From an uncultured Candidatus Micrarchaeota archaeon (GTDB lineage: Archaea; Micrarchaeota; Micrarchaeia; Burarchaeales; Fermentimicrarchaeaceae), in NCBI GenBank assembly GCA_903884505.1, contig CAISET010000002.1:277917-341916 (forward strand): a DNA stretch of 64,000 nt, written 5' to 3'. The notes under the pieces were generated by a model, which was given only the letters and a program-made list of their open reading frames with translations, did no database searches and was not told the DNA's origin. The translations under genes were made by a program, and so were the position numbers. Positions 1 through 64,000 of the stretch are shown here, one piece after another (positions within the stretch are counted from its first letter, which is position 1; the number at the start of each line of letters is the position of its first letter).

Positions 1-17
1 ATATAGTTGGCGGAACG

Positions 18-410
18 GTGAGCAGGAGATTCCTCTCCGAGCTCCAAAAGCTGGGCAAGGTTTCTTTCATATACGCCAAGCGGGAGTTCGACGGCACGCT
101 GAAGCCAAAGGACCTGGCTGGCGCAGACATCCTCGTTACGAAAATCCTCGACAACTACGGAGAAGCGCTTTTCTCAAAGGCAGACCGGCTCAAATTCATC
201 GCCTCAATGCACGTGGACACATCAACCTACGCCCTGCATCATCTGCGGAAAAGGGGCGTCACTGTTTCGAATGCGAAAGGATACTGCACTGAGGCCGTCG
301 CGGAGCTGGCAATCTCCGCAATGCTCAGCATAGTGCGCCGGACGCACGAAGCAATGAAGCAGGCAGAGAAAGCGACTGGTCCTTCACGAAGCTCCGCAGC
401 CGCGAGCTGA
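18..410 (+). pseudogene. D-isomer-specific 2-hydroxyacid dehydrogenase, N-terminal (catalytic domain) fragment; reading frame breaks near nt 365-375
   Basis: N-terminal substrate-binding domain similarity. The downstream +2 frame continues as ...DWSFTKLRSRELKWKTLGIIGYGGIGRRV (NAD-binding GxGxxG), so the two ORFs are one gene split by a frameshift. Confidence 0.6.
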
Positions 411-466
411 AATGGAAAACCCTCGGAATAATCGGCTATGGGGGCATAGGGAGGCGTGTTGCCGAA

Positions 467-892
467 TTGGCGCGTGCATTCGGAATGAATGTGGAGTACT
501 GCTCAAAATCGAAGAAAACGATGGGGCTCGATGAGCCCCTCAAATCCAGCGACATAATCTCAATCCACTGCCTGCTCAGCAACGAAACGAAAAACCTTCT
601 CAACAAGAGAAGGCTCGCCCTCCTAAAGCAAGGCGCAGTCCTCATCAACACGGCGCGCCCGGAAATCTGCGACGTTGAGGAAGTGATTTCCCTTGCGAAA
701 AGGGGAAGAATCCAGGCCTATTTCGATGAGCTCCAGGATGACGGGCAGAGGAAGAGGGCGCTCGCAGCAGGCGTATTTGCAACTCCTGACTACGGCTGGA
801 TGACCGAGGAAGCGCAGAAGAATGACGAGGAAATCACGCTGGAGAACATAAGCGCATTTCTGAATGGGGAGCCGCTGCGAACTGTAAATTAG
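467..892 (+). pseudogene. D-isomer-specific 2-hydroxyacid dehydrogenase, C-terminal NAD-binding fragment (same gene as 18..410; frame extends upstream to about nt 362)
   Basis: GIIGYGGIG Rossmann motif lies just upstream in the same frame. The C-terminal domain is typical of the phosphoglycerate/glycerate dehydrogenase family. Confidence 0.6.
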
Positions 893-963
893 CTACGCTA
901 CTTCCAGATTTCACCCGGAAAACGGCGAGCGGTCTTTTTAATCGCTCCATACAAAATTGCTCC

Positions 964-1686
964 ATGACAACATATTCCCGACCATGGACCCGCCCGCCGA
1001 ATCGCCGCCAGCTTCTAGCCCTGTTCCTAATGGCCTTTGCCGTTGGGCTCGCATTCATTTTTGCCAACCATCCGCAGGCGAGCGGCCTTCTTTACTTATC
1101 CGCAACACTCTTTTTTGTCGCCCTTTTGTTCGTGATTACTGACTTCGGGCTTGGCAAATTCATAAATCCTAGCGCGCCCGAGCCTGAAGGAGCCGCGCCT
1201 CCGTCCCCACGTGCTCCAAGCGGAGACGCCAACCAGGAATTATCCCTTGCAGTTGAAGAGGCCATGAAGCGTGCGCTAGACAGCACATACTTCAATGCAG
1301 AGATAAACTCAATCTCACGGAGCGGAGTCAAGTTCCAGGCCGGCATCCAACGGGACGGCACTGCGGCGTTCATCACCGGCTTCGTGGGCACCAGCGTCGT
1401 AATAGAAGCCGCAAAGCTTAATGTAAAACCGGTCGCGATCCGCGAGGAAATGTTTGCAGGTTTTGAACTTGATGAAAAACAGAGAAAGGCGGCCGTAAGA
1501 ATCACAGAGGCATTCGACAAAGCGGCAAAAGCGAACGCGCATCTCGTGGTGCCAAGCGTGCAAAAGCTGAAGGGAATTCTCGGGAACAAGTTTGCCACTG
1601 AAATAGTCGAGATATCGGCCAATTGCTTTCCCGGCACAACTTCGTTTGAATCGGAAATGAGCATGCTCGCCAGCAAGCTCCCATAG
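964..1686 (+). CDS. hypothetical membrane protein
   Basis: Long ORF with an N-terminal hydrophobic segment (LLALFLMAFAVGLAFIF...LFFVALLFVITDF). No recognisable family. Confidence 0.45.
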   Translation: MTTYSRPWTRPPNRRQLLALFLMAFAVGLAFIFANHPQASGLLYLSATLFFVALLFVITDFGLGKFINPSAPEPEGAAPPSPRAPSGDANQELSLAVEEAMKRALDSTYFNAEINSISRSGVKFQAGIQRDGTAAFITGFVGTSVVIEAAKLNVKPVAIREEMFAGFELDEKQRKAAVRITEAFDKAAKANAHLVVPSVQKLKGILGNKFATEIVEISANCFPGTTSFESEMSMLASKLP

Positions 1687-1709
1687 GGCGCGCACCTAAA
1701 GCCAGCACT

Positions 1710-3137
1710 TTATGCTACTTCCGAGCTCCTTCCCGACTCCTTCTTTACCCCGTAGTCGCTCATCCCCGCCTTCCACCAGGAATCGTACCTGTCGCGCACC
1801 TGGTCCTCGATGCTGCGCGACTTCCTCACCGCGTACTCCATGTGCTTGGCAGTGATCTCCTTCGCATCCTCAATCACTGCCATGTCACCGGCTAGCTTCA
1901 GCATCCCGGCAATGTCACGGAACCGCAGGGTGAGCGCGTCGCCCTTCCCGTCAATCATCTTCGCCTTAGCCTTTGCATCCCTAATGATGATCTCAAGCGC
2001 CCCGCGGTCGGCATGCGGTATCTTGCCGTCCTTGACAATCTCCTGCGCTACAAACTGCGCGAGCTTCACCCTGTTCTCATCCGTGTCCGGCATCGTCGTG
2101 TTGAGCAGCACCTCATACCCGTCCCCGAGAATCCTCGAGCGCAGGGCAGGCAAAATTGAGCCCAGGTCATTCGTGTTCAAGGCCCCTGCAAGTATGAAAT
2201 CGCAAGGCACGCCATCAACGCGCACGGACGCGCCAGTGCTCGTCGCATTCCTGCCGACAATCGGGAACCTCTTCTCCTGCATCGCGGTGAATATGAACCT
2301 CTGGAGATAGCCGAGAGTGGAAAGCTCGTCTACGAAAAGAACGCCCTGGTGCGCCTCATGAATGGCTCCGGGGACAACCCGCTGGTAAGGCGCTATTCCC
2401 GCCTCGGGGTGCCCGCCATAAGGGTCGTGCCTCACATCGCCAAGAAGCTCGGTCTCGCTCGCCCCAGTCACCTGCACGAAAGTGTTCCTGCTCAGGGGCA
2501 CAATCACCTTGCGCGGCCTGTGCTTCCTCATTCCCTCGAGCTCGCGCACCTCCTTCTCGCTGAGCACGCGCACACTGTACCCATCCGCGCGCTCGTACGC
2601 GACCGCCTCCTCCCTTCCGCCAACCGTCCTGGTTGTGCGGACGCGCTCATCCCTCTTCTCGCCGGAAGCGGAGAGCACCAAATCATCGAAAGGCGATGAA
2701 GCCCCGCGGTACTTGTCAGCGCCGCAGGTCGGGCAGACGACGGCCGATGAGGCGCTTATGCTCCCGCACCTCCTGCACCTGTAGCCCAGCCTTTCGGCGG
2801 CAATGACCGGAATATCGCGCACATCAACGAGCTTCCCAAGGCCCCTCTCGTGCCTCATGTCGCTCTTAATTTTGTCAGCCTCCCTCACCTCAACAATCGG
2901 CCTCTCAGGGTTTTCGGGGTTGTGGAGCACGGAGATTTCCTGCGTGGGCTTGGGAAGAAGAAAGGCAATCGCCTGCGCAATCATTGACTTGCCGGTCCCG
3001 GGAGGCCCAACAAGGAGAAGGTGCCTTCTCTGCGCAGCGGCTATGCGCGCCATGCGCACAGCCTCCTCCTGGCCTATCACCATGTCTAAGGGATTGGTGG
3101 GAATCTTCACATCCCTCGTGCTGTCCGGGAGGCGCAT
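1710..3137 (-). CDS. LonB-like AAA+ ATPase lacking transmembrane and protease domains, with an inserted C4 zinc ribbon
   Basis: VIGQEEAVRMARIAAAQRRHLLLVGPPGTGKSM Walker A and the VRHDPYGG...GVLFVDELSTL sensor region match the archaeal LonB ATPase module. It carries CRRCGSIS...CPTCG in place of the membrane insert, and has no S16 domain (475 aa). Confidence 0.6.
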   Translation of the reverse strand: MRLPDSTRDVKIPTNPLDMVIGQEEAVRMARIAAAQRRHLLLVGPPGTGKSMIAQAIAFLLPKPTQEISVLHNPENPERPIVEVREADKIKSDMRHERGLGKLVDVRDIPVIAAERLGYRCRRCGSISASSAVVCPTCGADKYRGASSPFDDLVLSASGEKRDERVRTTRTVGGREEAVAYERADGYSVRVLSEKEVRELEGMRKHRPRKVIVPLSRNTFVQVTGASETELLGDVRHDPYGGHPEAGIAPYQRVVPGAIHEAHQGVLFVDELSTLGYLQRFIFTAMQEKRFPIVGRNATSTGASVRVDGVPCDFILAGALNTNDLGSILPALRSRILGDGYEVLLNTTMPDTDENRVKLAQFVAQEIVKDGKIPHADRGALEIIIRDAKAKAKMIDGKGDALTLRFRDIAGMLKLAGDMAVIEDAKEITAKHMEYAVRKSRSIEDQVRDRYDSWWKAGMSDYGVKKESGRSSEVA

Positions 3138-3170
3138 GGAGGACTATTGGCAGCGCAGATTATTATGTCT

Positions 3171-4451
3171 TCACGATGCCTTCGTTGCGATGCCCATCCC
3201 AGTCGGCCTCTTGAAGATGTTGCCCATCTTCACGCCCACGAGGATTTTCACTCCCTTCCCGTCAGCAAGGTCCACGAGCCTCTGCGTGATTATCCCGTCA
3301 AGGACAACCGCGTGAATCCCGCTTCCCTCCTGCAGCGCCCTGATCAAATCGCGCACAGGCATCTCGCTCTTCAGGCCGAGCGACCCATCGTAAAGCCTTG
3401 CCCTCAGCGTGTTCTCCAGTTCGGCAAGGCTCTTCATGAGCCCCTCAGGCACCTGTACCTGTTCAACGGGGGCGGCAGGCGCCTGGGCAGCAGCTGCCTG
3501 CGCCGCTGCAGCAGCAGCGGCCTGCGCATGCAGTGCCTCCTCTCCAGGAAGCTGCAGCGGGACAGCCTTCACCCTCTTCTCAGGGAGCGGCTCCCCGCTC
3601 TCCGTCTTCGGCTTAGGCAGCCCCTCAATCTGCTCCGCAGGCACGCGTGCCCTCAGGCACTTGATTATCTCCTTGCGCGTCAGCTCCTCGACCTCCTTTC
3701 CGCGAGGCGCCCTTGCAACATAGTCTATCTCGCAGGCGTTTGCAATCTCGCGCAGGATGATGTCGCCTCCCCTGTCCCCGTCAAGGAACACGGTGGTCTC
3801 CTTCGCCCTGCACAGTGCCGCAAGCGTCCTCGGCACATTCGCGCCGCCAACCGCCACACTGTTGTTCACGTCGTTCTTCAGCAGGTTCAGGACATCTGCG
3901 CGGCCCTCGACTATTATCACCGAGTCGAAGCCGTCAATCTTTGGCCCTGACGGCAGCCTCTCAGGCCCGTATTCCGAAATCTCGGCAATCTTGACCTCCT
4001 GCCTGACGAGCTCGGAAATCTCCCTGCTCTCAGGAATCTCGGTCGTGAGCAGGTTCTTGAGCAGGCACTTCGCCCTGTCAACCACCTGCTTCCTCTTCAC
4101 GTTGCGCGTGTCCTCTATCTTCTCAACGCCGATCCTCGCATCGCAAGGGCCGACACGGTCGACAGTCTCCAGCGCAGCAGCGAGAATGGAAGTCTCAACC
4201 ATGTCAAGGGAGCTCGGGAGCATAATCTTGCCTATGCTCTTCCCTCCCCTCACCTGCAAATCGACCTCAATCCTCCCGATCCTGCCGTTCTTCTGCAGCT
4301 CGCGCAGGTCGAGCTCGTCGCCAAGCAATCCTTCGGTCTGGCCGAATATGGCGCCCACAACATCGGGCTTCTCCACCATTCCGCCGATCTCAAGGTTAGC
4401 GTAAACGACGTACTTCACTGTGTCAATATACGTTTTTCCCATATTTTTCAC
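3171..4451 (-). CDS. dnaG: archaeal DnaG-like primase (Toprim domain; exosome-associated DnaG)
   Basis: The N-terminus MGKTYIDTVKYVVYANLEIGGMVEKPDVVGAIFGQTEGLLG is the archaeal DnaG signature. Toprim acidic residues are present. Confidence 0.85.
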   Translation of the reverse strand: MKNMGKTYIDTVKYVVYANLEIGGMVEKPDVVGAIFGQTEGLLGDELDLRELQKNGRIGRIEVDLQVRGGKSIGKIMLPSSLDMVETSILAAALETVDRVGPCDARIGVEKIEDTRNVKRKQVVDRAKCLLKNLLTTEIPESREISELVRQEVKIAEISEYGPERLPSGPKIDGFDSVIIVEGRADVLNLLKNDVNNSVAVGGANVPRTLAALCRAKETTVFLDGDRGGDIILREIANACEIDYVARAPRGKEVEELTRKEIIKCLRARVPAEQIEGLPKPKTESGEPLPEKRVKAVPLQLPGEEALHAQAAAAAAAQAAAAQAPAAPVEQVQVPEGLMKSLAELENTLRARLYDGSLGLKSEMPVRDLIRALQEGSGIHAVVLDGIITQRLVDLADGKGVKILVGVKMGNIFKRPTGMGIATKAS

Positions 4452-4861
4452 CTTTCATACCTCTCCATTTTCTCTCTCAGCTCCGCGACCTTCCTGTCCA
4501 GCTCCTCAAAGAACCGGACGCCGAAAAGGGCGCGCAGCTTCCTGCGGGAATCCAGGTCAGGCCTCACGCAATGCGCCTCAAGCGCCCCAGCCATCCTCTT
4601 CGCCAGCTCCTCGCCGGCATCATCGAAGTCCGTCATCACCGCAGCAATCTCCGCCCTTGCGGCGACCTTCGCGGCGATGTCATCCGGCTTCTGGTTTATC
4701 AGCGTGATGCGGTTGGCGACCCCGACTCTCAGGAGTGCCTCCCTGTCCCTTTTTCCCTCAACGAGAACCTCGGCGCCGGACTCCTCCAGCTCCATCATGA
4801 GGCTCCCGAATCTCTTCCATTTCTGCCGGAGGAGGTGACCCTCGCGGGATTCCGCGAGCAT
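4448..4861 (-). CDS. small stand-alone Toprim-domain protein (COG1658-like small primase-like protein)
   Basis: Toprim motifs VLVEGKRD and VMTDFDDAGE. Overlaps the dnaG start by 4 nt (translational coupling). Confidence 0.55.
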   Translation of the reverse strand: MLAESREGHLLRQKWKRFGSLMMELEESGAEVLVEGKRDREALLRVGVANRITLINQKPDDIAAKVAARAEIAAVMTDFDDAGEELAKRMAGALEAHCVRPDLDSRRKLRALFGVRFFEELDRKVAELREKMERYER

Positions 4862-5218
4862 TCAGACCCCTCCCGGCTTCGCCTCCCCTATTCGCCTTCG
4901 GGCGAATGGGGCGCATTTCGCGGAGCGAAATCGCGCCGGCGAAATGTCCGCACCTTCCGGTGCGGATAGCCTCCGCTTGATTTCCTCGAGCGGAAGTCCT
5001 ACCCTAAGCAGCTTCCTCCTGTCCCTTCCTCCCCGGACAAGCTCGACGGGCGCCCCGAGAATCTTCGAGAGCTCCCGCACAAGTTCAGCGTTCGCCCGCC
5101 CCTGCTCCGGCTTCTCGGTCAGGCTGACCTTGAGCCTTCCGCTCTTTTGGTCCCAGCCTGCCGCGAACTCCCTCGAGCCCGGGCGGACCGACGCTTCCAA
5201 TTCCGTCATATTCTTCAT
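4862..5218 (-). CDS. DUF167/YggU family protein (UPF0235)
   Basis: GRANAELVRELSKILGAPVELVRGGRDRRKLLRV matches the DUF167 core. Abuts the Toprim ORF. Confidence 0.55.
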   Translation of the reverse strand: MKNMTELEASVRPGSREFAAGWDQKSGRLKVSLTEKPEQGRANAELVRELSKILGAPVELVRGGRDRRKLLRVGLPLEEIKRRLSAPEGADISPARFRSAKCAPFARRRIGEAKPGGV

Positions 5219-5407
5219 GAAAGGATGAGCAGAAACCTGCTGCTCGGATAATCATGTGCTCTGCGATGTTGACTGTCGTTCATCGCCTGTCTAACTCCCG
5301 TGGCCATCCTCGCAGAGCACTATATTTGCCCCAGGAGCGGTATTTAAACCTGTGGCTCCGACGTGATCGTATTTATCCGGCAGTCCAATTTCTACATTTA
5401 AGCAATA

Positions 5408-6736
5408 TTAGAGGGCTTTGTCCTGCAAGCATCTCTCTTTGTCCAAAACAAATACGAATTGTTTACCTCTCGACAACTTATGTAAATAACCCCTTTCTGT
5501 TAAGTCAAAAAGATCAGTTCTTGCCGTTTGATAAGTAGTATTATACCGTTCCTTCATCTCATAAATGGTTATTGATTGTTCACTTTTACTCAAACTGATA
5601 ATTAAATCAGCTTGGCGGAAATTCATTTTTGGATTTCGGCGTATTGTTTCAAAGATTCTTTTATTCTCTTCTTTAGTTTTTTCTATATACTTTTCGAATG
5701 AAGTTATTGCAATATCCATTGCGTGCAGATTAAATTTTACAAAGTACGTAACGTCATTATTGTCCGTTTCAGCATATAAATAGGCGCGAGTATACTGCGC
5801 AGGGGCATTATTAATTGCAGTAGATATGGCAACGTATTCCAAATAATCATAATTTTGTGCCAAAAGATACCAATAGAACAGCGCCCTTGCAGTCCGGCCA
5901 TTGCCGTCAAAGAACGGGTGTATCCAACCAATCATATAATGAAGCACCATAGCCTTTACAAACGGATGAAGGTAGTACTCAGTAGACTCGCCATTAACGA
6001 AATTGCAGACCTGTTCCAAAAGCTGGTCAATCTGGCTGTATTCGGGAGGATCGTAAATGATCTGCTGTCTGCCGTCTCTAGAAAAGACCTTAATGTCGTT
6101 TGTTGTCCTGAACGCCCCCTCATATTTCTTATCGTCGAGCGTATCATTTGTGATTCGCTTATGGATTTCTCGAATTAAATCAAATGTCAATTTCTGGTTA
6201 GATTCTACATGCTCCTTGATGTACCTCATAGTAATATAGTTGTTGAGTATCATTTGTTCTGAGCGAGTCCGCGGTTTTCTATTTTCTCTCAGCATTTTTT
6301 TTGCAACCAATCTGGATGTAGATGCACCTTCCAATTGACTCGAAGCTATTGCTTCTTCCATTAATGAGTTTACTAAATATTTTTTTTGTAATTCAACCCC
6401 CATTTTAGCTTCTAAGTCTTTTTCGATTTTCCCAGCTACGCGCATGTCCAGTTCATGAAGTGTTTTTTCAATATTTGGGGTCTGTATATACCGTAGTCTC
6501 AGGCCATTGATGCCAATGGTTCGCGAATCAAAACTTCTAGAGAATTCGATAAATGTCCACAACTTCTTAAGGTCAATGTCCTTGAATTGGTCATTTATTT
6601 TCAATTCATCCCAGTGTAAGTACTCGCTATTGGCGGCATTCAGATACGGCCTAAGTTTGTCAAAGTCCTCGCGTCTCAGCTTTTCGATATGTAGCCCAAC
6701 CGGTGGTTTTTCGGGAATCCTCATAGCAGCACCCAC
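5408..6736 (-). CDS. Fic/DOC family protein (AMPylation-type Fic domain with an in-cis inhibitory motif)
   Basis: Canonical Fic motif HPFFDGNGRTARAL. An SSQLEG inhibitory-helix-like motif lies upstream. The gene sits in an AT-rich island. The ORF-table start is GTG at 6736, with an alternative ATG at 6724. Confidence 0.8.
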   Translation of the reverse strand: MGAAMRIPEKPPVGLHIEKLRREDFDKLRPYLNAANSEYLHWDELKINDQFKDIDLKKLWTFIEFSRSFDSRTIGINGLRLRYIQTPNIEKTLHELDMRVAGKIEKDLEAKMGVELQKKYLVNSLMEEAIASSQLEGASTSRLVAKKMLRENRKPRTRSEQMILNNYITMRYIKEHVESNQKLTFDLIREIHKRITNDTLDDKKYEGAFRTTNDIKVFSRDGRQQIIYDPPEYSQIDQLLEQVCNFVNGESTEYYLHPFVKAMVLHYMIGWIHPFFDGNGRTARALFYWYLLAQNYDYLEYVAISTAINNAPAQYTRAYLYAETDNNDVTYFVKFNLHAMDIAITSFEKYIEKTKEENKRIFETIRRNPKMNFRQADLIISLSKSEQSITIYEMKERYNTTYQTARTDLFDLTERGYLHKLSRGKQFVFVLDKERCLQDKAL

Positions 6737-6777
6737 ATACTAATGTCACCTCTATTAGTACACATTCCCATTTATTA

Positions 6778-6880
6778 ATCTATGTACTAATTATAAACTC
6801 ATTAGTACTCATTAGTATATTGTTGGGTTCGAATGGATCAATCTATGTACTAATTATAAACTCATTAGTATTCATTAGTA
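6778..6880. repeat. tandem direct repeat: 40-bp unit (atctatgtactaattataaactcattagta[c/t]tcattagta) x2 at 6778-6817 and 6841-6880, separated by a 23-bp spacer
   Basis: Seen directly in the sequence, with internal ctcattagta sub-repeats. It lies at the right edge of the low-GC Fic island. The spacer contains gggttcgaat, which resembles a tRNA T-arm. Confidence 0.8.
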
Positions 6881-6892
6881 CGAGCTAACGGT

Positions 6893-7432
6893 TTAGGCCT
6901 CGGTTTCCTCTTCGCAGTCCTCGCAGACGAGCTTCTTCCCGACCTTCCTGAGCGATTCCGAGTAGTTGAAGCACTCCTCGCAGATTCCCGTGAACTCCTC
7001 CGCCTTCCCGAACCTCTCAATGGTGTTCCTCTCCCTTATTATGTCGAAGAGCGCGGGGCTCACGCGGACAACGTCCGTCTCGCTCAGGATTCCAATCAGC
7101 TTCCCCTTGTTGCTGACCACGGGCAGCCTCTTAATGCGCTCGTCGCGCATCATCTTCGCCGCGTCCTCGATGTCGACTTCCGGCCCGACCGCCTTCAGCG
7201 GCGAGCTCATAACCTGCTTGAGCTTGACCTTCTTCGGGTCCTTCCCAGGCGCCATCACCTTGAAGACAAGGTCCCGCTCAGTCAGAATCCCGACCGGCTC
7301 GCTCTTGTGCAACACTATTATGCTGCCGATGGCATTCTTCTTCAGAGTCTCGGCTGCATCCTTGACTGCCGCATCCTGCGGCAGCGTAATCACGCCCTTC
7401 CTCATCACGTCGCCGACTCGAACTTCTTTCAT
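6893..7432 (-). CDS. CBS-domain pair protein with a C-terminal Cys4 zinc ribbon
   Basis: Two CBS-like segments (VITLPQDAAV...; IKRLPVVSNKGKLIGILSETDV). C-terminal CEECFN...CEDC. Confidence 0.65.
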   Translation of the reverse strand: MKEVRVGDVMRKGVITLPQDAAVKDAAETLKKNAIGSIIVLHKSEPVGILTERDLVFKVMAPGKDPKKVKLKQVMSSPLKAVGPEVDIEDAAKMMRDERIKRLPVVSNKGKLIGILSETDVVRVSPALFDIIRERNTIERFGKAEEFTGICEECFNYSESLRKVGKKLVCEDCEEETEA

Positions 7433-7485
7433 GTTCGAGGTATTGGCTGCTGGCTTTTAAAATAGTTCCCGTCCCACAACAACCC

Positions 7486-7869
7486 ATGGCAAGCTATGCG
7501 AAGGGCGCAAGGTGCGAGAGGGAGCTGATAGGCCTGCTCGCAGCCAAGGGCTTCTCAGTCATCCGCGCAGCGGGCTCGGGCGTGGCCGGAGAATGCCCCG
7601 ACCTCCTCGCTTTCAAGGGGCCGCGCCAGTTCGCTTTGGAGTGCAAGGCCTGGGGCGGCGACCGCGTCGCAATCGACCACGCGCACTACCGCTCGCTGAA
7701 GCGGTGGGAGGACAACACCGGCATCACAACAATGCTCGCCTGGCGCATGGACCGCGCAGGATGGCTTTTCATCTACCTCTCCGAGCTTGAGGAGAACCCG
7801 CAGTCCTACTCCATCACGAAGAAAAGGGCGGAAGAAATAGGAAGGAGTTTCGCAGATGCCGTGCGATAG
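7486..7869 (+). CDS. hjc: Holliday junction resolvase Hjc
   Basis: KGARCERELIGLLAAKGFSVIRAAGSG...PDLLAFKG...ALECKAW matches the archaeal Hjc nuclease fold (E...D...EXK). Confidence 0.75.
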   Translation: MASYAKGARCERELIGLLAAKGFSVIRAAGSGVAGECPDLLAFKGPRQFALECKAWGGDRVAIDHAHYRSLKRWEDNTGITTMLAWRMDRAGWLFIYLSELEENPQSYSITKKRAEEIGRSFADAVR

Positions 7870-7904
7870 GGATTTAAACGCGGCGGGGCAAACCTTTTCG
7901 GGGG

Positions 7905-8303
7905 ATGATTATGAAGGAACTGGTCATAGTTACAAAGGACAGGGTCGGGCTTCTTGCTGACATCTCCGAAGCGCTCGGAAAGGGAAAGGTCAACATAGAG
8001 AGCGTCAGCGCGGATGTCGTTGGGAAGAACGCGGTCGTCAGGCTCATGGTGAGTGATGACAAGAAGGGAAATGTCGCGCTCACAAAGGCAGGCTTCAAGC
8101 CGGTTTCCGAGGACACAGTCGTAATCACGCTCGATGACAGGCCGGGCGAGCTTTCCCGCGCGGCGCGCATCCTCTCGGAGGCAGGGGTAGGGATGACGAA
8201 CGTCTTCCACCTGAGCAAGGAGAAGGGCAAGGCGCTCGTCGCGCTGCGGGTCCAGCCGGAAGACCTGATGAAGGCGAAGAAGCTGCTCAAGGAATTCCTC
8301 TGA
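7905..8303 (+). CDS. ACT-domain protein (tandem ACT)
   Basis: Two ACT-like beta-alpha-beta-beta-alpha-beta segments (VIVTKDRVGLLADISEALG; VITLDDRPGELSRAARILSEAGV). Confidence 0.55.
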   Translation: MIMKELVIVTKDRVGLLADISEALGKGKVNIESVSADVVGKNAVVRLMVSDDKKGNVALTKAGFKPVSEDTVVITLDDRPGELSRAARILSEAGVGMTNVFHLSKEKGKALVALRVQPEDLMKAKKLLKEFL

Positions 8304-8307
8304 TTTT

Positions 8308-8790
8308 ATGCGGCGCTACGAGAGGCACCCGACGCGCTCGGGGAACTCGCTGCAGGAGTGGCACAGGGTGAAGAACCCCCTGGCAGTGGTATTCAACTTC
8401 ATGGTAATCTCCCTCACCAAAATCCTCCCCTCCCTTTCGCTGAAGAGATGGCTTCTCCGCCGGACAGGGATGAAGGTCGGCAAGGGCGCGGCGATAGGCC
8501 TTGACGTGCAGTTCGACATCTTCTTCCCGGAGCTTATCGAGCTTGGCGAGAACTGCGTGGTAGGCTATGGCGCAGCGCTCCTCGCGCACGAGTACCTGAT
8601 CAAGGAATACCGGACCGGAAGGACGCGCATAGGGAATAACGCCGTGATAGGCGTGAATTCAACATTGCTCTGCGGCGTCGAGATTGGCGACGGCGCGACG
8701 GTTGCCGCTGGCGCGGTCGTTGCAGACAACGTCCCGGAAGGCGCTGCTGTCGGCGGCGTTCCCGCAAGGCCGATGAGGATGCGCGAATGA
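8308..8790 (+). CDS. hexapeptide-repeat (LbH) acetyltransferase, maltose/galactoside O-acetyltransferase-like
   Basis: Repeated [LIV]G-x-x-x-x hexapeptides (IGNNAVIGVNSTLLCGVEIGDGATVAAGAVV). Confidence 0.65.
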   Translation: MRRYERHPTRSGNSLQEWHRVKNPLAVVFNFMVISLTKILPSLSLKRWLLRRTGMKVGKGAAIGLDVQFDIFFPELIELGENCVVGYGAALLAHEYLIKEYRTGRTRIGNNAVIGVNSTLLCGVEIGDGATVAAGAVVADNVPEGAAVGGVPARPMRMRE

Positions 8791-9398
8791 AAATTCCCTG
8801 GCATCAGCTCACGCTCCTCGTCATCCTCTGGATAAACATAATCGGCTCGCTCTACGGCTACTACTTTTACCAATCCCAGCTTTCCGCAACGCCCGTTTAC
8901 CTCTGGCTCTTCGTTCCGGACTGCCCGCTCTACACCACACTTTTCGCAGCCGTGATACTGCTCGCGCTCCTCGGATACAGGAACACGCTCTTCAACCTCA
9001 TCGTCTCGATTGGGCTGATGAAGTACGCCGCATGGACGCTCTTCGTCCTCTCGTTCTTCAACGGCTTCTACTTCCACACCTCCTTCGACATAACGGTGCA
9101 GGCCGCAATCCTCTTCGCCCTCCACATAGGCATGCTCCTCGAGGGCCTGACGCTCCCGTTCCCGAAAATAAGGCCCTGGCACATCGCGGCCGCGCTCGGC
9201 TGGTTCCTGCTGAACGACATCCTCGACTACTTCGGCCCGTCCGTCCACCCGTTCATCCCGGCGGGCGGCAGCATAACCATTGTGATGGCCGCCACCTTCG
9301 CGATGACCTTCTTCTTCACCTGGCTCGCAGCCTGGCTATATGGAAAAGGAAAAAGAATCGACATAGGGCTTTTGCCTACTGCCACTCCACGAGACTGA
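8787..9398 (+). CDS. integral membrane protein (DUF1405-like)
   Basis: Five or six predicted TM helices. Overlaps the upstream stop by 4 nt. Confidence 0.45.
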   Translation: MKIPWHQLTLLVILWINIIGSLYGYYFYQSQLSATPVYLWLFVPDCPLYTTLFAAVILLALLGYRNTLFNLIVSIGLMKYAAWTLFVLSFFNGFYFHTSFDITVQAAILFALHIGMLLEGLTLPFPKIRPWHIAAALGWFLLNDILDYFGPSVHPFIPAGGSITIVMAATFAMTFFFTWLAAWLYGKGKRIDIGLLPTATPRD

Positions 9399-9427
9399 GA
9401 TGCAGGCAGCCCGACGATTGCCCTAAC

Positions 9428-10153
9428 CTACTGCCACGCCGCATACTTCCGCGCAAATCCGAGCCCGAAAACCAAGAGCCATGCGATGAGCACCTCAAGG
9501 ATTCCCTGCGCCGCATTCCAGCCGATAATCATGTACCACTGGAGAGCGGTCATGATCCCTTCTGTCGTTGCGCTGAGGTAAATCGGGCCGGCATAATAGT
9601 AATTCGCGGCCAGCATCGCGGCGATGCGGATAAAAAGAGCGACCGCAACTACCTCGGCGAGAAGCCTCGGCTGCGCGAACGGCATCGGGCTGAGCTTTTT
9701 CGAGTATCTCCCCCAAATCAGCAGGAGCCAGAATGAAAGGAGGAAAATTGCTGCGATTGGGAGCATGCCCAGGAGCAGGCCGCCGAGCTGAATCTCATTC
9801 TGGACTATCGTCACGCCCTTCTCCCCGATTACCAGCGAAGCAACGGAAAGCGGCGCGGGCGGGGTTGTCATCGCCTCGAACAGGGCGAACACAAAAAGCG
9901 CGACGAAGAGCGCAAAGAAGGCATTGAGCCACAGCCTGTTGAGGCTGAACTTCCTCTCCATGAAAAGGGCATAGAGCGCAGGGATGGAAATCATCGGCAG
10001 CGTGGCCGCAAGCTTCATGCTCGCGCCAAGCCACGAGTCCGGCGCAGTGAACGCGATGAAAATCGAGGCGAGCAGCAGCACGGCGACCGAGCTCCTATAC
10101 CCGTAGAGGAAGAATGCGAGCAGCGCAGGCACGGCCACGAGGTCGAGCGCCAT
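9428..10153 (-). CDS. integral membrane protein (about 6 TM helices)
   Basis: The ORF extends to 10633, but the internal ATG at 10153 avoids overlap with cdc48 and begins the hydrophobic core (MALDLVAVPALLAFFLYG...). Confidence 0.45.
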   Translation of the reverse strand: MALDLVAVPALLAFFLYGYRSSVAVLLLASIFIAFTAPDSWLGASMKLAATLPMISIPALYALFMERKFSLNRLWLNAFFALFVALFVFALFEAMTTPPAPLSVASLVIGEKGVTIVQNEIQLGGLLLGMLPIAAIFLLSFWLLLIWGRYSKKLSPMPFAQPRLLAEVVAVALFIRIAAMLAANYYYAGPIYLSATTEGIMTALQWYMIIGWNAAQGILEVLIAWLLVFGLGFARKYAAWQ

Positions 10154-10235
10154 CCCGTAGCCTCCCTGGATTCCCAGCACTCCGCGAAGCGCCTGCAGCG
10201 CGCAGGAAAGCGCGGCGAACAGGATTACTATTGCT

Positions 10236-12479
10236 ATGTCGTACTCCTGGCTTCTCTTCAACCCATCACCGCTTTCCTTTTGGGGGCAAGCGTTTAATGG
10301 GTTTCGCACCCAACTATACCTTGTGGCAGAAAAGGAGCTCGAGCTGAAAGTGAAGGAGGCCCTCCAGAGCGACGTAGGGAGGGGCATCGCAAGGATAGAC
10401 AGCGCGAACATGGATAAGCTCGGGGTCGAGACTGGCGACGTGCTCGAGGTCGAGGGGCAGGACGGGAAGAAGGCAGCCGCCCTCGCCTGGCGCGCAAGGG
10501 CGGAGGACGAGGGGAAGGGGGCTGTCCGGCTCGACGGAATCCTCAGGCACAACAGTGGAATAAGCGTCGACGACATCGTGAAGGTCAGGAAGGCGGACGT
10601 GAAGCCCGCGAAAGAAGTCCACGTCGCGCCCACTCAGGAAATCTCGTTCAGGGAGGACTTCATCTCATATTTCCACGAGCGCATGCTGAACGCGCCGCTC
10701 ATCTCGGGCAACAGCATTGTTTTGGAGGTGATGGGCCGCGCGCTCGTCTTCACGGTCACGAACACGGCCCCGAAAGGAGTGGTGCAGGTAACTCCTGAAA
10801 CAAAGGTGAAAATTTCCACCAAGCCCATGAAAGCCGCGGCAGCCGTGGGCGTGAGATACGAGGACATCGGCGGCCTGAAGGAGGAGATAGAGTCCATCCG
10901 CGAAATGGTCGAAATCCCAATGAAGCACCCGGAGGTCTTCAAGCGGCTCGGAATCTCGCCGCCGAAGGGCGTGCTGCTCTTCGGCCCGCCCGGCTGCGGG
11001 AAAACATTGCTCGCAAAGGCAGTCGCCTCCGAGAGTGAGGCGCACTTCATCGCGCTCAACGGCCCGGAAATAATCTCGAAGTGGTACGGCGCATCGGAGG
11101 AGAACCTCAGGAAGATTTTCGACGATGCAAAGGAGCACGCGCCCACCATCATCTTCATGGACGAGATTGACGCAATCGCCTCGAAGAGGGAGGAAGCCGC
11201 GGGCGAAGTGGAGAGGCGCGTGGTCTCGCAGCTTCTTACATTGATGGACGGGCTTGAGGCAAGGGGCGACGTAATCGTAATCGCAGCCACAAACAGGCCC
11301 GATTCGATAGACCCTGCGCTGAGACGGCCAGGGAGGTTCGACCGTGAAGTGGAAATCCGCGTCCCGGACAAGGCCGCAAGAAAGGAAGTCCTCCAGATTC
11401 ACACGCGCGGAATGCCGCTCGACAAGGACGTGGACCTTGACGAATTCGTCGAGGTGACCTACGGCTTCACGGGTGCGGACGTCGCCGCGCTCGCGCGCGA
11501 GGCGGCCATGCGCTCCCTCAGGCGCGTCCTCCCGGACATAAAGCGCAGCGAGGAGGGGCTCAGCAAGGAGGTCCTCGGCAAGCTCGTGATAAGGAGGCAG
11601 GATTTCATAGACGCGCTCAAGAAGGTGGAGCCTTCCGCGATGCGCGAGGTGCGCGTGGAAGTCCCGCGGACAAGGTGGTCTGACATCGGCGGCCTCAACG
11701 CCGTGAAGGAGGAGCTTCGCGAGGCGGTCGAGTGGCCCATAAAATACCCGGACAGCTTCGCAAAGCTCGGCATCTCGCCGCCAAAGGGCATAGTCCTGAT
11801 CGGTCCGCCCGGCTGCGGCAAGACGCTTCTCGCCCGCGCAGCAGCAACCGAATCGCAGGCAAACTTCATCTCAATCAGCGGCCCCTCCATACTCTCCAAG
11901 TGGGTAGGGGAGAGCGAGAAGGCCATACGCGAAACGTTCAAGCGCGCGCGGCAGGTCGCCCCCTCCATCCTGTTCTTCGACGAGCTCGACTCCATCGCAG
12001 GCTTGAGGGGCGCGGGGGTTGGCGGCGGAGCCGAAGTCACGGAGCGCGTCGTGGACCAGCTCCTCGTTGAGCTTGACGGGCTGGAAGAATTGCACCAGGT
12101 TGTAGTAATCGCAGCGACCAACCGGCCCGACCTCGTCGACCCCGGGCTGCTCAGGCCGGGGAGGTTCGACAAGCTGGTCTACGTCCCTATGCCGGACAAG
12201 GAGGGAAGGAGGCAGATTTTCGGAGTCTGCACGAAGAAGATGCCCCTCGCCTCCGATGTCAAGCTCGAACAGCTCATCGACAAAACCGACGGCTACAGCG
12301 GCGCGGACATCGCGGCCGTCTGCAAGGAGGCGGGGCTTTTCGCCCTGCGCGAAAGCAAAACAGCCAAGGAAGTGGGCATGAAGCATTTCGAGCATTCCCT
12401 CGCAAAGGTGCGGCCCAGCCTGACGCCGGACGATGCGAAGGCGTGGGAGGAACTGAGGGCGAAGTTCGTGCGCGCCTGA
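10236..12479 (+). CDS. cdc48: CDC48/VCP-like AAA+ ATPase (two AAA domains)
   Basis: An N-domain ([19 protein letters not shown]) precedes two Walker A motifs (GPPGCGKT, twice) with DEID/DELD Walker B motifs. The true start may be the GTG at about 10323. Confidence 0.92.
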
Positions 12480-12514
12480 AAGGTTTAAAAATCACCTAAT
12501 GTGAAAGAGACGCT

Positions 12515-13054
12515 ATGAAGCGCGGACAAAGTGCTATTGAGTATCTTACCACCTACGGGTGGGCCATCCTGATTCTGCTCGTCGTCATCGCAGCGCTGTT
12601 CTGGCTGGGCGTGATAAACCCGAAGAGCGTGCTCCAGTCGAGCTGCTTCTTTCCGGCTGACATGAGCTGCCGCGCCTATGTAATGAACACGACCGGTTAC
12701 GTCGCGCTGGACCTCGGGCAGTCCACGGGCCACCCGATAAACGTCACCAACTTCCTCTGCACCTCGCAGAACAACCCAGCCCTGATAACCCCGCTCAACA
12801 ACCCCGTTGTCATCGTGAACGGCGACCACCAGCTCATAACGGACGGCACGCAGCAATGCCTCGACTCAAGTGGCGATATCGCTTCCGGCAGTGCCGGGAA
12901 CCAGTACAAGGGCAAGATATTCATCGAATACGTCGAGCTGGACACGGGCTTCACGCACACCGTCGCAGGGGATGTTTCGCTGAAGTACGAGGAAGTAGCG
13001 ATGCCGACCCCGCAGCCCACGTCAACCCCAACATCGACCCCCGGGCCCGGATGA
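12515..13054 (+). CDS. archaeal type IV pilin-like protein (class III signal peptide, DUF361-like)
   Basis: MKRG|[22 protein letters not shown]: prepilin-peptidase site with Q+1 and E+5 followed by a hydrophobic helix. PT-rich C-terminus. Confidence 0.75.
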   Translation: MKRGQSAIEYLTTYGWAILILLVVIAALFWLGVINPKSVLQSSCFFPADMSCRAYVMNTTGYVALDLGQSTGHPINVTNFLCTSQNNPALITPLNNPVVIVNGDHQLITDGTQQCLDSSGDIASGSAGNQYKGKIFIEYVELDTGFTHTVAGDVSLKYEEVAMPTPQPTSTPTSTPGPG

Positions 13055-13058
13055 GCTG

Positions 13059-14795
13059 GTGTCTTTGGCAGGCTCAAAACGCGGCCAGATCGCCCTCGGA
13101 TCGTCTCCGGCGATAACGCGTGGCCAGACCGCTCTCGAATTCCTGACAACCTACGGCTGGGCAATCTTAGTGCTCCTGGCCGCGCTCTCAGTAATGTATT
13201 ACCTCGGAATCTTCACCCCTCCTTCGCCCAACTCCTGCATCCTTCCCTCAGGTTTCGCATGCCAGGGGTACAAGCTGTCCTCAGGCCCCGGTGGCAGTGG
13301 CGTGCTCACGCTCGACCTCTCGCAGACGACCGGCCACACAATACACATAGTCGGGCTGGCTTGTTCGGCAGAATCCGCGCCCGGCATGACTGCTGTTGAC
13401 GCAACCTTGGACACGGGCCAGAAAGCCAGCTTCCCCTCCCTCAATTGCTCCAATGTCGACGGTTCGCGACCGGCCGCAGGCGATTACTACCGCGGCAAAT
13501 TATACACCAACTACACGGACGAGGACACGGGAATAAGCCACGTCGTGAAGGGCGAACTATCCTACCGCGTCGAGGTAGCCAGTGCAGCCTCGCCCACACC
13601 AAGCCTCTCTCCCAGCCCCTCCCCGACAGTAGGCATATCCCCTAGCCCGTCACCATCGCCCAGCCCAACTCCGACCCCAACACCTACAGAAACCCCGACT
13701 CCCACTCCAACCCCGACACCGGCGCCCACATCCGCCTTCACGATAGACACGACCGCGGACTTCGACGCTGGGGCTGAGAATGGCACCGCAACGATAACCC
13801 AGAACCCTGGAACGACGGCGGCGGATACGCTCGAACTGAAGAACGCCGAGATAACACCTGATGCGAACACTGTGGGTCTCTGGCACATGGACGAGGGCTC
13901 GAGCGGCACAACCGCTGATTCAAGCGGGAATGGGAATACAGGAACGATAAGCGGCGCAACATGGAATTCCTCCGGCATGTTTGGGAACTCGCTGGCGTTT
14001 AATGGGAGTACTGATTATGTAGATGTCGGGAATAATCCAAGCCTTAGTCCTTCTAATGCCCTGACCGTAACAGCATGGGTAAAATATAATGTTATAAATA
14101 GAAACACGGCCATCTATTCAAATAGCGAAATAATAAATATTGCAGTTAGTAATAGTGACAATGCATTTTTTTATCTTACAGACGTGAATTATTGGGTCAT
14201 GCCTGCAGGTGCAATCGGGAACATCAATAACGGGCAATGGCACCAACTAGTTTTTACTTATGACAGTGCAGGCGGTGCAAATAACATGCGTGTCTATGCA
14301 GACGGCATCTTGAAGCAGCAGACAACAGCAACAGGCACGCTGGCACCAACCAGCCACCATACGAAATTAGGCGTCTGGGCTGACGCTTACTATTGGTATG
14401 ATGGCACCATGGACGACGTCGCAATCTACAACCGCTCCCTCTCGGCTGATGAGATAACCGCACGCTACAATTCCGGCCTGAAATACCACACCTCCGGCAA
14501 CTGGACCTCAGCCACCCAAACGATGCCATCCGGCAAGCAGCTCTACGACCTCAGCCTCACGGTTTCAGGAGGTGGCACCTCAGACATAAGCAAGGTTGAG
14601 GTTCTCGACTCATCTGATAATAGCGTCATCACCACATGTTCCACACCCATCACAACGAGCACCGTGCTCACTGCCGCAGACTTCGACAACGGGTTCGGCG
14701 GGACTATGAACAAGAACCTGAAGCTAAGGCTCTACCTCGTTGGCGATGGCGCAAGCAGCATCGCAATTGAGGATATCCAGGGAAGGGCGCAATAG
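13059..14795 (+). CDS. large pilin-like surface protein: class III signal peptide + pilin core + Pro/Thr/Ser linker + LamG (Laminin_G_3 / ConA-like lectin) domain
   Basis: ITRG|[18 protein letters not shown]. (SP)n(TP)n linker. LWHMDEG..DSSGNGNTGT..GATW..GMFGNSLAFNGSTDYVDV......DDVAIYNRSLSADEI is the PF13385 hallmark. Confidence 0.8.
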   Translation: MSLAGSKRGQIALGSSPAITRGQTALEFLTTYGWAILVLLAALSVMYYLGIFTPPSPNSCILPSGFACQGYKLSSGPGGSGVLTLDLSQTTGHTIHIVGLACSAESAPGMTAVDATLDTGQKASFPSLNCSNVDGSRPAAGDYYRGKLYTNYTDEDTGISHVVKGELSYRVEVASAASPTPSLSPSPSPTVGISPSPSPSPSPTPTPTPTETPTPTPTPTPAPTSAFTIDTTADFDAGAENGTATITQNPGTTAADTLELKNAEITPDANTVGLWHMDEGSSGTTADSSGNGNTGTISGATWNSSGMFGNSLAFNGSTDYVDVGNNPSLSPSNALTVTAWVKYNVINRNTAIYSNSEIINIAVSNSDNAFFYLTDVNYWVMPAGAIGNINNGQWHQLVFTYDSAGGANNMRVYADGILKQQTTATGTLAPTSHHTKLGVWADAYYWYDGTMDDVAIYNRSLSADEITARYNSGLKYHTSGNWTSATQTMPSGKQLYDLSLTVSGGGTSDISKVEVLDSSDNSVITTCSTPITTSTVLTAADFDNGFGGTMNKNLKLRLYLVGDGASSIAIEDIQGRAQ

Positions 14796-14819
14796 CCGCC
14801 AAATAACCAAAGAAGAGAT

Positions 14820-17264
14820 GTGATTATGTCCAAGATGCAACGTGCGATGCAAATCAAATCGTCTCCGGCGATAACGCGCGGCCAGACTGCTCTCGAATTC
14901 CTGACAACATATGGCTGGGCAATCTTGGTGCTTCTGGCCGCGCTCTCAGTAATGTATTACCTCGGAATCTTCACCCCTCCTTCGCCCAACTCCTGCATCC
15001 TTCCCTCAGGTTTCGCATGCCAGGGGTACAAGCTGTCCTCAGGTCCCGGCGGCAGCGGCGTCCTAACACTTGACTTCTCACAGACTACCGGCCATACCAT
15101 CCACATAACCGGCCTGGCCTGTTCGGCAGAATCCGCGCCAGGCATGACTGCGGTTGACGCAACCCTGGACACGGGGCAGAAAGCCAGCTTCCCCACCATA
15201 AATTGCTCCAATGCAGACGGTTCGCGACCGGCCGCAGGCGATTACTACCGCGGCAAGATCTACATCAACTACACGGACGAGGACACGGGAATGAGCCATA
15301 TCGTGAAGGGCGAACTATCCTACCGCGTTGAGGTAGCCGGCGCAGCCTCGCCCACACCAAGCCCCTCCCCGACTGTCGGCATATCCCCTAGCCCGTCACC
15401 ATCGCCCAGCCCAACTCCGACCCCAACTCCGACACCCACGCCAACTCCTACGCCCACGCCTACCCCGACACCAGTGCCGAACGGCTGGTTCTTCGGCACG
15501 GTCACCGGTTCCGGGCCTATCGAAGGGGTTAGCGTGAATGCAAGCAACGCGACCGGCTTTTGGGCTGACACCACCAATGCCAGCGGCCAGTATGCGATTT
15601 ATGACCTCGCGCCAGGCCAGTACGACCTGAACGCCAGCATGGCAGGCTATTATGACAATGCTACGACCGCCACCATAACCCCTGGCGCCGGAACAGAGAT
15701 GAACTTCACGCTGCAGGCTATCCCGCCTCCCGCCATATTTTTCGATCTGACGTCGACCGCGGACTTCGACGCTGGGGCTGAGCATGGCACCGCAACAATA
15801 ACCCAGAATCCCGGAACGGCAGCTGCGAACACGCTTGAGCTGAAGAACGCCGAGATAACACCTGATGCAAACACAGTGGGCCTCTGGCACATGGACGAGG
15901 GCACTGGCGTCACAACCGCTGATTCAAGCGGGAACGGAAACAGCGGTATGCTTGGCTCTTCCGTGAATTGGGCTTCCAGCAGCCAAGGTTCGACGGCATC
16001 GGCTACTTCCGTATGGGGAGCTCCCTACCCTGCGTCCAAGACTATCGATGATGTTACCAGCGGACTTGGAGGCGCTTGGGCAGCCGCCGATTACGCGGCG
16101 TACCCAATCAATGTGACAATTGATCTGGGGACTGTGCGAGACATCTACAAAGTCGTTGTTTGGCAGATTGATCTCGCGGACTATCATGTGAAAGACTATC
16201 AGGTTCAATTCTCAACAGACGGTTCGAGCTACACTACTATGGCATCCAATACCTTGCCCGACACAACCGCGTATGCCCAAACCAACACGTTCAGTTCCAC
16301 TCCAACAAGATACATACGAATCTACATTACTTCAGGCTATCACCATTATGCGTATGACTCCGCGGGGTTGGAGGAAATCCAAGCATATTCTGCCCCCAGG
16401 TGGAACTCCAGCGGCATGTTTGGGAACGCGCTGCGCTTTGACGGGGCGGATGATTATGTTGATGCTGGAAATGGGGCCAGTTTGAATATCGTTAACACAG
16501 TTAGTATCGAAGCATGGGTGAAGCCTGCATCAAATACTCAGAATAGTGCAATAGTTTCTAAATGGACAACTGGGTTAGGCACAATCAATTCTTATGCTCT
16601 ATACATCGGGCAAAATGCAGGCAACAACAAATGGGCATTTGCCATAGAACAATCAAATAATACTTATCGGGAACTTTCACCAAGTTCTCCAACTTTTAAT
16701 GCAGGAACATGGTACCATGTCGCTGCAGTGGCAGACGGCTCATACTTGCGACTTTATATAGATGGAATAGATACCGGAACAACAACTTCTTATGACGGAA
16801 CCATCAAAACCACTACTAAAAAACTGCTTATTGGAAAATTGAGAGAAGAAGACAATCTTTATGATTTTGACGGCACCATCGACGACGTCGCCGTCTACGA
16901 CCGCGCCCTCTCAGTAGATGAGATAGCCGCGCTCTACAACTCCGGCCTGAAATACCATACCTCCGGCAACTGGACCTCAGCCACCCAAACGATGCCGTCC
17001 GGCAAGCAGCTCTACGACCTCAGCCTCACGGTTTCAGGAGGTGGCACCTCAGACATAAGCAAGGTTGAGGTTCTCGATTCATCCGACAACAGCGTCATCA
17101 CAACGTGCACCACGCCAATCACAGCGAACACCGTGCTCACCGCTGCAGACTTCGACAACGGGTTCGGCGGGACTATGAACAAGAACCTGAAGCTAAGGCT
17201 CTACCTCGTTGGCGATGGCGCAAGCAGCATCGCAATTGAGGATATCCAGGGAAGGGCGCAATAG
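14820..17264 (+). CDS. large pilin-like surface protein: class III signal peptide + pilin core + PT linker + carboxypeptidase-regulatory-like domain + F5/8 type C (discoidin) domain + LamG domain
   Basis: The N- and C-terminal modules are near-identical to 13059..14795. Inserted domains: [37 protein letters not shown] (CarbopepD_reg-like); [30 protein letters not shown] (discoidin-like); LamG with [15 protein letters not shown]. Confidence 0.8.
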
Positions 17265-17314
17265 CCCCCGAAAAACCTTATAAACTATCAGCAGCCAACC
17301 TTCGCTTAAGGGGT

Positions 17315-17815
17315 GTGATTATGTCCAAAGCACAAAGCGCGATGGAATTCCTGATGACCTACGGCTGGGCGATACTGATAATGCTCACGGTCATCGCAAT
17401 CCTGTTCTACCTGGGCGTCTTCAGCCCGGCAACCGTTTCACCCAACGCATGCGTCCTTCCGGCCGGCTTCTCATGCCACGGCTACAAAGTGACATCCGGA
17501 TCAGGCGACGACGGCCGCCTCTGCCTTATCCTCCTGCAGACGACCGGCCATACAATCAACATAACGAAAATGGCCTGCTCTGACCAAGAGAATCCAGCGC
17601 CGGTTGATATACATCGGCGGCTTTACAACGGCGAAACGTTAGAGATGTCACAGCTCACATGCCTAAAGGCGGACGGTTCCCCTCCCGGAGTCGGAGACTA
17701 CTACCGTGGAACCCTTTACATCAACTATACGGACGAGACAACGAACATAGACCATCAGATAAGCGGGGAGATAGCATACAAGGTCGAGCAGCAGATAGGC
17801 CCCTGCTTCCCATAG
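17315..17815 (+). CDS. archaeal type IV pilin-like protein (class III signal peptide)
   Basis: MIMSKA|QSAMEFLMTYGWAILIML, with the same mature N-terminal consensus as the three upstream genes. Confidence 0.7.
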   Translation: MIMSKAQSAMEFLMTYGWAILIMLTVIAILFYLGVFSPATVSPNACVLPAGFSCHGYKVTSGSGDDGRLCLILLQTTGHTINITKMACSDQENPAPVDIHRRLYNGETLEMSQLTCLKADGSPPGVGDYYRGTLYINYTDETTNIDHQISGEIAYKVEQQIGPCFP

Positions 17816-17855
17816 GCAAGCAAACCGTTAAATTCGCCTGCCGCCAATCCAAATC

Positions 17856-18656
17856 ATGGCATTTTCTTTCCTAGCCATCGCCCGAAGGATTTCAAAAAAA
17901 GCCATTGCAACCGCAGGAAAGGCGGGAGGAAGCCGCATAACCGGCACGAACCCCCTCGGGCAGAAGACGATTAAGGCGGACAGGGACCTGGAGAACCTCG
18001 TAATAGACGAGCTGAAGATGTCAAGGATTCCCTGCGTCCTTGCCAGCGAGGAAGCGGGGCTGGTCGAAATCTCCCGTGAGCCGAAATGGAAGTTCGTGCT
18101 GGACCCGCTCGACGGCTCCGAGAACTACAAGCGCAACGTCCCGAGCTATTGCCTCGGGCTCTGCTACGCACCGCTCCGCGGAAGGTCCGGCGATGTCCTG
18201 GAATCCTACGTAATCAATCTCGCCCGCCCCGATGAATTCTACGCAAGGAAGGGGAAAGGCGTTTTCAGGAACGGGAAACGCGTCAGGCCAAGCCGAGTTG
18301 AAGAAATGCGTAAAGCAATCGTTTCGCTCGACTTCAACGGGGAAGCTGCCGGGGGCAGGATAAGCCCGGCGCGGAAGCTCGCGCTCCTCGGCTGCGCAGA
18401 CCATAGGAGGTTCGGCCCGGACCTGCTCGACATGTGCTACACGACTTTCGGAGGGGTCGATGCCTTCGTGGACGGGAGGGGCTCGCTCTCCGCAGTCCAT
18501 GCAAGCGGCATCGCGCTTCTCGCGGAAGACTGCGTGCTCACGAACGAGCACGGCAGGCAGGTTGATTTTGCGCTGGAGGTTGAGGCAAGCACCGGTATCG
18601 TCGCGGCCGGGACGAAGGAACTGCACGCCGAGCTTCTTGCGGCGCTGAGGAGATGA
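17856..18656 (+). CDS. inositol monophosphatase / fructose-1,6-bisphosphatase family protein
   Basis: DPLDGS metal-binding motif. IMPase fold sequence features. Confidence 0.7.
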   Translation: MAFSFLAIARRISKKAIATAGKAGGSRITGTNPLGQKTIKADRDLENLVIDELKMSRIPCVLASEEAGLVEISREPKWKFVLDPLDGSENYKRNVPSYCLGLCYAPLRGRSGDVLESYVINLARPDEFYARKGKGVFRNGKRVRPSRVEEMRKAIVSLDFNGEAAGGRISPARKLALLGCADHRRFGPDLLDMCYTTFGGVDAFVDGRGSLSAVHASGIALLAEDCVLTNEHGRQVDFALEVEASTGIVAAGTKELHAELLAALRR

Positions 18657-18660
18657 TGGT

Positions 18661-19296
18661 ATGGCAATGAAATCCGGATTTTCCGAGACTGCGGAACAAA
18701 TAGGGGTCAAGCTCGGCATAGTCTTCTCCAAAATCCCCCTCACCCCGAACCAATGGACCGTCCTCTCAATAGTTCCCGCAATCCTCGGCTTCATAGCGCT
18801 CGCGTATTACAGGGAGATGGGCTGGGCGCTTGCGCTCTTCCTCCTCTCCGGCCTCATCGATGCGGTTGACGGCGGGGTCGCAAGGGTGACCGGCAGCGTC
18901 TCGAACCTCGGCGCATACCTGGACGGGATGTTCGACAGGTTCGTTGAGGCTCTCCTCCTCTTCGGCCTGATAGCTTTCAGGCTTCCGGACTCCGCTGTAC
19001 TAGGCTACCCGGTGCCGATGTGGCAATGGCTCGTCCTCCTCCTATTCATAGGTACCTGCATGGTCAGCTACTCGCGCGCCTACGCAGACCACCGGAAAGT
19101 CCTCACAGACCCGAAAAAACTGAAGAAGATGGGTGGCCTGCTAGAGCGTGCGGAAAGGCTCGCGCTCGTCTTCCTCGGCATGCTGCTCTTCTACCTGGAT
19201 GCGGCATACCTCAACGCCGCGATAATAGTCGCCGTGCTCCTCTCCGCGGTAACGCTCCTCCAGAGGATGTGGTTCGTTGTGAAAAACGCAGAGTGA
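18661..19296 (+). CDS. CDP-alcohol phosphatidyltransferase (archaetidylinositol-phosphate / inositol-phosphate synthase-like)
   Basis: DAVDGGVARVTGSVSNLGAYLDGMFDRFVE matches D-G-x2-A-R-x8-G-x3-D-x3-D. Multi-TM. Adjacent to the IMPase. Confidence 0.75.
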   Translation: MAMKSGFSETAEQIGVKLGIVFSKIPLTPNQWTVLSIVPAILGFIALAYYREMGWALALFLLSGLIDAVDGGVARVTGSVSNLGAYLDGMFDRFVEALLLFGLIAFRLPDSAVLGYPVPMWQWLVLLLFIGTCMVSYSRAYADHRKVLTDPKKLKKMGGLLERAERLALVFLGMLLFYLDAAYLNAAIIVAVLLSAVTLLQRMWFVVKNAE

Positions 19297-19300
19297 AAGA

Positions 19301-19987
19301 ATGAAGATAGACCTGCACATCCATACCGCAAATTCGCTCGATTCCTGGATAGTCCCGGACAAGCTGCCAGCCATTGCCAAACGGAAGGGGCTTGACGGAA
19401 TCGCAGTCACCGACCATGACACCGCGAGCGCATGGCCCGCAGTTGAGAAGGCTGCAAGAAAGCTGGGAATAGCCGTCATTCGCGGTGAAGAAGTCGGCGT
19501 CAGGCCCGCAGGCAGGCGAGTAGGCGAGATAATCGGGCTTTTCATGAATGAGCCGGTTGACGGAAAAGGAAAGACGTCAGTCGAAGTAATCGACGCCCTC
19601 AAGGCGCAGGGCGCGATAGTGGTCCTTCCCCACCCGTTCGACAAATACAGGAAGATATTCCCGGAGGATGAATTGCGTGAGCTTGCGGTCAAGGTCGATG
19701 CGGTCGAGGTCTTCAACCCCCGCGTCGCCCTCCCGGAGCTCAACCGCAAGGCGAAAGCCTTCGCTGAAGAATTCGGCCTTCCGGAAACCGCCGGGAGCGA
19801 TGCGCACGTCTCATGGGAGGTCGGGAAGGCCTACACCGAGGCGAATGCCAACAGCCCGGAGCAGTTCAGGAAAGCGCTCATCTCGGGGAAAACGAAGGCG
19901 CATGGCACCTACCACCCGTTCTTCACCAGAATCTTCCCGTCAATAGCGAAGCTGAAGAGCAAGCTGCTCGGGAAAAAGCACCGCTAG
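19301..19987 (+). CDS. PHP-domain (polymerase/histidinol phosphatase-like) metal-dependent phosphoesterase
   Basis: MKIDLHIHTANS...GIAVTDHD...LPHPF...GSDAHV are PHP histidine motifs. Confidence 0.7.
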   Translation: MKIDLHIHTANSLDSWIVPDKLPAIAKRKGLDGIAVTDHDTASAWPAVEKAARKLGIAVIRGEEVGVRPAGRRVGEIIGLFMNEPVDGKGKTSVEVIDALKAQGAIVVLPHPFDKYRKIFPEDELRELAVKVDAVEVFNPRVALPELNRKAKAFAEEFGLPETAGSDAHVSWEVGKAYTEANANSPEQFRKALISGKTKAHGTYHPFFTRIFPSIAKLKSKLLGKKHR

Positions 19988-20622
19988 CACGGGACCAGTT
20001 CCGTAGTCTCGCCCGTTATCTGCGGCTCGTTCAATGCGCAGGTCTCAGGCGTAATCCACGCCCTTCCCATATAGGTTACTATGCCGCACACATTCCCCTG
20101 CTGGTAGGTGAAGCCGATTGTCGGGCTCTGCCTCAAGTCAACGGTTATCTTCGCCTTCACTTCTTCTTCGCTTAGTGGCGTGCACGGGGCAATCCCGGTG
20201 CACCAGGTCGGGTGGTAGTGCGTGAACAGCTGGTTCCTGACATTCTGTTCGCATGGATTAGCGGATGAGGGAGCTGGCGTAACCGCAGGCGTGGCGGTGT
20301 GCGTCGCAGCAGGCGAAGGGGTTGCGTTAGGGGTTGCAGTCGGAACAGGCGTCGGAGTAGGCTGGAACTGCGAGAGGTCTATCCTGCTGCCATTAGCATC
20401 AGCACAATAGGGCGGCCCGCGGCAGCAGTTCACGAATTCAGGGCCCGAAGACGCCCAGTGCCCTCCGGCCCCGCTGCACGCGTCATTCATCCAAGGCGCC
20501 GGGCTGATATACTGGGGGCAGTTGCTGTAGCCCAGCCCAAGGCAGAAATCCGTCCCCAGGCATCCGGGCAGCAGAAGCGAAGAGAGCACGGCCAAGGCCG
20601 CAACGAAGATTGTGCGTTCCAT
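19984..20622 (-). CDS. secreted cysteine-rich protein with a Pro/Thr linker
   Basis: N-terminal signal peptide (MERTIFVAALAVLSSLLLPGC). Many Cys. PTPTPVPTATPNATP linker. Confidence 0.5.
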   Translation of the reverse strand: MERTIFVAALAVLSSLLLPGCLGTDFCLGLGYSNCPQYISPAPWMNDACSGAGGHWASSGPEFVNCCRGPPYCADANGSRIDLSQFQPTPTPVPTATPNATPSPAATHTATPAVTPAPSSANPCEQNVRNQLFTHYHPTWCTGIAPCTPLSEEEVKAKITVDLRQSPTIGFTYQQGNVCGIVTYMGRAWITPETCALNEPQITGETTELVPC

Positions 20623-20631
20623 GGTGAGCAG

Positions 20632-21624
20632 TTAGCCCGCCTGCCTTAAAATTTCTTTCCCTTTCCTCGTAAGGCCGTAGAACACGAACTTCCTGCCCGC
20701 CTCCTCCTTCTTCTCGACAAATCCCGCGTCCATCAGCCTGTCAAGATGCTCGACCACGGTCGCCTTGCTCTTGCCCACCCGAGTGCTGAGGTCCGTGGGC
20801 GTCAAATCCCTCGCCTGCAGCTCGCGCATGAGCCCGAGCCGCGTATCCGAGGAAAGCGCCCGGTGCATCTCCGCATCCGGAATCTCAAACTCGACTCCCT
20901 GCCTCTTCGTAATTACCACATACGCGCCGAACGCCGCAAGCACCAGGATTACTGCGCCGCCGGCCGCATATGGCCTCGCAGTATCCGCCCAGCCGGCAAT
21001 CCCGCTGCTTTCATGGCCGCTTCCCTTCTCCGCAGCGCCAGCTGTCCCCTCCCCGGCGCCTGCCGTCCCCAAACAAAACGTCCCCTGGCAAGACGGTGCC
21101 CATTCACCGGGCGAAGGCATCGGCGTCGGAGCTGGTTGCCCGGATGGAAGGTCGTTGATGAACGGCAAATACGCGCCCGTTGACGCCCCAGTTGCCGCGT
21201 CCGGGCATGCGATTCCAGGGGCGGGATATTCCTTCGCGCCCTGAGCAGTGAAGACGTACCCTGCGAATCCTTCCCTGTATGCGACCGCGGTGTATTCGTC
21301 GCACGTGGAGAGATTGGCGTTTGTTGCGGTCGCATCTGCGAGGAAAAGTGAATACTCCTCGGGGGTCATCTTCGTCACAGAATAGCCGTGCGCGATGAAC
21401 TCCCAGACCGTTGCCTTCTCCTCATCCGTTAGGTTCAGGCCAGTCCAGTTCTCTCCGTTATTGTAAGCCATAACCGAGTCAAAATCAGTGACGTTGGCCA
21501 CGGGCTGGCTGCTCACAAAGAAAAGCTTGGTTTCCCCAACCTCAACGGATGGCGCTTCCACCCAGGCGTGCGCGATTCCCGCGAACAGCAGGGCAAATCC
21601 CAGCGCGACGAGTTCCGGCCTCAT
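20632..21624 (-). CDS. membrane-anchored winged-helix transcription regulator with an extracytoplasmic N-terminal domain
   Basis: Order of domains: signal peptide, about 200-aa ectodomain, PT/Gly linker, a single TM (AGGAVILVLAAFGAYVVI), then a C-terminal wHTH (SDTRLGLMRELQARDLTPTDLSTRVGKSKATVVEHLDRLMDAGFV). Confidence 0.55.
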   Translation of the reverse strand: MRPELVALGFALLFAGIAHAWVEAPSVEVGETKLFFVSSQPVANVTDFDSVMAYNNGENWTGLNLTDEEKATVWEFIAHGYSVTKMTPEEYSLFLADATATNANLSTCDEYTAVAYREGFAGYVFTAQGAKEYPAPGIACPDAATGASTGAYLPFINDLPSGQPAPTPMPSPGEWAPSCQGTFCLGTAGAGEGTAGAAEKGSGHESSGIAGWADTARPYAAGGAVILVLAAFGAYVVITKRQGVEFEIPDAEMHRALSSDTRLGLMRELQARDLTPTDLSTRVGKSKATVVEHLDRLMDAGFVEKKEEAGRKFVFYGLTRKGKEILRQAG

Positions 21625-21748
21625 GGGTAAAACCGCTCAATCCGGTTTTAATACCCTTTCTTTTTTGTTCGGCGCGTTCCTAACAATGTTTCTGCGTCGT
21701 AAAGTAGCGTGCGAATACCCATATTAACCCAGGCTGCGAAATCCACTC

Positions 21749-23305
21749 GTGCCTGAAGGAACTCTTGTTGACAGGGAAAAGGTGCATTCGCGCGAATACC
21801 AGGCCTCGATAGCGGAGAAAGTCCTTGCAGGCGGAAATTCGCTGGTTGTCCTCCCAACGGGCCTTGGAAAGACCATCGTCGCCCTTCTCGTCATAGAACG
21901 GAAGCTGATGGGCGGAAAGCGCGTCATCTTCATGGCGCCAACCCGCCCGCTTGCGGAGCAGCACCAGAAGACGCTCAGCGATATGCTCAAGCTTCCTCCG
22001 GACAGGGTTATTCTGCTCACCGGAACTACGGGCGCGGAGAAGCGTGGCGCATTATGGGAAAACGCTTTCATAGTCTGCGCAACCCCGCAAACAGTTGAGA
22101 ACGACCTTAAGGCGGGTAGGGTTCCGCTCGAAAGGTTCGGCCTCTGCGTGGTTGACGAATGCCACCGCTCGGTCAAGAAATACGCCTACACCTACGTTGC
22201 CGAAGCCTGCAAGAAGAAGGGCGTGCAGCTCCTCGGTCTAACCGCATCCCCAGGAGGAAAAAGGGAGCGGATAGAGGAGGTCACGAAGGCACTCGATGTG
22301 AAGTGCATAGAAATCCGCACCGAAACCGATGAGGACGTCGCCCCGTACGTGAAGAAGCTCGATGCGAAATGGGTGGATGTGGTCCTGCCGCCAGAGATGT
22401 ACGAGCTGAAGGAAGAGCTGGAGAAGGTGATAAGCGACAGGATGGCACCGCTGAGGAACATGCGCCTAATCAACACGACAAGCCCGAGGCTCCCGAAGCG
22501 CGTCCTCCTGGAAGTCGGCAAGAAGCTGATGGCAAAGCCCGATTCCGACAAATTCAAGTTCATCATGCTCTCCCACTACGCCACCGTAATGAACCTAACG
22601 CACGCGCACGAGCTCCTCGAGACGCAGGGAATCTCAAGCTTCCTCGACTTCTTCAAGAGGCTGGAGGCGCGCGAGAAGAAGAGCAAGGCAGTCACGCGTA
22701 TTCTCGACGACCCGCTCATCAAGCGAATCCTGCGCAAGGCAGAGGAGTTCAGGCTCGCGAAGGGCGAGCACCCGAAGCTCGCAAAGCTCGTCGAGCTCCT
22801 GAAGATGAGGCCAGGCAAGAAGGTGATTGTCTTCGTCCAGTTCCGCGACCAGATCAAGAGGATAGTCGAGGAGCTTAAGGCGAAGGGGATAACGGCGGAG
22901 CAGTTCGTCGGCAAGCGGCAGGGCGTAAAGCTGAAGGACCAGAAGGAGACCATCCAGAAGTTCCGCGATGGCGCGTTCGATGTCATGGTCGCCTCCTCAA
23001 TAGGCGAGGAGGGGCTCGACATACCGAGCGTTGACGCAGTAATCTTCTATGAGCCCATCCCCAGCGAAATCCGCAGCATACAGCGGAGGGGAAGGGCCGG
23101 GCGGGCGAAGGCTGGCGAAGTGGTCATATTGATTACAAGAGGGACCCGCGACGAGGCCTACCACTGGGTCGCGCGCCGGAAGGAGAGCAGGATGAGGAGC
23201 ATAGTGAAGGGGATGCAGGCAGGCTTCGTTAAAAAGGATGCCGCACAGGATATTCCGTTTATTTCAAAAGAAGGCCAGGCGAAGATGACGGACTTCTTCG
23301 AGTGA
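21749..23305 (+). CDS. Hef/FANCM/RIG-I-like SF2 helicase (helicase core only; no ERCC4 nuclease domain)
   Basis: Motif I LPTGLGKT, motif II DECH, helical insertion domain, motif VI QRRGRAGR. 518 aa. Confidence 0.7.
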   Translation: MPEGTLVDREKVHSREYQASIAEKVLAGGNSLVVLPTGLGKTIVALLVIERKLMGGKRVIFMAPTRPLAEQHQKTLSDMLKLPPDRVILLTGTTGAEKRGALWENAFIVCATPQTVENDLKAGRVPLERFGLCVVDECHRSVKKYAYTYVAEACKKKGVQLLGLTASPGGKRERIEEVTKALDVKCIEIRTETDEDVAPYVKKLDAKWVDVVLPPEMYELKEELEKVISDRMAPLRNMRLINTTSPRLPKRVLLEVGKKLMAKPDSDKFKFIMLSHYATVMNLTHAHELLETQGISSFLDFFKRLEAREKKSKAVTRILDDPLIKRILRKAEEFRLAKGEHPKLAKLVELLKMRPGKKVIVFVQFRDQIKRIVEELKAKGITAEQFVGKRQGVKLKDQKETIQKFRDGAFDVMVASSIGEEGLDIPSVDAVIFYEPIPSEIRSIQRRGRAGRAKAGEVVILITRGTRDEAYHWVARRKESRMRSIVKGMQAGFVKKDAAQDIPFISKEGQAKMTDFFE

Positions 23306-24048
23306 TTCTCATGGACGTATGGTTGAAAAGATGGATTGCGTACAAGCACGTTCTGCGCGAGTGCGACGTGGTTCTGCAGGTGCTTGACGCGCGCGACCCT
23401 GCCGGCACGCTGAACCGGGGGCTTAGCCGCTACATGAGCAAGATGATAATCGTAGTGAACAAGAGCGACCTGGTTCCCGCACTGAATCTCGAAGAGCTCC
23501 AGCGGCTCCTCAGGGGCTACCGCGGAGTTGCGGTCTCGAGCAAGACGGGAGGCGGCTTCAACCAGCTCTTCCAGGAGATCAAGGGCGTCACGCTCCGCAG
23601 GCCGATAAAGGTCGCAGTCGTCGGCTACCCGAATGTCGGCAAGTCCTCAATGATGAACCGGCTCGCGCGGAGAAAAGCGACCAAGGTCTCGCCCATTCCG
23701 GGCGAAACAAAGAATGTGCAGTGGATTTCGCTCGGAGACGTGCTCCTCTGCGACACGCCAGGGATAGTCCCTCTCGGCGAAACCGGCGTCGGCCTGGTCC
23801 TTAAGGCGGCGGTTTCGGTGGAAAAGCTTCATTCCCCGGAGCCCGTCGCAATCGGAGTAATAGAAAAAAATCGGGATGCTACAGCCAAGTATTACGGGGT
23901 GCGCATCTCGGAAAAGGACAATGCAGAGCTGATTCTCGAGAAGATAGCAAAACGGCGCGGGAAGCTCCTTAAAGGCGGCGAGCTGGACCTCCAGGAGACG
24001 GCAAGGATGGTCGTGCGCGACTACCAGCACGGGAAAATCAGGGCTTGA
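23302..24048 (+). CDS. circularly permuted GTPase, YlqF/RbgA/Nug1 family (ribosome-biogenesis type)
   Basis: G4 (NKSDL) precedes G1 (GYPNVGKSS) and G3 (DTPG). Start overlaps the helicase stop (GTG 23302 or ATG 23311). Confidence 0.7.
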   Translation: MILMDVWLKRWIAYKHVLRECDVVLQVLDARDPAGTLNRGLSRYMSKMIIVVNKSDLVPALNLEELQRLLRGYRGVAVSSKTGGGFNQLFQEIKGVTLRRPIKVAVVGYPNVGKSSMMNRLARRKATKVSPIPGETKNVQWISLGDVLLCDTPGIVPLGETGVGLVLKAAVSVEKLHSPEPVAIGVIEKNRDATAKYYGVRISEKDNAELILEKIAKRRGKLLKGGELDLQETARMVVRDYQHGKIRA

Positions 24049-24319
24049 GCATGCCGGTGAACATCAGGATGAGGATTGTCCCGAGCCCTCCAAGGCCGAA
24101 CAGTGCGATTGAGATGAGGTAAGGCAATGTCAGCGGCACCTTCACCCCCACTAACGAAAGGATGAAGACGAAAACCAGCCCAACAATCGAATTGGCCAGC
24201 AGTGCGATGAAGAACTTCATGATGTTCTTCAGCAGCCTGAAAACGATGAAAAGGACGACCAAGGCCGCAACCACGAAGAGAAACGCCGCTATCGCGAGCG
24301 TGAACATATCGAGTGCCAT
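24038..24319 (-). CDS. small hydrophobic membrane protein
   Basis: 93 aa with three predicted TM helices. Confidence 0.4.
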   Translation of the reverse strand: MALDMFTLAIAAFLFVVAALVVLFIVFRLLKNIMKFFIALLANSIVGLVFVFILSLVGVKVPLTLPYLISIALFGLGGLGTILILMFTGMLKP

Positions 24320-24660
24320 AATCCCCTTTAGCTAGGACGTGGTTTAAAAAGTTGAGCGACGGGCCATAATCCACCTTCGGTTTTGGGCAGCATTTGACTG
24401 AGCGGCCGAAAGGCCTTGCACCGCAGATGCCGCTTGCGCGGCAAACGCCTAATGCCGGGCGCGTTTCACTCCGCTCTGCCCAACGTCCTTGCGTCATCCT
24501 GCGGGCAGGCGGATCCGTTTCTGTTCCCGGCGCCGGCCTTAAACCGGCTCGGCGATTCACGGTGGGCGGAACTTCCTCAGGGAAACCCCGGAGCTGCCGG
24601 CCCATCGCTCGGGATAGAGTGCGAATCAGCAATATATAAAAGCGCTGCCAAATCCCTCCG

Positions 24661-25116
24661 ATGCTCACGGATTCAGAGAAGAAGATACTCCGCGCGATAG
24701 GCAAGGACTCCCGCGCCTCGTTCCGGAAGCTGGCAAAGCGCGTGGGAATAGCGCCTGCGACGCTCATCCAGCACGTGCGCAGCCTTGAAGAAAACGGTGT
24801 GATACGGCGCTATACCGCTGATTTTGATTTCGAAAAGCTTGGCTATACCATAACCGCTTTCATCGAGGTGCAGTCGAAGCGAGGCATGCAGCTGGAAACG
24901 GAGAAGGCGCTCGCCTCCCTGCCGAACGTCTGCGCTGTCTACGACCTCACCGGCCCGTTCGACTTCATCGTCATTGCCAGGTTCAAGGACAGGGATGACC
25001 TCAGCAGCTTCGTGCGCAAGCTCCTCCTCATGGAGCCGGTGGAGCGCACGAATACGCGCATAGCGCTCTCCACGCTGAAGGAGGATTTCAGCGGCGTCGG
25101 CTCTGCCAGCCTCTGA
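24661..25116 (+). CDS. Lrp/AsnC family transcriptional regulator
   Basis: N-terminal HTH (LTDSEKKILRAIGKDSRASFRKLAKRVGIAPATLIQHVRSLEENGVI). C-terminal RAM/AsnC_trans domain. Confidence 0.8.
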   Translation: MLTDSEKKILRAIGKDSRASFRKLAKRVGIAPATLIQHVRSLEENGVIRRYTADFDFEKLGYTITAFIEVQSKRGMQLETEKALASLPNVCAVYDLTGPFDFIVIARFKDRDDLSSFVRKLLLMEPVERTNTRIALSTLKEDFSGVGSASL

Positions 25117-25165
25117 CGCCGAGTAAAAGGTTATTAAAACGAGTCCGCAAAATACCTACCCACAT

Positions 25166-25298
25166 GCCGTGGTAGCTCAGCCTGGGAGAGCATTCGAATC
25201 TTTTCTTGGTTTCCAAGAAAAGGTGATGAAGCTGAAGGATTCCCAGACGAGGGGAGCCAGAAACCGAAGGGTCGCAGGTTCAAATCCTGCCCACGGCA
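25166..25298 (+). tRNA. intron-containing tRNA (about 133 nt; anticodon uncertain, possibly CUU/Lys). Intron of about 60 nt in the anticodon loop with a 10-bp hairpin and a GUGAUGA box-C-like motif
   Basis: Acceptor GCCGUGG/CCACGGC+A. D-arm GCUCAGCCUGGGAGAGC. T-arm GCAGGUUCAAAUCCUGC. The two halves are separated by an insert. Confidence 0.7.
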
Positions 25299-25372
25299 CT
25301 GACCCTTTTCCCAATCGCCCGGGTTCGCAGCCCGGCGATATGGTAAAAGCGTCAACGGAAAACGTCATAAAT

Positions 25373-25524
25373 GCGATCGTAGTCTAGCCTGGTAGGACTC
25401 GGCCTTGCCAAGGCCGTGGCCCGGGTTCAAATCCGAACCGCGGAGGGGGACACCCCCTCCTCAGTTTGAGGGTCCTCCGGATCCTCCCCCGTTCGACGGG
25501 GCGGTGAAACTCCCGGCGGTCGCA
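25373..25524 (+). tRNA. tRNA-Gly(GCC) with an ~85-nt intron in the T-arm (between the T-loop and the 3' T-stem)
   Basis: GCGAUCG-UA-GUCUAGCCUGGUAGGAC-U-CGGCC-UUGCCAA-GGCCG-UGGC-CCGGG-UUCAAAU, then [insert with three hairpins], then CCCGG-CGGUCGC-A. Confidence 0.7.
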
Positions 25525-25532
25525 TGTTTTCT

Positions 25533-25689
25533 GCGGTCGTAGTCTAGCCTGGTAGGACTTAGGCCCTCCAATGGCCCTTTTCCCACCGCATATCCGGCTC
25601 CGCCGGGTTGCGCATGGTAAAAGCGCCAGCGGAAAATCCGCTGGCGAAGAGGAAAGCCTATAACCCGGGTTCAAATCCCGGCGGCCGCA
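25533..25689 (+). tRNA. intron-containing tRNA, most likely tRNA-Gly(UCC) with an ~80-nt intron at 37/38. The alternative reading Trp(CCA) is not excluded
   Basis: The 5' half is near-identical to the other Gly tRNAs. UAGGC/GCCUA stem pairs perfectly across the insert. Intact T-arm CCGGGUUCAAAUCCCGG and acceptor GCGGUCG/CGGCCGC+A. Confidence 0.65.
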
Positions 25690-25693
25690 TTCC

Positions 25694-26866
25694 TTATCCT
25701 AAAAGGAGCCATCCCGTAGCATAAGCGTCGCCAAGCCCAACGGTGAACTTCGGTTTCACGGCGAGCGCAGGGACAAGAACGGCATTCGCAAACCTGTGCC
25801 CGTTGAACTTCTCCAATGCGGCGATTCCCTCTTGGCTCACGGGATGCTTCTGCGAAAGAAAATGCCTCAGCTCGACGAAGCCCGCATTCCTCCCCTTCGC
25901 CGCCTTGAAACCCGCGAGCGCATGCCCAAACAGCATTTTAGGCTCGAGCCTCTGCTTTTTCCTGCTGAAGGCGAAGGAATAGGCTTTCTCGTGAACAACC
26001 ATCCCGCCAAGCTGGTACGGGAGCTCCGCAAACACCTTCTCCGCAACCGCAAACTCGTCTCTGCCCTTTGCGCCAAGAACGGACGCGACTCCGCGCAGCT
26101 CAAGCTCATTCATGCCAAGGGAATCGGCATATGGGAGAATACGCCGCAGGACCAGGCGGAGCACGTCTTCACTCGCGAAGTCGCCGAACTCAACGTGAAC
26201 TCTCATCCGAGGGTTAACCTTCTTCCACAGCCTCATCAGCCCGGCAATCTCCGCGAGCTTGTGCTCGCACCCTTCTTCGCGAAGGTTATGGAAGCCGGAA
26301 ACGAGCGCGCACTCAAACTCTCGCGCATGCTTCAAGGTGAATTTCTTGAACGCTGTGCTCACCTTCATCTCCTCATTCGCAGGGTCATGGGTGAAGATGA
26401 GCCTTCCAGACTCGGGAATTGAAATTCCGAGAAGCTCCTGCCCCTTGCTGAATTCGAATACATAATGTACCGAGGATTCGCCTGAGGCATCGCCGATGCA
26501 CTCCACCCTGCATTCCATTACCATGCGCTGCGTTCCGGTGAGGTTCGCAACATGAAGTGCAGCCCGCACGCCCAGCTTCGCAGCCGCGTTCGCAGCATTG
26601 CCCGCCTGCCCGCCGCCCCTCCTCTCCCCGAACGGGAAGCTCCTGCGGATAAATTCAGCGGTCTTTCGGCCTATCCTGACTTCCCCGCTCTCTCCGCTCC
26701 GCATCGCCTCAAAAAGTGGCAGCATTTCTTCCGGCAAGTCGGTTCTTTCAACCAGCTGGTCGACCTTCCATACTGCGTCTATGTTCGTGTTGAAAGCAAA
26801 AATAGCTGATTTCGCAACCTCGGCCTTGCCAGCCACTTTTGCATATCCCCGCAGCCAGTCTTTCAC
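25694..26866 (-). CDS. ADP-dependent sugar kinase (ADP-dependent glucokinase/phosphofructokinase family)
   Basis: NTNIDAV...GGQAGNAANAAAKLG...GLGDAYATGWLL motifs of the ADP-PFK/GK ribokinase-like family. Confidence 0.7.
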   Translation of the reverse strand: MKDWLRGYAKVAGKAEVAKSAIFAFNTNIDAVWKVDQLVERTDLPEEMLPLFEAMRSGESGEVRIGRKTAEFIRRSFPFGERRGGGQAGNAANAAAKLGVRAALHVANLTGTQRMVMECRVECIGDASGESSVHYVFEFSKGQELLGISIPESGRLIFTHDPANEEMKVSTAFKKFTLKHAREFECALVSGFHNLREEGCEHKLAEIAGLMRLWKKVNPRMRVHVEFGDFASEDVLRLVLRRILPYADSLGMNELELRGVASVLGAKGRDEFAVAEKVFAELPYQLGGMVVHEKAYSFAFSRKKQRLEPKMLFGHALAGFKAAKGRNAGFVELRHFLSQKHPVSQEGIAALEKFNGHRFANAVLVPALAVKPKFTVGLGDAYATGWLLLG

Positions 26867-26878
26867 AAGAAGAAAATC

Positions 26879-27766
26879 TCAATCAGGCCCTTTAAATATG
26901 CAGCCGATGAGCTTGTACGCGAGCCGCGCCGCAAGGAAGTCGGATGCCGGATTCCCAGGTATCGGCGCGAGCTCCACCACATCGAAGCCGACAACCCTCT
27001 TCTGCGCGCACACCCTCCTCAATATCTGCATCACTTCATGCCAGCGGAAGCCCCCTGGCTCCGGAGTGCCTGTTGCGGGCACCTCACTCGGGTCAAACGC
27101 ATCCATGTCGATTGAGATGTAAACATCATCGCTCAGCGCAGGCAGCGCATTGTCAAGCGTGGCTGCCAACCCTTCCTCCCTTATGTCATGCATGAAGAAC
27201 GTCCTGACATTCTCGCTCCCTTTCATGAACTCCGCTTCCTCTGCGGAAAGCGACCTTATCCCGAGCTGCACAACCGGGCATATCTCGCTGGCCCTCCGCA
27301 TTACGCTCGCGTGGCCATACTTCGTCCCCTCGAACGCGTCCCTGAGGTCGGCATGCGCATCGATATGCAGGATTGAAACGCCGTCATGCTTCTCATTAAT
27401 CGCCCTTATCGCGCCTAGGGATACCGAGTGCTCCCCCCCTAGCATTACAGGGAACTTCTCCGCCTCCAATATCTCCTCGACCGCCTCCTCTACGCGCGCT
27501 ATGGTCTCCTCCGGCGACTTGAACGAAGGCTCAAGCTCATCCAGCGTGAAAATTCCGACATCCGCGGGCGAATAGCCCAGCTCCTCATCGTAGAGCTCCA
27601 TGTTCCGCGACGCCTGGATTATCGCATGCGGCCCGTTCCGCGCCCCGGCGTTGTATGACGTAGTGGAGTCATATGGCACAGGCAGGACGACAATGCGGCA
27701 ATCCTTGAACTCCTTCGCCTCTATTCCGCAGAAATTGAACGGTGGGAGTGAATGCAACAGCTTCAA
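26879..27766 (-). CDS. agmatinase / arginase-family ureohydrolase
   Basis: Mn-binding motifs DAHADL, GGEHS and SIDMDAFDP. Confidence 0.8.
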   Translation of the reverse strand: MKLLHSLPPFNFCGIEAKEFKDCRIVVLPVPYDSTTSYNAGARNGPHAIIQASRNMELYDEELGYSPADVGIFTLDELEPSFKSPEETIARVEEAVEEILEAEKFPVMLGGEHSVSLGAIRAINEKHDGVSILHIDAHADLRDAFEGTKYGHASVMRRASEICPVVQLGIRSLSAEEAEFMKGSENVRTFFMHDIREEGLAATLDNALPALSDDVYISIDMDAFDPSEVPATGTPEPGGFRWHEVMQILRRVCAQKRVVGFDVVELAPIPGNPASDFLAARLAYKLIGCIFKGPD

Positions 27767-27770
27767 AAAA

Positions 27771-28856
27771 TCACCCGTAAGTGAGCTTCAGCTCACCGTT
27801 GCCCCAGTCAAACGCCGGCTTCTTCCTTTTGCGCGCAATCTCAAGCGCATTGTCATACAATGCGTGCGCAACTATCGGGAGCGCAATCGTGGCATCGACG
27901 AACACCTGCGCGGTCTTCGCCCGCCTGCCTATTTTTCCCCATGAGACTGCCTCTTCAAACGTGCATCCGCTCAGGCCGCCCCAGTGCGGCGCGTCAGTAG
28001 TATATTGCACTGCATACTCATGCCCGGGCATCTCCACCCCAAGAATAAGGTTGAGTAGCTCGGTCTGCTGGATGAAGTTCTTTGGAACTCCCCCGCCAAT
28101 GTAGACAACTCCGGTCATCTTCGCCCTTTCCGCAATTTGCACGGTCTCATCCGCATCCGCAATATTGTCCACAACTATAAATCTCTTGTCAGTGCGCAGC
28201 AGCCGCCTCCCCTGCTTCCCGTCCTTCCATCCCCGGCGTGCCATTACGAAGGAATAGCCGATTGAAGAGTCCGCGAGCGCAGGGCAAAAGACCGGGACGC
28301 CTGCGCGCGCAGCCTCGCCGACAATCGAGTCTTCAGCCTTCAGCGCAAGCAGCTCCTTCCCAAGCAATCCTATGAACTCGCGCGAAGAGACGGGCCTTTC
28401 AAGCTCGAGCTTCTCGATTATCCCCTGCACCCACCTGTCCGTCTTCCTGAACTTCTGCTCCTCGCCGAATACGTCATACATCCTGTCAACGGACTCATCC
28501 AGGAGCTCCTCGTCATCAACGTGCGCGCTCCCTTTCCAGTGGTAGTTGCCAAGCGCTTCGTGCACATCATGGAAGAGCTGCGCGCCGGAGGAAACAAGAA
28601 CATCAATCATCCGCTCCCTTATCATCCACGCAATTATCTTGCGCATCCCGGCAGGCACCATCGCGCCGGACAGCCCCATCATTATCGTTATGTTCTCCTC
28701 CCTCAGCATGTCCGCCCATATCTGCACAGATTCCCCGAGCTTTCTCCCCTGGAATCCGGTCTCTGCCATCGCGTCCGTTAGCTGGCCGATGCTCTTTTTG
28801 CCGACCGTTACGGGTGTCACTGGCTTCTGCAAAAATTTGCTCATCTCACCACACAT
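27771..28856 (-). CDS. dys: deoxyhypusine synthase
   Basis: GGGVPKNF and DAPHWGGLSGCTFEEAVSWGKI are typical DHS motifs. Adjacent to agmatinase, as in many archaea. Confidence 0.85.
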   Translation of the reverse strand: MCGEMSKFLQKPVTPVTVGKKSIGQLTDAMAETGFQGRKLGESVQIWADMLREENITIMMGLSGAMVPAGMRKIIAWMIRERMIDVLVSSGAQLFHDVHEALGNYHWKGSAHVDDEELLDESVDRMYDVFGEEQKFRKTDRWVQGIIEKLELERPVSSREFIGLLGKELLALKAEDSIVGEAARAGVPVFCPALADSSIGYSFVMARRGWKDGKQGRRLLRTDKRFIVVDNIADADETVQIAERAKMTGVVYIGGGVPKNFIQQTELLNLILGVEMPGHEYAVQYTTDAPHWGGLSGCTFEEAVSWGKIGRRAKTAQVFVDATIALPIVAHALYDNALEIARKRKKPAFDWGNGELKLTYG

Positions 28857-28874
28857 TTTTTCTGGCAGGGCTGG

Positions 28875-30023
28875 TTAAATAATCTTCTGCTTTTTTCTCC
28901 AGCATCCGCATTCCGCAGAAATCCGTTCATAGGCTTCAATCAGCGGCATCCTCTTCCGGCGGGCTATTGCACGCACGTCGTCAAACTCAGGCTTGCACTT
29001 CTCAATCCCGGCCGAGCACTTCACGTGCACGGCCCCCAAGCTGGTCTTCACAATGACAATCTTCCGCTCGAGCATGTGCTTCTGGACCGGAATCTCCCGG
29101 ACTCCCCATGTGGTCGTTTCCCTGAGCATTGCATCGAGCACGCGTTGCCTGTCCGCAACATTGCACAGCGCCTGGAGGATGACGCCAGGGCGGCCCTTCT
29201 TCGCTATAATCGGGATGATGCACGAGTCCTTCGCGCCTTCCTCCATCAGCCTCTCAGCGGCATACTGCAAGGCTTCCCCGCTCATGTCATCGATGTTCGC
29301 CTCAAGCATGATGAAATTCGCCCCACCTTCTCGCTCCCCGAGTGCCGCGCGAAGCACATTCGGCTTTTCAAGCTCAGCCTTCCCCGCACCGTAAGCCACC
29401 TTCTCCGCAACCATCTGCACGTCTTCCGCAGGCCTCGCGGCAGCCACAATCAGCGCAGCGCCTGTCGGAGTGCATAGCTCGTGCGAAGACTCTCTTATAA
29501 CAAATGGGAACCGCGCCTTCCTCAAAATCTCCATGGCTGCGGGCCCTGCCCCGCTTCCAACCCCGACTGGCAGCGCAAGCACTTGCGCGCCGCTGAATGC
29601 GCCAAGCTCGTCGAGAAGGGCTGCAGTCCCGATAATATCCATGATTGTGTCCTCCTCCGCAAGCTCGTGCAGATGAACGTCCCTGGTTCCATGCACGGCT
29701 TTCTCAGCCGCCAGGATTATGCCGAACGCCTTTGCGCAGAACTCCTGCGCGCCCTTCGATAGCCCAGCTGCTTTCGCCCCAGCGGCAATCCTCTTCTGCA
29801 TCTCCGCAGCCGAATACCGCACCGGCTTCCCCACGGCCTTCATCAGCCTCGCGCGCACATGCCCCCTTTCAACGAATCCGAAGCCCACCCGCTTCCCCAC
29901 GCCTGCCGCGCGCAGCTTCGCGTTCAGGAGCTTTTCGCTGCCGTCAACCAGGCCCGAAAGCGCAGAGATTAGCATGTCCCCGCTCGCGCCTGAGCCGGCA
30001 TCAACCAGAATTGCCTTGACCAC
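28875..30023 (-). CDS. larC: LarC-family nickel insertion protein (DUF111)
   Basis: ILVDAGSGASGDMLISAL...LHELAEEDTIMDIIG are DUF111/LarC N-terminal motifs. Confidence 0.75.
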   Translation of the reverse strand: MVKAILVDAGSGASGDMLISALSGLVDGSEKLLNAKLRAAGVGKRVGFGFVERGHVRARLMKAVGKPVRYSAAEMQKRIAAGAKAAGLSKGAQEFCAKAFGIILAAEKAVHGTRDVHLHELAEEDTIMDIIGTAALLDELGAFSGAQVLALPVGVGSGAGPAAMEILRKARFPFVIRESSHELCTPTGAALIVAAARPAEDVQMVAEKVAYGAGKAELEKPNVLRAALGEREGGANFIMLEANIDDMSGEALQYAAERLMEEGAKDSCIIPIIAKKGRPGVILQALCNVADRQRVLDAMLRETTTWGVREIPVQKHMLERKIVIVKTSLGAVHVKCSAGIEKCKPEFDDVRAIARRKRMPLIEAYERISAECGCWRKKQKII

Positions 30024-30055
30024 GTTTTTTAATAGGCGCGCGCAATATTAAAAGC

Positions 30056-30850
30056 GTGAGCAAAGGAAGGGCAAACGGAAAGCTGAAAACCCTGCTTGAG
30101 GTGCTTAGCAGCATGGTGCCAGCAGCAGTCGCGCTCTCCGGCGGCACAGACAGCTCCCTTCTTGCAGCAGCCGCTTTCCGCGCGCACAAAGGCTCGGTCG
30201 CAATCACTGTCGACGACGCAACCCTTCCGCGCAGCGAGCTTGCGGATGCAAAAAAAGTGGCAAGGTTGATAGGAATCCGCCACATAACCATCAAAATCGG
30301 CGCCCGCCCCAAAGCCTTCTTCGCAAATGACGCGCGCAGGTGCTACTACTGCAAAAAGCAGACCTTCGGGCGCATCCGCGAAGCAGCAACCGAGCTTGGC
30401 ATAAAGCATGTTCTTGACGGCACGAATGCGGATGACATTTACGATTTCAGGCCTGGGATGCGGGCTGCGCGCGAGGAAGGCGTGCGGTTCCCGCTGCTTG
30501 AGGCGGGCATGGGCAAATCCGACGTCCGGAAACTTGCGAAGTCGCTAAGCCTCCCGGTCTGGGACAAGCCCGCCTCAGCCTGCCTCGCCTCCCGCATCCA
30601 GCGCGGCATGCCCATAACGAAGCGGAAGCTCTCCCGCATCGAGGCGGCAGAGGAATTCCTTAAGCGCAAGTTCGGCGTGAGGCTCGTCCGCGTGCGCGAC
30701 CATGGGAATCTGGCGCGCATCCAGTTCAGCCGCAGCGAGATGCGCAGGCTGCGCGAGGACGGCGGGCTGGCAGCCGCATCGAGAAGGTTAAAATCACTCG
30801 GCTACAAATTCGTCTGCATGGATGCTGATGGCTATGTGCGCGGAAGTTGA
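30056..30850 (+). CDS. larE: LarE-like ATP-dependent sulfur transferase (PP-loop ATP pyrophosphatase)
   Basis: PP-loop SGGTDSS. Conserved Cys (ASACLASR). Confidence 0.75.
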   Translation: MSKGRANGKLKTLLEVLSSMVPAAVALSGGTDSSLLAAAAFRAHKGSVAITVDDATLPRSELADAKKVARLIGIRHITIKIGARPKAFFANDARRCYYCKKQTFGRIREAATELGIKHVLDGTNADDIYDFRPGMRAAREEGVRFPLLEAGMGKSDVRKLAKSLSLPVWDKPASACLASRIQRGMPITKRKLSRIEAAEEFLKRKFGVRLVRVRDHGNLARIQFSRSEMRRLREDGGLAAASRRLKSLGYKFVCMDADGYVRGS

Positions 30851-31583
30851 GGAAGTCCTGCAAGCAGTTCGGGGCGGCCGCCTCTCGATAAATGCAGCCG
30901 CGCGCAGGCTCAGGCTCAACAGCATCACCGAGGTAAGGGATTTCGCAAGGCTCGACTCATTCAGGGCCGCACGCTCCGGCATTCCGGAGATAATACTCGC
31001 AGAGGGCAAAAGCCCGGAAAAGGTAGTTATGATAGCGAAGGCCGCAAAATCGCCTATGCTCATAACCCGGATGGGGAACGGGCACACCGCGGCTCTGAAA
31101 AAGGCGTTTCCTAAGATGACCTACAACCGGAGCGCCCGCTCCGCATTCACCGGCAGCCTACCGGCAAAATCCGCAGGAAGAATAGGCGTGCTCGCGGCAG
31201 GCACGAGCGACGTGCCAATCGCGGAGGAAGCAGCTTTCACGGCCGAGGCAATGGGCTGCGAGGCGCTCCGCGCATATGATGTGGGGGTTGCCGGAATCCA
31301 CCGCCTTTTCAAGCCGCTGAAAAGCATGGTTGGGAAGGGGGCCCGCGCATTCGTAGTCGCTGCAGGAAGGGAGGGAACGCTCCCGGCAATAGTCGCGGGG
31401 CTCGTGGACGTGCCGGTGATAGGCCTTCCCATTTCAACGGGCTACGGATACGGGGGGAAGGGCGAGGCAGCGCTCAAATCCATGCTGCAGAGCTGCTCCT
31501 TTTTAACGGTTGTCAATATAGATAATGGGATTGGCGCAGGGGCCTGCGCCGCGTTGATTGCCAAGAAGGCGGTGGGAAAATGA
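30822..31583 (+). CDS. larB: LarB-like nickel-pincer nucleotide biosynthesis carboxylase (PurE-like)
   Basis: PurE-fold C-terminal half (IGVLAAGTSDVPIAEEA...VVAAGREGTLPAIVAGL.. VIGLPIS). The upstream N-terminal extension is typical of LarB. Confidence 0.7.
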   Translation: MLMAMCAEVEEVLQAVRGGRLSINAAARRLRLNSITEVRDFARLDSFRAARSGIPEIILAEGKSPEKVVMIAKAAKSPMLITRMGNGHTAALKKAFPKMTYNRSARSAFTGSLPAKSAGRIGVLAAGTSDVPIAEEAAFTAEAMGCEALRAYDVGVAGIHRLFKPLKSMVGKGARAFVVAAGREGTLPAIVAGLVDVPVIGLPISTGYGYGGKGEAALKSMLQSCSFLTVVNIDNGIGAGACAALIAKKAVGK

Positions 31584-32434
31584 ACATAAACGCGTTCATC
31601 AGGCTGACGAGGCTCGAGCATGCAGTTATGCTGTGCGCAGCAGTGCTCGTGGGCGAGATCATCGCATTGGGCCAGCTTCCCGACCTGCAGTACATCCTGC
31701 TCACCTTCTTCCCGCCGTTCCTCATAGAGATAGCCTCCTTCTCAATAAACGACCTGTTCGATGTTGATACGGACACCGCGAACAAGCGCTACGACCGCCC
31801 CTTGGTGACCGGTGACGCAAAGCTCGGGGAGGCGTTTTTCATCTCAATCGCAGGCTTTCTCGTAGGTGTCATGGCCGCCCTGCTTATAAGCGTCCCCGCT
31901 TTCGTCGTCGCGCTTCTCTTCGGCGCATTCGCATTCCTCTACAGCTACAAGCTGAAGGACATGCCCCTCGCGGGTAACATCTACATCGCGACTACGATGG
32001 CAATCCCCTTCATCTTCGGCAATCTCGCGGTCCTGAAACCACTTTCATCATCCATAATGCTTCTCGCCCTCATCGCATTCATGGCGGGCCTGGGCAGGGA
32101 GATACTCGGCACAGTGCGCGACATGGAAGGGGACGTGGCAGCCCGCAAATCGCGCACGCTTCCGGTGATAATCGGCAAGCAGCTCGCGCTCCTGCTCGCA
32201 GCCGTGCTGCTCATCATCGCGGTAATCCTCAGCGTAATCCCATTCACGTACCTGTCAGCGTACAAGGGCGACTACAACTACCTTATTCCAGTAGCAGTTG
32301 CCGACGTCCTCCTGCTATACGTGGCGGCAAGGGCCATCGGGGATTCCGAAGACTTCCTTTCGCGGGCGCGGCTCATAACGCTCGCCGCGCTCGGATTCGG
32401 CCTCATCGCCTTCCTGCTTGGCGCAATCTATTAG
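31580..32434 (+). CDS. UbiA-family prenyltransferase, likely digeranylgeranylglyceryl phosphate synthase
   Basis: INDLFDVDTDTANKRYDRPL (NDxxDxxxD) and a second Asp-rich motif (RDMEGD). 8-9 TM helices. Confidence 0.75.
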   Translation: MNINAFIRLTRLEHAVMLCAAVLVGEIIALGQLPDLQYILLTFFPPFLIEIASFSINDLFDVDTDTANKRYDRPLVTGDAKLGEAFFISIAGFLVGVMAALLISVPAFVVALLFGAFAFLYSYKLKDMPLAGNIYIATTMAIPFIFGNLAVLKPLSSSIMLLALIAFMAGLGREILGTVRDMEGDVAARKSRTLPVIIGKQLALLLAAVLLIIAVILSVIPFTYLSAYKGDYNYLIPVAVADVLLLYVAARAIGDSEDFLSRARLITLAALGFGLIAFLLGAIY

Positions 32435-32445
32435 AGTGGTCCATA

Positions 32446-33339
32446 ATGGAGACGATAACTGAGCTCAGCCTACCAATGAAGCTTTTTTCCAGAGGAAAGG
32501 TGCGCGACACCTACGAACTGGATAGCAGGCTGCTGATGGTGGCGACGGACCGTCTCTCAGCTTTCGATGTGGTTTTCAAAGAGGGGATACCGCTCAAAGG
32601 CGCGGTCCTCACGCAGCTAAGCGCCTTCTGGTTCACGAAGACGCGCAAGATAATCCGCAACCACCTCATCTCCACTAATGTCTCTGACTTCGGCAGCGCG
32701 GCCCAAAAATTCTCCGACGAGCTAAGCTACCGCTCAATGCTGGTCAGCAGAGCAAAGCCCGTGAAGGCGGAATGCGTTGTCAGGGGATACCTCTCAGGCT
32801 CAGGCTGGAAATCGTACCAGAAAACCGGCGAAATATGCGGAATAAGGCTCCCCAAGGGCCTGAAGGAGAGCAGCGAGCTTCCGGAGCCCATCTTCACCCC
32901 AACGACGAAGGAGGACGTGGGGAAGCACGACATGAACATCACCGTGCAGCAGCTCGCCGAGAAAATAGGGACTGACTTGGCAAAGGAGCTTGAGGAGAAA
33001 AGCCTGCAGCTCTACTCATCCGCAGCCAAATACGCGAGGAAGCGCGGCATAATCATCGCGGACACGAAATTCGAGTTCGGAATGGTCGGGGATGACCTCA
33101 TACTTATTGATGAGGCGCTCACGCCGGACAGCTCCCGCTTCTGGCCAGCAGATGGCTGGGAGCCGGGCAAGCCCCAGAAGTCATTCGACAAGCAATACGT
33201 CCGCGATTACCTTGAGTCAATCGGATGGAACAAGAGCCCCCCGCCCCCACCGCTCCCAAAAAGCATAATAGAGGGAACCACAAAGAAGTATGTGGAAGCC
33301 TACGAACGGATTACGGGCGAACGATTCCCCGCGAAATAG
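32446..33339 (+). CDS. purC: phosphoribosylaminoimidazole-succinocarboxamide (SAICAR) synthase
   Basis: GKVRDTYEL...ATDRLSAFD N-terminal signature. Confidence 0.9.
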   Translation: METITELSLPMKLFSRGKVRDTYELDSRLLMVATDRLSAFDVVFKEGIPLKGAVLTQLSAFWFTKTRKIIRNHLISTNVSDFGSAAQKFSDELSYRSMLVSRAKPVKAECVVRGYLSGSGWKSYQKTGEICGIRLPKGLKESSELPEPIFTPTTKEDVGKHDMNITVQQLAEKIGTDLAKELEEKSLQLYSSAAKYARKRGIIIADTKFEFGMVGDDLILIDEALTPDSSRFWPADGWEPGKPQKSFDKQYVRDYLESIGWNKSPPPPPLPKSIIEGTTKKYVEAYERITGERFPAK

Positions 33340-33344
33340 GTGAT

Positions 33345-33785
33345 ATGATGCCGGAAGTCCTCATAGTAATCGGAAGCGAATCGGACAAGAAGATTGCGGC
33401 CGCAGCCGTGCAGATGCTCGGCGAATTCGGCATCTCCAACTCAATAGTGGTTGCCAGTGCCCACAGGACGCCTGAGGAGCTGGAGAAGCTCGTCGCCTCC
33501 TCCAATGCAAAAGTCTTCATCGCAATCGCAGGCCTGAGTGCAGCCCTCCCAGGGGTAATCGCCTCAAAAACAACCAGGCCCGTGATCGGAGTGCCAGTCA
33601 ACGTTAAGCTCGAAGGCCTCGATGCGCTCCTCTCAATGATGCAGATGCCTTCCGGCATCCCGGTCGCAACCGTGGGGATAGACAATGGCAAGAATGCCGC
33701 TCTTCTCGCGGTCGAGATGCTTGCACTCTCGAGCCCGACCTTAACCAAGAAGCTCGAAGAGCACAGAGCGCGGAGCAAGAAGTGA
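33345..33785 (+). CDS. purE: phosphoribosylaminoimidazole carboxylase catalytic subunit / N5-CAIR mutase
   Basis: VLIVIGSESD...ASAHRTP...AGLSAALPGV...VIGVP. The ORF-table frame extends upstream to 33225; ATG at 33345 chosen. Confidence 0.88.
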   Translation: MMPEVLIVIGSESDKKIAAAAVQMLGEFGISNSIVVASAHRTPEELEKLVASSNAKVFIAIAGLSAALPGVIASKTTRPVIGVPVNVKLEGLDALLSMMQMPSGIPVATVGIDNGKNAALLAVEMLALSSPTLTKKLEEHRARSKK

Positions 33786-33792
33786 ACTGCAA

Positions 33793-34149
33793 ATGAAACG
33801 ATTGGCTCCGAAGATAACGCGCCAGAGGCTCCTTATCGAAGGGTTCTACAACATCCCGGTTGATAAGAATACTGTGACAGCCTTCTTCGATGGCATTACG
33901 GGGGAGCTGGGCTTGAAAGCTTACGGAAAGCCTGCCGTCCATTCCCCCTCGGGCCAGGGCAAAGCGATAAACCAGGGATTCGACGCCTTCGTGCCGCTTG
34001 TTGACTCCGGAATCAGCCTTTACGTCTGGAGCAACGCCCGGTTCTTCTCGATTGTCATCTACAGCTGCAGGCGTTTCGAGGTCAAAAAGGCGGTAGCATT
34101 TGCCAGGCACTTTTTCAGCGCAAGGGACTTGGCCTACCATTCATTCTAG
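33793..34149 (+). CDS. pyruvoyl-dependent decarboxylase of the SpeH (S-adenosylmethionine decarboxylase) family
   Basis: DSGISLYVWSN resembles the ESHISIHTWPE processing/active-site region of class 1 AdoMetDC. About 118 aa. Confidence 0.55.
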   Translation: MKRLAPKITRQRLLIEGFYNIPVDKNTVTAFFDGITGELGLKAYGKPAVHSPSGQGKAINQGFDAFVPLVDSGISLYVWSNARFFSIVIYSCRRFEVKKAVAFARHFFSARDLAYHSF

Positions 34150-35352
34150 CAGGTCGAAAATCTTCTTCGCAATCCCGCTCTTCCTTTCGGCAAATTTCGC
34201 TCCGTCACCGTTCTTTCTCAGGATTAGCACCTCATTCGTCTCCGTCCCGAACCCGGCCCCTTTTCTTGAAACATCATTCGCAACAATCAAATCAGCGCCA
34301 CACTTCCTCATCTTCTCCAGAGCCCTCCGCTTCAGTTCAGCATCGCTTACCCCGCTCTCCGCCTTGAAAAGCACAAGCCCGGCCTTCCTGTTCCATTTTC
34401 TAACGGCATCCGAAATCTTCGGCGCAGGCAAAAGGGAGATGTTAGCGTTCTTCCTTCCCGAACTCATCTTCCCCTTCTCCTTCTTCGCAATGAAATCGCC
34501 AACTGCCGCCGCAAGGGCTATCACGGCAGCGCCTTTGGCCTCCTTCCTGGCCGCAGCGTGCATCTCCGATGCGCTTCCCGCGCGCACAACCTTCAGATAG
34601 CCCGGAACCGGCGCCTCCGTATGGCCGGCAATGAGCGTCACATCCGCCCCGCGCAGCCACGCTTCCCTTGCGAGCGCAATCCCCATCCTTCCGCTGCTAG
34701 GGTTCGAGATGAACCGCACGTCATCGATTGGCTCCCTCGTCGCGCCGGCGGTCACAAGCACCTTCTTCCCCTTCAGCGTCCCCTTCGCGAGCCTTCTTAT
34801 GCAGACATCAACAATCTCGCGGCTCTCAGCAATCTTCGCCTTCCCCTCTTCCATCCGCGGCATGATTACCTGCACGCCTTTCTTCTTCAGGCGGGCTATG
34901 TTCTCTGCGACAAACGGGTTCTCATAGATGCTCAGGTGCATGGCCGGCACAACCACAATCGGAATTTTCGCCCCGAGCGCGGTGCTTGCGCAGGTCGTTA
35001 CCGGCGTATCGTCAATTCCCCAGACCATCTTCCCAATCGTATTCGCGGTGCATGGCGCAATTAGAAGCAGGTCTGATTTCCCCGCAGTCCCGCACAGCGA
35101 AATATGCTCGCACTCGCCAGTGAGTTCCGTGACAACGGGATTGCCCGTGGACCAGTGCATCAGCTGCGGGCCTACAAGCCCCTGTGCTGCGCGGCTCATC
35201 ACGCAGAATACTTCGGCGCCATGGCGCATCAGCCCGCGCGCAAGCTCCGGTGAGTTCGCCGCGGCGACGCTGCCGGTGATGCAGAGGCATATCTTCTTTC
35301 CCGCAAGCTCAGAGCCGCTCGAGCCGATGATTGATGTCGAGCTGTGCATCAT
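34141..35352 (-). CDS. coaBC: bifunctional phosphopantothenoylcysteine decarboxylase / phosphopantothenate-cysteine ligase
   Basis: N-terminal flavoprotein domain (ICLCITGSVAA...PAMH) and C-terminal DFP ligase domain. Confidence 0.85.
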   Translation of the reverse strand: MMHSSTSIIGSSGSELAGKKICLCITGSVAAANSPELARGLMRHGAEVFCVMSRAAQGLVGPQLMHWSTGNPVVTELTGECEHISLCGTAGKSDLLLIAPCTANTIGKMVWGIDDTPVTTCASTALGAKIPIVVVPAMHLSIYENPFVAENIARLKKKGVQVIMPRMEEGKAKIAESREIVDVCIRRLAKGTLKGKKVLVTAGATREPIDDVRFISNPSSGRMGIALAREAWLRGADVTLIAGHTEAPVPGYLKVVRAGSASEMHAAARKEAKGAAVIALAAAVGDFIAKKEKGKMSSGRKNANISLLPAPKISDAVRKWNRKAGLVLFKAESGVSDAELKRRALEKMRKCGADLIVANDVSRKGAGFGTETNEVLILRKNGDGAKFAERKSGIAKKIFDLLE

Positions 35353-37169
35353 TTCCTGCGCCTCTTCGCAGCCACCCTGATTTTCTGCGCCGCCATCGCC
35401 CTTCCCTTCGATATCGCGCGCGTGTAAAGCACGATGCTCAATATCGCGGAGGTTACCAGGAGTATGCTGAGCAGCACTATCACAACGACCAGCGACTCGT
35501 TCAGCTTCTCGACGTTCTCCTGGGCCGGTATTGAGGCAGGCGTCGCTGAAGGCGCCGGGACCGCATTCGGGTTCTCGAATAGCACGAGCATCATCGTGGT
35601 GTCGTTCTCCATCCCATCGGCTATAGATCCGAGCCTAAGCACCGTGCCGGCGTCTCCGCCAGTCAGGTTGTAAAAGCTCGCATGCGCAAAGAAGAGCGCG
35701 GACCAGAGCGTCTTCCCCTTCCTCGCCAGGAACCCGCTTGCCTTCTGCGAGGCGGCGTTCTCCCCTTGGGCGCTATAGTTCGCCGCCCTGAGCGCGCCAA
35801 GCACGTAATCAGCATCATACACCGCGGCCCCGTACTCGCTCGCATTCAATGCCATCTCAGCGCTCGAGAAGTGGAACTGCAGGTCGCTGTCTTCCCCCTG
35901 CGGCCCTGCCATCGCCCCGCGCGCCTCGCCTACGCGTGCAAGCGCCAGGTTCCTGAGCGCCGCCTCATCCGCACCGCTTCCGCCCACTTCGGCAGCCGCG
36001 GAGTAAAGCTCCTTCGAAATCCCGCACCAGCTCTTCGCGAGCAGGGCGTCCTTGTAGAGCACGAGCACCTCCTCGCTGTCATTCACCGCAAGCTCCTGCT
36101 TCTTCACTTCCGCGAGCTTGTTTCTCGCCCATGTTGCGCGCAGGTCCGCCCCCACCCTGAACCCGAGGTTCTCCTTCGTTAATCTTCCGCGGTCAATCCC
36201 GTTTATGCAGCTTCCGACATCTGAAATAAGAAGCGCCAGGTCCTGCCTGTTCGGGCTGCCGTTCTTCACCACTTCCGCATTGATGCGGTTCAGGAAGGCC
36301 GTGTTCGCCGCAGTGTAGAAATACCCATTGGCCAGCATCTCCCCGCTGTCCGCAACATCCTCCCTAAGCAACGGCAGTACGGTTGCCGCCGCTATGCTGT
36401 TGCTTCTTGCCGCATCTTCGGTCTCGTTCGCAGAACTTTCCACCACCCCGCTAGCTATCTCCCCGAACCTCCCGACTCCGCAGCCCGGGCAATCGTAGGA
36501 GTAGGGCTGGAGATGCAGCGGCGCGGGCGTTTCCACGGGCAGCGGCTGCGGGTAAGTGCCCTCCGCAGCGAACGCTATATCCCTGACTTGGGTGATGTTG
36601 TCAACCTCGAATACGGTCACATTGAGCCTGCCCATCAGGCTCACGAGCGTTATCTTATCGAACGTGTCGCTTTCCCGCGGCAGCAGCACGAGTTTTATCC
36701 CGCCAGCAGAGGCCGCCTCGACCTTCTGGTATATGCCGCCAACCGCCCCCACCTTCCCGCCGTCCTCTATGGTTCCAGTTACCGTGAAATCCCCGCGCAG
36801 CGGCCTTCCCTCGAGCGCGGAAATTGTGAGCAGAGTCATCGCGGCTCCCGCGCTTGGGCCGTCAACCTGCCTCGTTTCCCCGACATCCATCGTCAGGAAA
36901 ACATCATAGTCGCTCTCATTCTTCCCGAGGACGGCCATCGCGTTCTCGACCGCCTTCCTTTCGGACTGCTGCGTGTCAATCCCAATCAGCGGGTTGGTCG
37001 AGGTGTATATGTTCCCGGTTCCATTCCTCACATCGACGGTAATAAGTATGAGCACCCCTCCGCCGTCCGTGACTACTGCAGGCACGCGCATGCTCGCATT
37101 AGCCGCGCTGGCCTGCAGCGACGCACAAATAAGCACAAAGGCAAGAACGATTATCGCATTCATCTTCAA
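35349..37169 (-). CDS. membrane-anchored extracytoplasmic Lon-like S16 serine peptidase
   Basis: Signal peptide. VDGPSAGAAMTLL...GGIYQKVEAASAGG (Ser-Lys dyad of the Lon proteolytic domain). C-terminal TM plus basic tail. No AAA module. Confidence 0.65.
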   Translation of the reverse strand: MKMNAIIVLAFVLICASLQASAANASMRVPAVVTDGGGVLILITVDVRNGTGNIYTSTNPLIGIDTQQSERKAVENAMAVLGKNESDYDVFLTMDVGETRQVDGPSAGAAMTLLTISALEGRPLRGDFTVTGTIEDGGKVGAVGGIYQKVEAASAGGIKLVLLPRESDTFDKITLVSLMGRLNVTVFEVDNITQVRDIAFAAEGTYPQPLPVETPAPLHLQPYSYDCPGCGVGRFGEIASGVVESSANETEDAARSNSIAAATVLPLLREDVADSGEMLANGYFYTAANTAFLNRINAEVVKNGSPNRQDLALLISDVGSCINGIDRGRLTKENLGFRVGADLRATWARNKLAEVKKQELAVNDSEEVLVLYKDALLAKSWCGISKELYSAAAEVGGSGADEAALRNLALARVGEARGAMAGPQGEDSDLQFHFSSAEMALNASEYGAAVYDADYVLGALRAANYSAQGENAASQKASGFLARKGKTLWSALFFAHASFYNLTGGDAGTVLRLGSIADGMENDTTMMLVLFENPNAVPAPSATPASIPAQENVEKLNESLVVVIVLLSILLVTSAILSIVLYTRAISKGRAMAAQKIRVAAKRRRK

Positions 37170-38101
37170 GCAATCGCCTCCACTGCGGCAGCGATGCGCG
37201 CCTTCGCCTCAGGCTTCGCGAGGAGCGCCCTTTCGCCGGCCTCAAATACAAATTCACGCTCGGCTTTAATAACAGCTTCGCCCTCCGCTCCTGCGGCGAC
37301 AGAGCCCGCAACCGAGACAGGCACGTACTGCATGCCTATGCTCAGGAAGTACTGCCCGCTTGAGACTCCGCCAGAGAACTTCGAAGCCTTCAATCTCACC
37401 TTAATCTCCTTCCCGCTCCTCAGCGAGCCGGGCTCGGCAAGCACGAATCCCCTCTCCAGCTCCTCGGCTTCCGCGCCCTTCATAGCCACCCCAACCCTGC
37501 TGCCGCACGATGCCTCCTCCACGTCCTCGTCCTGCACCTGCAGCGACTTCGCAACCACTTTCTTCCCAGTAGGGTAGAGCTCGAGCTCCTGGTGCTTCCT
37601 CACGCTTCCCCTTGCAACTATCCCCAGCACAACAGCGCCGACGCTCTTCACTGCAAACGAGTGGTCTATCGGGATTTTCGTGGGGCCGGCAGCCCGCTCA
37701 ACCTTGACCCCGCTCACCTTCCCCCTGATCAGGTTCGCATCCTTCGCGACGAACTCGTACTTTTCCAGCGCGGTCCCCTTCAAAAACGCTTTCACTGCTT
37801 GCTCATCCGCCCCTTCTCCAACCGCAATAAGCCCATTTTTCTTCCCGAGCAAATCGAGCGCAACAACCGTCTCCCCGAAGAACCTGTCAACCTCATTCAC
37901 CACAAGCACGACAAAATCCGCCGGGTTTATGCAGTGGAGCAGCGGCTGCAGCTTCTCGGGGTAAAGGGTTGGCTCGAAGAAGCTGACCACCTCCCCCTCT
38001 GCCTTCAGGTGGTAAATCGTGAAATCGCTCGCTGTCCCCTTTTTCGCAATCTCCTTACCGATGTTCTTGTCGCCCAGCAGCGCGACGTTCAAGTGGTCCA
38101 T
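37166..38101 (-). CDS. EF-Tu/EF1A-like GTPase-fold protein with a degenerate P-loop
   Basis: ALLGDKNIGKEIAKKGT sits in place of GHVDHGKST. A beta-barrel domain-2-like region follows. The ORF-table start (38230) would overlap the tRNA, so the internal ATG at 38101 was chosen. Confidence 0.45.
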   Translation of the reverse strand: MDHLNVALLGDKNIGKEIAKKGTASDFTIYHLKAEGEVVSFFEPTLYPEKLQPLLHCINPADFVVLVVNEVDRFFGETVVALDLLGKKNGLIAVGEGADEQAVKAFLKGTALEKYEFVAKDANLIRGKVSGVKVERAAGPTKIPIDHSFAVKSVGAVVLGIVARGSVRKHQELELYPTGKKVVAKSLQVQDEDVEEASCGSRVGVAMKGAEAEELERGFVLAEPGSLRSGKEIKVRLKASKFSGGVSSGQYFLSIGMQYVPVSVAGSVAAGAEGEAVIKAEREFVFEAGERALLAKPEAKARIAAAVEAIA

Positions 38102-38118
38102 ATTCTCATCAATTTGAA

Positions 38119-38278
38119 TGCGGCCGCCGGGATATTCAGCGAAGCTGAATGCGCGTGCGCGCACGCAACCTGCATTTGAACCCGGGTTATAAGCTTCTTC
38201 CGGTTTCTTTTCCAGGGTTTTCTTTCCCAAAGAAAAGCCTTGGGAAGCTCATGTCCTACCAGGCTAGACTACGGCCGC
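38119..38278 (-). tRNA. tRNA-Gly(CCC) with two introns: about 44 nt at 37/38 and about 42 nt in the T-arm after the T-loop
   Basis: Minus strand GCGGCCG-UA-GUCUAGCCUGGUAGGAC-A-UGAGC-UUCCCA|intron|A-GCUUA-UAAC-CCGGG-UUCAAAU|intron|CCCGG-CGGCCGC-A. Confidence 0.65.
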
Positions 38279-38399
38279 ATCAGAACCAATGGTTGGCTTC
38301 CTCGCTCGCACCCAATGCACGTCTCCCGCAACACCTGAGGGTGTTGCGCAGTTGCACTGGGGCTCGCTCGTCGCCATATCCTTGGTTCCTGAACCTCCA

Positions 38400-39179
38400 C
38401 TAACGGATATAGCTTAGCTCCTTGCCGGCGAAGCCCCCTTCCTGTATCTGCTTCTGCTTCTCGGTCTCCTTCTCCATCCTCTTCATGAACTTCTCGCTCT
38501 CCTTCGCCCTGATTTCAAGCTTGGAAAGGTCGATCTTCACCTCAAGTATCCTGGAGAGCACCTCGAGCACGCTCTGCGCGCTCTTCGCGTCAACATAGCC
38601 GCCGTGCGTCTCGCCCATCAGGCAAACACCCTTAATCCCCCTAAGCTTCCCCAGCCCGAGCAGCATGCCCGCAGCGCCGATGATCGAGCCACTAGCCTCC
38701 CCGAACAAAATTCCGTGCTTCTTCAGGCTCGTGACAACTTCCATCCTGGTCGCCGAGCCGAACACGCGGGGCTTCTCCACAACGCGGCCTACCCCGTAGC
38801 CCCCGAGCGTGAATATGAATTTTCCCCCGAGCTTCTGGTAGAAGTCCAGTATGGCCCCGCAGACCTCGAACTGCGCCTCGGGCGTCACAGCCTGCACGTC
38901 GCCAACCAGTATTACAATATCCCTTCCGCCCTTCTTCGGGTTCTTCCAGTAGTAGAACTTGTTCTTCAGCATCCGTATTATGCCCTTCTTGAGCATGAGG
39001 ACCTGGTGCGGAAAATGCGGAGAGTAGAGTTCGGCGAACTTCTCGGCCTTCAACTCCTTAATCATGTGGTCAGCAGCCAGCTTCCCAACCAATCCAATCC
39101 CGGGCAGGCCCTCAATGAGCACCGGGTCGTTCAGCTTCACCTTCTTCGAAACAATGAGCGTCTTGTCCATGCACATCAC
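38400..39179 (-). CDS. PAC2-family proteasome assembly chaperone-like protein (COG1938)
   Basis: LIEGLPGIGLVGKLAADHMI N-terminal motif. Conserved position next to nop10/eIF2alpha. Confidence 0.65.
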   Translation of the reverse strand: MMCMDKTLIVSKKVKLNDPVLIEGLPGIGLVGKLAADHMIKELKAEKFAELYSPHFPHQVLMLKKGIIRMLKNKFYYWKNPKKGGRDIVILVGDVQAVTPEAQFEVCGAILDFYQKLGGKFIFTLGGYGVGRVVEKPRVFGSATRMEVVTSLKKHGILFGEASGSIIGAAGMLLGLGKLRGIKGVCLMGETHGGYVDAKSAQSVLEVLSRILEVKIDLSKLEIRAKESEKFMKRMEKETEKQKQIQEGGFAGKELSYIR

Positions 39180-39315
39180 CTATTTCCCAAACTTCGCTTC
39201 CCTCCGAACCGCAGGGGGCCTGCGCTCTTCGCCTTGCGGCGAAGGCGCGGCGCTTTCGCCCGAAGGCGAAATGCGCCTGTCGCCCCCTTCAGTTTGAGGT
39301 TCCTCCTGATTCCCC

Positions 39316-39459
39316 TTACTCCCCATACTTCGCTTCCCTTCTGTACTTCGCCCACTTGTCCTCGGGCGAATACCTTGGCGGGTGCGCGGTCCCGGTCTTT
39401 CCGCCGCATTTCGGGCATTTCTCGCCCATCGCATACGCGCCGCACGCCCTGCACTTCAT
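39316..39459 (-). CDS. nop10: H/ACA ribonucleoprotein complex subunit Nop10
   Basis: MKCRACGAYAMGEKCPKCGGKTGTAHPPRYSPEDKWAKYRREAKYGE: zinc ribbon plus the AHPPR(F/Y)SPEDK signature. Not in the ORF table because it is under 60 aa. Confidence 0.8.
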   Translation of the reverse strand: MKCRACGAYAMGEKCPKCGGKTGTAHPPRYSPEDKWAKYRREAKYGE

Positions 39460-39471
39460 GAGCTTCTTCAA

Positions 39472-40272
39472 TTAAGCCGCCTCTCTCACGAACTCGACGG
39501 CCCCTATCCCCTTCATCAGCCTCTGCACTTCCGCAGTCGCGGCCTCAAGCGCCTTCTCAGCGCTCTTGTATTCGCCGGCCTTCACCGAAAGCCTGTACCT
39601 CGGCGCGCCAAGGTAATGCAGCGTTATCTCGGTCCCGCCTTTCTCGGTTGACTTCGCGGCGAGAAGCGCCTTCCTTATGTGGTCAATCGCATCGGGCGCA
39701 TGGGATGTTATCATCAGCGTCCCCGTGATGTTCACTTCCGGCAGGTGGATGTTCAGCTGCGCAACCTCGCCCAGCACCTTCCTCCATTCTGCGGAGATTT
39801 CTGCCCCTTTGAACGCTTTCTCCCCGTTGAAAGAAATATCCTCTAACGCAAGATACATGTCATCGTGATTCTTCAGAAGTTCGGCGCCGACCGTCTTCCA
39901 GGCAGAGGCAACCTCAACCTTCATCTTCTTCGCGCACAGCTCGAACAGCTTCGTCGCGCGCTTCTCCCTCTTGAAGCCCTCCATCTTGAGCTTCTTGTCG
40001 CTCTCACTCACCCTCCTGAGCGAGAGGTCCACCTGGTTCTTCTCCGGCGTGAGGCGGTGCACCCTTGCGACCACCTTCTGCCCATCCTTCAGGAACTCGT
40101 GGATGTTCTTCACCCACCTGCTCGCCACCTCTGAAACATGGAGGAATGCCTCCCTGCCGTTGTACTCGTCAAGCGTGCAGAACGCGCCGTAGGGCATTAT
40201 TTTCCTGACTGTGGCTATCACGAACTCGTCGAGCTCTGGCATGTCATTCTGCTGCGGGTTCGCTTCAGCCAC
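39472..40272 (-). CDS. eif2a: translation initiation factor 2 alpha subunit (aIF2alpha)
   Basis: N-terminal S1 domain (VIATVRKIMPYGAFCTLDEYNGREAFLHVSEV). Conserved gene neighbourhood. Confidence 0.85.
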   Translation of the reverse strand: MAEANPQQNDMPELDEFVIATVRKIMPYGAFCTLDEYNGREAFLHVSEVASRWVKNIHEFLKDGQKVVARVHRLTPEKNQVDLSLRRVSESDKKLKMEGFKREKRATKLFELCAKKMKVEVASAWKTVGAELLKNHDDMYLALEDISFNGEKAFKGAEISAEWRKVLGEVAQLNIHLPEVNITGTLMITSHAPDAIDHIRKALLAAKSTEKGGTEITLHYLGAPRYRLSVKAGEYKSAEKALEAATAEVQRLMKGIGAVEFVREAA

Positions 40273-40280
40273 TCATTCAC

Positions 40281-40439
40281 CTAAAGAACCTTCAAAACCT
40301 TCCCGACGATCTTTGCCCTTCCGCCCGTCGGGATTGCGAGCGTCTTCTTGCACTGCAGGCACGCCACCTTGACGGTCGCGTTGCCGAACACGTTCTGCTC
40401 GTTCCCGCATTCGCACTTCACCCTCAAAAACCTAGACAT
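40281..40439 (-). CDS. rps27e: 30S ribosomal protein S27e
   Basis: [52 protein letters not shown]: C4 zinc ribbon, 52 aa. Confidence 0.8.
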
Positions 40440-40449
40440 AATAGCACCC

Positions 40450-40734
40450 CTAAGCCGTAGTTACCTCGAGCTTCTTCCTCGTCCTCGTCCCTATGGTCCT
40501 CTCATGCTTCTTCTTGCACACGCTGCACTCGAGCACGACCTTGTTCCTCTTCCCGAGCTTCTTAACGCTCTTCTCGCCCGCCACCTTGCCCTTGTAGCCG
40601 ACCAGCTTCCTCGCATGCTTCAGCTGGCCCCAGGCCATGGTGCGCGCGTTGCCCTTCGAGTAGAGCTTCGCCTTGTGCTTCGTGTGCTTCCTGCACTTCG
40701 GGCAGTACGTGTTAACGCTTGCCGGATACTTCAT
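40450..40734 (-). CDS. rpl44e: 50S ribosomal protein L44e
   Basis: [21 protein letters not shown]...[10 protein letters not shown]: L44e zinc-binding signature. Confidence 0.85.
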
Positions 40735-40838
40735 TTCTCATCACCATCTCTAATTGTAATCGATAACAGCCCAAAATCCGAGCCTACCGACGCTGGAACC
40801 TATATTTGGGCGCTTTTGCTTTTTAAAGCCAGCGCCGT

Positions 40839-41390
40839 CTAAGCCTCGGCGGCGACCTTTCTCTTCAAAAGAAGCTCCGCAACCTTCTGCGGCACGGAGA
40901 ACGCCTCGTCCTTCCTGAAAGGCCCGTACTTCACGCCATCGACGCCCACGAACTGCGGGACATCGGCAAGCGCCTTCAGCTGCCGAACCTCGGGCGCAGC
41001 CATCACCCTTCTCTCCACTTTCTCAACCGAATTTCCGTCAAGCGACCTCTCAAACAGCTTCTCGCATTCGGAGATGGCATCCTTCACCTTCCCATACATC
41101 TCCTGCTCCTCCCTGGCAACCCCGGAGATTCCATCCCCGCCTTTCGCGCCCCGCAAGGCCCTGAAAAGGAGCTTCTGCTCCCTCACCTCGTAAATGTCGC
41201 GGATCACCTTCACCGCATTCTCATACTCCTTCGCCTTCTCGAGCGCAAATTCGCCTTCCATCCCTTTCTTCATCCTTGCGAGCATCTCCCCGGCTTTCTC
41301 GTAGAACTCCTCGTGCAGCTCACCGAGCATGCCCGTGCTGCGCTCCTTCTGCTGGACGCGCCTCAGTAATTCGTAAGTCAAATCCTCCAA
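40839..41390 (-). CDS. GINS complex subunit (Gins51/Gins15-like)
   Basis: LTYELLRRVQQKERSTGMLGELHEEFYEKAGEMLARM resembles the GINS51 N-terminal helical domain. Located immediately upstream of priS-priL. Confidence 0.5.
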   Translation of the reverse strand: MEDLTYELLRRVQQKERSTGMLGELHEEFYEKAGEMLARMKKGMEGEFALEKAKEYENAVKVIRDIYEVREQKLLFRALRGAKGGDGISGVAREEQEMYGKVKDAISECEKLFERSLDGNSVEKVERRVMAAPEVRQLKALADVPQFVGVDGVKYGPFRKDEAFSVPQKVAELLLKRKVAAEA

Positions 41391-41438
41391 AGAAACCGAC
41401 CGCTAGAGTTTTCCCGTGCTGCCATTTAACCCTTGCGC

Positions 41439-42638
41439 TCACTTCCACAAGTTGGCTTCCCGTTTGCAAATCAGATAAACAGCAGCGAACTCTGGAAGCT
41501 CCAACTCCTGGTTCTTGTAGGGTCCGAAAGTCTGATTTTTCATAATAAACACAGGCGCCTCCCCAGTCTTCACCCGAACAGGCGCATCAGAGAAGACAAC
41601 CGCATCATTCATCGGCTCAAAAGAGGCGAGCGCATCCACGCTTGCGACCTTCTTCGCAGCCAGCCCGGTCTCCCCGTGCAATGAGTTCGGCAGCCTTATC
41701 AATTTGCTGACATCGAACGTGACCCCGACATCCACCTCATCGCCGACCTTCCCCATCCCCTCAATCTGGATTGCTGCGCTCCCAATCAGCTTCTCAACCA
41801 GGTGGTCCTTCTCGGGCCCTGTCATCCTAACAGTATCCCAGTTCCCGCGCCCAACCCCCTCAATCACCTTTGCCATGCTCTTCTGCAGCCTTTTCGCAAT
41901 CACGGGCTCAACCCCGAATTCGGCCAGTTTCCCAGCCTGCAGCAGTTGCAGGAACCTCTTCGCAATCTTCCCGTGCCAGCCGGGCGTCTCAGGAGTCGGG
42001 CCCTCAAGCTTTCCCTTGAATCTCGAATAGAAAAGCGACTTCCCATTCAGCCCAGCCCCGGAGATGTAATCGGCAATCTCCCTCCTCGCCCACCCGCTCA
42101 GCTCCCGGACGGTCCCATTCCTTACATGGACGTGATAGCCGCGGTTCCCGGAGAAATTCACGGAAATCTCATCCTTCGAAAAGCCGAAATCAGGCACAAG
42201 GAACTCCTCAATTAATTTCAAGGTCTCTTCCTTCACAGCGGAAAGGCATTTCTCGCACGGGAATTTCTTCGGATGCGTCTTTCCGAGGCATTCCAGCTCC
42301 AGGTGGTCCGCATCCAAATCGAAGACCAAATCAGCGCCCATCCACCCTTTCCGCGGCATCGGCCTCCCATCCGGGAATTCGTAATACGCGGCTGAATAAG
42401 AAATGTAGAACGGCGTGTTCCTCACCAGGTAGCTCTTGAGTGCCTGTGAATCCCTGAAAGCCATGTGCCTTGACTCTATTTTCTTGTCCCAGGTCCCGAG
42501 CCCGAACTCCCTCTGCGAAATATCCGGCGGCGCAACCTGCTCGGGCTGGCACCTCTCGTAATAGGACTGGAAAAGCCTGCGGGCGAACCCCTCCTCGGGG
42601 TTCGCAATGGACAGCTGCGCCTGCGCCTCGTCAGCCAC
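41439..42638 (-). CDS. priS: DNA primase small (catalytic) subunit PriS
   Basis: Catalytic motifs DLVFDLDADH and SGNRGYHVHV. Confidence 0.85.
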   Translation of the reverse strand: MADEAQAQLSIANPEEGFARRLFQSYYERCQPEQVAPPDISQREFGLGTWDKKIESRHMAFRDSQALKSYLVRNTPFYISYSAAYYEFPDGRPMPRKGWMGADLVFDLDADHLELECLGKTHPKKFPCEKCLSAVKEETLKLIEEFLVPDFGFSKDEISVNFSGNRGYHVHVRNGTVRELSGWARREIADYISGAGLNGKSLFYSRFKGKLEGPTPETPGWHGKIAKRFLQLLQAGKLAEFGVEPVIAKRLQKSMAKVIEGVGRGNWDTVRMTGPEKDHLVEKLIGSAAIQIEGMGKVGDEVDVGVTFDVSKLIRLPNSLHGETGLAAKKVASVDALASFEPMNDAVVFSDAPVRVKTGEAPVFIMKNQTFGPYKNQELELPEFAAVYLICKREANLWK

Positions 42639-43575
42639 TCTTCCTCGCCTCCACGAAAACTCTCTTCTTGTAATTCAGCGGGTGCCTCACCCCGCAGTCG
42701 GCAATGCAAAGCCCGTAAGTATCCACGCTCGCGCAGGAAGGCACGGAATAGTTCCTCTTCGCAAGATATTCCACCTGATACCTTGTCACCTGCTCATTAT
42801 AGTCCGGCGCAGTCCTGAACGCGGCAATCACATCCTCGACCTTCATCCCGGTCTTCAGCAGGAAAGCGGCAAGGTACCAGCGCGCGGTATGCGGCAGGTT
42901 CTCGGAATTCCTCATCCTCTCGAGCAGCTTCGCGATGCAGGGCGGGTAGCTCCCCTCGTCCATGAACACCTTCCCGCCGAACCCCTCCTCTTTTGGCAGC
43001 TTTCCCCGCACCTCTTCAGCCGCTTTCCTCACGTTCTCCGGGATTCCACTCACATCAGCAGGCATCTCCTCCATCCGCATCCTGGCTGCCTCCTCGAGCA
43101 CGCGGATTAGCTCGCTCCTTCCGAGGTGCACCTTCCCGTCCCTCATCCTCATGTTGATGAGCTTGTAGTCGATGGACTTGGGCGCATACTTGAGATAATC
43201 GGCGAAAGGAAGAGCGAACGGGCTATCGGAAAAAAGCGCCACCCCGAATTCCGCGGCAACCCTCTTCAGCCCCGCATCCTCCTCTTCTGAAAGATACCTT
43301 CCGACCCTCTTTGATTCCGCAACAGCAAACCTGCCTAGGAAATACCTGTTCTTCAGGCACGCGAGCATCATCCTCGCCACTGCATAGGACGAAACCTCGC
43401 CCTCGAGCACCGCATCAACGCCAACCGTCACCGGCTTGAGCCCACCCTTCCCGAGCGCGGAAAGGAGCCTTTTCTTCGCCCTCTCCACATCATCGTAGCC
43501 CACGCTGATCTTCTTCTTCATCAGGGCTTTCGCTTCGGATGAGAACGGATAGCGCGAGCAGAAGAGCAGGTCCAT
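42631..43575 (-). CDS. priL: DNA primase large subunit PriL
   Basis: C-terminal Fe-S domain with conserved Cys (PPCIAKLLERM...SCASVDTYGLCIADCGVRHPLNY). Overlaps the priS start by 8 nt. Confidence 0.8.
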   Translation of the reverse strand: MDLLFCSRYPFSSEAKALMKKKISVGYDDVERAKKRLLSALGKGGLKPVTVGVDAVLEGEVSSYAVARMMLACLKNRYFLGRFAVAESKRVGRYLSEEEDAGLKRVAAEFGVALFSDSPFALPFADYLKYAPKSIDYKLINMRMRDGKVHLGRSELIRVLEEAARMRMEEMPADVSGIPENVRKAAEEVRGKLPKEEGFGGKVFMDEGSYPPCIAKLLERMRNSENLPHTARWYLAAFLLKTGMKVEDVIAAFRTAPDYNEQVTRYQVEYLAKRNYSVPSCASVDTYGLCIADCGVRHPLNYKKRVFVEARKSG

Positions 43576-43724
43576 TCAGAACCCCCGTTGCGCACGCTCG
43601 CTCCTCGTTGCCAAACGAGCTCGCTCGCGGCGCATATCGTCGGTTCCTGAACTTCCGTCCATAAAATCAGCTCATACAGTATTTGGCAGCGATTTAATAA
43701 AAGGCGCCTGGGGTTGGTTCCAGT

Positions 43725-44303
43725 TCAACTCTTTTGCCCGGATGCCGCGCGCTCCCTTATCGCCTGCAGCGCGGCGTTCTCGGAAACGAACCCCAAATAT
43801 TCCCGCGGTAGCTTCGCGAGGGCATAACCCGCCTTTTCCAAGTCCGTGGAGCACAGGCAGACATACTGCAGGCATTGGCCTGCAAAGTTGGAATGCCCGC
43901 CGCACCTTTTCGCGAGGATGTCAACCCCCTGCATCCACGCCCCGCGGTCCTTTGCGTACACTACTGCGGTCGCCACGTCAAGCTCCTCGTTTTTCGCCGC
44001 CCTCTCCACATCAGCAACGGTAATGCCCGCAAGCCTGGCGCGCGCATACTCTTTCATGCCGGCAATTTTTGAATTCTCGGCTGCGTCTTCCATCGCGCCG
44101 AACTTTCCCTTCCCAAACAGCATGCCCAGCCCATATTCGGCAACCTTCGGATTCTCGGTTTTCTCCGTCTTCGATATTACCCTGTGAACCCTGCCATTCT
44201 TCGCATCGCGGTCCATCCCAAGCACTGCAATCTCTCCGAAAAGCCCGGCTTCCATGAGTTTTGGATGGTTGGAATTATTCTTCGCAGTCCTGAACATAAT
44301 CAA
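43725..44303 (-). CDS. conserved hypothetical protein
   Basis: 192-aa ORF with high coding potential. No confident family assignment. Confidence 0.4.
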   Translation of the reverse strand: MIMFRTAKNNSNHPKLMEAGLFGEIAVLGMDRDAKNGRVHRVISKTEKTENPKVAEYGLGMLFGKGKFGAMEDAAENSKIAGMKEYARARLAGITVADVERAAKNEELDVATAVVYAKDRGAWMQGVDILAKRCGGHSNFAGQCLQYVCLCSTDLEKAGYALAKLPREYLGFVSENAALQAIRERAASGQKS

Positions 44304-44365
44304 ATCGTGTCCTCTTCAAACCCGCTGAATTCTACAACTCAGGAATAAAAAGATGCGCAATGCTG

Positions 44366-45130
44366 CTAATGCTTCACGCGCCCGTTATCTACGACGAGCA
44401 CCTGCCCATTGACCCCTTTCGCAGTCGCAAGGAATACTATCGCCTCCGCGACATCCTCCACTTCCACAAGCTTCCCGTTGGGCGTAAGCGCAGCATAGAC
44501 CCTCCATCTCGCCTCAGGCGTCCTCTCCATCAGCTTCGTCCGCACGGGTCCCGGCGCAACGGCATTCACTGCAATCCCGTGCTCCGCGAATTCATCCGCC
44601 CAACTGTAGGTGAGCCCTATGGCCCCGCTCTTGCTCGCAGCGTAATGGCATCCGCTCCTGCTCCCAATGATTCCTGCGATGCTCGCCACATTGACGATTC
44701 TTCCGCCCTTCCCCCGCTTAATCATCTCCCGCGCGACCGCCCGCGTGCAGAGGAAGGCTCCTTTCAGATTAACTCCCATGAGCCAGTCCCACTCCTCCTC
44801 TTGCAATTCGACAGTCGGCCGCCCCGGCTTCCTCGAATAGGCGCCCGCATTGTTCACGAGGATGTCTATCCCGCCGAATTCCTTCACAACCCGCGCGACC
44901 ATCCGTTCGACTTCTTTCGCTTTCGAGACGTCGGCCTGCACGGCAATGCATCTCGCCCCAAGTTTCTTAGCTTCCTTGACGACTTCCTGCGCCTCTTTTG
45001 CACTCCCAGAACTAGCGTAATTCACAGCTACGTTCGCCCCGAGCTTGGCAAAATTAAGAAGAGCCGCCCTCCCGAATCCCCGGCCCGAGCCGGTGACGAG
45101 GGCGGTCTTACCTGAAAGTGGCTCCATCAC
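44366..45130 (-). CDS. short-chain dehydrogenase/reductase (SDR), FabG-like
   Basis: Cofactor site TGSGRGFG, plus NNAG and catalytic YAASK. Confidence 0.85.
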   Translation of the reverse strand: MMEPLSGKTALVTGSGRGFGRAALLNFAKLGANVAVNYASSGSAKEAQEVVKEAKKLGARCIAVQADVSKAKEVERMVARVVKEFGGIDILVNNAGAYSRKPGRPTVELQEEEWDWLMGVNLKGAFLCTRAVAREMIKRGKGGRIVNVASIAGIIGSRSGCHYAASKSGAIGLTYSWADEFAEHGIAVNAVAPGPVRTKLMERTPEARWRVYAALTPNGKLVEVEDVAEAIVFLATAKGVNGQVLVVDNGRVKH

Positions 45131-45137
45131 GCCACGC

Positions 45138-45950
45138 TCAGCGCGTGAAGGTCGTCACGGTCCAGTCGTTGGTCGGGTCGTCCGCGTTCGCCTGGTCCGC
45201 CGTGAAGGTGTGGGTGTAGCTCTGCGTCTGGCCCTCGTTCAGCGTCACGCGCACTGTTGCGGTTGTGGGTGCAGTCACCCCGTGGTCGGAGTAGTACCTG
45301 ACCTTGATGGCCCACTGCCCGGTCTCCGTTGTGTTCTCGCATATGAAAGTCTCGGGCCCGTACCCGTCCGTCTTGTCAAGATCGAGGTTGCATCCCGAGA
45401 TGCCATTGAGCGCCTGGTACCAAGTGTGATCGCTGTTCAGTGTGCTGCTGTAGCCAGGGGCGTACACGTGCATATCTACATCCGTTAGGTTCGTGTCCCA
45501 GGTCAGCACCACTTCTACCTGGCGCGCAGGCAGGTTGCCCGTCACCGTGAAGGTGTCGCTCTGGCCATAGGCGCCGCCGTTTGCGTCCTCGACCTGGACA
45601 ACGACATTGTTCGTGCCCCTGCCGATGACGAAATCGGCGCCGAAGTCCCAGGTGCCATCGTCGTTCCTCGTCATGTCCGTGACATACTGCTTCTGCCCGT
45701 TGAGCACAACCGCAACCCTCCCGCTGAATATGGTCGCGTCATTGCCGCCGGGGTTGTCTACCGTGCCCGCGATGTGCTGCACCCTCTCCGTAGTAGTGCC
45801 GCCATTGGCGACAGCAGTCCCGTCCCTCCCGGTGAGGCCCGTTACATTCGCGTGCTGTGCGTTTCCGCCCGGAAACGGTATGCCGCAGCATCCGTACAGC
45901 ATCAGAGCCGCGACAATTACTGCCGCAGCCACAAACCACTGCTTCGTCAT
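45138..45950 (-). CDS. secreted protein with a DUF2135/YfaP-like beta-rich domain
   Basis: Signal peptide from the internal Met (MTKQWFVAAAVIVAALMLYGCC). VVLTWDTNLTDVDMHVYAPGYS resembles DUF2135. The ORF extends to 46019 in the table. Confidence 0.45.
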   Translation of the reverse strand: MTKQWFVAAAVIVAALMLYGCCGIPFPGGNAQHANVTGLTGRDGTAVANGGTTTERVQHIAGTVDNPGGNDATIFSGRVAVVLNGQKQYVTDMTRNDDGTWDFGADFVIGRGTNNVVVQVEDANGGAYGQSDTFTVTGNLPARQVEVVLTWDTNLTDVDMHVYAPGYSSTLNSDHTWYQALNGISGCNLDLDKTDGYGPETFICENTTETGQWAIKVRYYSDHGVTAPTTATVRVTLNEGQTQSYTHTFTADQANADDPTNDWTVTTFTR

Positions 45951-45966
45951 AGTCCCAACCCCCAAT

Positions 45967-46692
45967 TCAAGCCGCCTCAATCCGCGGCGCAAGGTAATAC
46001 GTAAGCACAGCATCGCCAATGGAATACTCCACCTTCACGGGCGCGTTCGTCTTCAAATGCAGCGTTATCTGGGAATCGTTCGGGCATGCCCTTGCGATGT
46101 CGTCAAGGAACTGCAGCGGGAAGGTCGCCCTTGCCGGCTTCTTCACGTCCATCTCGGCAGTCGCCTTCTCGTTCAAATCAGCGGAATCGCCCTTCGCATC
46201 CACGAAGAAGCCCGCCTCGGTCGCCTCGAGCACCAGATGGGACGATACGAGCGTCGCGTCCCTCAAAATCTCCTTGAACTGCCCCGCATTCACCTTAACA
46301 GTGGCATCGTAGTCAATCTTCGGCTCCTTCTGCGGCCCGGCGCTCAAATCCAGCAGCGGAATCTTGAAGCTCCTCTTGCCCTCGCCGCTGAACTCCAGCC
46401 CGAGCTTGTTCTCTTCGAGCACCATCTTCAATTTCTCCTTCTCCCTCGCCCTCGCAAGGAACTTGGAGAGGCTGTCGAAATTCAGCCCTATCTTCCCGAC
46501 TCCCTCCACCTTGTATTCCACGAAGGACTTCTTCGGCACGAAAAAGGAGACCATCGCAATCTGCGAGGGGTCCATGGCCCTGAGCGAAATGCCGTCCGCC
46601 TTGACCTCCAATACCCCCTCATCAATAAGGTTGACTATCGCATCAACGCAATTCTTCCAGAACTTCGCATCCTCGACGCTTACCTCGAACAT
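45967..46692 (-). CDS. pcn: DNA polymerase sliding clamp PCNA
   Basis: MFEVSVEDAKFWKNCVDAIVNLIDEGVLEV...: two PCNA domain repeats, about 241 aa. Confidence 0.88.
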   Translation of the reverse strand: MFEVSVEDAKFWKNCVDAIVNLIDEGVLEVKADGISLRAMDPSQIAMVSFFVPKKSFVEYKVEGVGKIGLNFDSLSKFLARAREKEKLKMVLEENKLGLEFSGEGKRSFKIPLLDLSAGPQKEPKIDYDATVKVNAGQFKEILRDATLVSSHLVLEATEAGFFVDAKGDSADLNEKATAEMDVKKPARATFPLQFLDDIARACPNDSQITLHLKTNAPVKVEYSIGDAVLTYYLAPRIEAA

Positions 46693-46858
46693 CTGAATTC
46701 ACCCCAGATTAAATAGACGGTTTATCCTTTGCAGGCAGGGGTTTAAAATCTCTCCTAACCCCGAAGCGGCTTCAGCCTTTCCTTGCTGCCGCCCGGCTGC
46801 ATTAATCTTTCCGAATCTAGGCCTCCCTTCCCTTTGTCATGTTCTCGCCCAGTTTCCA

Positions 46859-47197
46859 TTACCACCTGATGTTTGGTTCGGGTTTCTCCACCCCTGGCCC
46901 GAGAAACGCCTTCAATCTTTTTGCCTCTTCAGCAAACTGTTCCAAAAGCTCTGCTAACTTCCGGCGGTCATCGGCGTTATCCGAGTAGCCGCCGCCGTTG
47001 TCGCGAAGCGTCGAGAAGAGCCCGTTCATCCTCTTCAAACTGCCGTTCATTTCGGATACGTGCTTCACCAGGCCGGGAAGCAGTGCCGATATACTCTGGC
47101 TCGCGCTCAGCATCCTTGCAAATTCAGGATCCGGGCGGTCCGGGTTCCAGAGCAGCGAGAGGAAGATTGACGGATTCGGCTTCTCTTTCGTTTTCAT
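46859..47197 (-). CDS. hypothetical protein
   Basis: 112-aa ORF. No known motif. Confidence 0.35.
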   Translation of the reverse strand: MKTKEKPNPSIFLSLLWNPDRPDPEFARMLSASQSISALLPGLVKHVSEMNGSLKRMNGLFSTLRDNGGGYSDNADDRRKLAELLEQFAEEAKRLKAFLGPGVEKPEPNIRW

Positions 47198-47404
47198 TCA
47201 AATCACTTCCTCGCAATTTCTCGAAACCGGCCGCGAGCGCTTCCGCTCGCCATTCAGCTTCCTGAAGGCCAATTCCCCGTCGCGCAGCTCGAGCACTACG
47301 CCATCAGTTATCCCGAGCGCCTCCCTTGCATCCACTGGCAAAACTAGCCGGAACTTCGCATCAAGCCTGCAGATGTATTTGCGTGTGCCAAAGGCGCATC
47401 CCAT
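47198..47404 (-). CDS. AbrB/MazE/SpoVT-family (swapped-hairpin) DNA-binding protein
   Basis: YICRLDAKFRLVLPVDAREALGITDGVVLELRDGELAFRKL matches the AbrB-N looped-hinge helix fold. Confidence 0.55.
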   Translation of the reverse strand: MGCAFGTRKYICRLDAKFRLVLPVDAREALGITDGVVLELRDGELAFRKLNGERKRSRPVSRNCEEVI

Positions 47405-47451
47405 TCACCAATGCGAAGATTGCGGCGTTCCCACTATTTAAAACAGCCCAG

Positions 47452-48405
47452 TCAGCGCGCAAGCGTTGAATCGCATCCGGCGGGCGTCCCAAGCAGGCCG
47501 AAGAGAAAAAGCTTCACGTAGCCGACGTACGGCAGCCTCGCGGCCACTTTCCCCACCACATGCTCCTGCGAAATGGGCGAATTCCCGAACTGCAAATCGA
47601 GCTGGTCGTTGTTGTCGCCCAAGGTGAAGTAGTATTTCTTCCCTTCAACATCCATCTTCAGGTAAACGCGATGTATCGTTTCGCCGCGGAACGTGTCGCC
47701 AGGCAAAGGCGAATAGACCACCACGTCATTGCTCAAATTCTGCGCAATCCGCTGCCCATCCGCGAGCACGGCCCTGGTGCAGGGGACCTCGGCAACGCTG
47801 CCGTTGTAATACCTTCTGGTGCAAATCCCGCACTCGTACTGGAGCAGGTTCCCGCTCTGGCTCGCCTCGCCAGTCAACTGCAGCCCGAGCGGCGTAATCA
47901 CGTAGCCCGCGGTGCAGGGCTCCATGCTCCTTGCCCCGGTGCTGGAATTTATCCTCTCGCAGAGCGCGCAGACTATCTGCTCCTTCTTCCAGTCCTGCGC
48001 GGCAAACTCCGATTGCGAAACCGCGACCTCGGGCGCATTCGGCTCAGCGCCCTGCAGAATCACCATATCGCCCCGCTCAAGGTTCGGAAGCATTGAGCAG
48101 GAGACGATTGCATCGAGCGGCGCGCCCGTATGGAGCAGGAACCCTCCTCCATACCAGATTGCTGCAGCAACAAGGACCGCAACCAGAATCTCCTTAATCT
48201 CGTTCTTCCATCCTCCTTTTGATGCGCTGTGCAGGGTATCCGCAACGAAAAGCGCGATGAGGGAAAGGGCGGTGAGCGCCGCGAAGATTACGGATTTGGT
48301 GATTAGGTAAAGGGCGAATACGAGTATGAAGACAACATAAAGTGCCTTAGTCGAAACTATCCAATCAAGCATTTTGCCCGAGCCATCTTTAGACTCTTCC
48401 ACCAC
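47452..48405 (-). CDS. signal peptidase I, archaeal/eukaryotic SEC11 type (S26B) with an inserted domain
   Basis: TM anchor. Catalytic SCSMLPNLERGDMVIL (Ser in an SMxP-like box). C-terminal TLGDNND box. Confidence 0.7.
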   Translation of the reverse strand: MVEESKDGSGKMLDWIVSTKALYVVFILVFALYLITKSVIFAALTALSLIALFVADTLHSASKGGWKNEIKEILVAVLVAAAIWYGGGFLLHTGAPLDAIVSCSMLPNLERGDMVILQGAEPNAPEVAVSQSEFAAQDWKKEQIVCALCERINSSTGARSMEPCTAGYVITPLGLQLTGEASQSGNLLQYECGICTRRYYNGSVAEVPCTRAVLADGQRIAQNLSNDVVVYSPLPGDTFRGETIHRVYLKMDVEGKKYYFTLGDNNDQLDLQFGNSPISQEHVVGKVAARLPYVGYVKLFLFGLLGTPAGCDSTLAR

Positions 48406-48477
48406 TCGAGAAACCCCCGGCGCTTCCCTCCTCGCAAGCTCGTCGGTCGCTTGCGTCGGTTTCTACGCTACTTCCGC

Positions 48478-49047
48478 TCATACCTTTCCACCACTTTCCC
48501 CCCTCACTATACCGCCTGCAATGACGTGCGCGAGCCTTATTGGCTCAGGAATTCCCGGGAACCTCGCAAGGAGCTTCCCCGCATCATCGGCTGAAATCCC
48601 GGCGACCTGCGCATAAACCCTTCCGAGCTTATGCACCCCGCCAGCCCGTTTAATCTTCACCATCTTCTCCTCGCTGCAGCAGACGTTGGAGAGCGCCTTC
48701 CGGACCTCGCCCATATCCGGCTTTCTCCGCACGACCGCAATCACCGGCTTCCCAATCTCCCGGCTCAAATCATCAATGTCAACCACATTGAACCCTCCGA
48801 GCATGATTGAGTTCAGCATCACGGCCCCGACCTGCCCTGCGAACCGCGAACCCAGAATCATCGCGGCAACCTTCTCTGTCGAATCATCGCCATCGCGCAT
48901 TACTTTCGTTGAGAGCACCCCTTCAACAACCTGCCCGCGCATAAGCACTCCGACAACAAGCACCTCATCATCCGATTTGGAGAACGGCGAATCGTCTATC
49001 CCAAGGATGCGAATCCCAACCTTCGGCTGCCTCCCATCCCCAGCCAT
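48478..49047 (-). CDS. DUF99 / UPF0215 family protein
   Basis: RILGIDDSPF N-terminal motif typical of archaeal UPF0215. Confidence 0.6.
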   Translation of the reverse strand: MAGDGRQPKVGIRILGIDDSPFSKSDDEVLVVGVLMRGQVVEGVLSTKVMRDGDDSTEKVAAMILGSRFAGQVGAVMLNSIMLGGFNVVDIDDLSREIGKPVIAVVRRKPDMGEVRKALSNVCCSEEKMVKIKRAGGVHKLGRVYAQVAGISADDAGKLLARFPGIPEPIRLAHVIAGGIVRGESGGKV

Positions 49048-49056
49048 CTAAATCGT

Positions 49057-49338
49057 CTATTTCTTCCCCCTGATTCTTTTCAGCTTTCCCCTCAGCTCAT
49101 CGACCTGGTCCGAAACGCTCTCAATGGCCTTCTTGAGCGCCTCCTTGGGCGTTTTCTTCTTCGTCCTTATCACGAGCTTCGGCGCAGCAAGCTGCGGGTG
49201 CTCCATCACATGGGCGGCGAACTCGACATCCGGGTCCTTGGAAAGCGCAGCGCTGAGCAGCGCGGGGATGGAATGGTCCTCCCCCTCAAAAGTTACCACC
49301 CAGTGCTTCTCGCCCTTAATATCCACTTTAAGCCCCAT
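49057..49338 (-). CDS. rpoL: DNA-directed RNA polymerase subunit L (Rpb11 homologue)
   Basis: FEGEDHSIPALLSAALSKDPDVEFAAHVMEHPQLAAPKLVIRTK: RpoL signature. Confidence 0.8.
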   Translation of the reverse strand: MGLKVDIKGEKHWVVTFEGEDHSIPALLSAALSKDPDVEFAAHVMEHPQLAAPKLVIRTKKKTPKEALKKAIESVSDQVDELRGKLKRIRGKK

Positions 49339-49342
49339 CGCA

Positions 49343-49921
49343 TCACCCTTGTTTAACGAATGAATATTCAGTTGAAAGCTTTCTCCTCTCCTCGCTGCCG
49401 CACCTTCCGCATTTGAGCGTGCCGCCGGTTATGAGCGCGAGCGGCCCCCTGCAGTGCGAGCAATAAGCCTTCACGACCCCGAGGCCCGGCGCCTTCGTGC
49501 TCAGCCCGATTTCCCCGTCCTTCCTTATTCCCTCGACCGAGCACTTCAAAATATCGCCAATCCTGACCTCGTCATGCACATTATCCACATACCCCTGCTT
49601 CACCCTGCTCGCATGCAGCACGCTGTAGCCCTCGGGCGGGACCTGCCTCGCCTCCCCGCCCTCCACCGCCTGCAATTGGATTAGCGCAACAGGCTCGAAA
49701 ATCGCCTCAACCCGTCCGTAGACTATCGAGCCCGCGTCTATCGGCTTCGGCGCCTGCACCCTCGCGCGGACCGAGACGACCTTGTCCCGCGAGACCTCCA
49801 TGGTGCCGAACACAGCAGCATAAATCTTGCCATCCTCCACTCTCGTGCCACTGCCTGCCGCAAACTCCTCTTCAGTTCCAAGGAACTCCCCCGGAAGAAC
49901 GATATTAGCCATAATACCCAC
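49343..49921 (-). CDS. csl4: exosome complex RNA-binding protein Csl4
   Basis: S1 domain plus C-terminal zinc ribbon (CSHCRGPL...CGRCG). Conserved csl4-rpoL adjacency. Confidence 0.75.
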   Translation of the reverse strand: MGIMANIVLPGEFLGTEEEFAAGSGTRVEDGKIYAAVFGTMEVSRDKVVSVRARVQAPKPIDAGSIVYGRVEAIFEPVALIQLQAVEGGEARQVPPEGYSVLHASRVKQGYVDNVHDEVRIGDILKCSVEGIRKDGEIGLSTKAPGLGVVKAYCSHCRGPLALITGGTLKCGRCGSEERRKLSTEYSFVKQG

Positions 49922-49998
49922 ACTGCAAAATAAGCAGTTGCAGGTTTCGGTTTCTCAACAACTATTTATATATCTGCCGCCGAAATCCTCTCGATAAC

Positions 49999-51222
49999 AT
50001 GCCGAAGAAGCGAATGCTCATACTCTGCGTGGACAGGGACAACGACCTCTTCGTAAAGGCGAAGACGGCCGGCCCCATCCTGGGCAGGGAGGCCAACATC
50101 GCGGCAGCCACGAAGCTGGCCATCGCGGACCCGGAGGAGACGGACGCGAACACCATATTCGAGGCGGTCAAGGTCTTCGATGAGCTCTCGAAGGACCACG
50201 AGCTGCAGCTCGCAACCCTCACCGGCTCCGAGCGGCTCGGCTACACCGCTGACCGCGAGGTTCTCAAGCAGCTTGAGCGCATTCTCAGCGAATTCAAGTG
50301 CGACTCCTGCGTTTTCGTTAGCGATGGCGCATCCGACGAGCAGGTCATACCCATCATCCAGTCCCGCATGAAAATAGACAGCGTCCGCGTTGTCGTGATG
50401 AAGCAGGCGAAGGAGCTGGAGAAGACGTACTTCGTCCTCCTGGAGAAGCTCAAGGAGCCGCACTACGCCCGGCTCATCTTCGGCATCCCGGCCATCTTCC
50501 TCATACTGCTCGCAATAGGCGAATACCTGGGCTACGGCTGGCGCCTCGTCGCGCTCGTGCTCGGCGCCTACCTGCTCGCGAAGGGCTTCGGGATTGAGGA
50601 ATGGTTCCTCAACCGCATCTCCGCCTGGCGCTTCTCAATGGAGCGGCTGAGTTTCATATTCTACCTCCTAGCCATCCCCCTGCTCATAATCGCGTTCGCG
50701 CAGGCCTACGAGGGCTATCTCACGCAGTCGGCGCAGACCACTGATTCCCTTAAGGTGCTCGCTTACACCACCACAAAGCTGCTGCTTCTCCTCCCCTGGG
50801 CAGCCCTCCTCGTCGTCCTAGGAAAGGCGATGGACCTCCTAGCCGAGAAGAAGAAATACGAGGTGGTCAAGTACGGGACATACGGCATCTTCGTGCTCGC
50901 ACTCTGGCTCATCTTCACCATCGCAAGCAGGTGGATTCTCGCGGACGTCTATTTCTCCGACTTCGTCCTCACAATGCTCTTCACAGTGGCGCTCGTCGTC
51001 CTTTCGGTCCGCGTCATGGACTGGCTAAGGATTAGGATTGCGGAGAGGATGAAACTGGAGAACAAGGAGGTGCTGACCGAGCTCGGCGCCTACCTCGGGA
51101 AGACGGTCGGCGTTGACAGGAGGCGCGGCGTCCTAATTGTCCAGACAGCCTACGGGCAGAAGCTGGACCTCCCATTCGAGAAGATAATCGGGATAGGCGA
51201 CAGGGTGACGGTGAGGTATTGA
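49999..51222 (+). CDS. DUF373-family membrane protein
   Basis: MLILCVDRDNDLFVKA N-terminal soluble domain, then about 7 TM helices. Confidence 0.6.
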   Translation: MPKKRMLILCVDRDNDLFVKAKTAGPILGREANIAAATKLAIADPEETDANTIFEAVKVFDELSKDHELQLATLTGSERLGYTADREVLKQLERILSEFKCDSCVFVSDGASDEQVIPIIQSRMKIDSVRVVVMKQAKELEKTYFVLLEKLKEPHYARLIFGIPAIFLILLAIGEYLGYGWRLVALVLGAYLLAKGFGIEEWFLNRISAWRFSMERLSFIFYLLAIPLLIIAFAQAYEGYLTQSAQTTDSLKVLAYTTTKLLLLLPWAALLVVLGKAMDLLAEKKKYEVVKYGTYGIFVLALWLIFTIASRWILADVYFSDFVLTMLFTVALVVLSVRVMDWLRIRIAERMKLENKEVLTELGAYLGKTVGVDRRRGVLIVQTAYGQKLDLPFEKIIGIGDRVTVRY

Positions 51223-51224
51223 CC

Positions 51225-51398
51225 ATGAACCTCTCCAAGTTCAGGAAGAAGCAGGATGAGCTGAGGGAGCGCGACTTCACGAGGCGCGCAGTCCAGCTCC
51301 GCGGCGTTTCCCCCGAGAAGACGCTCAAGGTCTTTTTCGCCCTCTGCAGGGCGGCAAGTGAGCTCGCGCGCGCAGGCAGGCACGTGACCGGTGTCTAG
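51225..51398 (+). CDS. small hypothetical protein (57 aa), possible partner of the downstream nucleotidyltransferase
   Basis: ATG at 51225 runs to the stop at 51396-98, 1 nt before the next start. Basic and helical (KFRKKQDELRERDFTRRAVQL). Not in the ORF table because it is under 60 aa. Confidence 0.3.
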   Translation: MNLSKFRKKQDELRERDFTRRAVQLRGVSPEKTLKVFFALCRAASELARAGRHVTGV

Positions 51399-51965
51399 AT
51401 GCGCGAAATAAAGGATTTGGCAACCACTGTTGCGCGTTTCCTAAATAAGGAGAAGATAAGGTACGCGTTCGTCGGCGGGCTTGCGGTTTCAGCATGGGGC
51501 GAGCCTCGCACGACGCGGGACGTGGATGTCATAATGCTAATCGGGAGGAAGCACATCCACCCGCTCGTAAATTTCCTTAAGCGCAGCGGGTTCGAGGCGA
51601 GCGAAGAGGATGCGGAAGCCGCGCTTTCCGAGAAATCCCACTTCAGCGTCTTCGACCGGAACTCCGAATACTGGCTCGACGTGAAAGGCGTGTATGCCGA
51701 GCGCGATGAAGTGACGCTGAAGAGGCGGAGTAAGGTTAGGCTCGGCGGGCTGCAGGTTTTCCTTGCTTCGCCAGAAGATACGATCCTCAGCAAGCTGGAG
51801 TTCGGCTCCGAGCGGGACATTAACGACATAAAGGGAATAATCCTGCGCCAGGGAAAACGGCTCGATGAACGATACCTGGCCGCAGGCTCCAGGCGCTCAG
51901 GCACGTTCTCAAAGTATGCGAAGATAAAGCGGGAAGCGGAGGAGAGCCTCTCACGTTATATTTAG
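51399..51965 (+). CDS. nucleotidyltransferase-fold protein (AbiEii/DUF6036-like)
   Basis: YAFVGGLAVSAWGEPRTTRDVDVIM: Pol-beta-like NTase hG[GS]...D.D motif. Confidence 0.55.
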   Translation: MREIKDLATTVARFLNKEKIRYAFVGGLAVSAWGEPRTTRDVDVIMLIGRKHIHPLVNFLKRSGFEASEEDAEAALSEKSHFSVFDRNSEYWLDVKGVYAERDEVTLKRRSKVRLGGLQVFLASPEDTILSKLEFGSERDINDIKGIILRQGKRLDERYLAAGSRRSGTFSKYAKIKREAEESLSRYI

Positions 51966-52005
51966 GCTTACGATACACGGCAAGACAATAACAGAGGTAC
52001 TGCCC

Positions 52006-52662
52006 ATGTGGATAGCGCGAATCAAGTATCGCCATGATGACTGCGTCACGATGCCGAAGGTCGTCAAGCACAACATCGTAGCCTACGCCTCCCCGGGAAA
52101 CGCAACCGCACGCGGCGGATTCATCTACAGCACCGGGTTTCTCCTGCTAATCGGAGACGAAAGCGCGAAAAAGGGCTTCATCAAGGATTTGAGACACGAT
52201 GAGCGCGTCACAAAAGTCGAGATTAATGGCGACCTGGTGGTTTTCGTCGAAAAAGCCCGGCCAGGCCGGGAAGTATTCCGCTCGCGCGACATAATCTGCG
52301 TCAAGCCGGTCTTCTGCAACCCGAAGGACGGGCACGAATACTGGGAGATTGCCACCTGGGACAAGAAGTTCATCAGTGATTTTGTCAGCAGGGCCAACCG
52401 GTTCGGCAAGGCGCAGCTTCTCAGCGTAAAACGCATGGCACTCAGCGACGTCTATCTCCTCCACGTCGCGCCGAGGCTTTCCCAGAAGCAGAAGGAGGCG
52501 CTCGGGCTCGCCTACAAATACGGCTACTACGACGTTCCGCGCAAGGTCGAGCTGGCCGCCCTTTCCAAGAAGCTGGGGATAAGCGGGCAGGCGTTCTCCG
52601 AGCGCCTGCGGACCGCGGAGCGCAAGCTGCTGCCACTGCTCATCGAGAGAAGCCTGCAGTAA
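52006..52662 (+). CDS. transcriptional regulator with a C-terminal HTH_10 (bacterio-opsin activator-type) domain
   Basis: LSQKQKEALGLAYKYGYYDVPRKVELAALSKKLGISGQAFSERLRTAERKLL. Confidence 0.6.
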   Translation: MWIARIKYRHDDCVTMPKVVKHNIVAYASPGNATARGGFIYSTGFLLLIGDESAKKGFIKDLRHDERVTKVEINGDLVVFVEKARPGREVFRSRDIICVKPVFCNPKDGHEYWEIATWDKKFISDFVSRANRFGKAQLLSVKRMALSDVYLLHVAPRLSQKQKEALGLAYKYGYYDVPRKVELAALSKKLGISGQAFSERLRTAERKLLPLLIERSLQ

Positions 52663-52716
52663 AAACCTTTCATGCGCAAGGTTTAAAATTAAGTAGAAGT
52701 TCCGCGCAATCCTTGC

Positions 52717-53016
52717 ATGGCGACCAAACTAAAAACCGAGAACCCGCTGGAGCGCGTCGTGCGCCCGCCCACGGGGGATTGCATGAGCTGGGAGGACCGC
52801 AAGAACGCATTCGAAACATTCGACCCGAAGCTGCATGACCCGAAAGGAAAGTTCATTGGCAGCCTGGACGATAGGGAGGCCTACCACTTATTCACTGAGG
52901 CAGGGAACGCCCTTGTTGATAAATGGCTGGCGGCATCCCCGGGCAAAGAATTCGATGAGGCCATGCGCCGGGCGCGCAGCAGCTCTGCCTTCCACCAATT
53001 CATGGAGCTTGCCTGA
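52717..53016 (+). CDS. hypothetical protein
   Basis: 99-aa ORF with reasonable codon usage. No motif. Confidence 0.35.
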   Translation: MATKLKTENPLERVVRPPTGDCMSWEDRKNAFETFDPKLHDPKGKFIGSLDDREAYHLFTEAGNALVDKWLAASPGKEFDEAMRRARSSSAFHQFMELA

Positions 53017-53093
53017 AGATGGCTTGCTATGAGCGCATCTTAACACACTAAGATACTAATAAATACTTCAAACTCGCCGGCTTAGCGGGTCGT

Positions 53094-53558
53094 TTGATGC
53101 CACCAACTAAAATTAAAACTGGGCAGCCCAGCGTCATCCCTAAGCAGCCCGAAAAAACGGTTGGGTCGACTTTTAGGGAGAAGTTCGCGAAGCTCCTCCT
53201 TAATGATAAATCCAGCGAACTTGACTGGAAGACGAAGAAAAGGGCAACCAGGCTGCTCTCGGAAGAGAGAGCCGCGGAGAAACTGGCCAACCGCGAAACG
53301 GGCGAACGAAACAGGAGCATCGTCATAGCATCGGCTCTCACAGCGATGAGTGCAGCGCTCACATACGTAGCCACGTATACAACTGCCGGCACTGTGCTGA
53401 CGATTCCAACCGCAGGGGGGTGCCTCGTCATCGCCGGAGTGTTCGCAGCCTACGCCCTTTTCCGCCATAACCGCGTCCAAAAAGCTGCCAAACGCCTGGA
53501 GAAAGTGCGCAGCGAGCTCGACGGAATCATCCAAAAATCTACCAAGGAAGCGTCTTAA
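53094..53558 (+). CDS. hypothetical membrane protein
   Basis: Two C-terminal TM helices ([20 protein letters not shown]...[16 protein letters not shown]). Confidence 0.35.
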
Positions 53559-55632
53559 TCAGCTTGTCCCGCGCCTCGCCTTCCTTCATCGAGTTCTTGA
53601 TGACCTCCTCAATGTTGGAGACAGGAATAATCCTCACCTTCTTCCTCCTTTTCGCATCAATGTAGACGTCATCGATGTTCGCCTTCGGGATGAGGATAGT
53701 CTTGCATCCCAGCTCAATCGCGGCCTCGACCTTCGCCGTAACGCCCCCGACCGGAAGCACTTCTCCCCGAACTGAAAGTGAGCCAGTCATCGCAACCGAC
53801 TGGTCGACCGGGATGTTCTCCATTGCGGAGAGCACTGCGATTGCGGTGGATATCGATGCCGAGTCCCCTTCCACCCCTTCGTAGGTCTGCAGGAACTGAA
53901 TATGAATATCATAGCTTGAGACGTCCTTCCCCATGTGCTTCTTCACGATTGCGGAGACGTTCTCGACAGCCTCCTTCGCAATATCACCTAGCTTTCCGGT
54001 TGCAATCAGCTTCCCCTCGGACCTTGAGCTCGCAGGCGTGACCTCGGCCACAATCGGCAAAATAAGGCCGCTCGCGCCCTCCCCGAGCACCGCAAGCCCG
54101 TTCACCCTCCCGATTTTGAATCCCCTTGTAACGAACACGCTGTAATCCTTCTTCAAATCTATAATCTGCCTTGAAATCTGCTGCTCGAGCGGCGCAGCCA
54201 CCTCTCTGGCAGCAATCACGTGCTTCTCATCAACGAGCTTCGCCCCTTTCTCCTTCGCAATATCCCCGGCAGCTCTCACAAGGCCCCCGAGCTCCCTCAA
54301 CTTCAAGGTAAGCCTCTCCTTCCTCGCAGCCTTCCTCCTCGCCTCCTCTATTATAACATCAACTGCGCCTTTCGTGAAGTGCGGGATCTTCCCGTCCTTC
54401 TTCACCTCCTGCGCCACGAACTGCACCAGCTTCGCCTGGCTCTCAGCATTATCGGGGATGGAATCCTCCATGTAGACCTCGTACCCATACCCGCGGATTC
54501 TGCTCCTCAGCGCCGGGTGCATGTTCTGCATATCCAGAAGATTCCCGGCGGCCACAAGCACGAAATCGCAGGGCACGGGCTGAGTCTTCACCAGCGCGCC
54601 GGAGCTCATCTCGCTCTGCCCCGTGATCGAGAACTTCTTCTCCTGCATCGCACTCAGCAGATCCTGCTGCGACCTAGGGGTAAGGGAGGAAACTTCATCG
54701 ACAAACAGCACTCCCTTGTTCGCCCTGTGAATCGCCCCGCTCTCAACCCTCTGGTGCGCGGGCGTGCCAAGCCCCCCGGATTGAAGTGGATCGTGCCTCA
54801 CGTCGCCGAAAAGCGCCCCAGCTCGCGCTCCCGTGGCATCAACGAAAGGCGCGTTGCTCTTCCCGGTGTTATCCACTATGAGCTTCGGCTCAGCCGACTC
54901 AAACGGAGAAACCCTGCGCGAAAGCCCGGATGTGAGCATGAACGCAGCGGAAAATATGAACAGCCCAAGAATAGTTGCCGCAAAAATCCACCCGTTATTC
55001 CCCTGCCCGTAATCCGTGAATGAAAGGACGAGCAGCACCCCGACAGAAATCAGCAGGAACAGGATAGGCATCGAAATCCCCTTGCCTTTCATCCTCCCCT
55101 TCATCCTATCCTCCTCAATCAGAACCCTCCCATACCCGTTCATCGACTCAAATGGCGCCTTCTCCTTCGCATACTTCGCCTTCAGTTCAGGCGGGTACGT
55201 CTTCACGGCCTTAACGATAGGCTGGTTCTCATCGTTCGGGTTCGGATAAACAAGCACGTCCTCCAGGTCCTCGCCAGGCATAAGCTCAGCCATCGCCTGT
55301 GCGAGCATGGACTTCCCCGTCCCCGGCACGCCCATGAGCAAAACATTCCGCCTCTGCGCAGCCGCCTTTTTTATTATCCTAACTCCCCGCTCCTGCCCGA
55401 TAATCCAGTCAATCAGCTTCGCAGGCACGGGAATCTCGGCAGTGCTGTGGAAATGCATCTTCGGGGCCTCTTTCACAGCCGCCTTCGCCGCAGGCTTCGC
55501 CTTCATTGCATTCGGCTCCCTGTTCGCAACAGGTCCGGCCTTCGCTGCCCCCTTCTCCCCCTTCCTCACCTTCTTCTTCGCCATCGCAATTCTCTTACAG
55601 CGCGCCTTAATTACCTTGCCCTTTTCGGCCAC
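53539..55632 (-). CDS. lonB: archaeal membrane-bound ATP-dependent Lon protease LonB
   Basis: GVPGTGKSM Walker A. TM insert ([16 protein letters not shown]...[12 protein letters not shown]). S16 domain with GDSASIS (catalytic Ser) and a Lys dyad. Lys/Ala-rich N-terminal extension. Confidence 0.9.
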
Positions 55633-56607
55633 TTAAGCCGGCCTTAGCTTCTTCCCCAGCACTTCCAGCATGTCCTTGGTCATCTCAGCAAGGTTATACT
55701 TGGGCTTCCAGCCCCACTCCTTCCTCGCAGCAGAATCATCAATGGTCTTGGGCCAGGAATCGGCAATCTTCTGCCGCTCATCCGGTTTGTACGAAATCGT
55801 AAATTCCGGAATGTGCTTCTTAATTTCAGCTGCAAGCTCCTTCGGCGAGAAGCTTATCGCCGCGAGGTTGAAGTCCGTGTGGTGCTTCAGCCCGGAGGCA
55901 TCTGCATCCATGAGCTGCAGCGTCGCATTTATGCAGTCCGGCATGTACATCATGGGGAGCGTGCTGTCATCGCGCAGGAAGCAGGTGTAGCGCTTGTTCT
56001 TAATCGCCTCGTAGAATATCTCCACCGCGTAATCAGTCGTCCCGCCTCCGGGCAAAGTCTTGTTGCTGATAATCCCCGGGTAGCGGACTCCCCGAATATC
56101 AACGCCGAACTTCCTGACGTAATACTCCCCGAGCTGCTCTCCCGCGACCTTCGTAATGCCATAGATGGTCCTCGGCTTCAGCACGGTTTCCTGCGGAGTG
56201 TTCTCGCGCGGGGTCTCGGGCCCGAACACGGCGATTGAGCTCGGGTGGAACACCCTTATCCCGTTCTCCCTCGCAATCTCGAAGATGTTGTAGGTGCCGT
56301 TGATGTTCACGTCCCAGGCATGCTGCGGGTTCTTCTCCCCGGTCGCGGACATGATGGCAACCATGTGGTAGATGGTGTCTATCCCGTACTTCTTCACGAC
56401 CGCCTCAATCGTATCCCTCTTCGTAACTTCCACGGTTTCGAACGGCCCGGTCTCAGCCAAATCTGCTGAAGGCGGCCTCTTGTGCCCGCCAACGACTACA
56501 TTCTCCCCGCCATACCTCTTCCGGAGCTCGGGCACAAGCTCGGAGCCTATCTGCCCGGTCGCCCCAGTAACCAGTATCCTTTTCGTAGGCCTTGCCATGA
56601 AATTCAC
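55633..56607 (-). CDS. tdh: NAD-dependent L-threonine 3-dehydrogenase (UDP-glucose 4-epimerase-like SDR type)
   Basis: ILVTGATGQIGSEL Rossmann motif. YGITK catalytic motif. Adjacent kbl. Confidence 0.7.
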   Translation of the reverse strand: MNFMARPTKRILVTGATGQIGSELVPELRKRYGGENVVVGGHKRPPSADLAETGPFETVEVTKRDTIEAVVKKYGIDTIYHMVAIMSATGEKNPQHAWDVNINGTYNIFEIARENGIRVFHPSSIAVFGPETPRENTPQETVLKPRTIYGITKVAGEQLGEYYVRKFGVDIRGVRYPGIISNKTLPGGGTTDYAVEIFYEAIKNKRYTCFLRDDSTLPMMYMPDCINATLQLMDADASGLKHHTDFNLAAISFSPKELAAEIKKHIPEFTISYKPDERQKIADSWPKTIDDSAARKEWGWKPKYNLAEMTKDMLEVLGKKLRPA

Positions 56608-56608
56608 C

Positions 56609-57805
56609 TCACTTTATTATCCCTAGCGTCTTGCCCGCCGCCTCAATCTCGCTGATTGCGAAGTCCAGGTCCTGCTGCGTCATCTGCGCGTGCATCTGGC
56701 ACCTTATCCTCGCACTGTCCTTGGAGACCATCGGGAAGACGATTGGCAGCACGTAGATTCCGCGCGACCAGAGCGTCTCGCTCAGCGCCCTCGCCTTGTG
56801 GCTCTCTCCGCAGATGATTGGGATGATTGGCGTCTGCGAATTGCCTGTGTTGAAGCCCAGGTCGTTCACCGCCTTCTTGAAGTATGCGGTGTTCTTCCAC
56901 ACGTTCTGCACATGCTGGGGCTCGGTCTCAAGCACCTCGATTGCCGCAATGCATGCCGCAAGGACTGCGGGCGACTGCGCGCTGCTCAGCAGCCAAGTCC
57001 TGCTCTTGTTGTATGCGAAATTAATCAAATCGCGCGAGCCGACCACATGCCCTCCGACCACGCCGAATCCCTTGCTGAATGTTCCCATCTCCACGTGCAC
57101 ATCCTTGTGGGTCAGATGGAAGTGGGACATCGCGCCCCTTCCGCCCTCGCCGAGAACGCCATCCCCGTGCGCATCATCAACATATACCATCGCGCCGTGC
57201 TTCGCGCCCAGCGCCGCAATCTTGTCCAAAGGCGCAATGTCTCCGTCCATGGAGAACACGCCGTCCGTAATTATCAAAATTCTCCTCGGCGGCTTCTCCC
57301 TCTTCTCAGCCTCCTCCAGCACCCTCGCAAGGTCAGCCATGTCGCAGTGCTTGTAGACCGCGCGCTCGGTCTTGCTCAGCCGGACCCCGTCAATTATGGA
57401 GCCGTGGTTGAGCTGGTCGCTGATGGTGAGGTCGCCTTCTCCGACCAGCTGCGGAATCAAACCAGCGTTCACCGCAAACCCAGTCGGGTAAGTCATCGCC
57501 GCCTCGGTTTTCTTGAAGCGTGCGAGCGCCTCGTAGAGCTTGGTATGCAGCGTCATGGTTCCCGCAATTCCCGGGACCGCGCCCGCACCTGCGCCGTATT
57601 TCTTCGTCGCCTCAATCGCCGCGTTTATCAGCTTCGGGTGCGTGCTCAGGCCGAGATAATTGTTCGCGCAGAGCAGCAGCACATCCTTCCCGGCCATCCT
57701 CGCGCGGGGCTTGCTCATCCCCTGCAGCTCCTTGGGCCGCCAGTCCAGCGCGTCCTTTACCATCACGTCATATTCCGTCTTAAGAAAAGCAGTCGGATTC
57801 CTCAT
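56609..57805 (-). CDS. kbl: 2-amino-3-ketobutyrate CoA ligase (glycine C-acetyltransferase), PLP-dependent
   Basis: Alpha-oxoamine synthase family, with the PLP lysine in FSKGFGVVGG. Start taken at the ATG at 57805, preceded by a GGAGGTCGAG Shine-Dalgarno-like sequence. The ORF extends to 57889. Confidence 0.8.
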   Translation of the reverse strand: MRNPTAFLKTEYDVMVKDALDWRPKELQGMSKPRARMAGKDVLLLCANNYLGLSTHPKLINAAIEATKKYGAGAGAVPGIAGTMTLHTKLYEALARFKKTEAAMTYPTGFAVNAGLIPQLVGEGDLTISDQLNHGSIIDGVRLSKTERAVYKHCDMADLARVLEEAEKREKPPRRILIITDGVFSMDGDIAPLDKIAALGAKHGAMVYVDDAHGDGVLGEGGRGAMSHFHLTHKDVHVEMGTFSKGFGVVGGHVVGSRDLINFAYNKSRTWLLSSAQSPAVLAACIAAIEVLETEPQHVQNVWKNTAYFKKAVNDLGFNTGNSQTPIIPIICGESHKARALSETLWSRGIYVLPIVFPMVSKDSARIRCQMHAQMTQQDLDFAISEIEAAGKTLGIIK

Positions 57806-57879
57806 TTTCTCGACCTCCCCTGCCCATATTTGGTGCGGACTTTTTAAAAAGCAGCGCCCAGAAAAGAAGCGGTGATGGC

Positions 57880-59097
57880 TTGTTTTCACACGAAACCCTT
57901 TCCCCGCGCATGGAATACGTGCAGTACGCGATACGGGAGCTTTTCCCGGTCGCCGAGCGGATAGAGAAGTCCGGCGTGAAGGTCACAAGGGTGAATGTTG
58001 GCGACCCCGTCCCCTACTTCGGCACGCCGAAATACATACTCGATGCAATGGCAAAGGCCGCGCACGAAGGGAAGACTAGCTATGGCAGGCCACCGGGCGA
58101 GACGCCCTTCCTTTCAGCGATTGCGAACAGGTACAAGCGGCTCTACAATTTCGATGCAGGCCAGGACTCAATTTTCGCGACCTACGGAGTCAGCGAGGCA
58201 ATCCAGTTCCTCAACGCGAGCCTCATGGGCGAGGGAAGGGGCTGCGCCATGTTCTCCCCGTATTACCCGGCATACATCCCCCAGCTGAGGATTTACGGAG
58301 GCGAGCCGTGCTTCTCAACATGCGATGAGGAAAGGGGCTGGGCGCCCGACTTCGACGATTTGAAAAAGCAGCTGAAGAAGGCAAAGGAGGCGGGGACGGA
58401 CCTGAAATACCTCCACGTAATCAACCCATGCAACCCGACGGGCGCGGTCTGGGGGAAAAAGCAGCTCGAGGAAATTGCGGCAATCGCGAAGGACGAGGAA
58501 CTTCTGCTAGTTAGCGATGAAATTTACGATGAGATGATTTTCGACGGCAAATTCACGAGCATGTGCCAGGTCGCGACTGGGCAGCCGCTCGTGGTTCTCA
58601 ACGGCCTCTCGAAAAACTGGTGCGCGACCGGGCTGAGGCTCGGCTGGGCAATCCTCCACGGAAAAGATGCGCACATGGGCACGCTGCGCGACGCATTCGT
58701 CCGCCTCTCGTCCGTGCGCCTATGCGCGAGCGTGCCAGCCCAATACGCCGGAGTGGAAGCCCTGAACAACGAGAAGGCGCATTCCGAATTCATCAAGGGC
58801 TTCAACAAGGAGGTCAAGAATAGGTCCGACTTCTGCTGGAAGAGGCTGAACGAAATTCCGGGAATTTCCTGCCAGCGGGCGAAAGGCGCATTCTACCTCT
58901 TCCCAAAAATCGACCTGAAGCTCTCGGGCTGCAGGACCGACAAGGAATTCATCCTCAAGCTCTTGGAAAAGGAACACGTCTGGGCAGTGCAAGGCTCGGG
59001 ATTCGGAGTAGGCGGCCACCTGCGCATCGTCACCCTTCCGCCGCTCGAAACTCTCGAGACTGCATGTGCCGGGATAGCGCGGCTTATGAAGGGCTGA
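57880..59097 (+). CDS. class I/II PLP-dependent aminotransferase (aspartate/alanine aminotransferase-like)
   Basis: NPCNPTG and the LSKNW...GLRLGW PLP-lysine region. Confidence 0.75.
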   Translation: MFSHETLSPRMEYVQYAIRELFPVAERIEKSGVKVTRVNVGDPVPYFGTPKYILDAMAKAAHEGKTSYGRPPGETPFLSAIANRYKRLYNFDAGQDSIFATYGVSEAIQFLNASLMGEGRGCAMFSPYYPAYIPQLRIYGGEPCFSTCDEERGWAPDFDDLKKQLKKAKEAGTDLKYLHVINPCNPTGAVWGKKQLEEIAAIAKDEELLLVSDEIYDEMIFDGKFTSMCQVATGQPLVVLNGLSKNWCATGLRLGWAILHGKDAHMGTLRDAFVRLSSVRLCASVPAQYAGVEALNNEKAHSEFIKGFNKEVKNRSDFCWKRLNEIPGISCQRAKGAFYLFPKIDLKLSGCRTDKEFILKLLEKEHVWAVQGSGFGVGGHLRIVTLPPLETLETACAGIARLMKG

Positions 59098-59110
59098 AGG
59101 TTTAATCCCT

Positions 59111-59236
59111 CTACGACTGCGCGACGGATTGCGGCGGGAGCGGCATGTGCGCGATGCCGGAAAGGAGGAGTAAGACAATCGCAACCGCGACAGAAACAAT
59201 GATGAACACCACAAGGAAGAGGCGGGTGGTCTCCAT
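59111..59236 (-). CDS. possible small single-TM membrane protein (41 aa)
   Basis: METTRLFLVVFIIVSVAVAIVLLLLSGIAHMPLPPQSVAQS from the internal ATG of ORF 59111..59380. Confidence 0.2.
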   Translation of the reverse strand: METTRLFLVVFIIVSVAVAIVLLLLSGIAHMPLPPQSVAQS

Positions 59237-59313
59237 CGTGAATTCCACGGCTACCACCGGCCGCGAAAGTCCGCGCTGGCGATTTATAAACGTTCCCTCC
59301 CTGAAATTACACC

Positions 59314-60201
59314 ATGCTAAAGCTCGTTGTCCTCGGCAGTTCAGCAGCGGTTCCGAGCACTGAAAGGGGCCTCTCGGCAATCGGCCTCCGCTACGAGGGC
59401 GACGTCTACCTCTTCGATTGCGGGGAGGGGACGCAGAGGCAGATGATGAAGTACGGCCTCAGCTTTTTCAAGGTCAAGGCAATCTTCATCACCCACACGC
59501 ACGCGGACCACATAGTCGGAGTTGCGGGCCTCGCGCAGACGCTCGACCTCTCCGGGAGAACGGAGCCTCTCCCAATCTTCTGCCCCGCGGGGCAGGAGCG
59601 CGACATAGAGGCGCTCCTCAGCATCAGCAAGTACTCCTACCAGATTGAGGTGCGCGGAATCGGCGAGGGCGAGATTCTCAAAGGCAAGGGCTTCTCGGTT
59701 TCCGCATTCCCGGTCGCGCACTCGCGCCCCTCACTCGGCTACGTCTTCGAGACCGGCCCGAGGCGCAATTTCGACGAGGAGAAGTGCGAAAAGCTCGGGA
59801 TAAAGGGGAAGATGTTCGGCGAGCTCGAGGAGAAAGGCGAGGCTGTGGTGAAGGGGAAAAAAATCCGCTACCAGGATGTCACCACCGAAAAGCCGGGCAT
59901 CAAAGTCGCATACACCGGCGACTGCGCCCCGGGTGAATCCACGGTTCTCGCAGCGAAAGGCGCGGACCTGCTAATCCACGAGGCGACCTACGGCTCGGAC
60001 CACGAGAAGGAGGCTTTCGAGAACAAGCACTCAACCGCGGCGCAGGCAGCGGCAATCGCCAAGAAAGCTGGCGTGAAGCGCCTGCTCCTCACGCACATCA
60101 GCGGTAGATACAAGGAAACCGCGCAGCTGGAGAAGGAGGCTCGCGAAATCTTCCCTGACTCAGATGCTGCCGAAGACGGGGCCGAAGCCCTGCTCAAATA
60201 A
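59314..60201 (+). CDS. rnz: ribonuclease Z (tRNA 3'-processing endonuclease, metallo-beta-lactamase fold)
   Basis: HTHADH zinc motif. Overall length and spacing typical of short-form RNase Z. Confidence 0.8.
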   Translation: MLKLVVLGSSAAVPSTERGLSAIGLRYEGDVYLFDCGEGTQRQMMKYGLSFFKVKAIFITHTHADHIVGVAGLAQTLDLSGRTEPLPIFCPAGQERDIEALLSISKYSYQIEVRGIGEGEILKGKGFSVSAFPVAHSRPSLGYVFETGPRRNFDEEKCEKLGIKGKMFGELEEKGEAVVKGKKIRYQDVTTEKPGIKVAYTGDCAPGESTVLAAKGADLLIHEATYGSDHEKEAFENKHSTAAQAAAIAKKAGVKRLLLTHISGRYKETAQLEKEAREIFPDSDAAEDGAEALLK

Positions 60202-62235
60202 CTACTTTTTCGCAACCCACGCGGCACCGATTCCGGCGAACAGCAGCGCGAATCCAGTTGGGCATATCCCTCCGCCTTGGCCGGGAGTTGCCGTTGCGGT
60301 AGGCGCAGGCGTCGCGGTCGCGGCCGCAGTTGGCGCAGGAGTCAGCGTCGGCACCGGAGTCGATGTGGGCGCAGGTGTCGCAGTCGCATTTCCCCCAGGC
60401 GTCGGGCTTCCCATCGGGCTTGCTGTCGGAGAAGCCGCTGGCGTGGGCGAAACCCCGGGCGACGGCGAAACTGCAGGCGTGGGGCTTGGCTGCGCGCACG
60501 CGCCTATGCTGAAGAACTTGACCTGCTGCGGGTATCCGCTCTTGTCAGCCACCGCTTTGTAGCTGCCCGCGCTTGAGGGCGTGAAGTTGGCCCTCCCGTT
60601 CGCGTCGCCGGTCAGGTTCGCAACCAAATCCCAGTTCAGCGAAGTGTTGTAGATGAACACCCCGACGCCCGCCCCGGGAATCGGGTTGCCGGACTGGTCC
60701 TCCACGCTCAAATTAATCCCCTCTTGCGTGCAGTTCCCGGCCACCGAAATCTTCAGCGCCCTAGTTGCATTCGGGCCGAACCCGTTGTCCTGCAGGTAAT
60801 AAATATCATAATTCCCCTGGAAGTTGTCCTCGAAAACCGCATGCACCCTGTTCCTGCCATCCAGCATGAAGTCATGGGAATACGAGTTCGAGTTGGTGTT
60901 GCTCACATCCCGCGCACCCCTCCAGGAGGAGTTCCACCCATTCCAATAAATCTCGCTGTTCCCGGGCGTGTCGTCCCCCCAGAGGACATGGAGGTAACCG
61001 TTCCCGTCCGCTCTTATCGCAGGCAGGTAGGAGAATCCCGTCGTGTTAGAGATGTCCGTCCAGTTGGAGAAGCTCACCCCGCCGTCATTGCTCCCAGAAT
61101 AAAGTATCTCATAGTTCCCGGGCGCGCCGTCCATCCAGGCCACATGCAGCTTATCGGACGCATCAACCTCGATTCTCGGCCAGTTCGAGTCCTGGTCCGG
61201 CGTGTTCGAAATGTCCTGCGAATTATGCGCCGCCCCGTTCTTCACGTTCGCATACCAAACATCCCACTGCGCGGGCAAGCTGCCGCTCGTGCCGTTCGCC
61301 TCCCTCCATGCCACATGCGCCACATCGAGCGAATCCGCATCCACGTCCGGCTTCTCCGAGCCTCCGATGGTGTTCGAGACATCAACAAGGTTGCCGCCTG
61401 TGCTGCGCGCATACCAAATCTCCATGCCCCTGTCCCACACCACGTGGAACCCGCCATTCTTGCTCGGCGCAAGCCTCGGGTGGTTCCCGCCGGCCGCATT
61501 ATCCAGCCACCTGGGGGCTGCCCACGGCTGCGGCACTCCAACATACTCCATGAACGACGCCATGGTCGCGCCATCCACGAACGCGAGCCCAGGCTGGCCG
61601 TTCTTGTCAATCGCGAGCTCGTAATAGATACTGGGCATCCCGCCAGCCACCGTGCTGGCCAGCCCGACGTCCGTTGCCTGCGCAGCGGCATCCCACGTCC
61701 TTCCGCGGTTTATCGAGCGCGAAAACCAGGGCGTATACTGCCATGCCTGCCCATGAACCTGCTCAGCCCAGACGACATACACGACCCCCTGCGAATCAAC
61801 AACTATCCTTGGCTGGATAGAATCATTGGTCGTGTTCGAAATGTCAATCGGCGCATTCCAGCTTCCGCCGAAATTGTTCGTGTATAATATCTCCCAGTTC
61901 CTCCCGCTCGGGCAATCGGCGAGCGGCGGCTCGGGCTCGCCAGCCGGGGGTGGCGTTGGCGAAGGCGTCACGCTCTGCGACGGCGTGGGAGTTGGCGTCG
62001 GGGTGGGAGTTGTTGTCGTGGCCGGCGTTTCAGTTGGCGATGGGCGCGGCTGGGGAAACACGCACTCCTGCCAGACGGCATGCACCACCCCGTTCGAGTC
62101 AACATAGACTCTCGGGTTTATCGAATTGCTCCCGGTATTCGATATGTCTACTGGCGCGCCGAAAGCAAGAACAAGCGAAGCTGCAAGAATCAGGGCTAGC
62201 CCTGCTCTAAATTCCCACGAGGCCATGCTAACCAC
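60202..62235 (-). CDS. cell-surface protein with repeated BNR/sialidase-like beta-propeller blades, a carboxypeptidase-regulatory-like domain, PT linker and a PGF-CTERM-like C-terminal TM anchor
   Basis: Signal peptide. At least six repeats of the pattern DISNT...P(R/A)I.VD..G..H.VW.D/E. C-terminus PTGFALLFAGIGAAWVAKK. Confidence 0.6.
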   Translation of the reverse strand: MVSMASWEFRAGLALILAASLVLAFGAPVDISNTGSNSINPRVYVDSNGVVHAVWQECVFPQPRPSPTETPATTTTPTPTPTPTPSQSVTPSPTPPPAGEPEPPLADCPSGRNWEILYTNNFGGSWNAPIDISNTTNDSIQPRIVVDSQGVVYVVWAEQVHGQAWQYTPWFSRSINRGRTWDAAAQATDVGLASTVAGGMPSIYYELAIDKNGQPGLAFVDGATMASFMEYVGVPQPWAAPRWLDNAAGGNHPRLAPSKNGGFHVVWDRGMEIWYARSTGGNLVDVSNTIGGSEKPDVDADSLDVAHVAWREANGTSGSLPAQWDVWYANVKNGAAHNSQDISNTPDQDSNWPRIEVDASDKLHVAWMDGAPGNYEILYSGSNDGGVSFSNWTDISNTTGFSYLPAIRADGNGYLHVLWGDDTPGNSEIYWNGWNSSWRGARDVSNTNSNSYSHDFMLDGRNRVHAVFEDNFQGNYDIYYLQDNGFGPNATRALKISVAGNCTQEGINLSVEDQSGNPIPGAGVGVFIYNTSLNWDLVANLTGDANGRANFTPSSAGSYKAVADKSGYPQQVKFFSIGACAQPSPTPAVSPSPGVSPTPAASPTASPMGSPTPGGNATATPAPTSTPVPTLTPAPTAAATATPAPTATATPGQGGGICPTGFALLFAGIGAAWVAKK

Positions 62236-62275
62236 CGCTAATTAGTGGCAGCCCGGCCAATATATATTGCTGCCC

Positions 62276-62710
62276 TCAGGCCGCCTTGTCGGTCTGCCCG
62301 GTGACCGCGCCCGGAGGCACCGGCCCCTTCCCTATCCTCACGGGCATGAGCATGACCGGCGCGTTAAGGCCGAGCGGCTGCGAGAAGAATGTGCCGTTCA
62401 CGGCGCAGGCGTAGGTTATGCCGTTCATCAGCACCTCTGCGAACTCATCAGGGAGCTTCTTCTTGTCCTTCCACTCCTTCGTTATCTCCTTCGCCCTCTT
62501 CGCATCCTCGCGCAGCATCACGAGGCCGCCAATCTTCATCTTGCCGACATTCTCATTGTAGGTGACCGTGAGCGTGTACTTGACAGTCATCTCGTCCTTC
62601 TCGGCTGCGACTTCCTCTATCGAGACGTTTATCGCCAGGCCCTGTACGGGCTCCAGCTTGTCCCTCTTCACTTCGACCGAAACAACCCTCCCTCCGATTA
62701 TAGTTGCCAT
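62276..62710 (-). CDS. hypothetical protein
   Basis: 144-aa ORF. No known motif. Confidence 0.4.
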   Translation of the reverse strand: MATIIGGRVVSVEVKRDKLEPVQGLAINVSIEEVAAEKDEMTVKYTLTVTYNENVGKMKIGGLVMLREDAKRAKEITKEWKDKKKLPDEFAEVLMNGITYACAVNGTFFSQPLGLNAPVMLMPVRIGKGPVPPGAVTGQTDKAA

Positions 62711-62734
62711 TCAAATCATCCTCCAAAACGGAAT

Positions 62735-63400
62735 TCAAATCTCAATTTTCTCACCGAACTTCATCACGACTGCCTTCTTCTCCGAGCCCGCGAGCGCTTT
62801 CGCGAACTCCTGCGGGTTCACCAGTATGTTGTCGAAACTCGAGTAATGGGTCGGCACGAAATACTTTGCATGTATCTCCTTCGCGGCCTTCTCAGCCGAA
62901 ATCACGTCCATCGTGTAGGTCCCGCCTATCGGGAGGAGCGCCCAGTCCGCCCGTATATCCATCATCCCGGAGAACTCGTAGGTGTCCCCTGCCGCGTAGA
63001 TTCGCTTCCCTTCCCCCTCGATCAGGTAGCCTACCGGGTAAGCGGACTGCGGGTGCACGGCCTGCAGCACATCGATGTTCACGCCCTTGAGCTGGAACTT
63101 GTCCCCCACCTTCACGTCCACCTTGAACTTGTCCGGAATCCGTATGTCCTTGAGCGCGGGCTTGGGGCCCACGACGGTCGCGAAGGTCCTCTCCGCGATT
63201 TCCATGACGGTCGCCGGCTCGCAGTGGTCGTGGTGCTCGTGCGTGAGGAATATTATGTCGCACTCCTTCACGTCATGCACGTCCTTCCTCGCGCTCGGGA
63301 ATTTCCTTCCCGAGGCAGTGAAGTAGGGGTCTATGAACATCACGACCCCGCCCAGCACTATCTCGAAACTCGAGTGCCCGAAGTAGCGGATATACGCCAT
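62735..63400 (-). CDS. metal-dependent hydrolase of the beta-lactamase superfamily (UPF0173-like)
   Basis: LTHEHHDH zinc-binding motif. Confidence 0.7.
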   Translation of the reverse strand: MAYIRYFGHSSFEIVLGGVVMFIDPYFTASGRKFPSARKDVHDVKECDIIFLTHEHHDHCEPATVMEIAERTFATVVGPKPALKDIRIPDKFKVDVKVGDKFQLKGVNIDVLQAVHPQSAYPVGYLIEGEGKRIYAAGDTYEFSGMMDIRADWALLPIGGTYTMDVISAEKAAKEIHAKYFVPTHYSSFDNILVNPQEFAKALAGSEKKAVVMKFGEKIEI

Positions 63401-63460
63401 AATTGTCCGTTAGTAATTTTGGGCTACTAATATAAATATGCCACCTCCAACATTTACCTC

Positions 63461-63580
63461 GATGAATTTGCCCCTATCTGTGCTATCAGGCAAAATATCT
63501 CGCAATCCTGCGGATTGCTCAATGAATTTGCCCCTATGTGCGCTGTCAGGCAAAATATTTCGCAGTCCTGCGGACTGCTC
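63461..63580 (+). repeat. tandem direct repeat, 60-bp unit x2 (about 88% identical), plus a partial third copy that contains the start codon of the downstream gene
   Basis: gatgaatttgcccctatctgtgctatcaggcaaaatatctcgcaatcctgcggattgctc / aatgaatttgcccctatgtgcgctgtcaggcaaaatatttcgcagtcctgcggactgctc. Each unit begins with an in-frame ATG. Confidence 0.8.
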
Positions 63581-63581
63581 A

Positions 63582-64000
63582 ATGAAATTCATAATTTTCA
63601 CGGCCCTGCTGCTTCTGATGGCCTTTGTGGCAGTGGCATCGGCCGACAACGTCACCGGGTTCGATGACTACTCCCTCACGGTCACGGTCACCGCCAACCC
63701 GGACGGGACCGCGCACGTGGACGAGGAGGTGCAGCTCATCGCCTCCCCGAACGTCTTCGACCTCTACAAGAACAGCCTGCGCTCGACCCGCCTCACCATA
63801 TCGGACTGGCAGAACACCACGGGCTCAAAGAACCTGCGCTACCACATCCTCGCCACCCCGATGAATACCCGCGTGTTCCCCCACCCTCTCCAGCCCTTCA
63901 CCTACGTGGACAAGTCCGTCGCCATCATCACGGTCGAATACGACACCTCGGCTCCCGTCTTCAACGTGACCGCGGCAGGCCCGCGCAAGACGCTCTACGC
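63582..64000 (+). CDS. secreted hypothetical protein (partial; continues beyond the window)
   Basis: ATG at 63582. Signal peptide MKFIIFTALLLLMAFVAVASA. Open frame runs to the window end. An in-frame upstream ATG at 63438 is possible. Confidence 0.5.
   Translation, partial: MKFIIFTALLLLMAFVAVASADNVTGFDDYSLTVTVTANPDGTAHVDEEVQLIASPNVFDLYKNSLRSTRLTISDWQNTTGSKNLRYHILATPMNTRVFPHPLQPFTYVDKSVAIITVEYDTSAPVFNVTAAGPRKTLY

Follow-up and report, generated by a model that had tools for sequence, protein, structure and literature searches.

Does an archaeon export the cutting domain of a Lon protease without its motor, and what could such an enzyme do on the outer face of the membrane? The question is raised by one gene in a 64,000-nucleotide stretch of DNA from an uncultured Candidatus Micrarchaeota archaeon (the whole stretch is called the window below). 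Little has been charted of proteolysis on that side of the archaeal membrane, and for archaea the reviews that we covered name under S16 only the ATP-dependent LonB, which faces the cytoplasm (PMC4343526). A sequence-only reading had described the gene product as an extracytoplasmic, membrane-anchored Lon-like S16 peptidase without an ATPase module, and its placement of the reading frame proved exact (Table 1). The chain consists, in this order, of a signal-like segment, a Lon proteolytic (S16) domain, an all-helical domain of about 300 residues, a Pro/Ala/Ser stalk, a transmembrane (TM) helix and a basic tail. We consider it probable (roughly 70%) that this is a type I membrane protein whose catalytic part, a stand-alone S16 domain, lies on the outer side of the archaeal membrane.

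The gene lies within a same-strand run of informational genes (primase, GINS, L44e, eIF2alpha, PAC2, coaBC) and ends in a TGA stop. The mechanically called start is a TTG, which shares 4 nt (TTGA, 37166-37169) with the upstream gene at its stop, and an ATG occurs as codon 3; the TTG start is favoured because Lys/Arg in the n-region is kept among the homologues. At the other end, the reported 4-nt overlap with coaBC is present, the gene's stop and the coaBC start sharing ATGA at 35349-35352, and the identity of coaBC itself was confirmed (TIGR00521, E=3e-108). A functional link to coaBC was rejected: only in the four nearest relatives do the two genes still lie side by side, which makes this local synteny.

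Table 1. Coordinates of the gene, of its parts and of the second Lon-type gene in the window
Feature	Position	Strand	Basis or correspondence
Whole gene, 606-aa ATPase-less S16 membrane protein	35349..37169	(-)	ORF and DNA reading, homologues
Sec-type signal-like segment, residues 1-25	37095..37169	(-)	hydropathy, homologue alignment, AF2
Complete Lon proteolytic (Lon_C / MEROPS S16) domain, residues 26-204	36558..37094	(-)	Pfam PF05362, phmmer, Foldseek
Catalytic Ser106 codon (AGC) in VDGPSAGAA	36852..36854	(-)	aligns with E. coli Lon S679
Thr131 codon, invariant TG motif	36777..36779	(-)	equivalent to E. coli Lon T704
Catalytic Lys149 codon (AAG) in GGIYQKVEAA	36723..36725	(-)	aligns with E. 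coli Lon K722
Pro-rich linker with CPGC motif (Cys227, Cys230), residues 205-231	36477..36557	(-)	sequence, AF2
Family-specific all-helical domain, residues 232-532, 13 helices	35574..36476	(-)	
Flexible Pro/Ala/Ser-rich stalk, residues 533-557	35499..35573	(-)	AF2 pLDDT <50 at 543-557
Single transmembrane helix, residues 558-583	35421..35498	(-)	Kyte-Doolittle 19-residue mean up to 2.98
Basic tail, predicted cytoplasmic, residues 584-606 and stop	35349..35420	(-)	10 K/R, no D/E
Canonical archaeal ATP-dependent, membrane-inserted LonB, same organism	53539..55632	(-)	Pfam AAA, LonB_AAA-LID, Lon_C

A Lon proteolytic domain without an ATPase module

The proposed Lon proteolytic domain was recovered both by profile and by fold. 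Pfam PF05362 (Lon_C) matched residues 33-200 with E=2.4e-15 and 57.1 bits against a cut-off of 21.1, spanning profile positions 35-203 of 205, and phmmer matched the proteolytic (P) domain of E. coli Lon (1rr9) with E=5e-13. In the full-length AF2 model (pLDDT 87.8, pTM 0.77), the best 50 Foldseek matches in the PDB were all Lon P domains, with target TM scores of 0.75-0.83; the match to 3wu6/1rr9 had E ~3e-11 and a target TM score of ~0.8.

The catalytic centre is intact, in agreement with the claimed Ser-Lys dyad, and a loss of either residue on alignment was not seen. Ser106 lies in DGPSAG (103-108) and is invariant in 24 of 24 homologues and 80 of 80 genomic relatives; position 679 is Ala in the aligned 1rr9 chain (S679A). 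Thr131, which presumably helps the dyad as T704 does in E. coli Lon, is found 25 residues past the Ser, where 'vtGtI' aligns with 'mtGeI', and it is invariant in the homologue alignment. Lys149, in YQKVEAA (147-153), is likewise invariant in the 24 homologues, and a Lys is present at Ser +43 in all 80 genomic relatives. Across the 24 homologues the motifs GPSAGAA, TG and GG...K are invariant. The 42 residues between Ser106 and Lys149 fit the dyad spacing rule for Lon, and the Pro directly before Ser106 makes the centre 'A-type', as defined for Lon (PMC9569914).

The chain has no detectable motor. The signal-like segment passes directly into the P domain with no AAA+ (or degenerate AAA-like) module N-terminal of it, and Pfam and NCBIfam found no AAA+ domain in the chain at E<=0.1; Lon_C was the only domain that they matched, as the claim of an absent ATPase module had it. 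Judged by its sequence, the protein is therefore set outside the true Lon proteases (LonA, LonB, LonBA, LonC), which are defined by the AAA+ module. Within the S16 enzymes we make no subfamily assignment of the P domain, because its scores against the LonA, LonB and bacterial LonB/LonC models are near-equal (about 44-66 bits).

The window also encodes a canonical LonB, with a Lon_C match of E=9e-31, the Walker A sequence GVPGTGKS, a hydrophobic insert and the B-type centre VEGDSAS. An origin of our protein as a recent duplicate of this LonB was rejected, since identity between them is as low as 32% (over 129 aa) and their active centres are of different types.

Predicted topology and membrane anchoring

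The protein has only two hydrophobic segments, one at each end. The N-terminal segment reads as a Sec-type signal, with n-region MK, h-region AIIVLAFVLICASL and c-region QASAANA, and cleavage is likely after residue 25 (A-N-A|S) or alternatively after A22, as predicted from the small residues at -3/-1. In the homologues the sequence of this segment varies, and small residues at -1/-3 are kept before a conserved SM.VPAV. The AF2 model shows a helix at 3-17, falls to low confidence at 18-20 and then has a beta strand at 23-32. It is conceivable that the segment stays uncleaved as a second anchor, so that the ectodomain would be tethered at both ends; in some relatives the N-terminal hydrophobic stretch is indeed longer or is preceded by additional residues, and short relatives of 256-309 aa appear to be anchored by the N-terminus only. 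We regard this as unlikely for the present protein, given an h-region of only about 14-15 residues, the small residues placed directly ahead of the conserved start of the protease domain, and a segment conserved in position and not in sequence. The signal peptide of the sequence-only reading is thus retained, with its cleavage as a prediction.

At the C-terminus, the single TM helix and poly-basic tail were both as described. The TM segment occurs at the equivalent place in most relatives, and the tail, RAISKGRAMAAQKIRVAAKRRRK, has ten Lys/Arg in 23 residues and no acidic residue. In the homologues, charge is distributed unevenly about the TM helix, with Lys/Arg enriched on its C-terminal side and acidic residues on its N-terminal side. 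An archaeosortase (PGF-CTERM-type) substrate was considered and rejected: there was no NCBIfam CTERM match at E<=0.1 and no PGF motif, and the tail is 23 aa long (100-250 aa in some relatives).

The distribution of N-glycosylation sequons (N-x-S/T) points in the same direction. There are 13 sequons against 3.8 expected (3.5-fold), a number reached in none of 5000 shuffles, and the z-score of 5.4 is the highest among the 55 ORFs of the window. The excess arises wholly ahead of the TM helix, and no sequon follows it. A similar excess (z >=2) was found in 22 of the 23 scored homologues that have a TM helix, with almost none past the helix, and residues 183, 464 and 522 are sequon positions that recur among homologues. 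Moreover, the predicted ectodomain has four conserved Cys; in the linker, which the AF2 model leaves without regular secondary structure, the C-x-x-C is retained by the ten nearest homologues. We think it probable that the ectodomain carries N-glycans and disulfide bonds, with Cys227, Cys230, Cys321 and Cys382 as candidates for the latter.

Taken with the signal-like N-terminus and the positive-inside tail, these features lead us to infer that the protease domain faces the outside of the cell; the extracytoplasmic, membrane-anchored location put forward earlier thus holds as a predicted topology, with the same pattern in the homologues, and the features do not place the S16 domain in the cytoplasm. 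The opposite reading, a tail-anchored protein facing the cytoplasm or a non-catalytic Lon-domain scaffold, seems to us very improbable. Protease-inactive Lon-like domains do exist, as in RadA, and weak RadA matches were obtained here (E=0.0018 and 0.01), but the invariant dyad and Thr argue against a scaffold, and three features contradict an N-in orientation: the hydrophobic N-terminus, the basic tail and an excess of sequons that is limited to the region ahead of the TM helix. In the LonB of the window, which faces the cytoplasm, sequons are not in excess (1 against 1.9 expected).

The helical domain, the family and the gene neighbourhood

The region between the linker and the stalk had been called a TPR-like extension. 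It is indeed all-helical, but neither a TPR profile match nor a TPR-like superhelical fold was obtained, so that this description was given up; no solved structural relative of the domain was found. It carries the conserved motifs GY.YTAAN.AF, DLR..WA, WC and LW..L..AHA, and in the homologue alignment A288 and W381 are invariant and F292 and R344 near-invariant.

The homologues, at 66-20% identity, have a common length and layout. Of 80 relatives, which come from many archaeal phyla, 70 show the arrangement of Lon_C, helical domain and TM segment, and a profile search with the helical domain gave about 1,180 representatives of clusters at 50% identity. The family spans DPANN archaea, Thermoproteota and Thermococci, and the relatives nearest to our protein come from Micrarchaeota- and Iainarchaeota-type genomes. 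Judged by these sequences, the family is large, widespread, old and housekeeping-like. Annotation pipelines already name its members 'S16 family serine protease'. We found no study of this archaeal S16 family in the literature that we covered, which is an incomplete part of the whole. Similarly, no report was found there of the secreted Lon-like peptidases of Methanocaldococcus and Thermococcus with which a comparison had been suggested; the structures from these genera (1xhk, 3k1j) matched through their proteolytic domains only, and we take them to come from membrane-bound, ATP-dependent LonB.

The gene neighbourhood gave no substrate clue at the 80 loci. Clustering of 620 neighbour ORFs from these loci revealed no family-wide neighbour or recognisable protease partner, only lineage-specific neighbours, and no recognisable Lon- or Clp-type unfoldase was found among the recurrent ones. 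The commonest neighbour was a Rad50/SMC-like ATPase, present at 15 Iainarchaeota-type loci and mostly on the opposite strand.

These data bear on two ideas about what the protein cuts. Genome-reduced, host-dependent DPANN archaea rely on external amino acids, and such a cell might use an ectoprotease to cut host or environmental proteins for peptide uptake, which would suit both the closest relatives and the predicted location on the outer membrane face. We think such a feeding role quite improbable: genomes labelled Thermoproteota, Desulfurococcales and Thermococci encode the same layout, and these lineages are not known to be host-dependent; a Lon P domain is poorly suited to digesting folded proteins; and the 80 loci show no peptide transporter linked with the gene.

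The other idea keeps the proposed location and chemistry and assigns the protein to one class of extracytoplasmic substrate as a narrow-specificity processing protease, with the helical domain as its specificity module and a signalling peptide, a surface-layer or adhesin precursor or a membrane-anchored regulator as candidate substrates. The two ATPase-less S16 enzymes that have been characterised each cut a specific substrate (SepM CSP-21, YlbL YneA), the strong conservation of the helical-domain motifs (A288, W381, F292, R344) suggests a defined binding function, and large sequon-rich surface proteins encoded in the window are possible clients. However, no substrate gene is conserved alongside at the 80 loci, and the wide scatter of the family across archaeal phyla that differ greatly, envelopes included, is easier to reconcile with a generic role than with a single dedicated substrate. 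We hold narrow specificity to be possible, if somewhat doubtful.

Proposed action and comparison with known Lon-type proteases

For the preferred type I arrangement, we propose the following course. The N-terminal segment would direct Sec export and be removed, probably after Ala25, so that the mature chain would begin at the first strand of the protease domain. The helical domain (~300 residues) and then the flexible stalk would follow the protease domain, and the C-terminal helix would anchor the protein with its basic tail in the cytoplasm. Since the protein has no ATPase and there is no ATP outside the cell, the enzyme would be unable to unfold its substrates; the Ser106-Lys149 dyad, with Thr131, would cut only unfolded or flexible segments of extracytoplasmic proteins. 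Candidate substrates are misfolded exported proteins and the exposed tails or pro-segments of surface and membrane proteins. The helical domain may take the place that PDZ has in YlbL and SepM and act as a spacer, a substrate selector or a gate.

A bolder form of this proposal, which we rate as unlikely, makes the family the main ATP-independent protease of the archaeal cell surface or pseudo-periplasm: the helical domain would hold a ring of P domains above the membrane and gate or select the substrates, and in DPANN archaea the enzyme might also act on host-derived proteins at the contact site. If it were true, the role of the bacterial HtrA/DegP and Prc-type enzymes would be filled by this family.

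What is new here is a large and ancient family in which archaea appear to export the cutting domain of Lon without the motor, joined to a helical domain that has no solved relative. The family may serve in envelope quality control or in the maturation of surface proteins, tasks for which these organisms have few other candidates, and, if active, it would offer a natural system for the control of the Lon active site without an unfoldase. No new principle is involved, because YlbL and SepM already document ATPase-less extracellular S16 enzymes in bacteria.

Among known systems, the P domain of E. coli LonA (1rr9/3wu6) is the best match in both sequence and structure, and the Pro-Ser A-type motif is common to both. 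The ATP-independent LonC of Meiothermus is comparable in that our protein, too, would degrade without ATP-powered unfolding. LonA and LonC, however, form hexamers in the cytoplasm and have retained N-terminal domains together with an AAA+ or degenerate AAA-like module (PMC9569914); the present protein has none of these.

Archaeal LonB (S16.005; the copy in the window, A. fulgidus 1z0w and T. onnurineus 3k1j) shares with it a homologous P domain, an equal dyad spacing and a membrane-bound state, the last by prediction in our case. In LonB the AAA+ module carries a membrane-inserted hairpin and both domains face the cytoplasm (PMC4343526), whereas our protein has no ATPase and is predicted to lie outside. 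The centre of LonB is B-type, with Asp before Ser (G-D-S), in contrast to the A-type centre here, with Pro before Ser (G-P-S). The archaeal LonB model TIGR00764 gave 58 bits against a cut-off of 517. On these sequence features, with no B-type centre and no anchor inserted in an AAA+ module, the protein is not an archaeal LonB.

The closest likeness in organisation is to YlbL (DdcP) of Bacillus subtilis and SepM of streptococci, which share the stand-alone Lon domain with a Ser-Lys dyad and no AAA+, a membrane anchor with the catalytic domain judged to be outside (predicted for our protein), and one accessory domain where the ATPase would be. YlbL consists of a TM segment, a PDZ and a Lon domain without AAA+, is judged likely to be extracellular and requires its Ser and Lys in vivo (PMC6051672); SepM, with a TM segment, a PDZ and an S16 domain, cleaves the CSP-21 peptide (PMC11197336). 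Both are ~340 aa long, against 606 aa here, and the order of SepM (N-terminal TM, PDZ, C-terminal Lon) is reversed in our protein (signal, Lon, helical domain, C-terminal TM). The SepM-family model NF041438 (SepM_fam_S16) gave 32.3 bits against a cut-off of 200, and, in contrast to YlbL and SepM, there was no PDZ match in Pfam. A survey recovered no archaeal member of the PDZ-Lon family (PMC6411480). Because of the missing PDZ and the opposite anchoring, the protein is not a member of the YlbL/SepM family.

The comparison also touches on activity. Isolated Lon P domains are weak peptidases. Moreover, purified YlbL lacking its TM segment was inactive in vitro (PMC6051672). For both reasons, activity of the archaeal protein may need oligomerisation, the membrane or a partner. 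By analogy, YlbL and SepM are its closest functional counterparts, and it most likely works as they do.

The S16 gene and its proteolytic domain

The sequence-only reading had described a 606-aa protein with a Lon proteolytic domain (P domain) and an intact Ser-Lys dyad, encoded by a gene overlapping coaBC by 4 nt, and each of these points was recovered. The six-frame ORF list has a 606-aa ORF at precisely 35349..37169 on the minus strand, and the shorter ORFs overlapping it in other frames have no comparable support. Its stop shares 4 nt (ATGA) with the ATG of the downstream gene for bifunctional CoaBC (TIGR00521, E=3e-108; Flavoprotein and DFP domains). Taken mechanically, the ORF starts at a TTG, which shares 4 nt (TTGA) with the stop of the upstream gene. 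An alternative ATG lies two codons later, though the TTG is favoured because Lys or Arg is kept within the first three residues in homologues. The identical protein is recorded on nine contigs, with unchanged neighbours on the four contigs listed out of nine, and homologues that match it in length and layout share between 66% and about 20% identity with it. These records show the ORF to be a genuine gene.

Features of the S16 protein (residue numbers) and of the window (nucleotide positions)
Feature	Position	Strand	Evidence or content
S16 gene, 606 aa	35349..37169	-	six-frame ORF list
Lon_C (Pfam)	residues 33-200		E=2.4e-15, 57 bits vs cut-off 21
Pro-rich linker with CPGC	after Lon proteolytic domain		sequence
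All-helical region, about 300 residues	after Pro-rich linker
Pro/Ala/Ser stalk	between helical region and TM helix
Tail	after TM helix		RAISKGRAMAAQKIRVAAKRRRK; 10 K/R, zero acidic residues
Upstream gene	37166..38230	-	EF-Tu domain 2 only (SelB/EF-Tu-like, residues about 183-270)
Canonical LonB, 697 aa	53539..55632	-	Walker A GVPGTGKS, LonB lid, Lon_C E=9e-31
Cdc48/VCP-type double-AAA ATPase, 747 aa	10236..12479	+	CDC48_N, CDC48_2, two AAA domains
Sequon-rich large protein	13059..14795	+	7 sequons
Sequon-rich large protein	14820..17264	+	12 sequons
Sequon-rich large protein	60202..62235	-	13 sequons
tRNA cluster	25166..25689	+	Rfam and ARAGORN calls
Gene group	28875..31583		Pfam Ni_insertion, Asn_synthase/NAD_synthase (faint), AIRC

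Profile, fold and dyad all place the S16 protein in MEROPS S16 / Pfam Lon_C. A phmmer search of PDB sequences aligned its S16 domain with the P domain of E. coli Lon (1rr9, E=5e-13) and with LonB of A. fulgidus, M. jannaschii and T. onnurineus. Ser106 is assigned as the nucleophile because DGPSAG falls on DGPAAG of the S679A crystal construct of E. coli Lon; in the same alignment Thr131 falls on T704 and Lys149 on K722. The gap between Ser106 and Lys149 is 42 residues, which is the spacing that is the rule for Lon subfamilies (PMC9569914). When 24 full-length homologues are aligned, GPSAGAA, TG and G.VGG...K do not vary, and each of the 80 genomic relatives taken from species-representative genomes has the Ser with a Lys at +43. 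AlphaFold2 gave a confident model (pLDDT 87.8, pTM 0.77) in which the N-terminal domain matches the fold of Lon P domains, with a TM of about 0.8 on superposition. The catalytic centre is termed A-type when Pro precedes Ser (LonA) and B-type when Asp does (archaeal LonB) (PMC9569914). The S16 protein, though archaeal, has an A-type centre.

Membrane topology

The hydropathy scan found two hydrophobic segments only (residues 1-25 and about 558-583), which upholds the single C-terminal TM helix with a basic tail. The proposed lack of an ATPase module also stands, as no AAA+, PDZ, TPR or sorting-signal family matched the protein in Pfam and NCBIfam at E<=0.1.

Our topology argument uses independent sequence features rather than a trained predictor. 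In its n/h/c layout the N-terminal segment resembles a Sec signal peptide, with one Lys, a hydrophobic core of 14-15 residues and then QASAANA, which places small residues at -3/-1. It is constant in position and variable in sequence across homologues, and runs directly into a conserved SM.VPAV, the first strand of the protease domain. N-x-S/T sequons number 13 against 3.8 expected from composition, a count reached in none of 5000 shuffles (z=5.4, the strongest outlier among the window's 55 non-overlapping ORFs), whereas the window's LonB, which faces the cytoplasm, has 1 where 1.9 would be expected. A sequon excess (z of 2 or more) is found in 22 of the 23 homologues scored that have a TM helix. 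Sequons recur in the same alignment columns (residues 183, 464 and 522), and almost none follow the TM helix in homologues. The 20 residues that follow the TM helix are dominated by K/R, and those preceding it by acidic residues, both in the query and in most homologues. Moreover, Cys 227, 230, 321 and 382 are conserved in closer homologues. Taken together, the signal layout, sequons, charge pattern and Cys residues make a type I orientation much the most likely, in which the protease and helical domains would be outside and the tail inside. The protein would thereby be a membrane-anchored, extracytoplasmic S16 peptidase, as had been proposed, with predicted signal cleavage, glycosylation and disulfides.

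Helical domain, family and gene neighbourhood

The helical domain was modelled on its own with 19 sequences, giving a model of 13 helices with very high confidence (pLDDT 92, pTM 0.90). Foldseek returned zero matches at E<=0.001, and the former description as TPR-like is unsupported, since natural TPR proteins did not come up. The motifs GY.YTAAN.AF, DLR..WA, WC and LW..L..AHA are conserved, and Ala288 and Trp381 are invariant in the 24-homologue alignment. The domain profile, searched against 1.84 billion cluster representatives, matched 1,180 proteins at E<=0.001 (948 at E<=1e-10). Among the 150 matches listed, the domain nearly always begins at residue 200-240 of a 540-680-aa protein, a position directly after a Lon_C-sized module.

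The genome scan found 590 relatives of the S16 gene. The best 80 of them carry labels of Micrarchaeota, Iainarchaeota, Woese-, Nano-, Aenigm-, Undin- and Parvarchaeota, and further of Thermoproteota, Desulfurococcales, Acidilobaceae, Bathy- and Hadarchaeota, Thermococci and Nitrososphaerota, with one short contig labelled Deltaproteobacteria. Some caution is due for this breadth of MAG labels, since proteins on contigs labelled 'uncultured Methanosarcinales' are near-identical at their ends to those on Woesearchaeota-labelled ones (loci L043 / L047 and L033 / L034), which suggests mis-binning. A hydrophobic segment at the N-terminus and a TM helix towards the C-terminus are found in most of these 80, and 70 have the helical domain. 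A few short forms (256-309 aa) consist of an N-terminal anchor and Lon_C only. Some long members carry Lys-rich, coiled-coil-like cytoplasmic extensions of 100-250 aa after the TM helix (proteins P0017 and P0018; loci L012-L020, L026, L031, L032, L036-L039, L042, L059 and L060), which hints at cytoplasmic-side signalling or anchoring in those lineages. A motif like '...GKISEANYDRLRQKY' in P0017 and P0018 looks SHOCT-like.

When all neighbours in the 80 loci were clustered, neither a partner common to the family nor one recognisable as a protease partner emerged. Adjacency to coaBC is retained in the four closest loci only, and other synteny is lineage-specific, for instance with a Rad50/SMC-like gene in Iainarchaeota-type loci. 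In the window, the S16 gene lies in a same-strand informational run of primase, GINS, L44e, eIF2alpha, PAC2, the EF-Tu-D2 protein, the S16 gene and coaBC. The EF-Tu-D2 gene upstream had no GTPase-domain match, is called at 332 aa on other contigs, and gave no tblastn match in any of the 80 related loci.

The canonical LonB (B-type centre VEGDSAS, hydrophobic insert at about 183-237) indicates that the organism also has an ordinary ATP-dependent Lon. The S16 gene, 32% identical to it over 129 aa, is a distant paralogue rather than a decayed copy.

The three sequon-rich large proteins, whose domains are Laminin_G_3, F5/8 type C and CarboxypepD_reg, each have an N-terminal hydrophobic segment. 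Probably these are surface or adhesion proteins that carry glycans, and a surface protease might have them as clients. In the tRNA cluster, Rfam calls tRNAs of 133 nt (25166-25298) and 157 nt (25533-25689), while ARAGORN calls tRNA-Gly(gcc) (25372-25443) and an odd 89-nt 'tRNA-Phe(aaa)' (25600-25688); this disagreement suggests mis-called intron-containing archaeal tRNA genes. The group at 28875..31583, which may be LarC/LarE/LarB-like (nickel-pincer cofactor), has its Pfam domains recorded on other contigs. It adjoins UbiA-family, purC and purE genes in a block partly syntenic in the closest relatives.

Possible function and comparison with known systems

Lacking an ATPase, and with no ATP beyond the membrane, the enzyme could not unfold its substrates. 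An outward-facing Ser-Lys-Thr Lon centre would be confined to stretches that are unfolded or flexible. We propose that it may cleave, independently of ATP, misfolded exported proteins or the exposed tails and pro-segments of proteins at the surface and in the membrane. The helical domain may serve as spacer, selector or gate, at the position held by the PDZ domain in bacterial analogues. We rank a general quality-control protease slightly above a dedicated processing enzyme, because the family is broad and has no linked substrate gene.

The suggested precedent of secreted Lon-like peptidases in Methanocaldococcus and Thermococcus was not supported. In Bacillus subtilis, YlbL combines a TM segment, a PDZ domain and a Lon domain without AAA+, is 'likely' extracellular according to its authors, needs Ser234 and Lys279 in vivo, and is inactive when purified without the TM segment (PMC6051672). 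Streptococcal SepM has a TM segment, PDZ and S16 domains and cleaves the CSP-21 peptide (PMC11197336); the title of a bioRxiv preprint calls it an outer surface protease. The S16 protein falls outside this family, because it has no PDZ domain, its domain order is reversed and it scores far below the cut-off of the NCBIfam SepM model. A survey did not find the PDZ-Lon family in archaea (PMC6411480). Nor is it a strict Lon protease, because the AAA+ module of true Lon proteases is missing, or a LonB, because its centre is A-type and the inserted anchor is absent. We found no description in the literature of the S16-helical-domain-TM architecture or of its family-specific helical domain. On the other hand, many MEROPS S16 groups lack ATPase components (PMC9569914) and NCBI names the relatives 'S16 family serine protease', so the principle and a generic label already exist. 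The existence of such a family is unlikely to surprise a specialist, and yet it is large, old and untouched, and bears on poorly known proteolysis at the archaeal surface.
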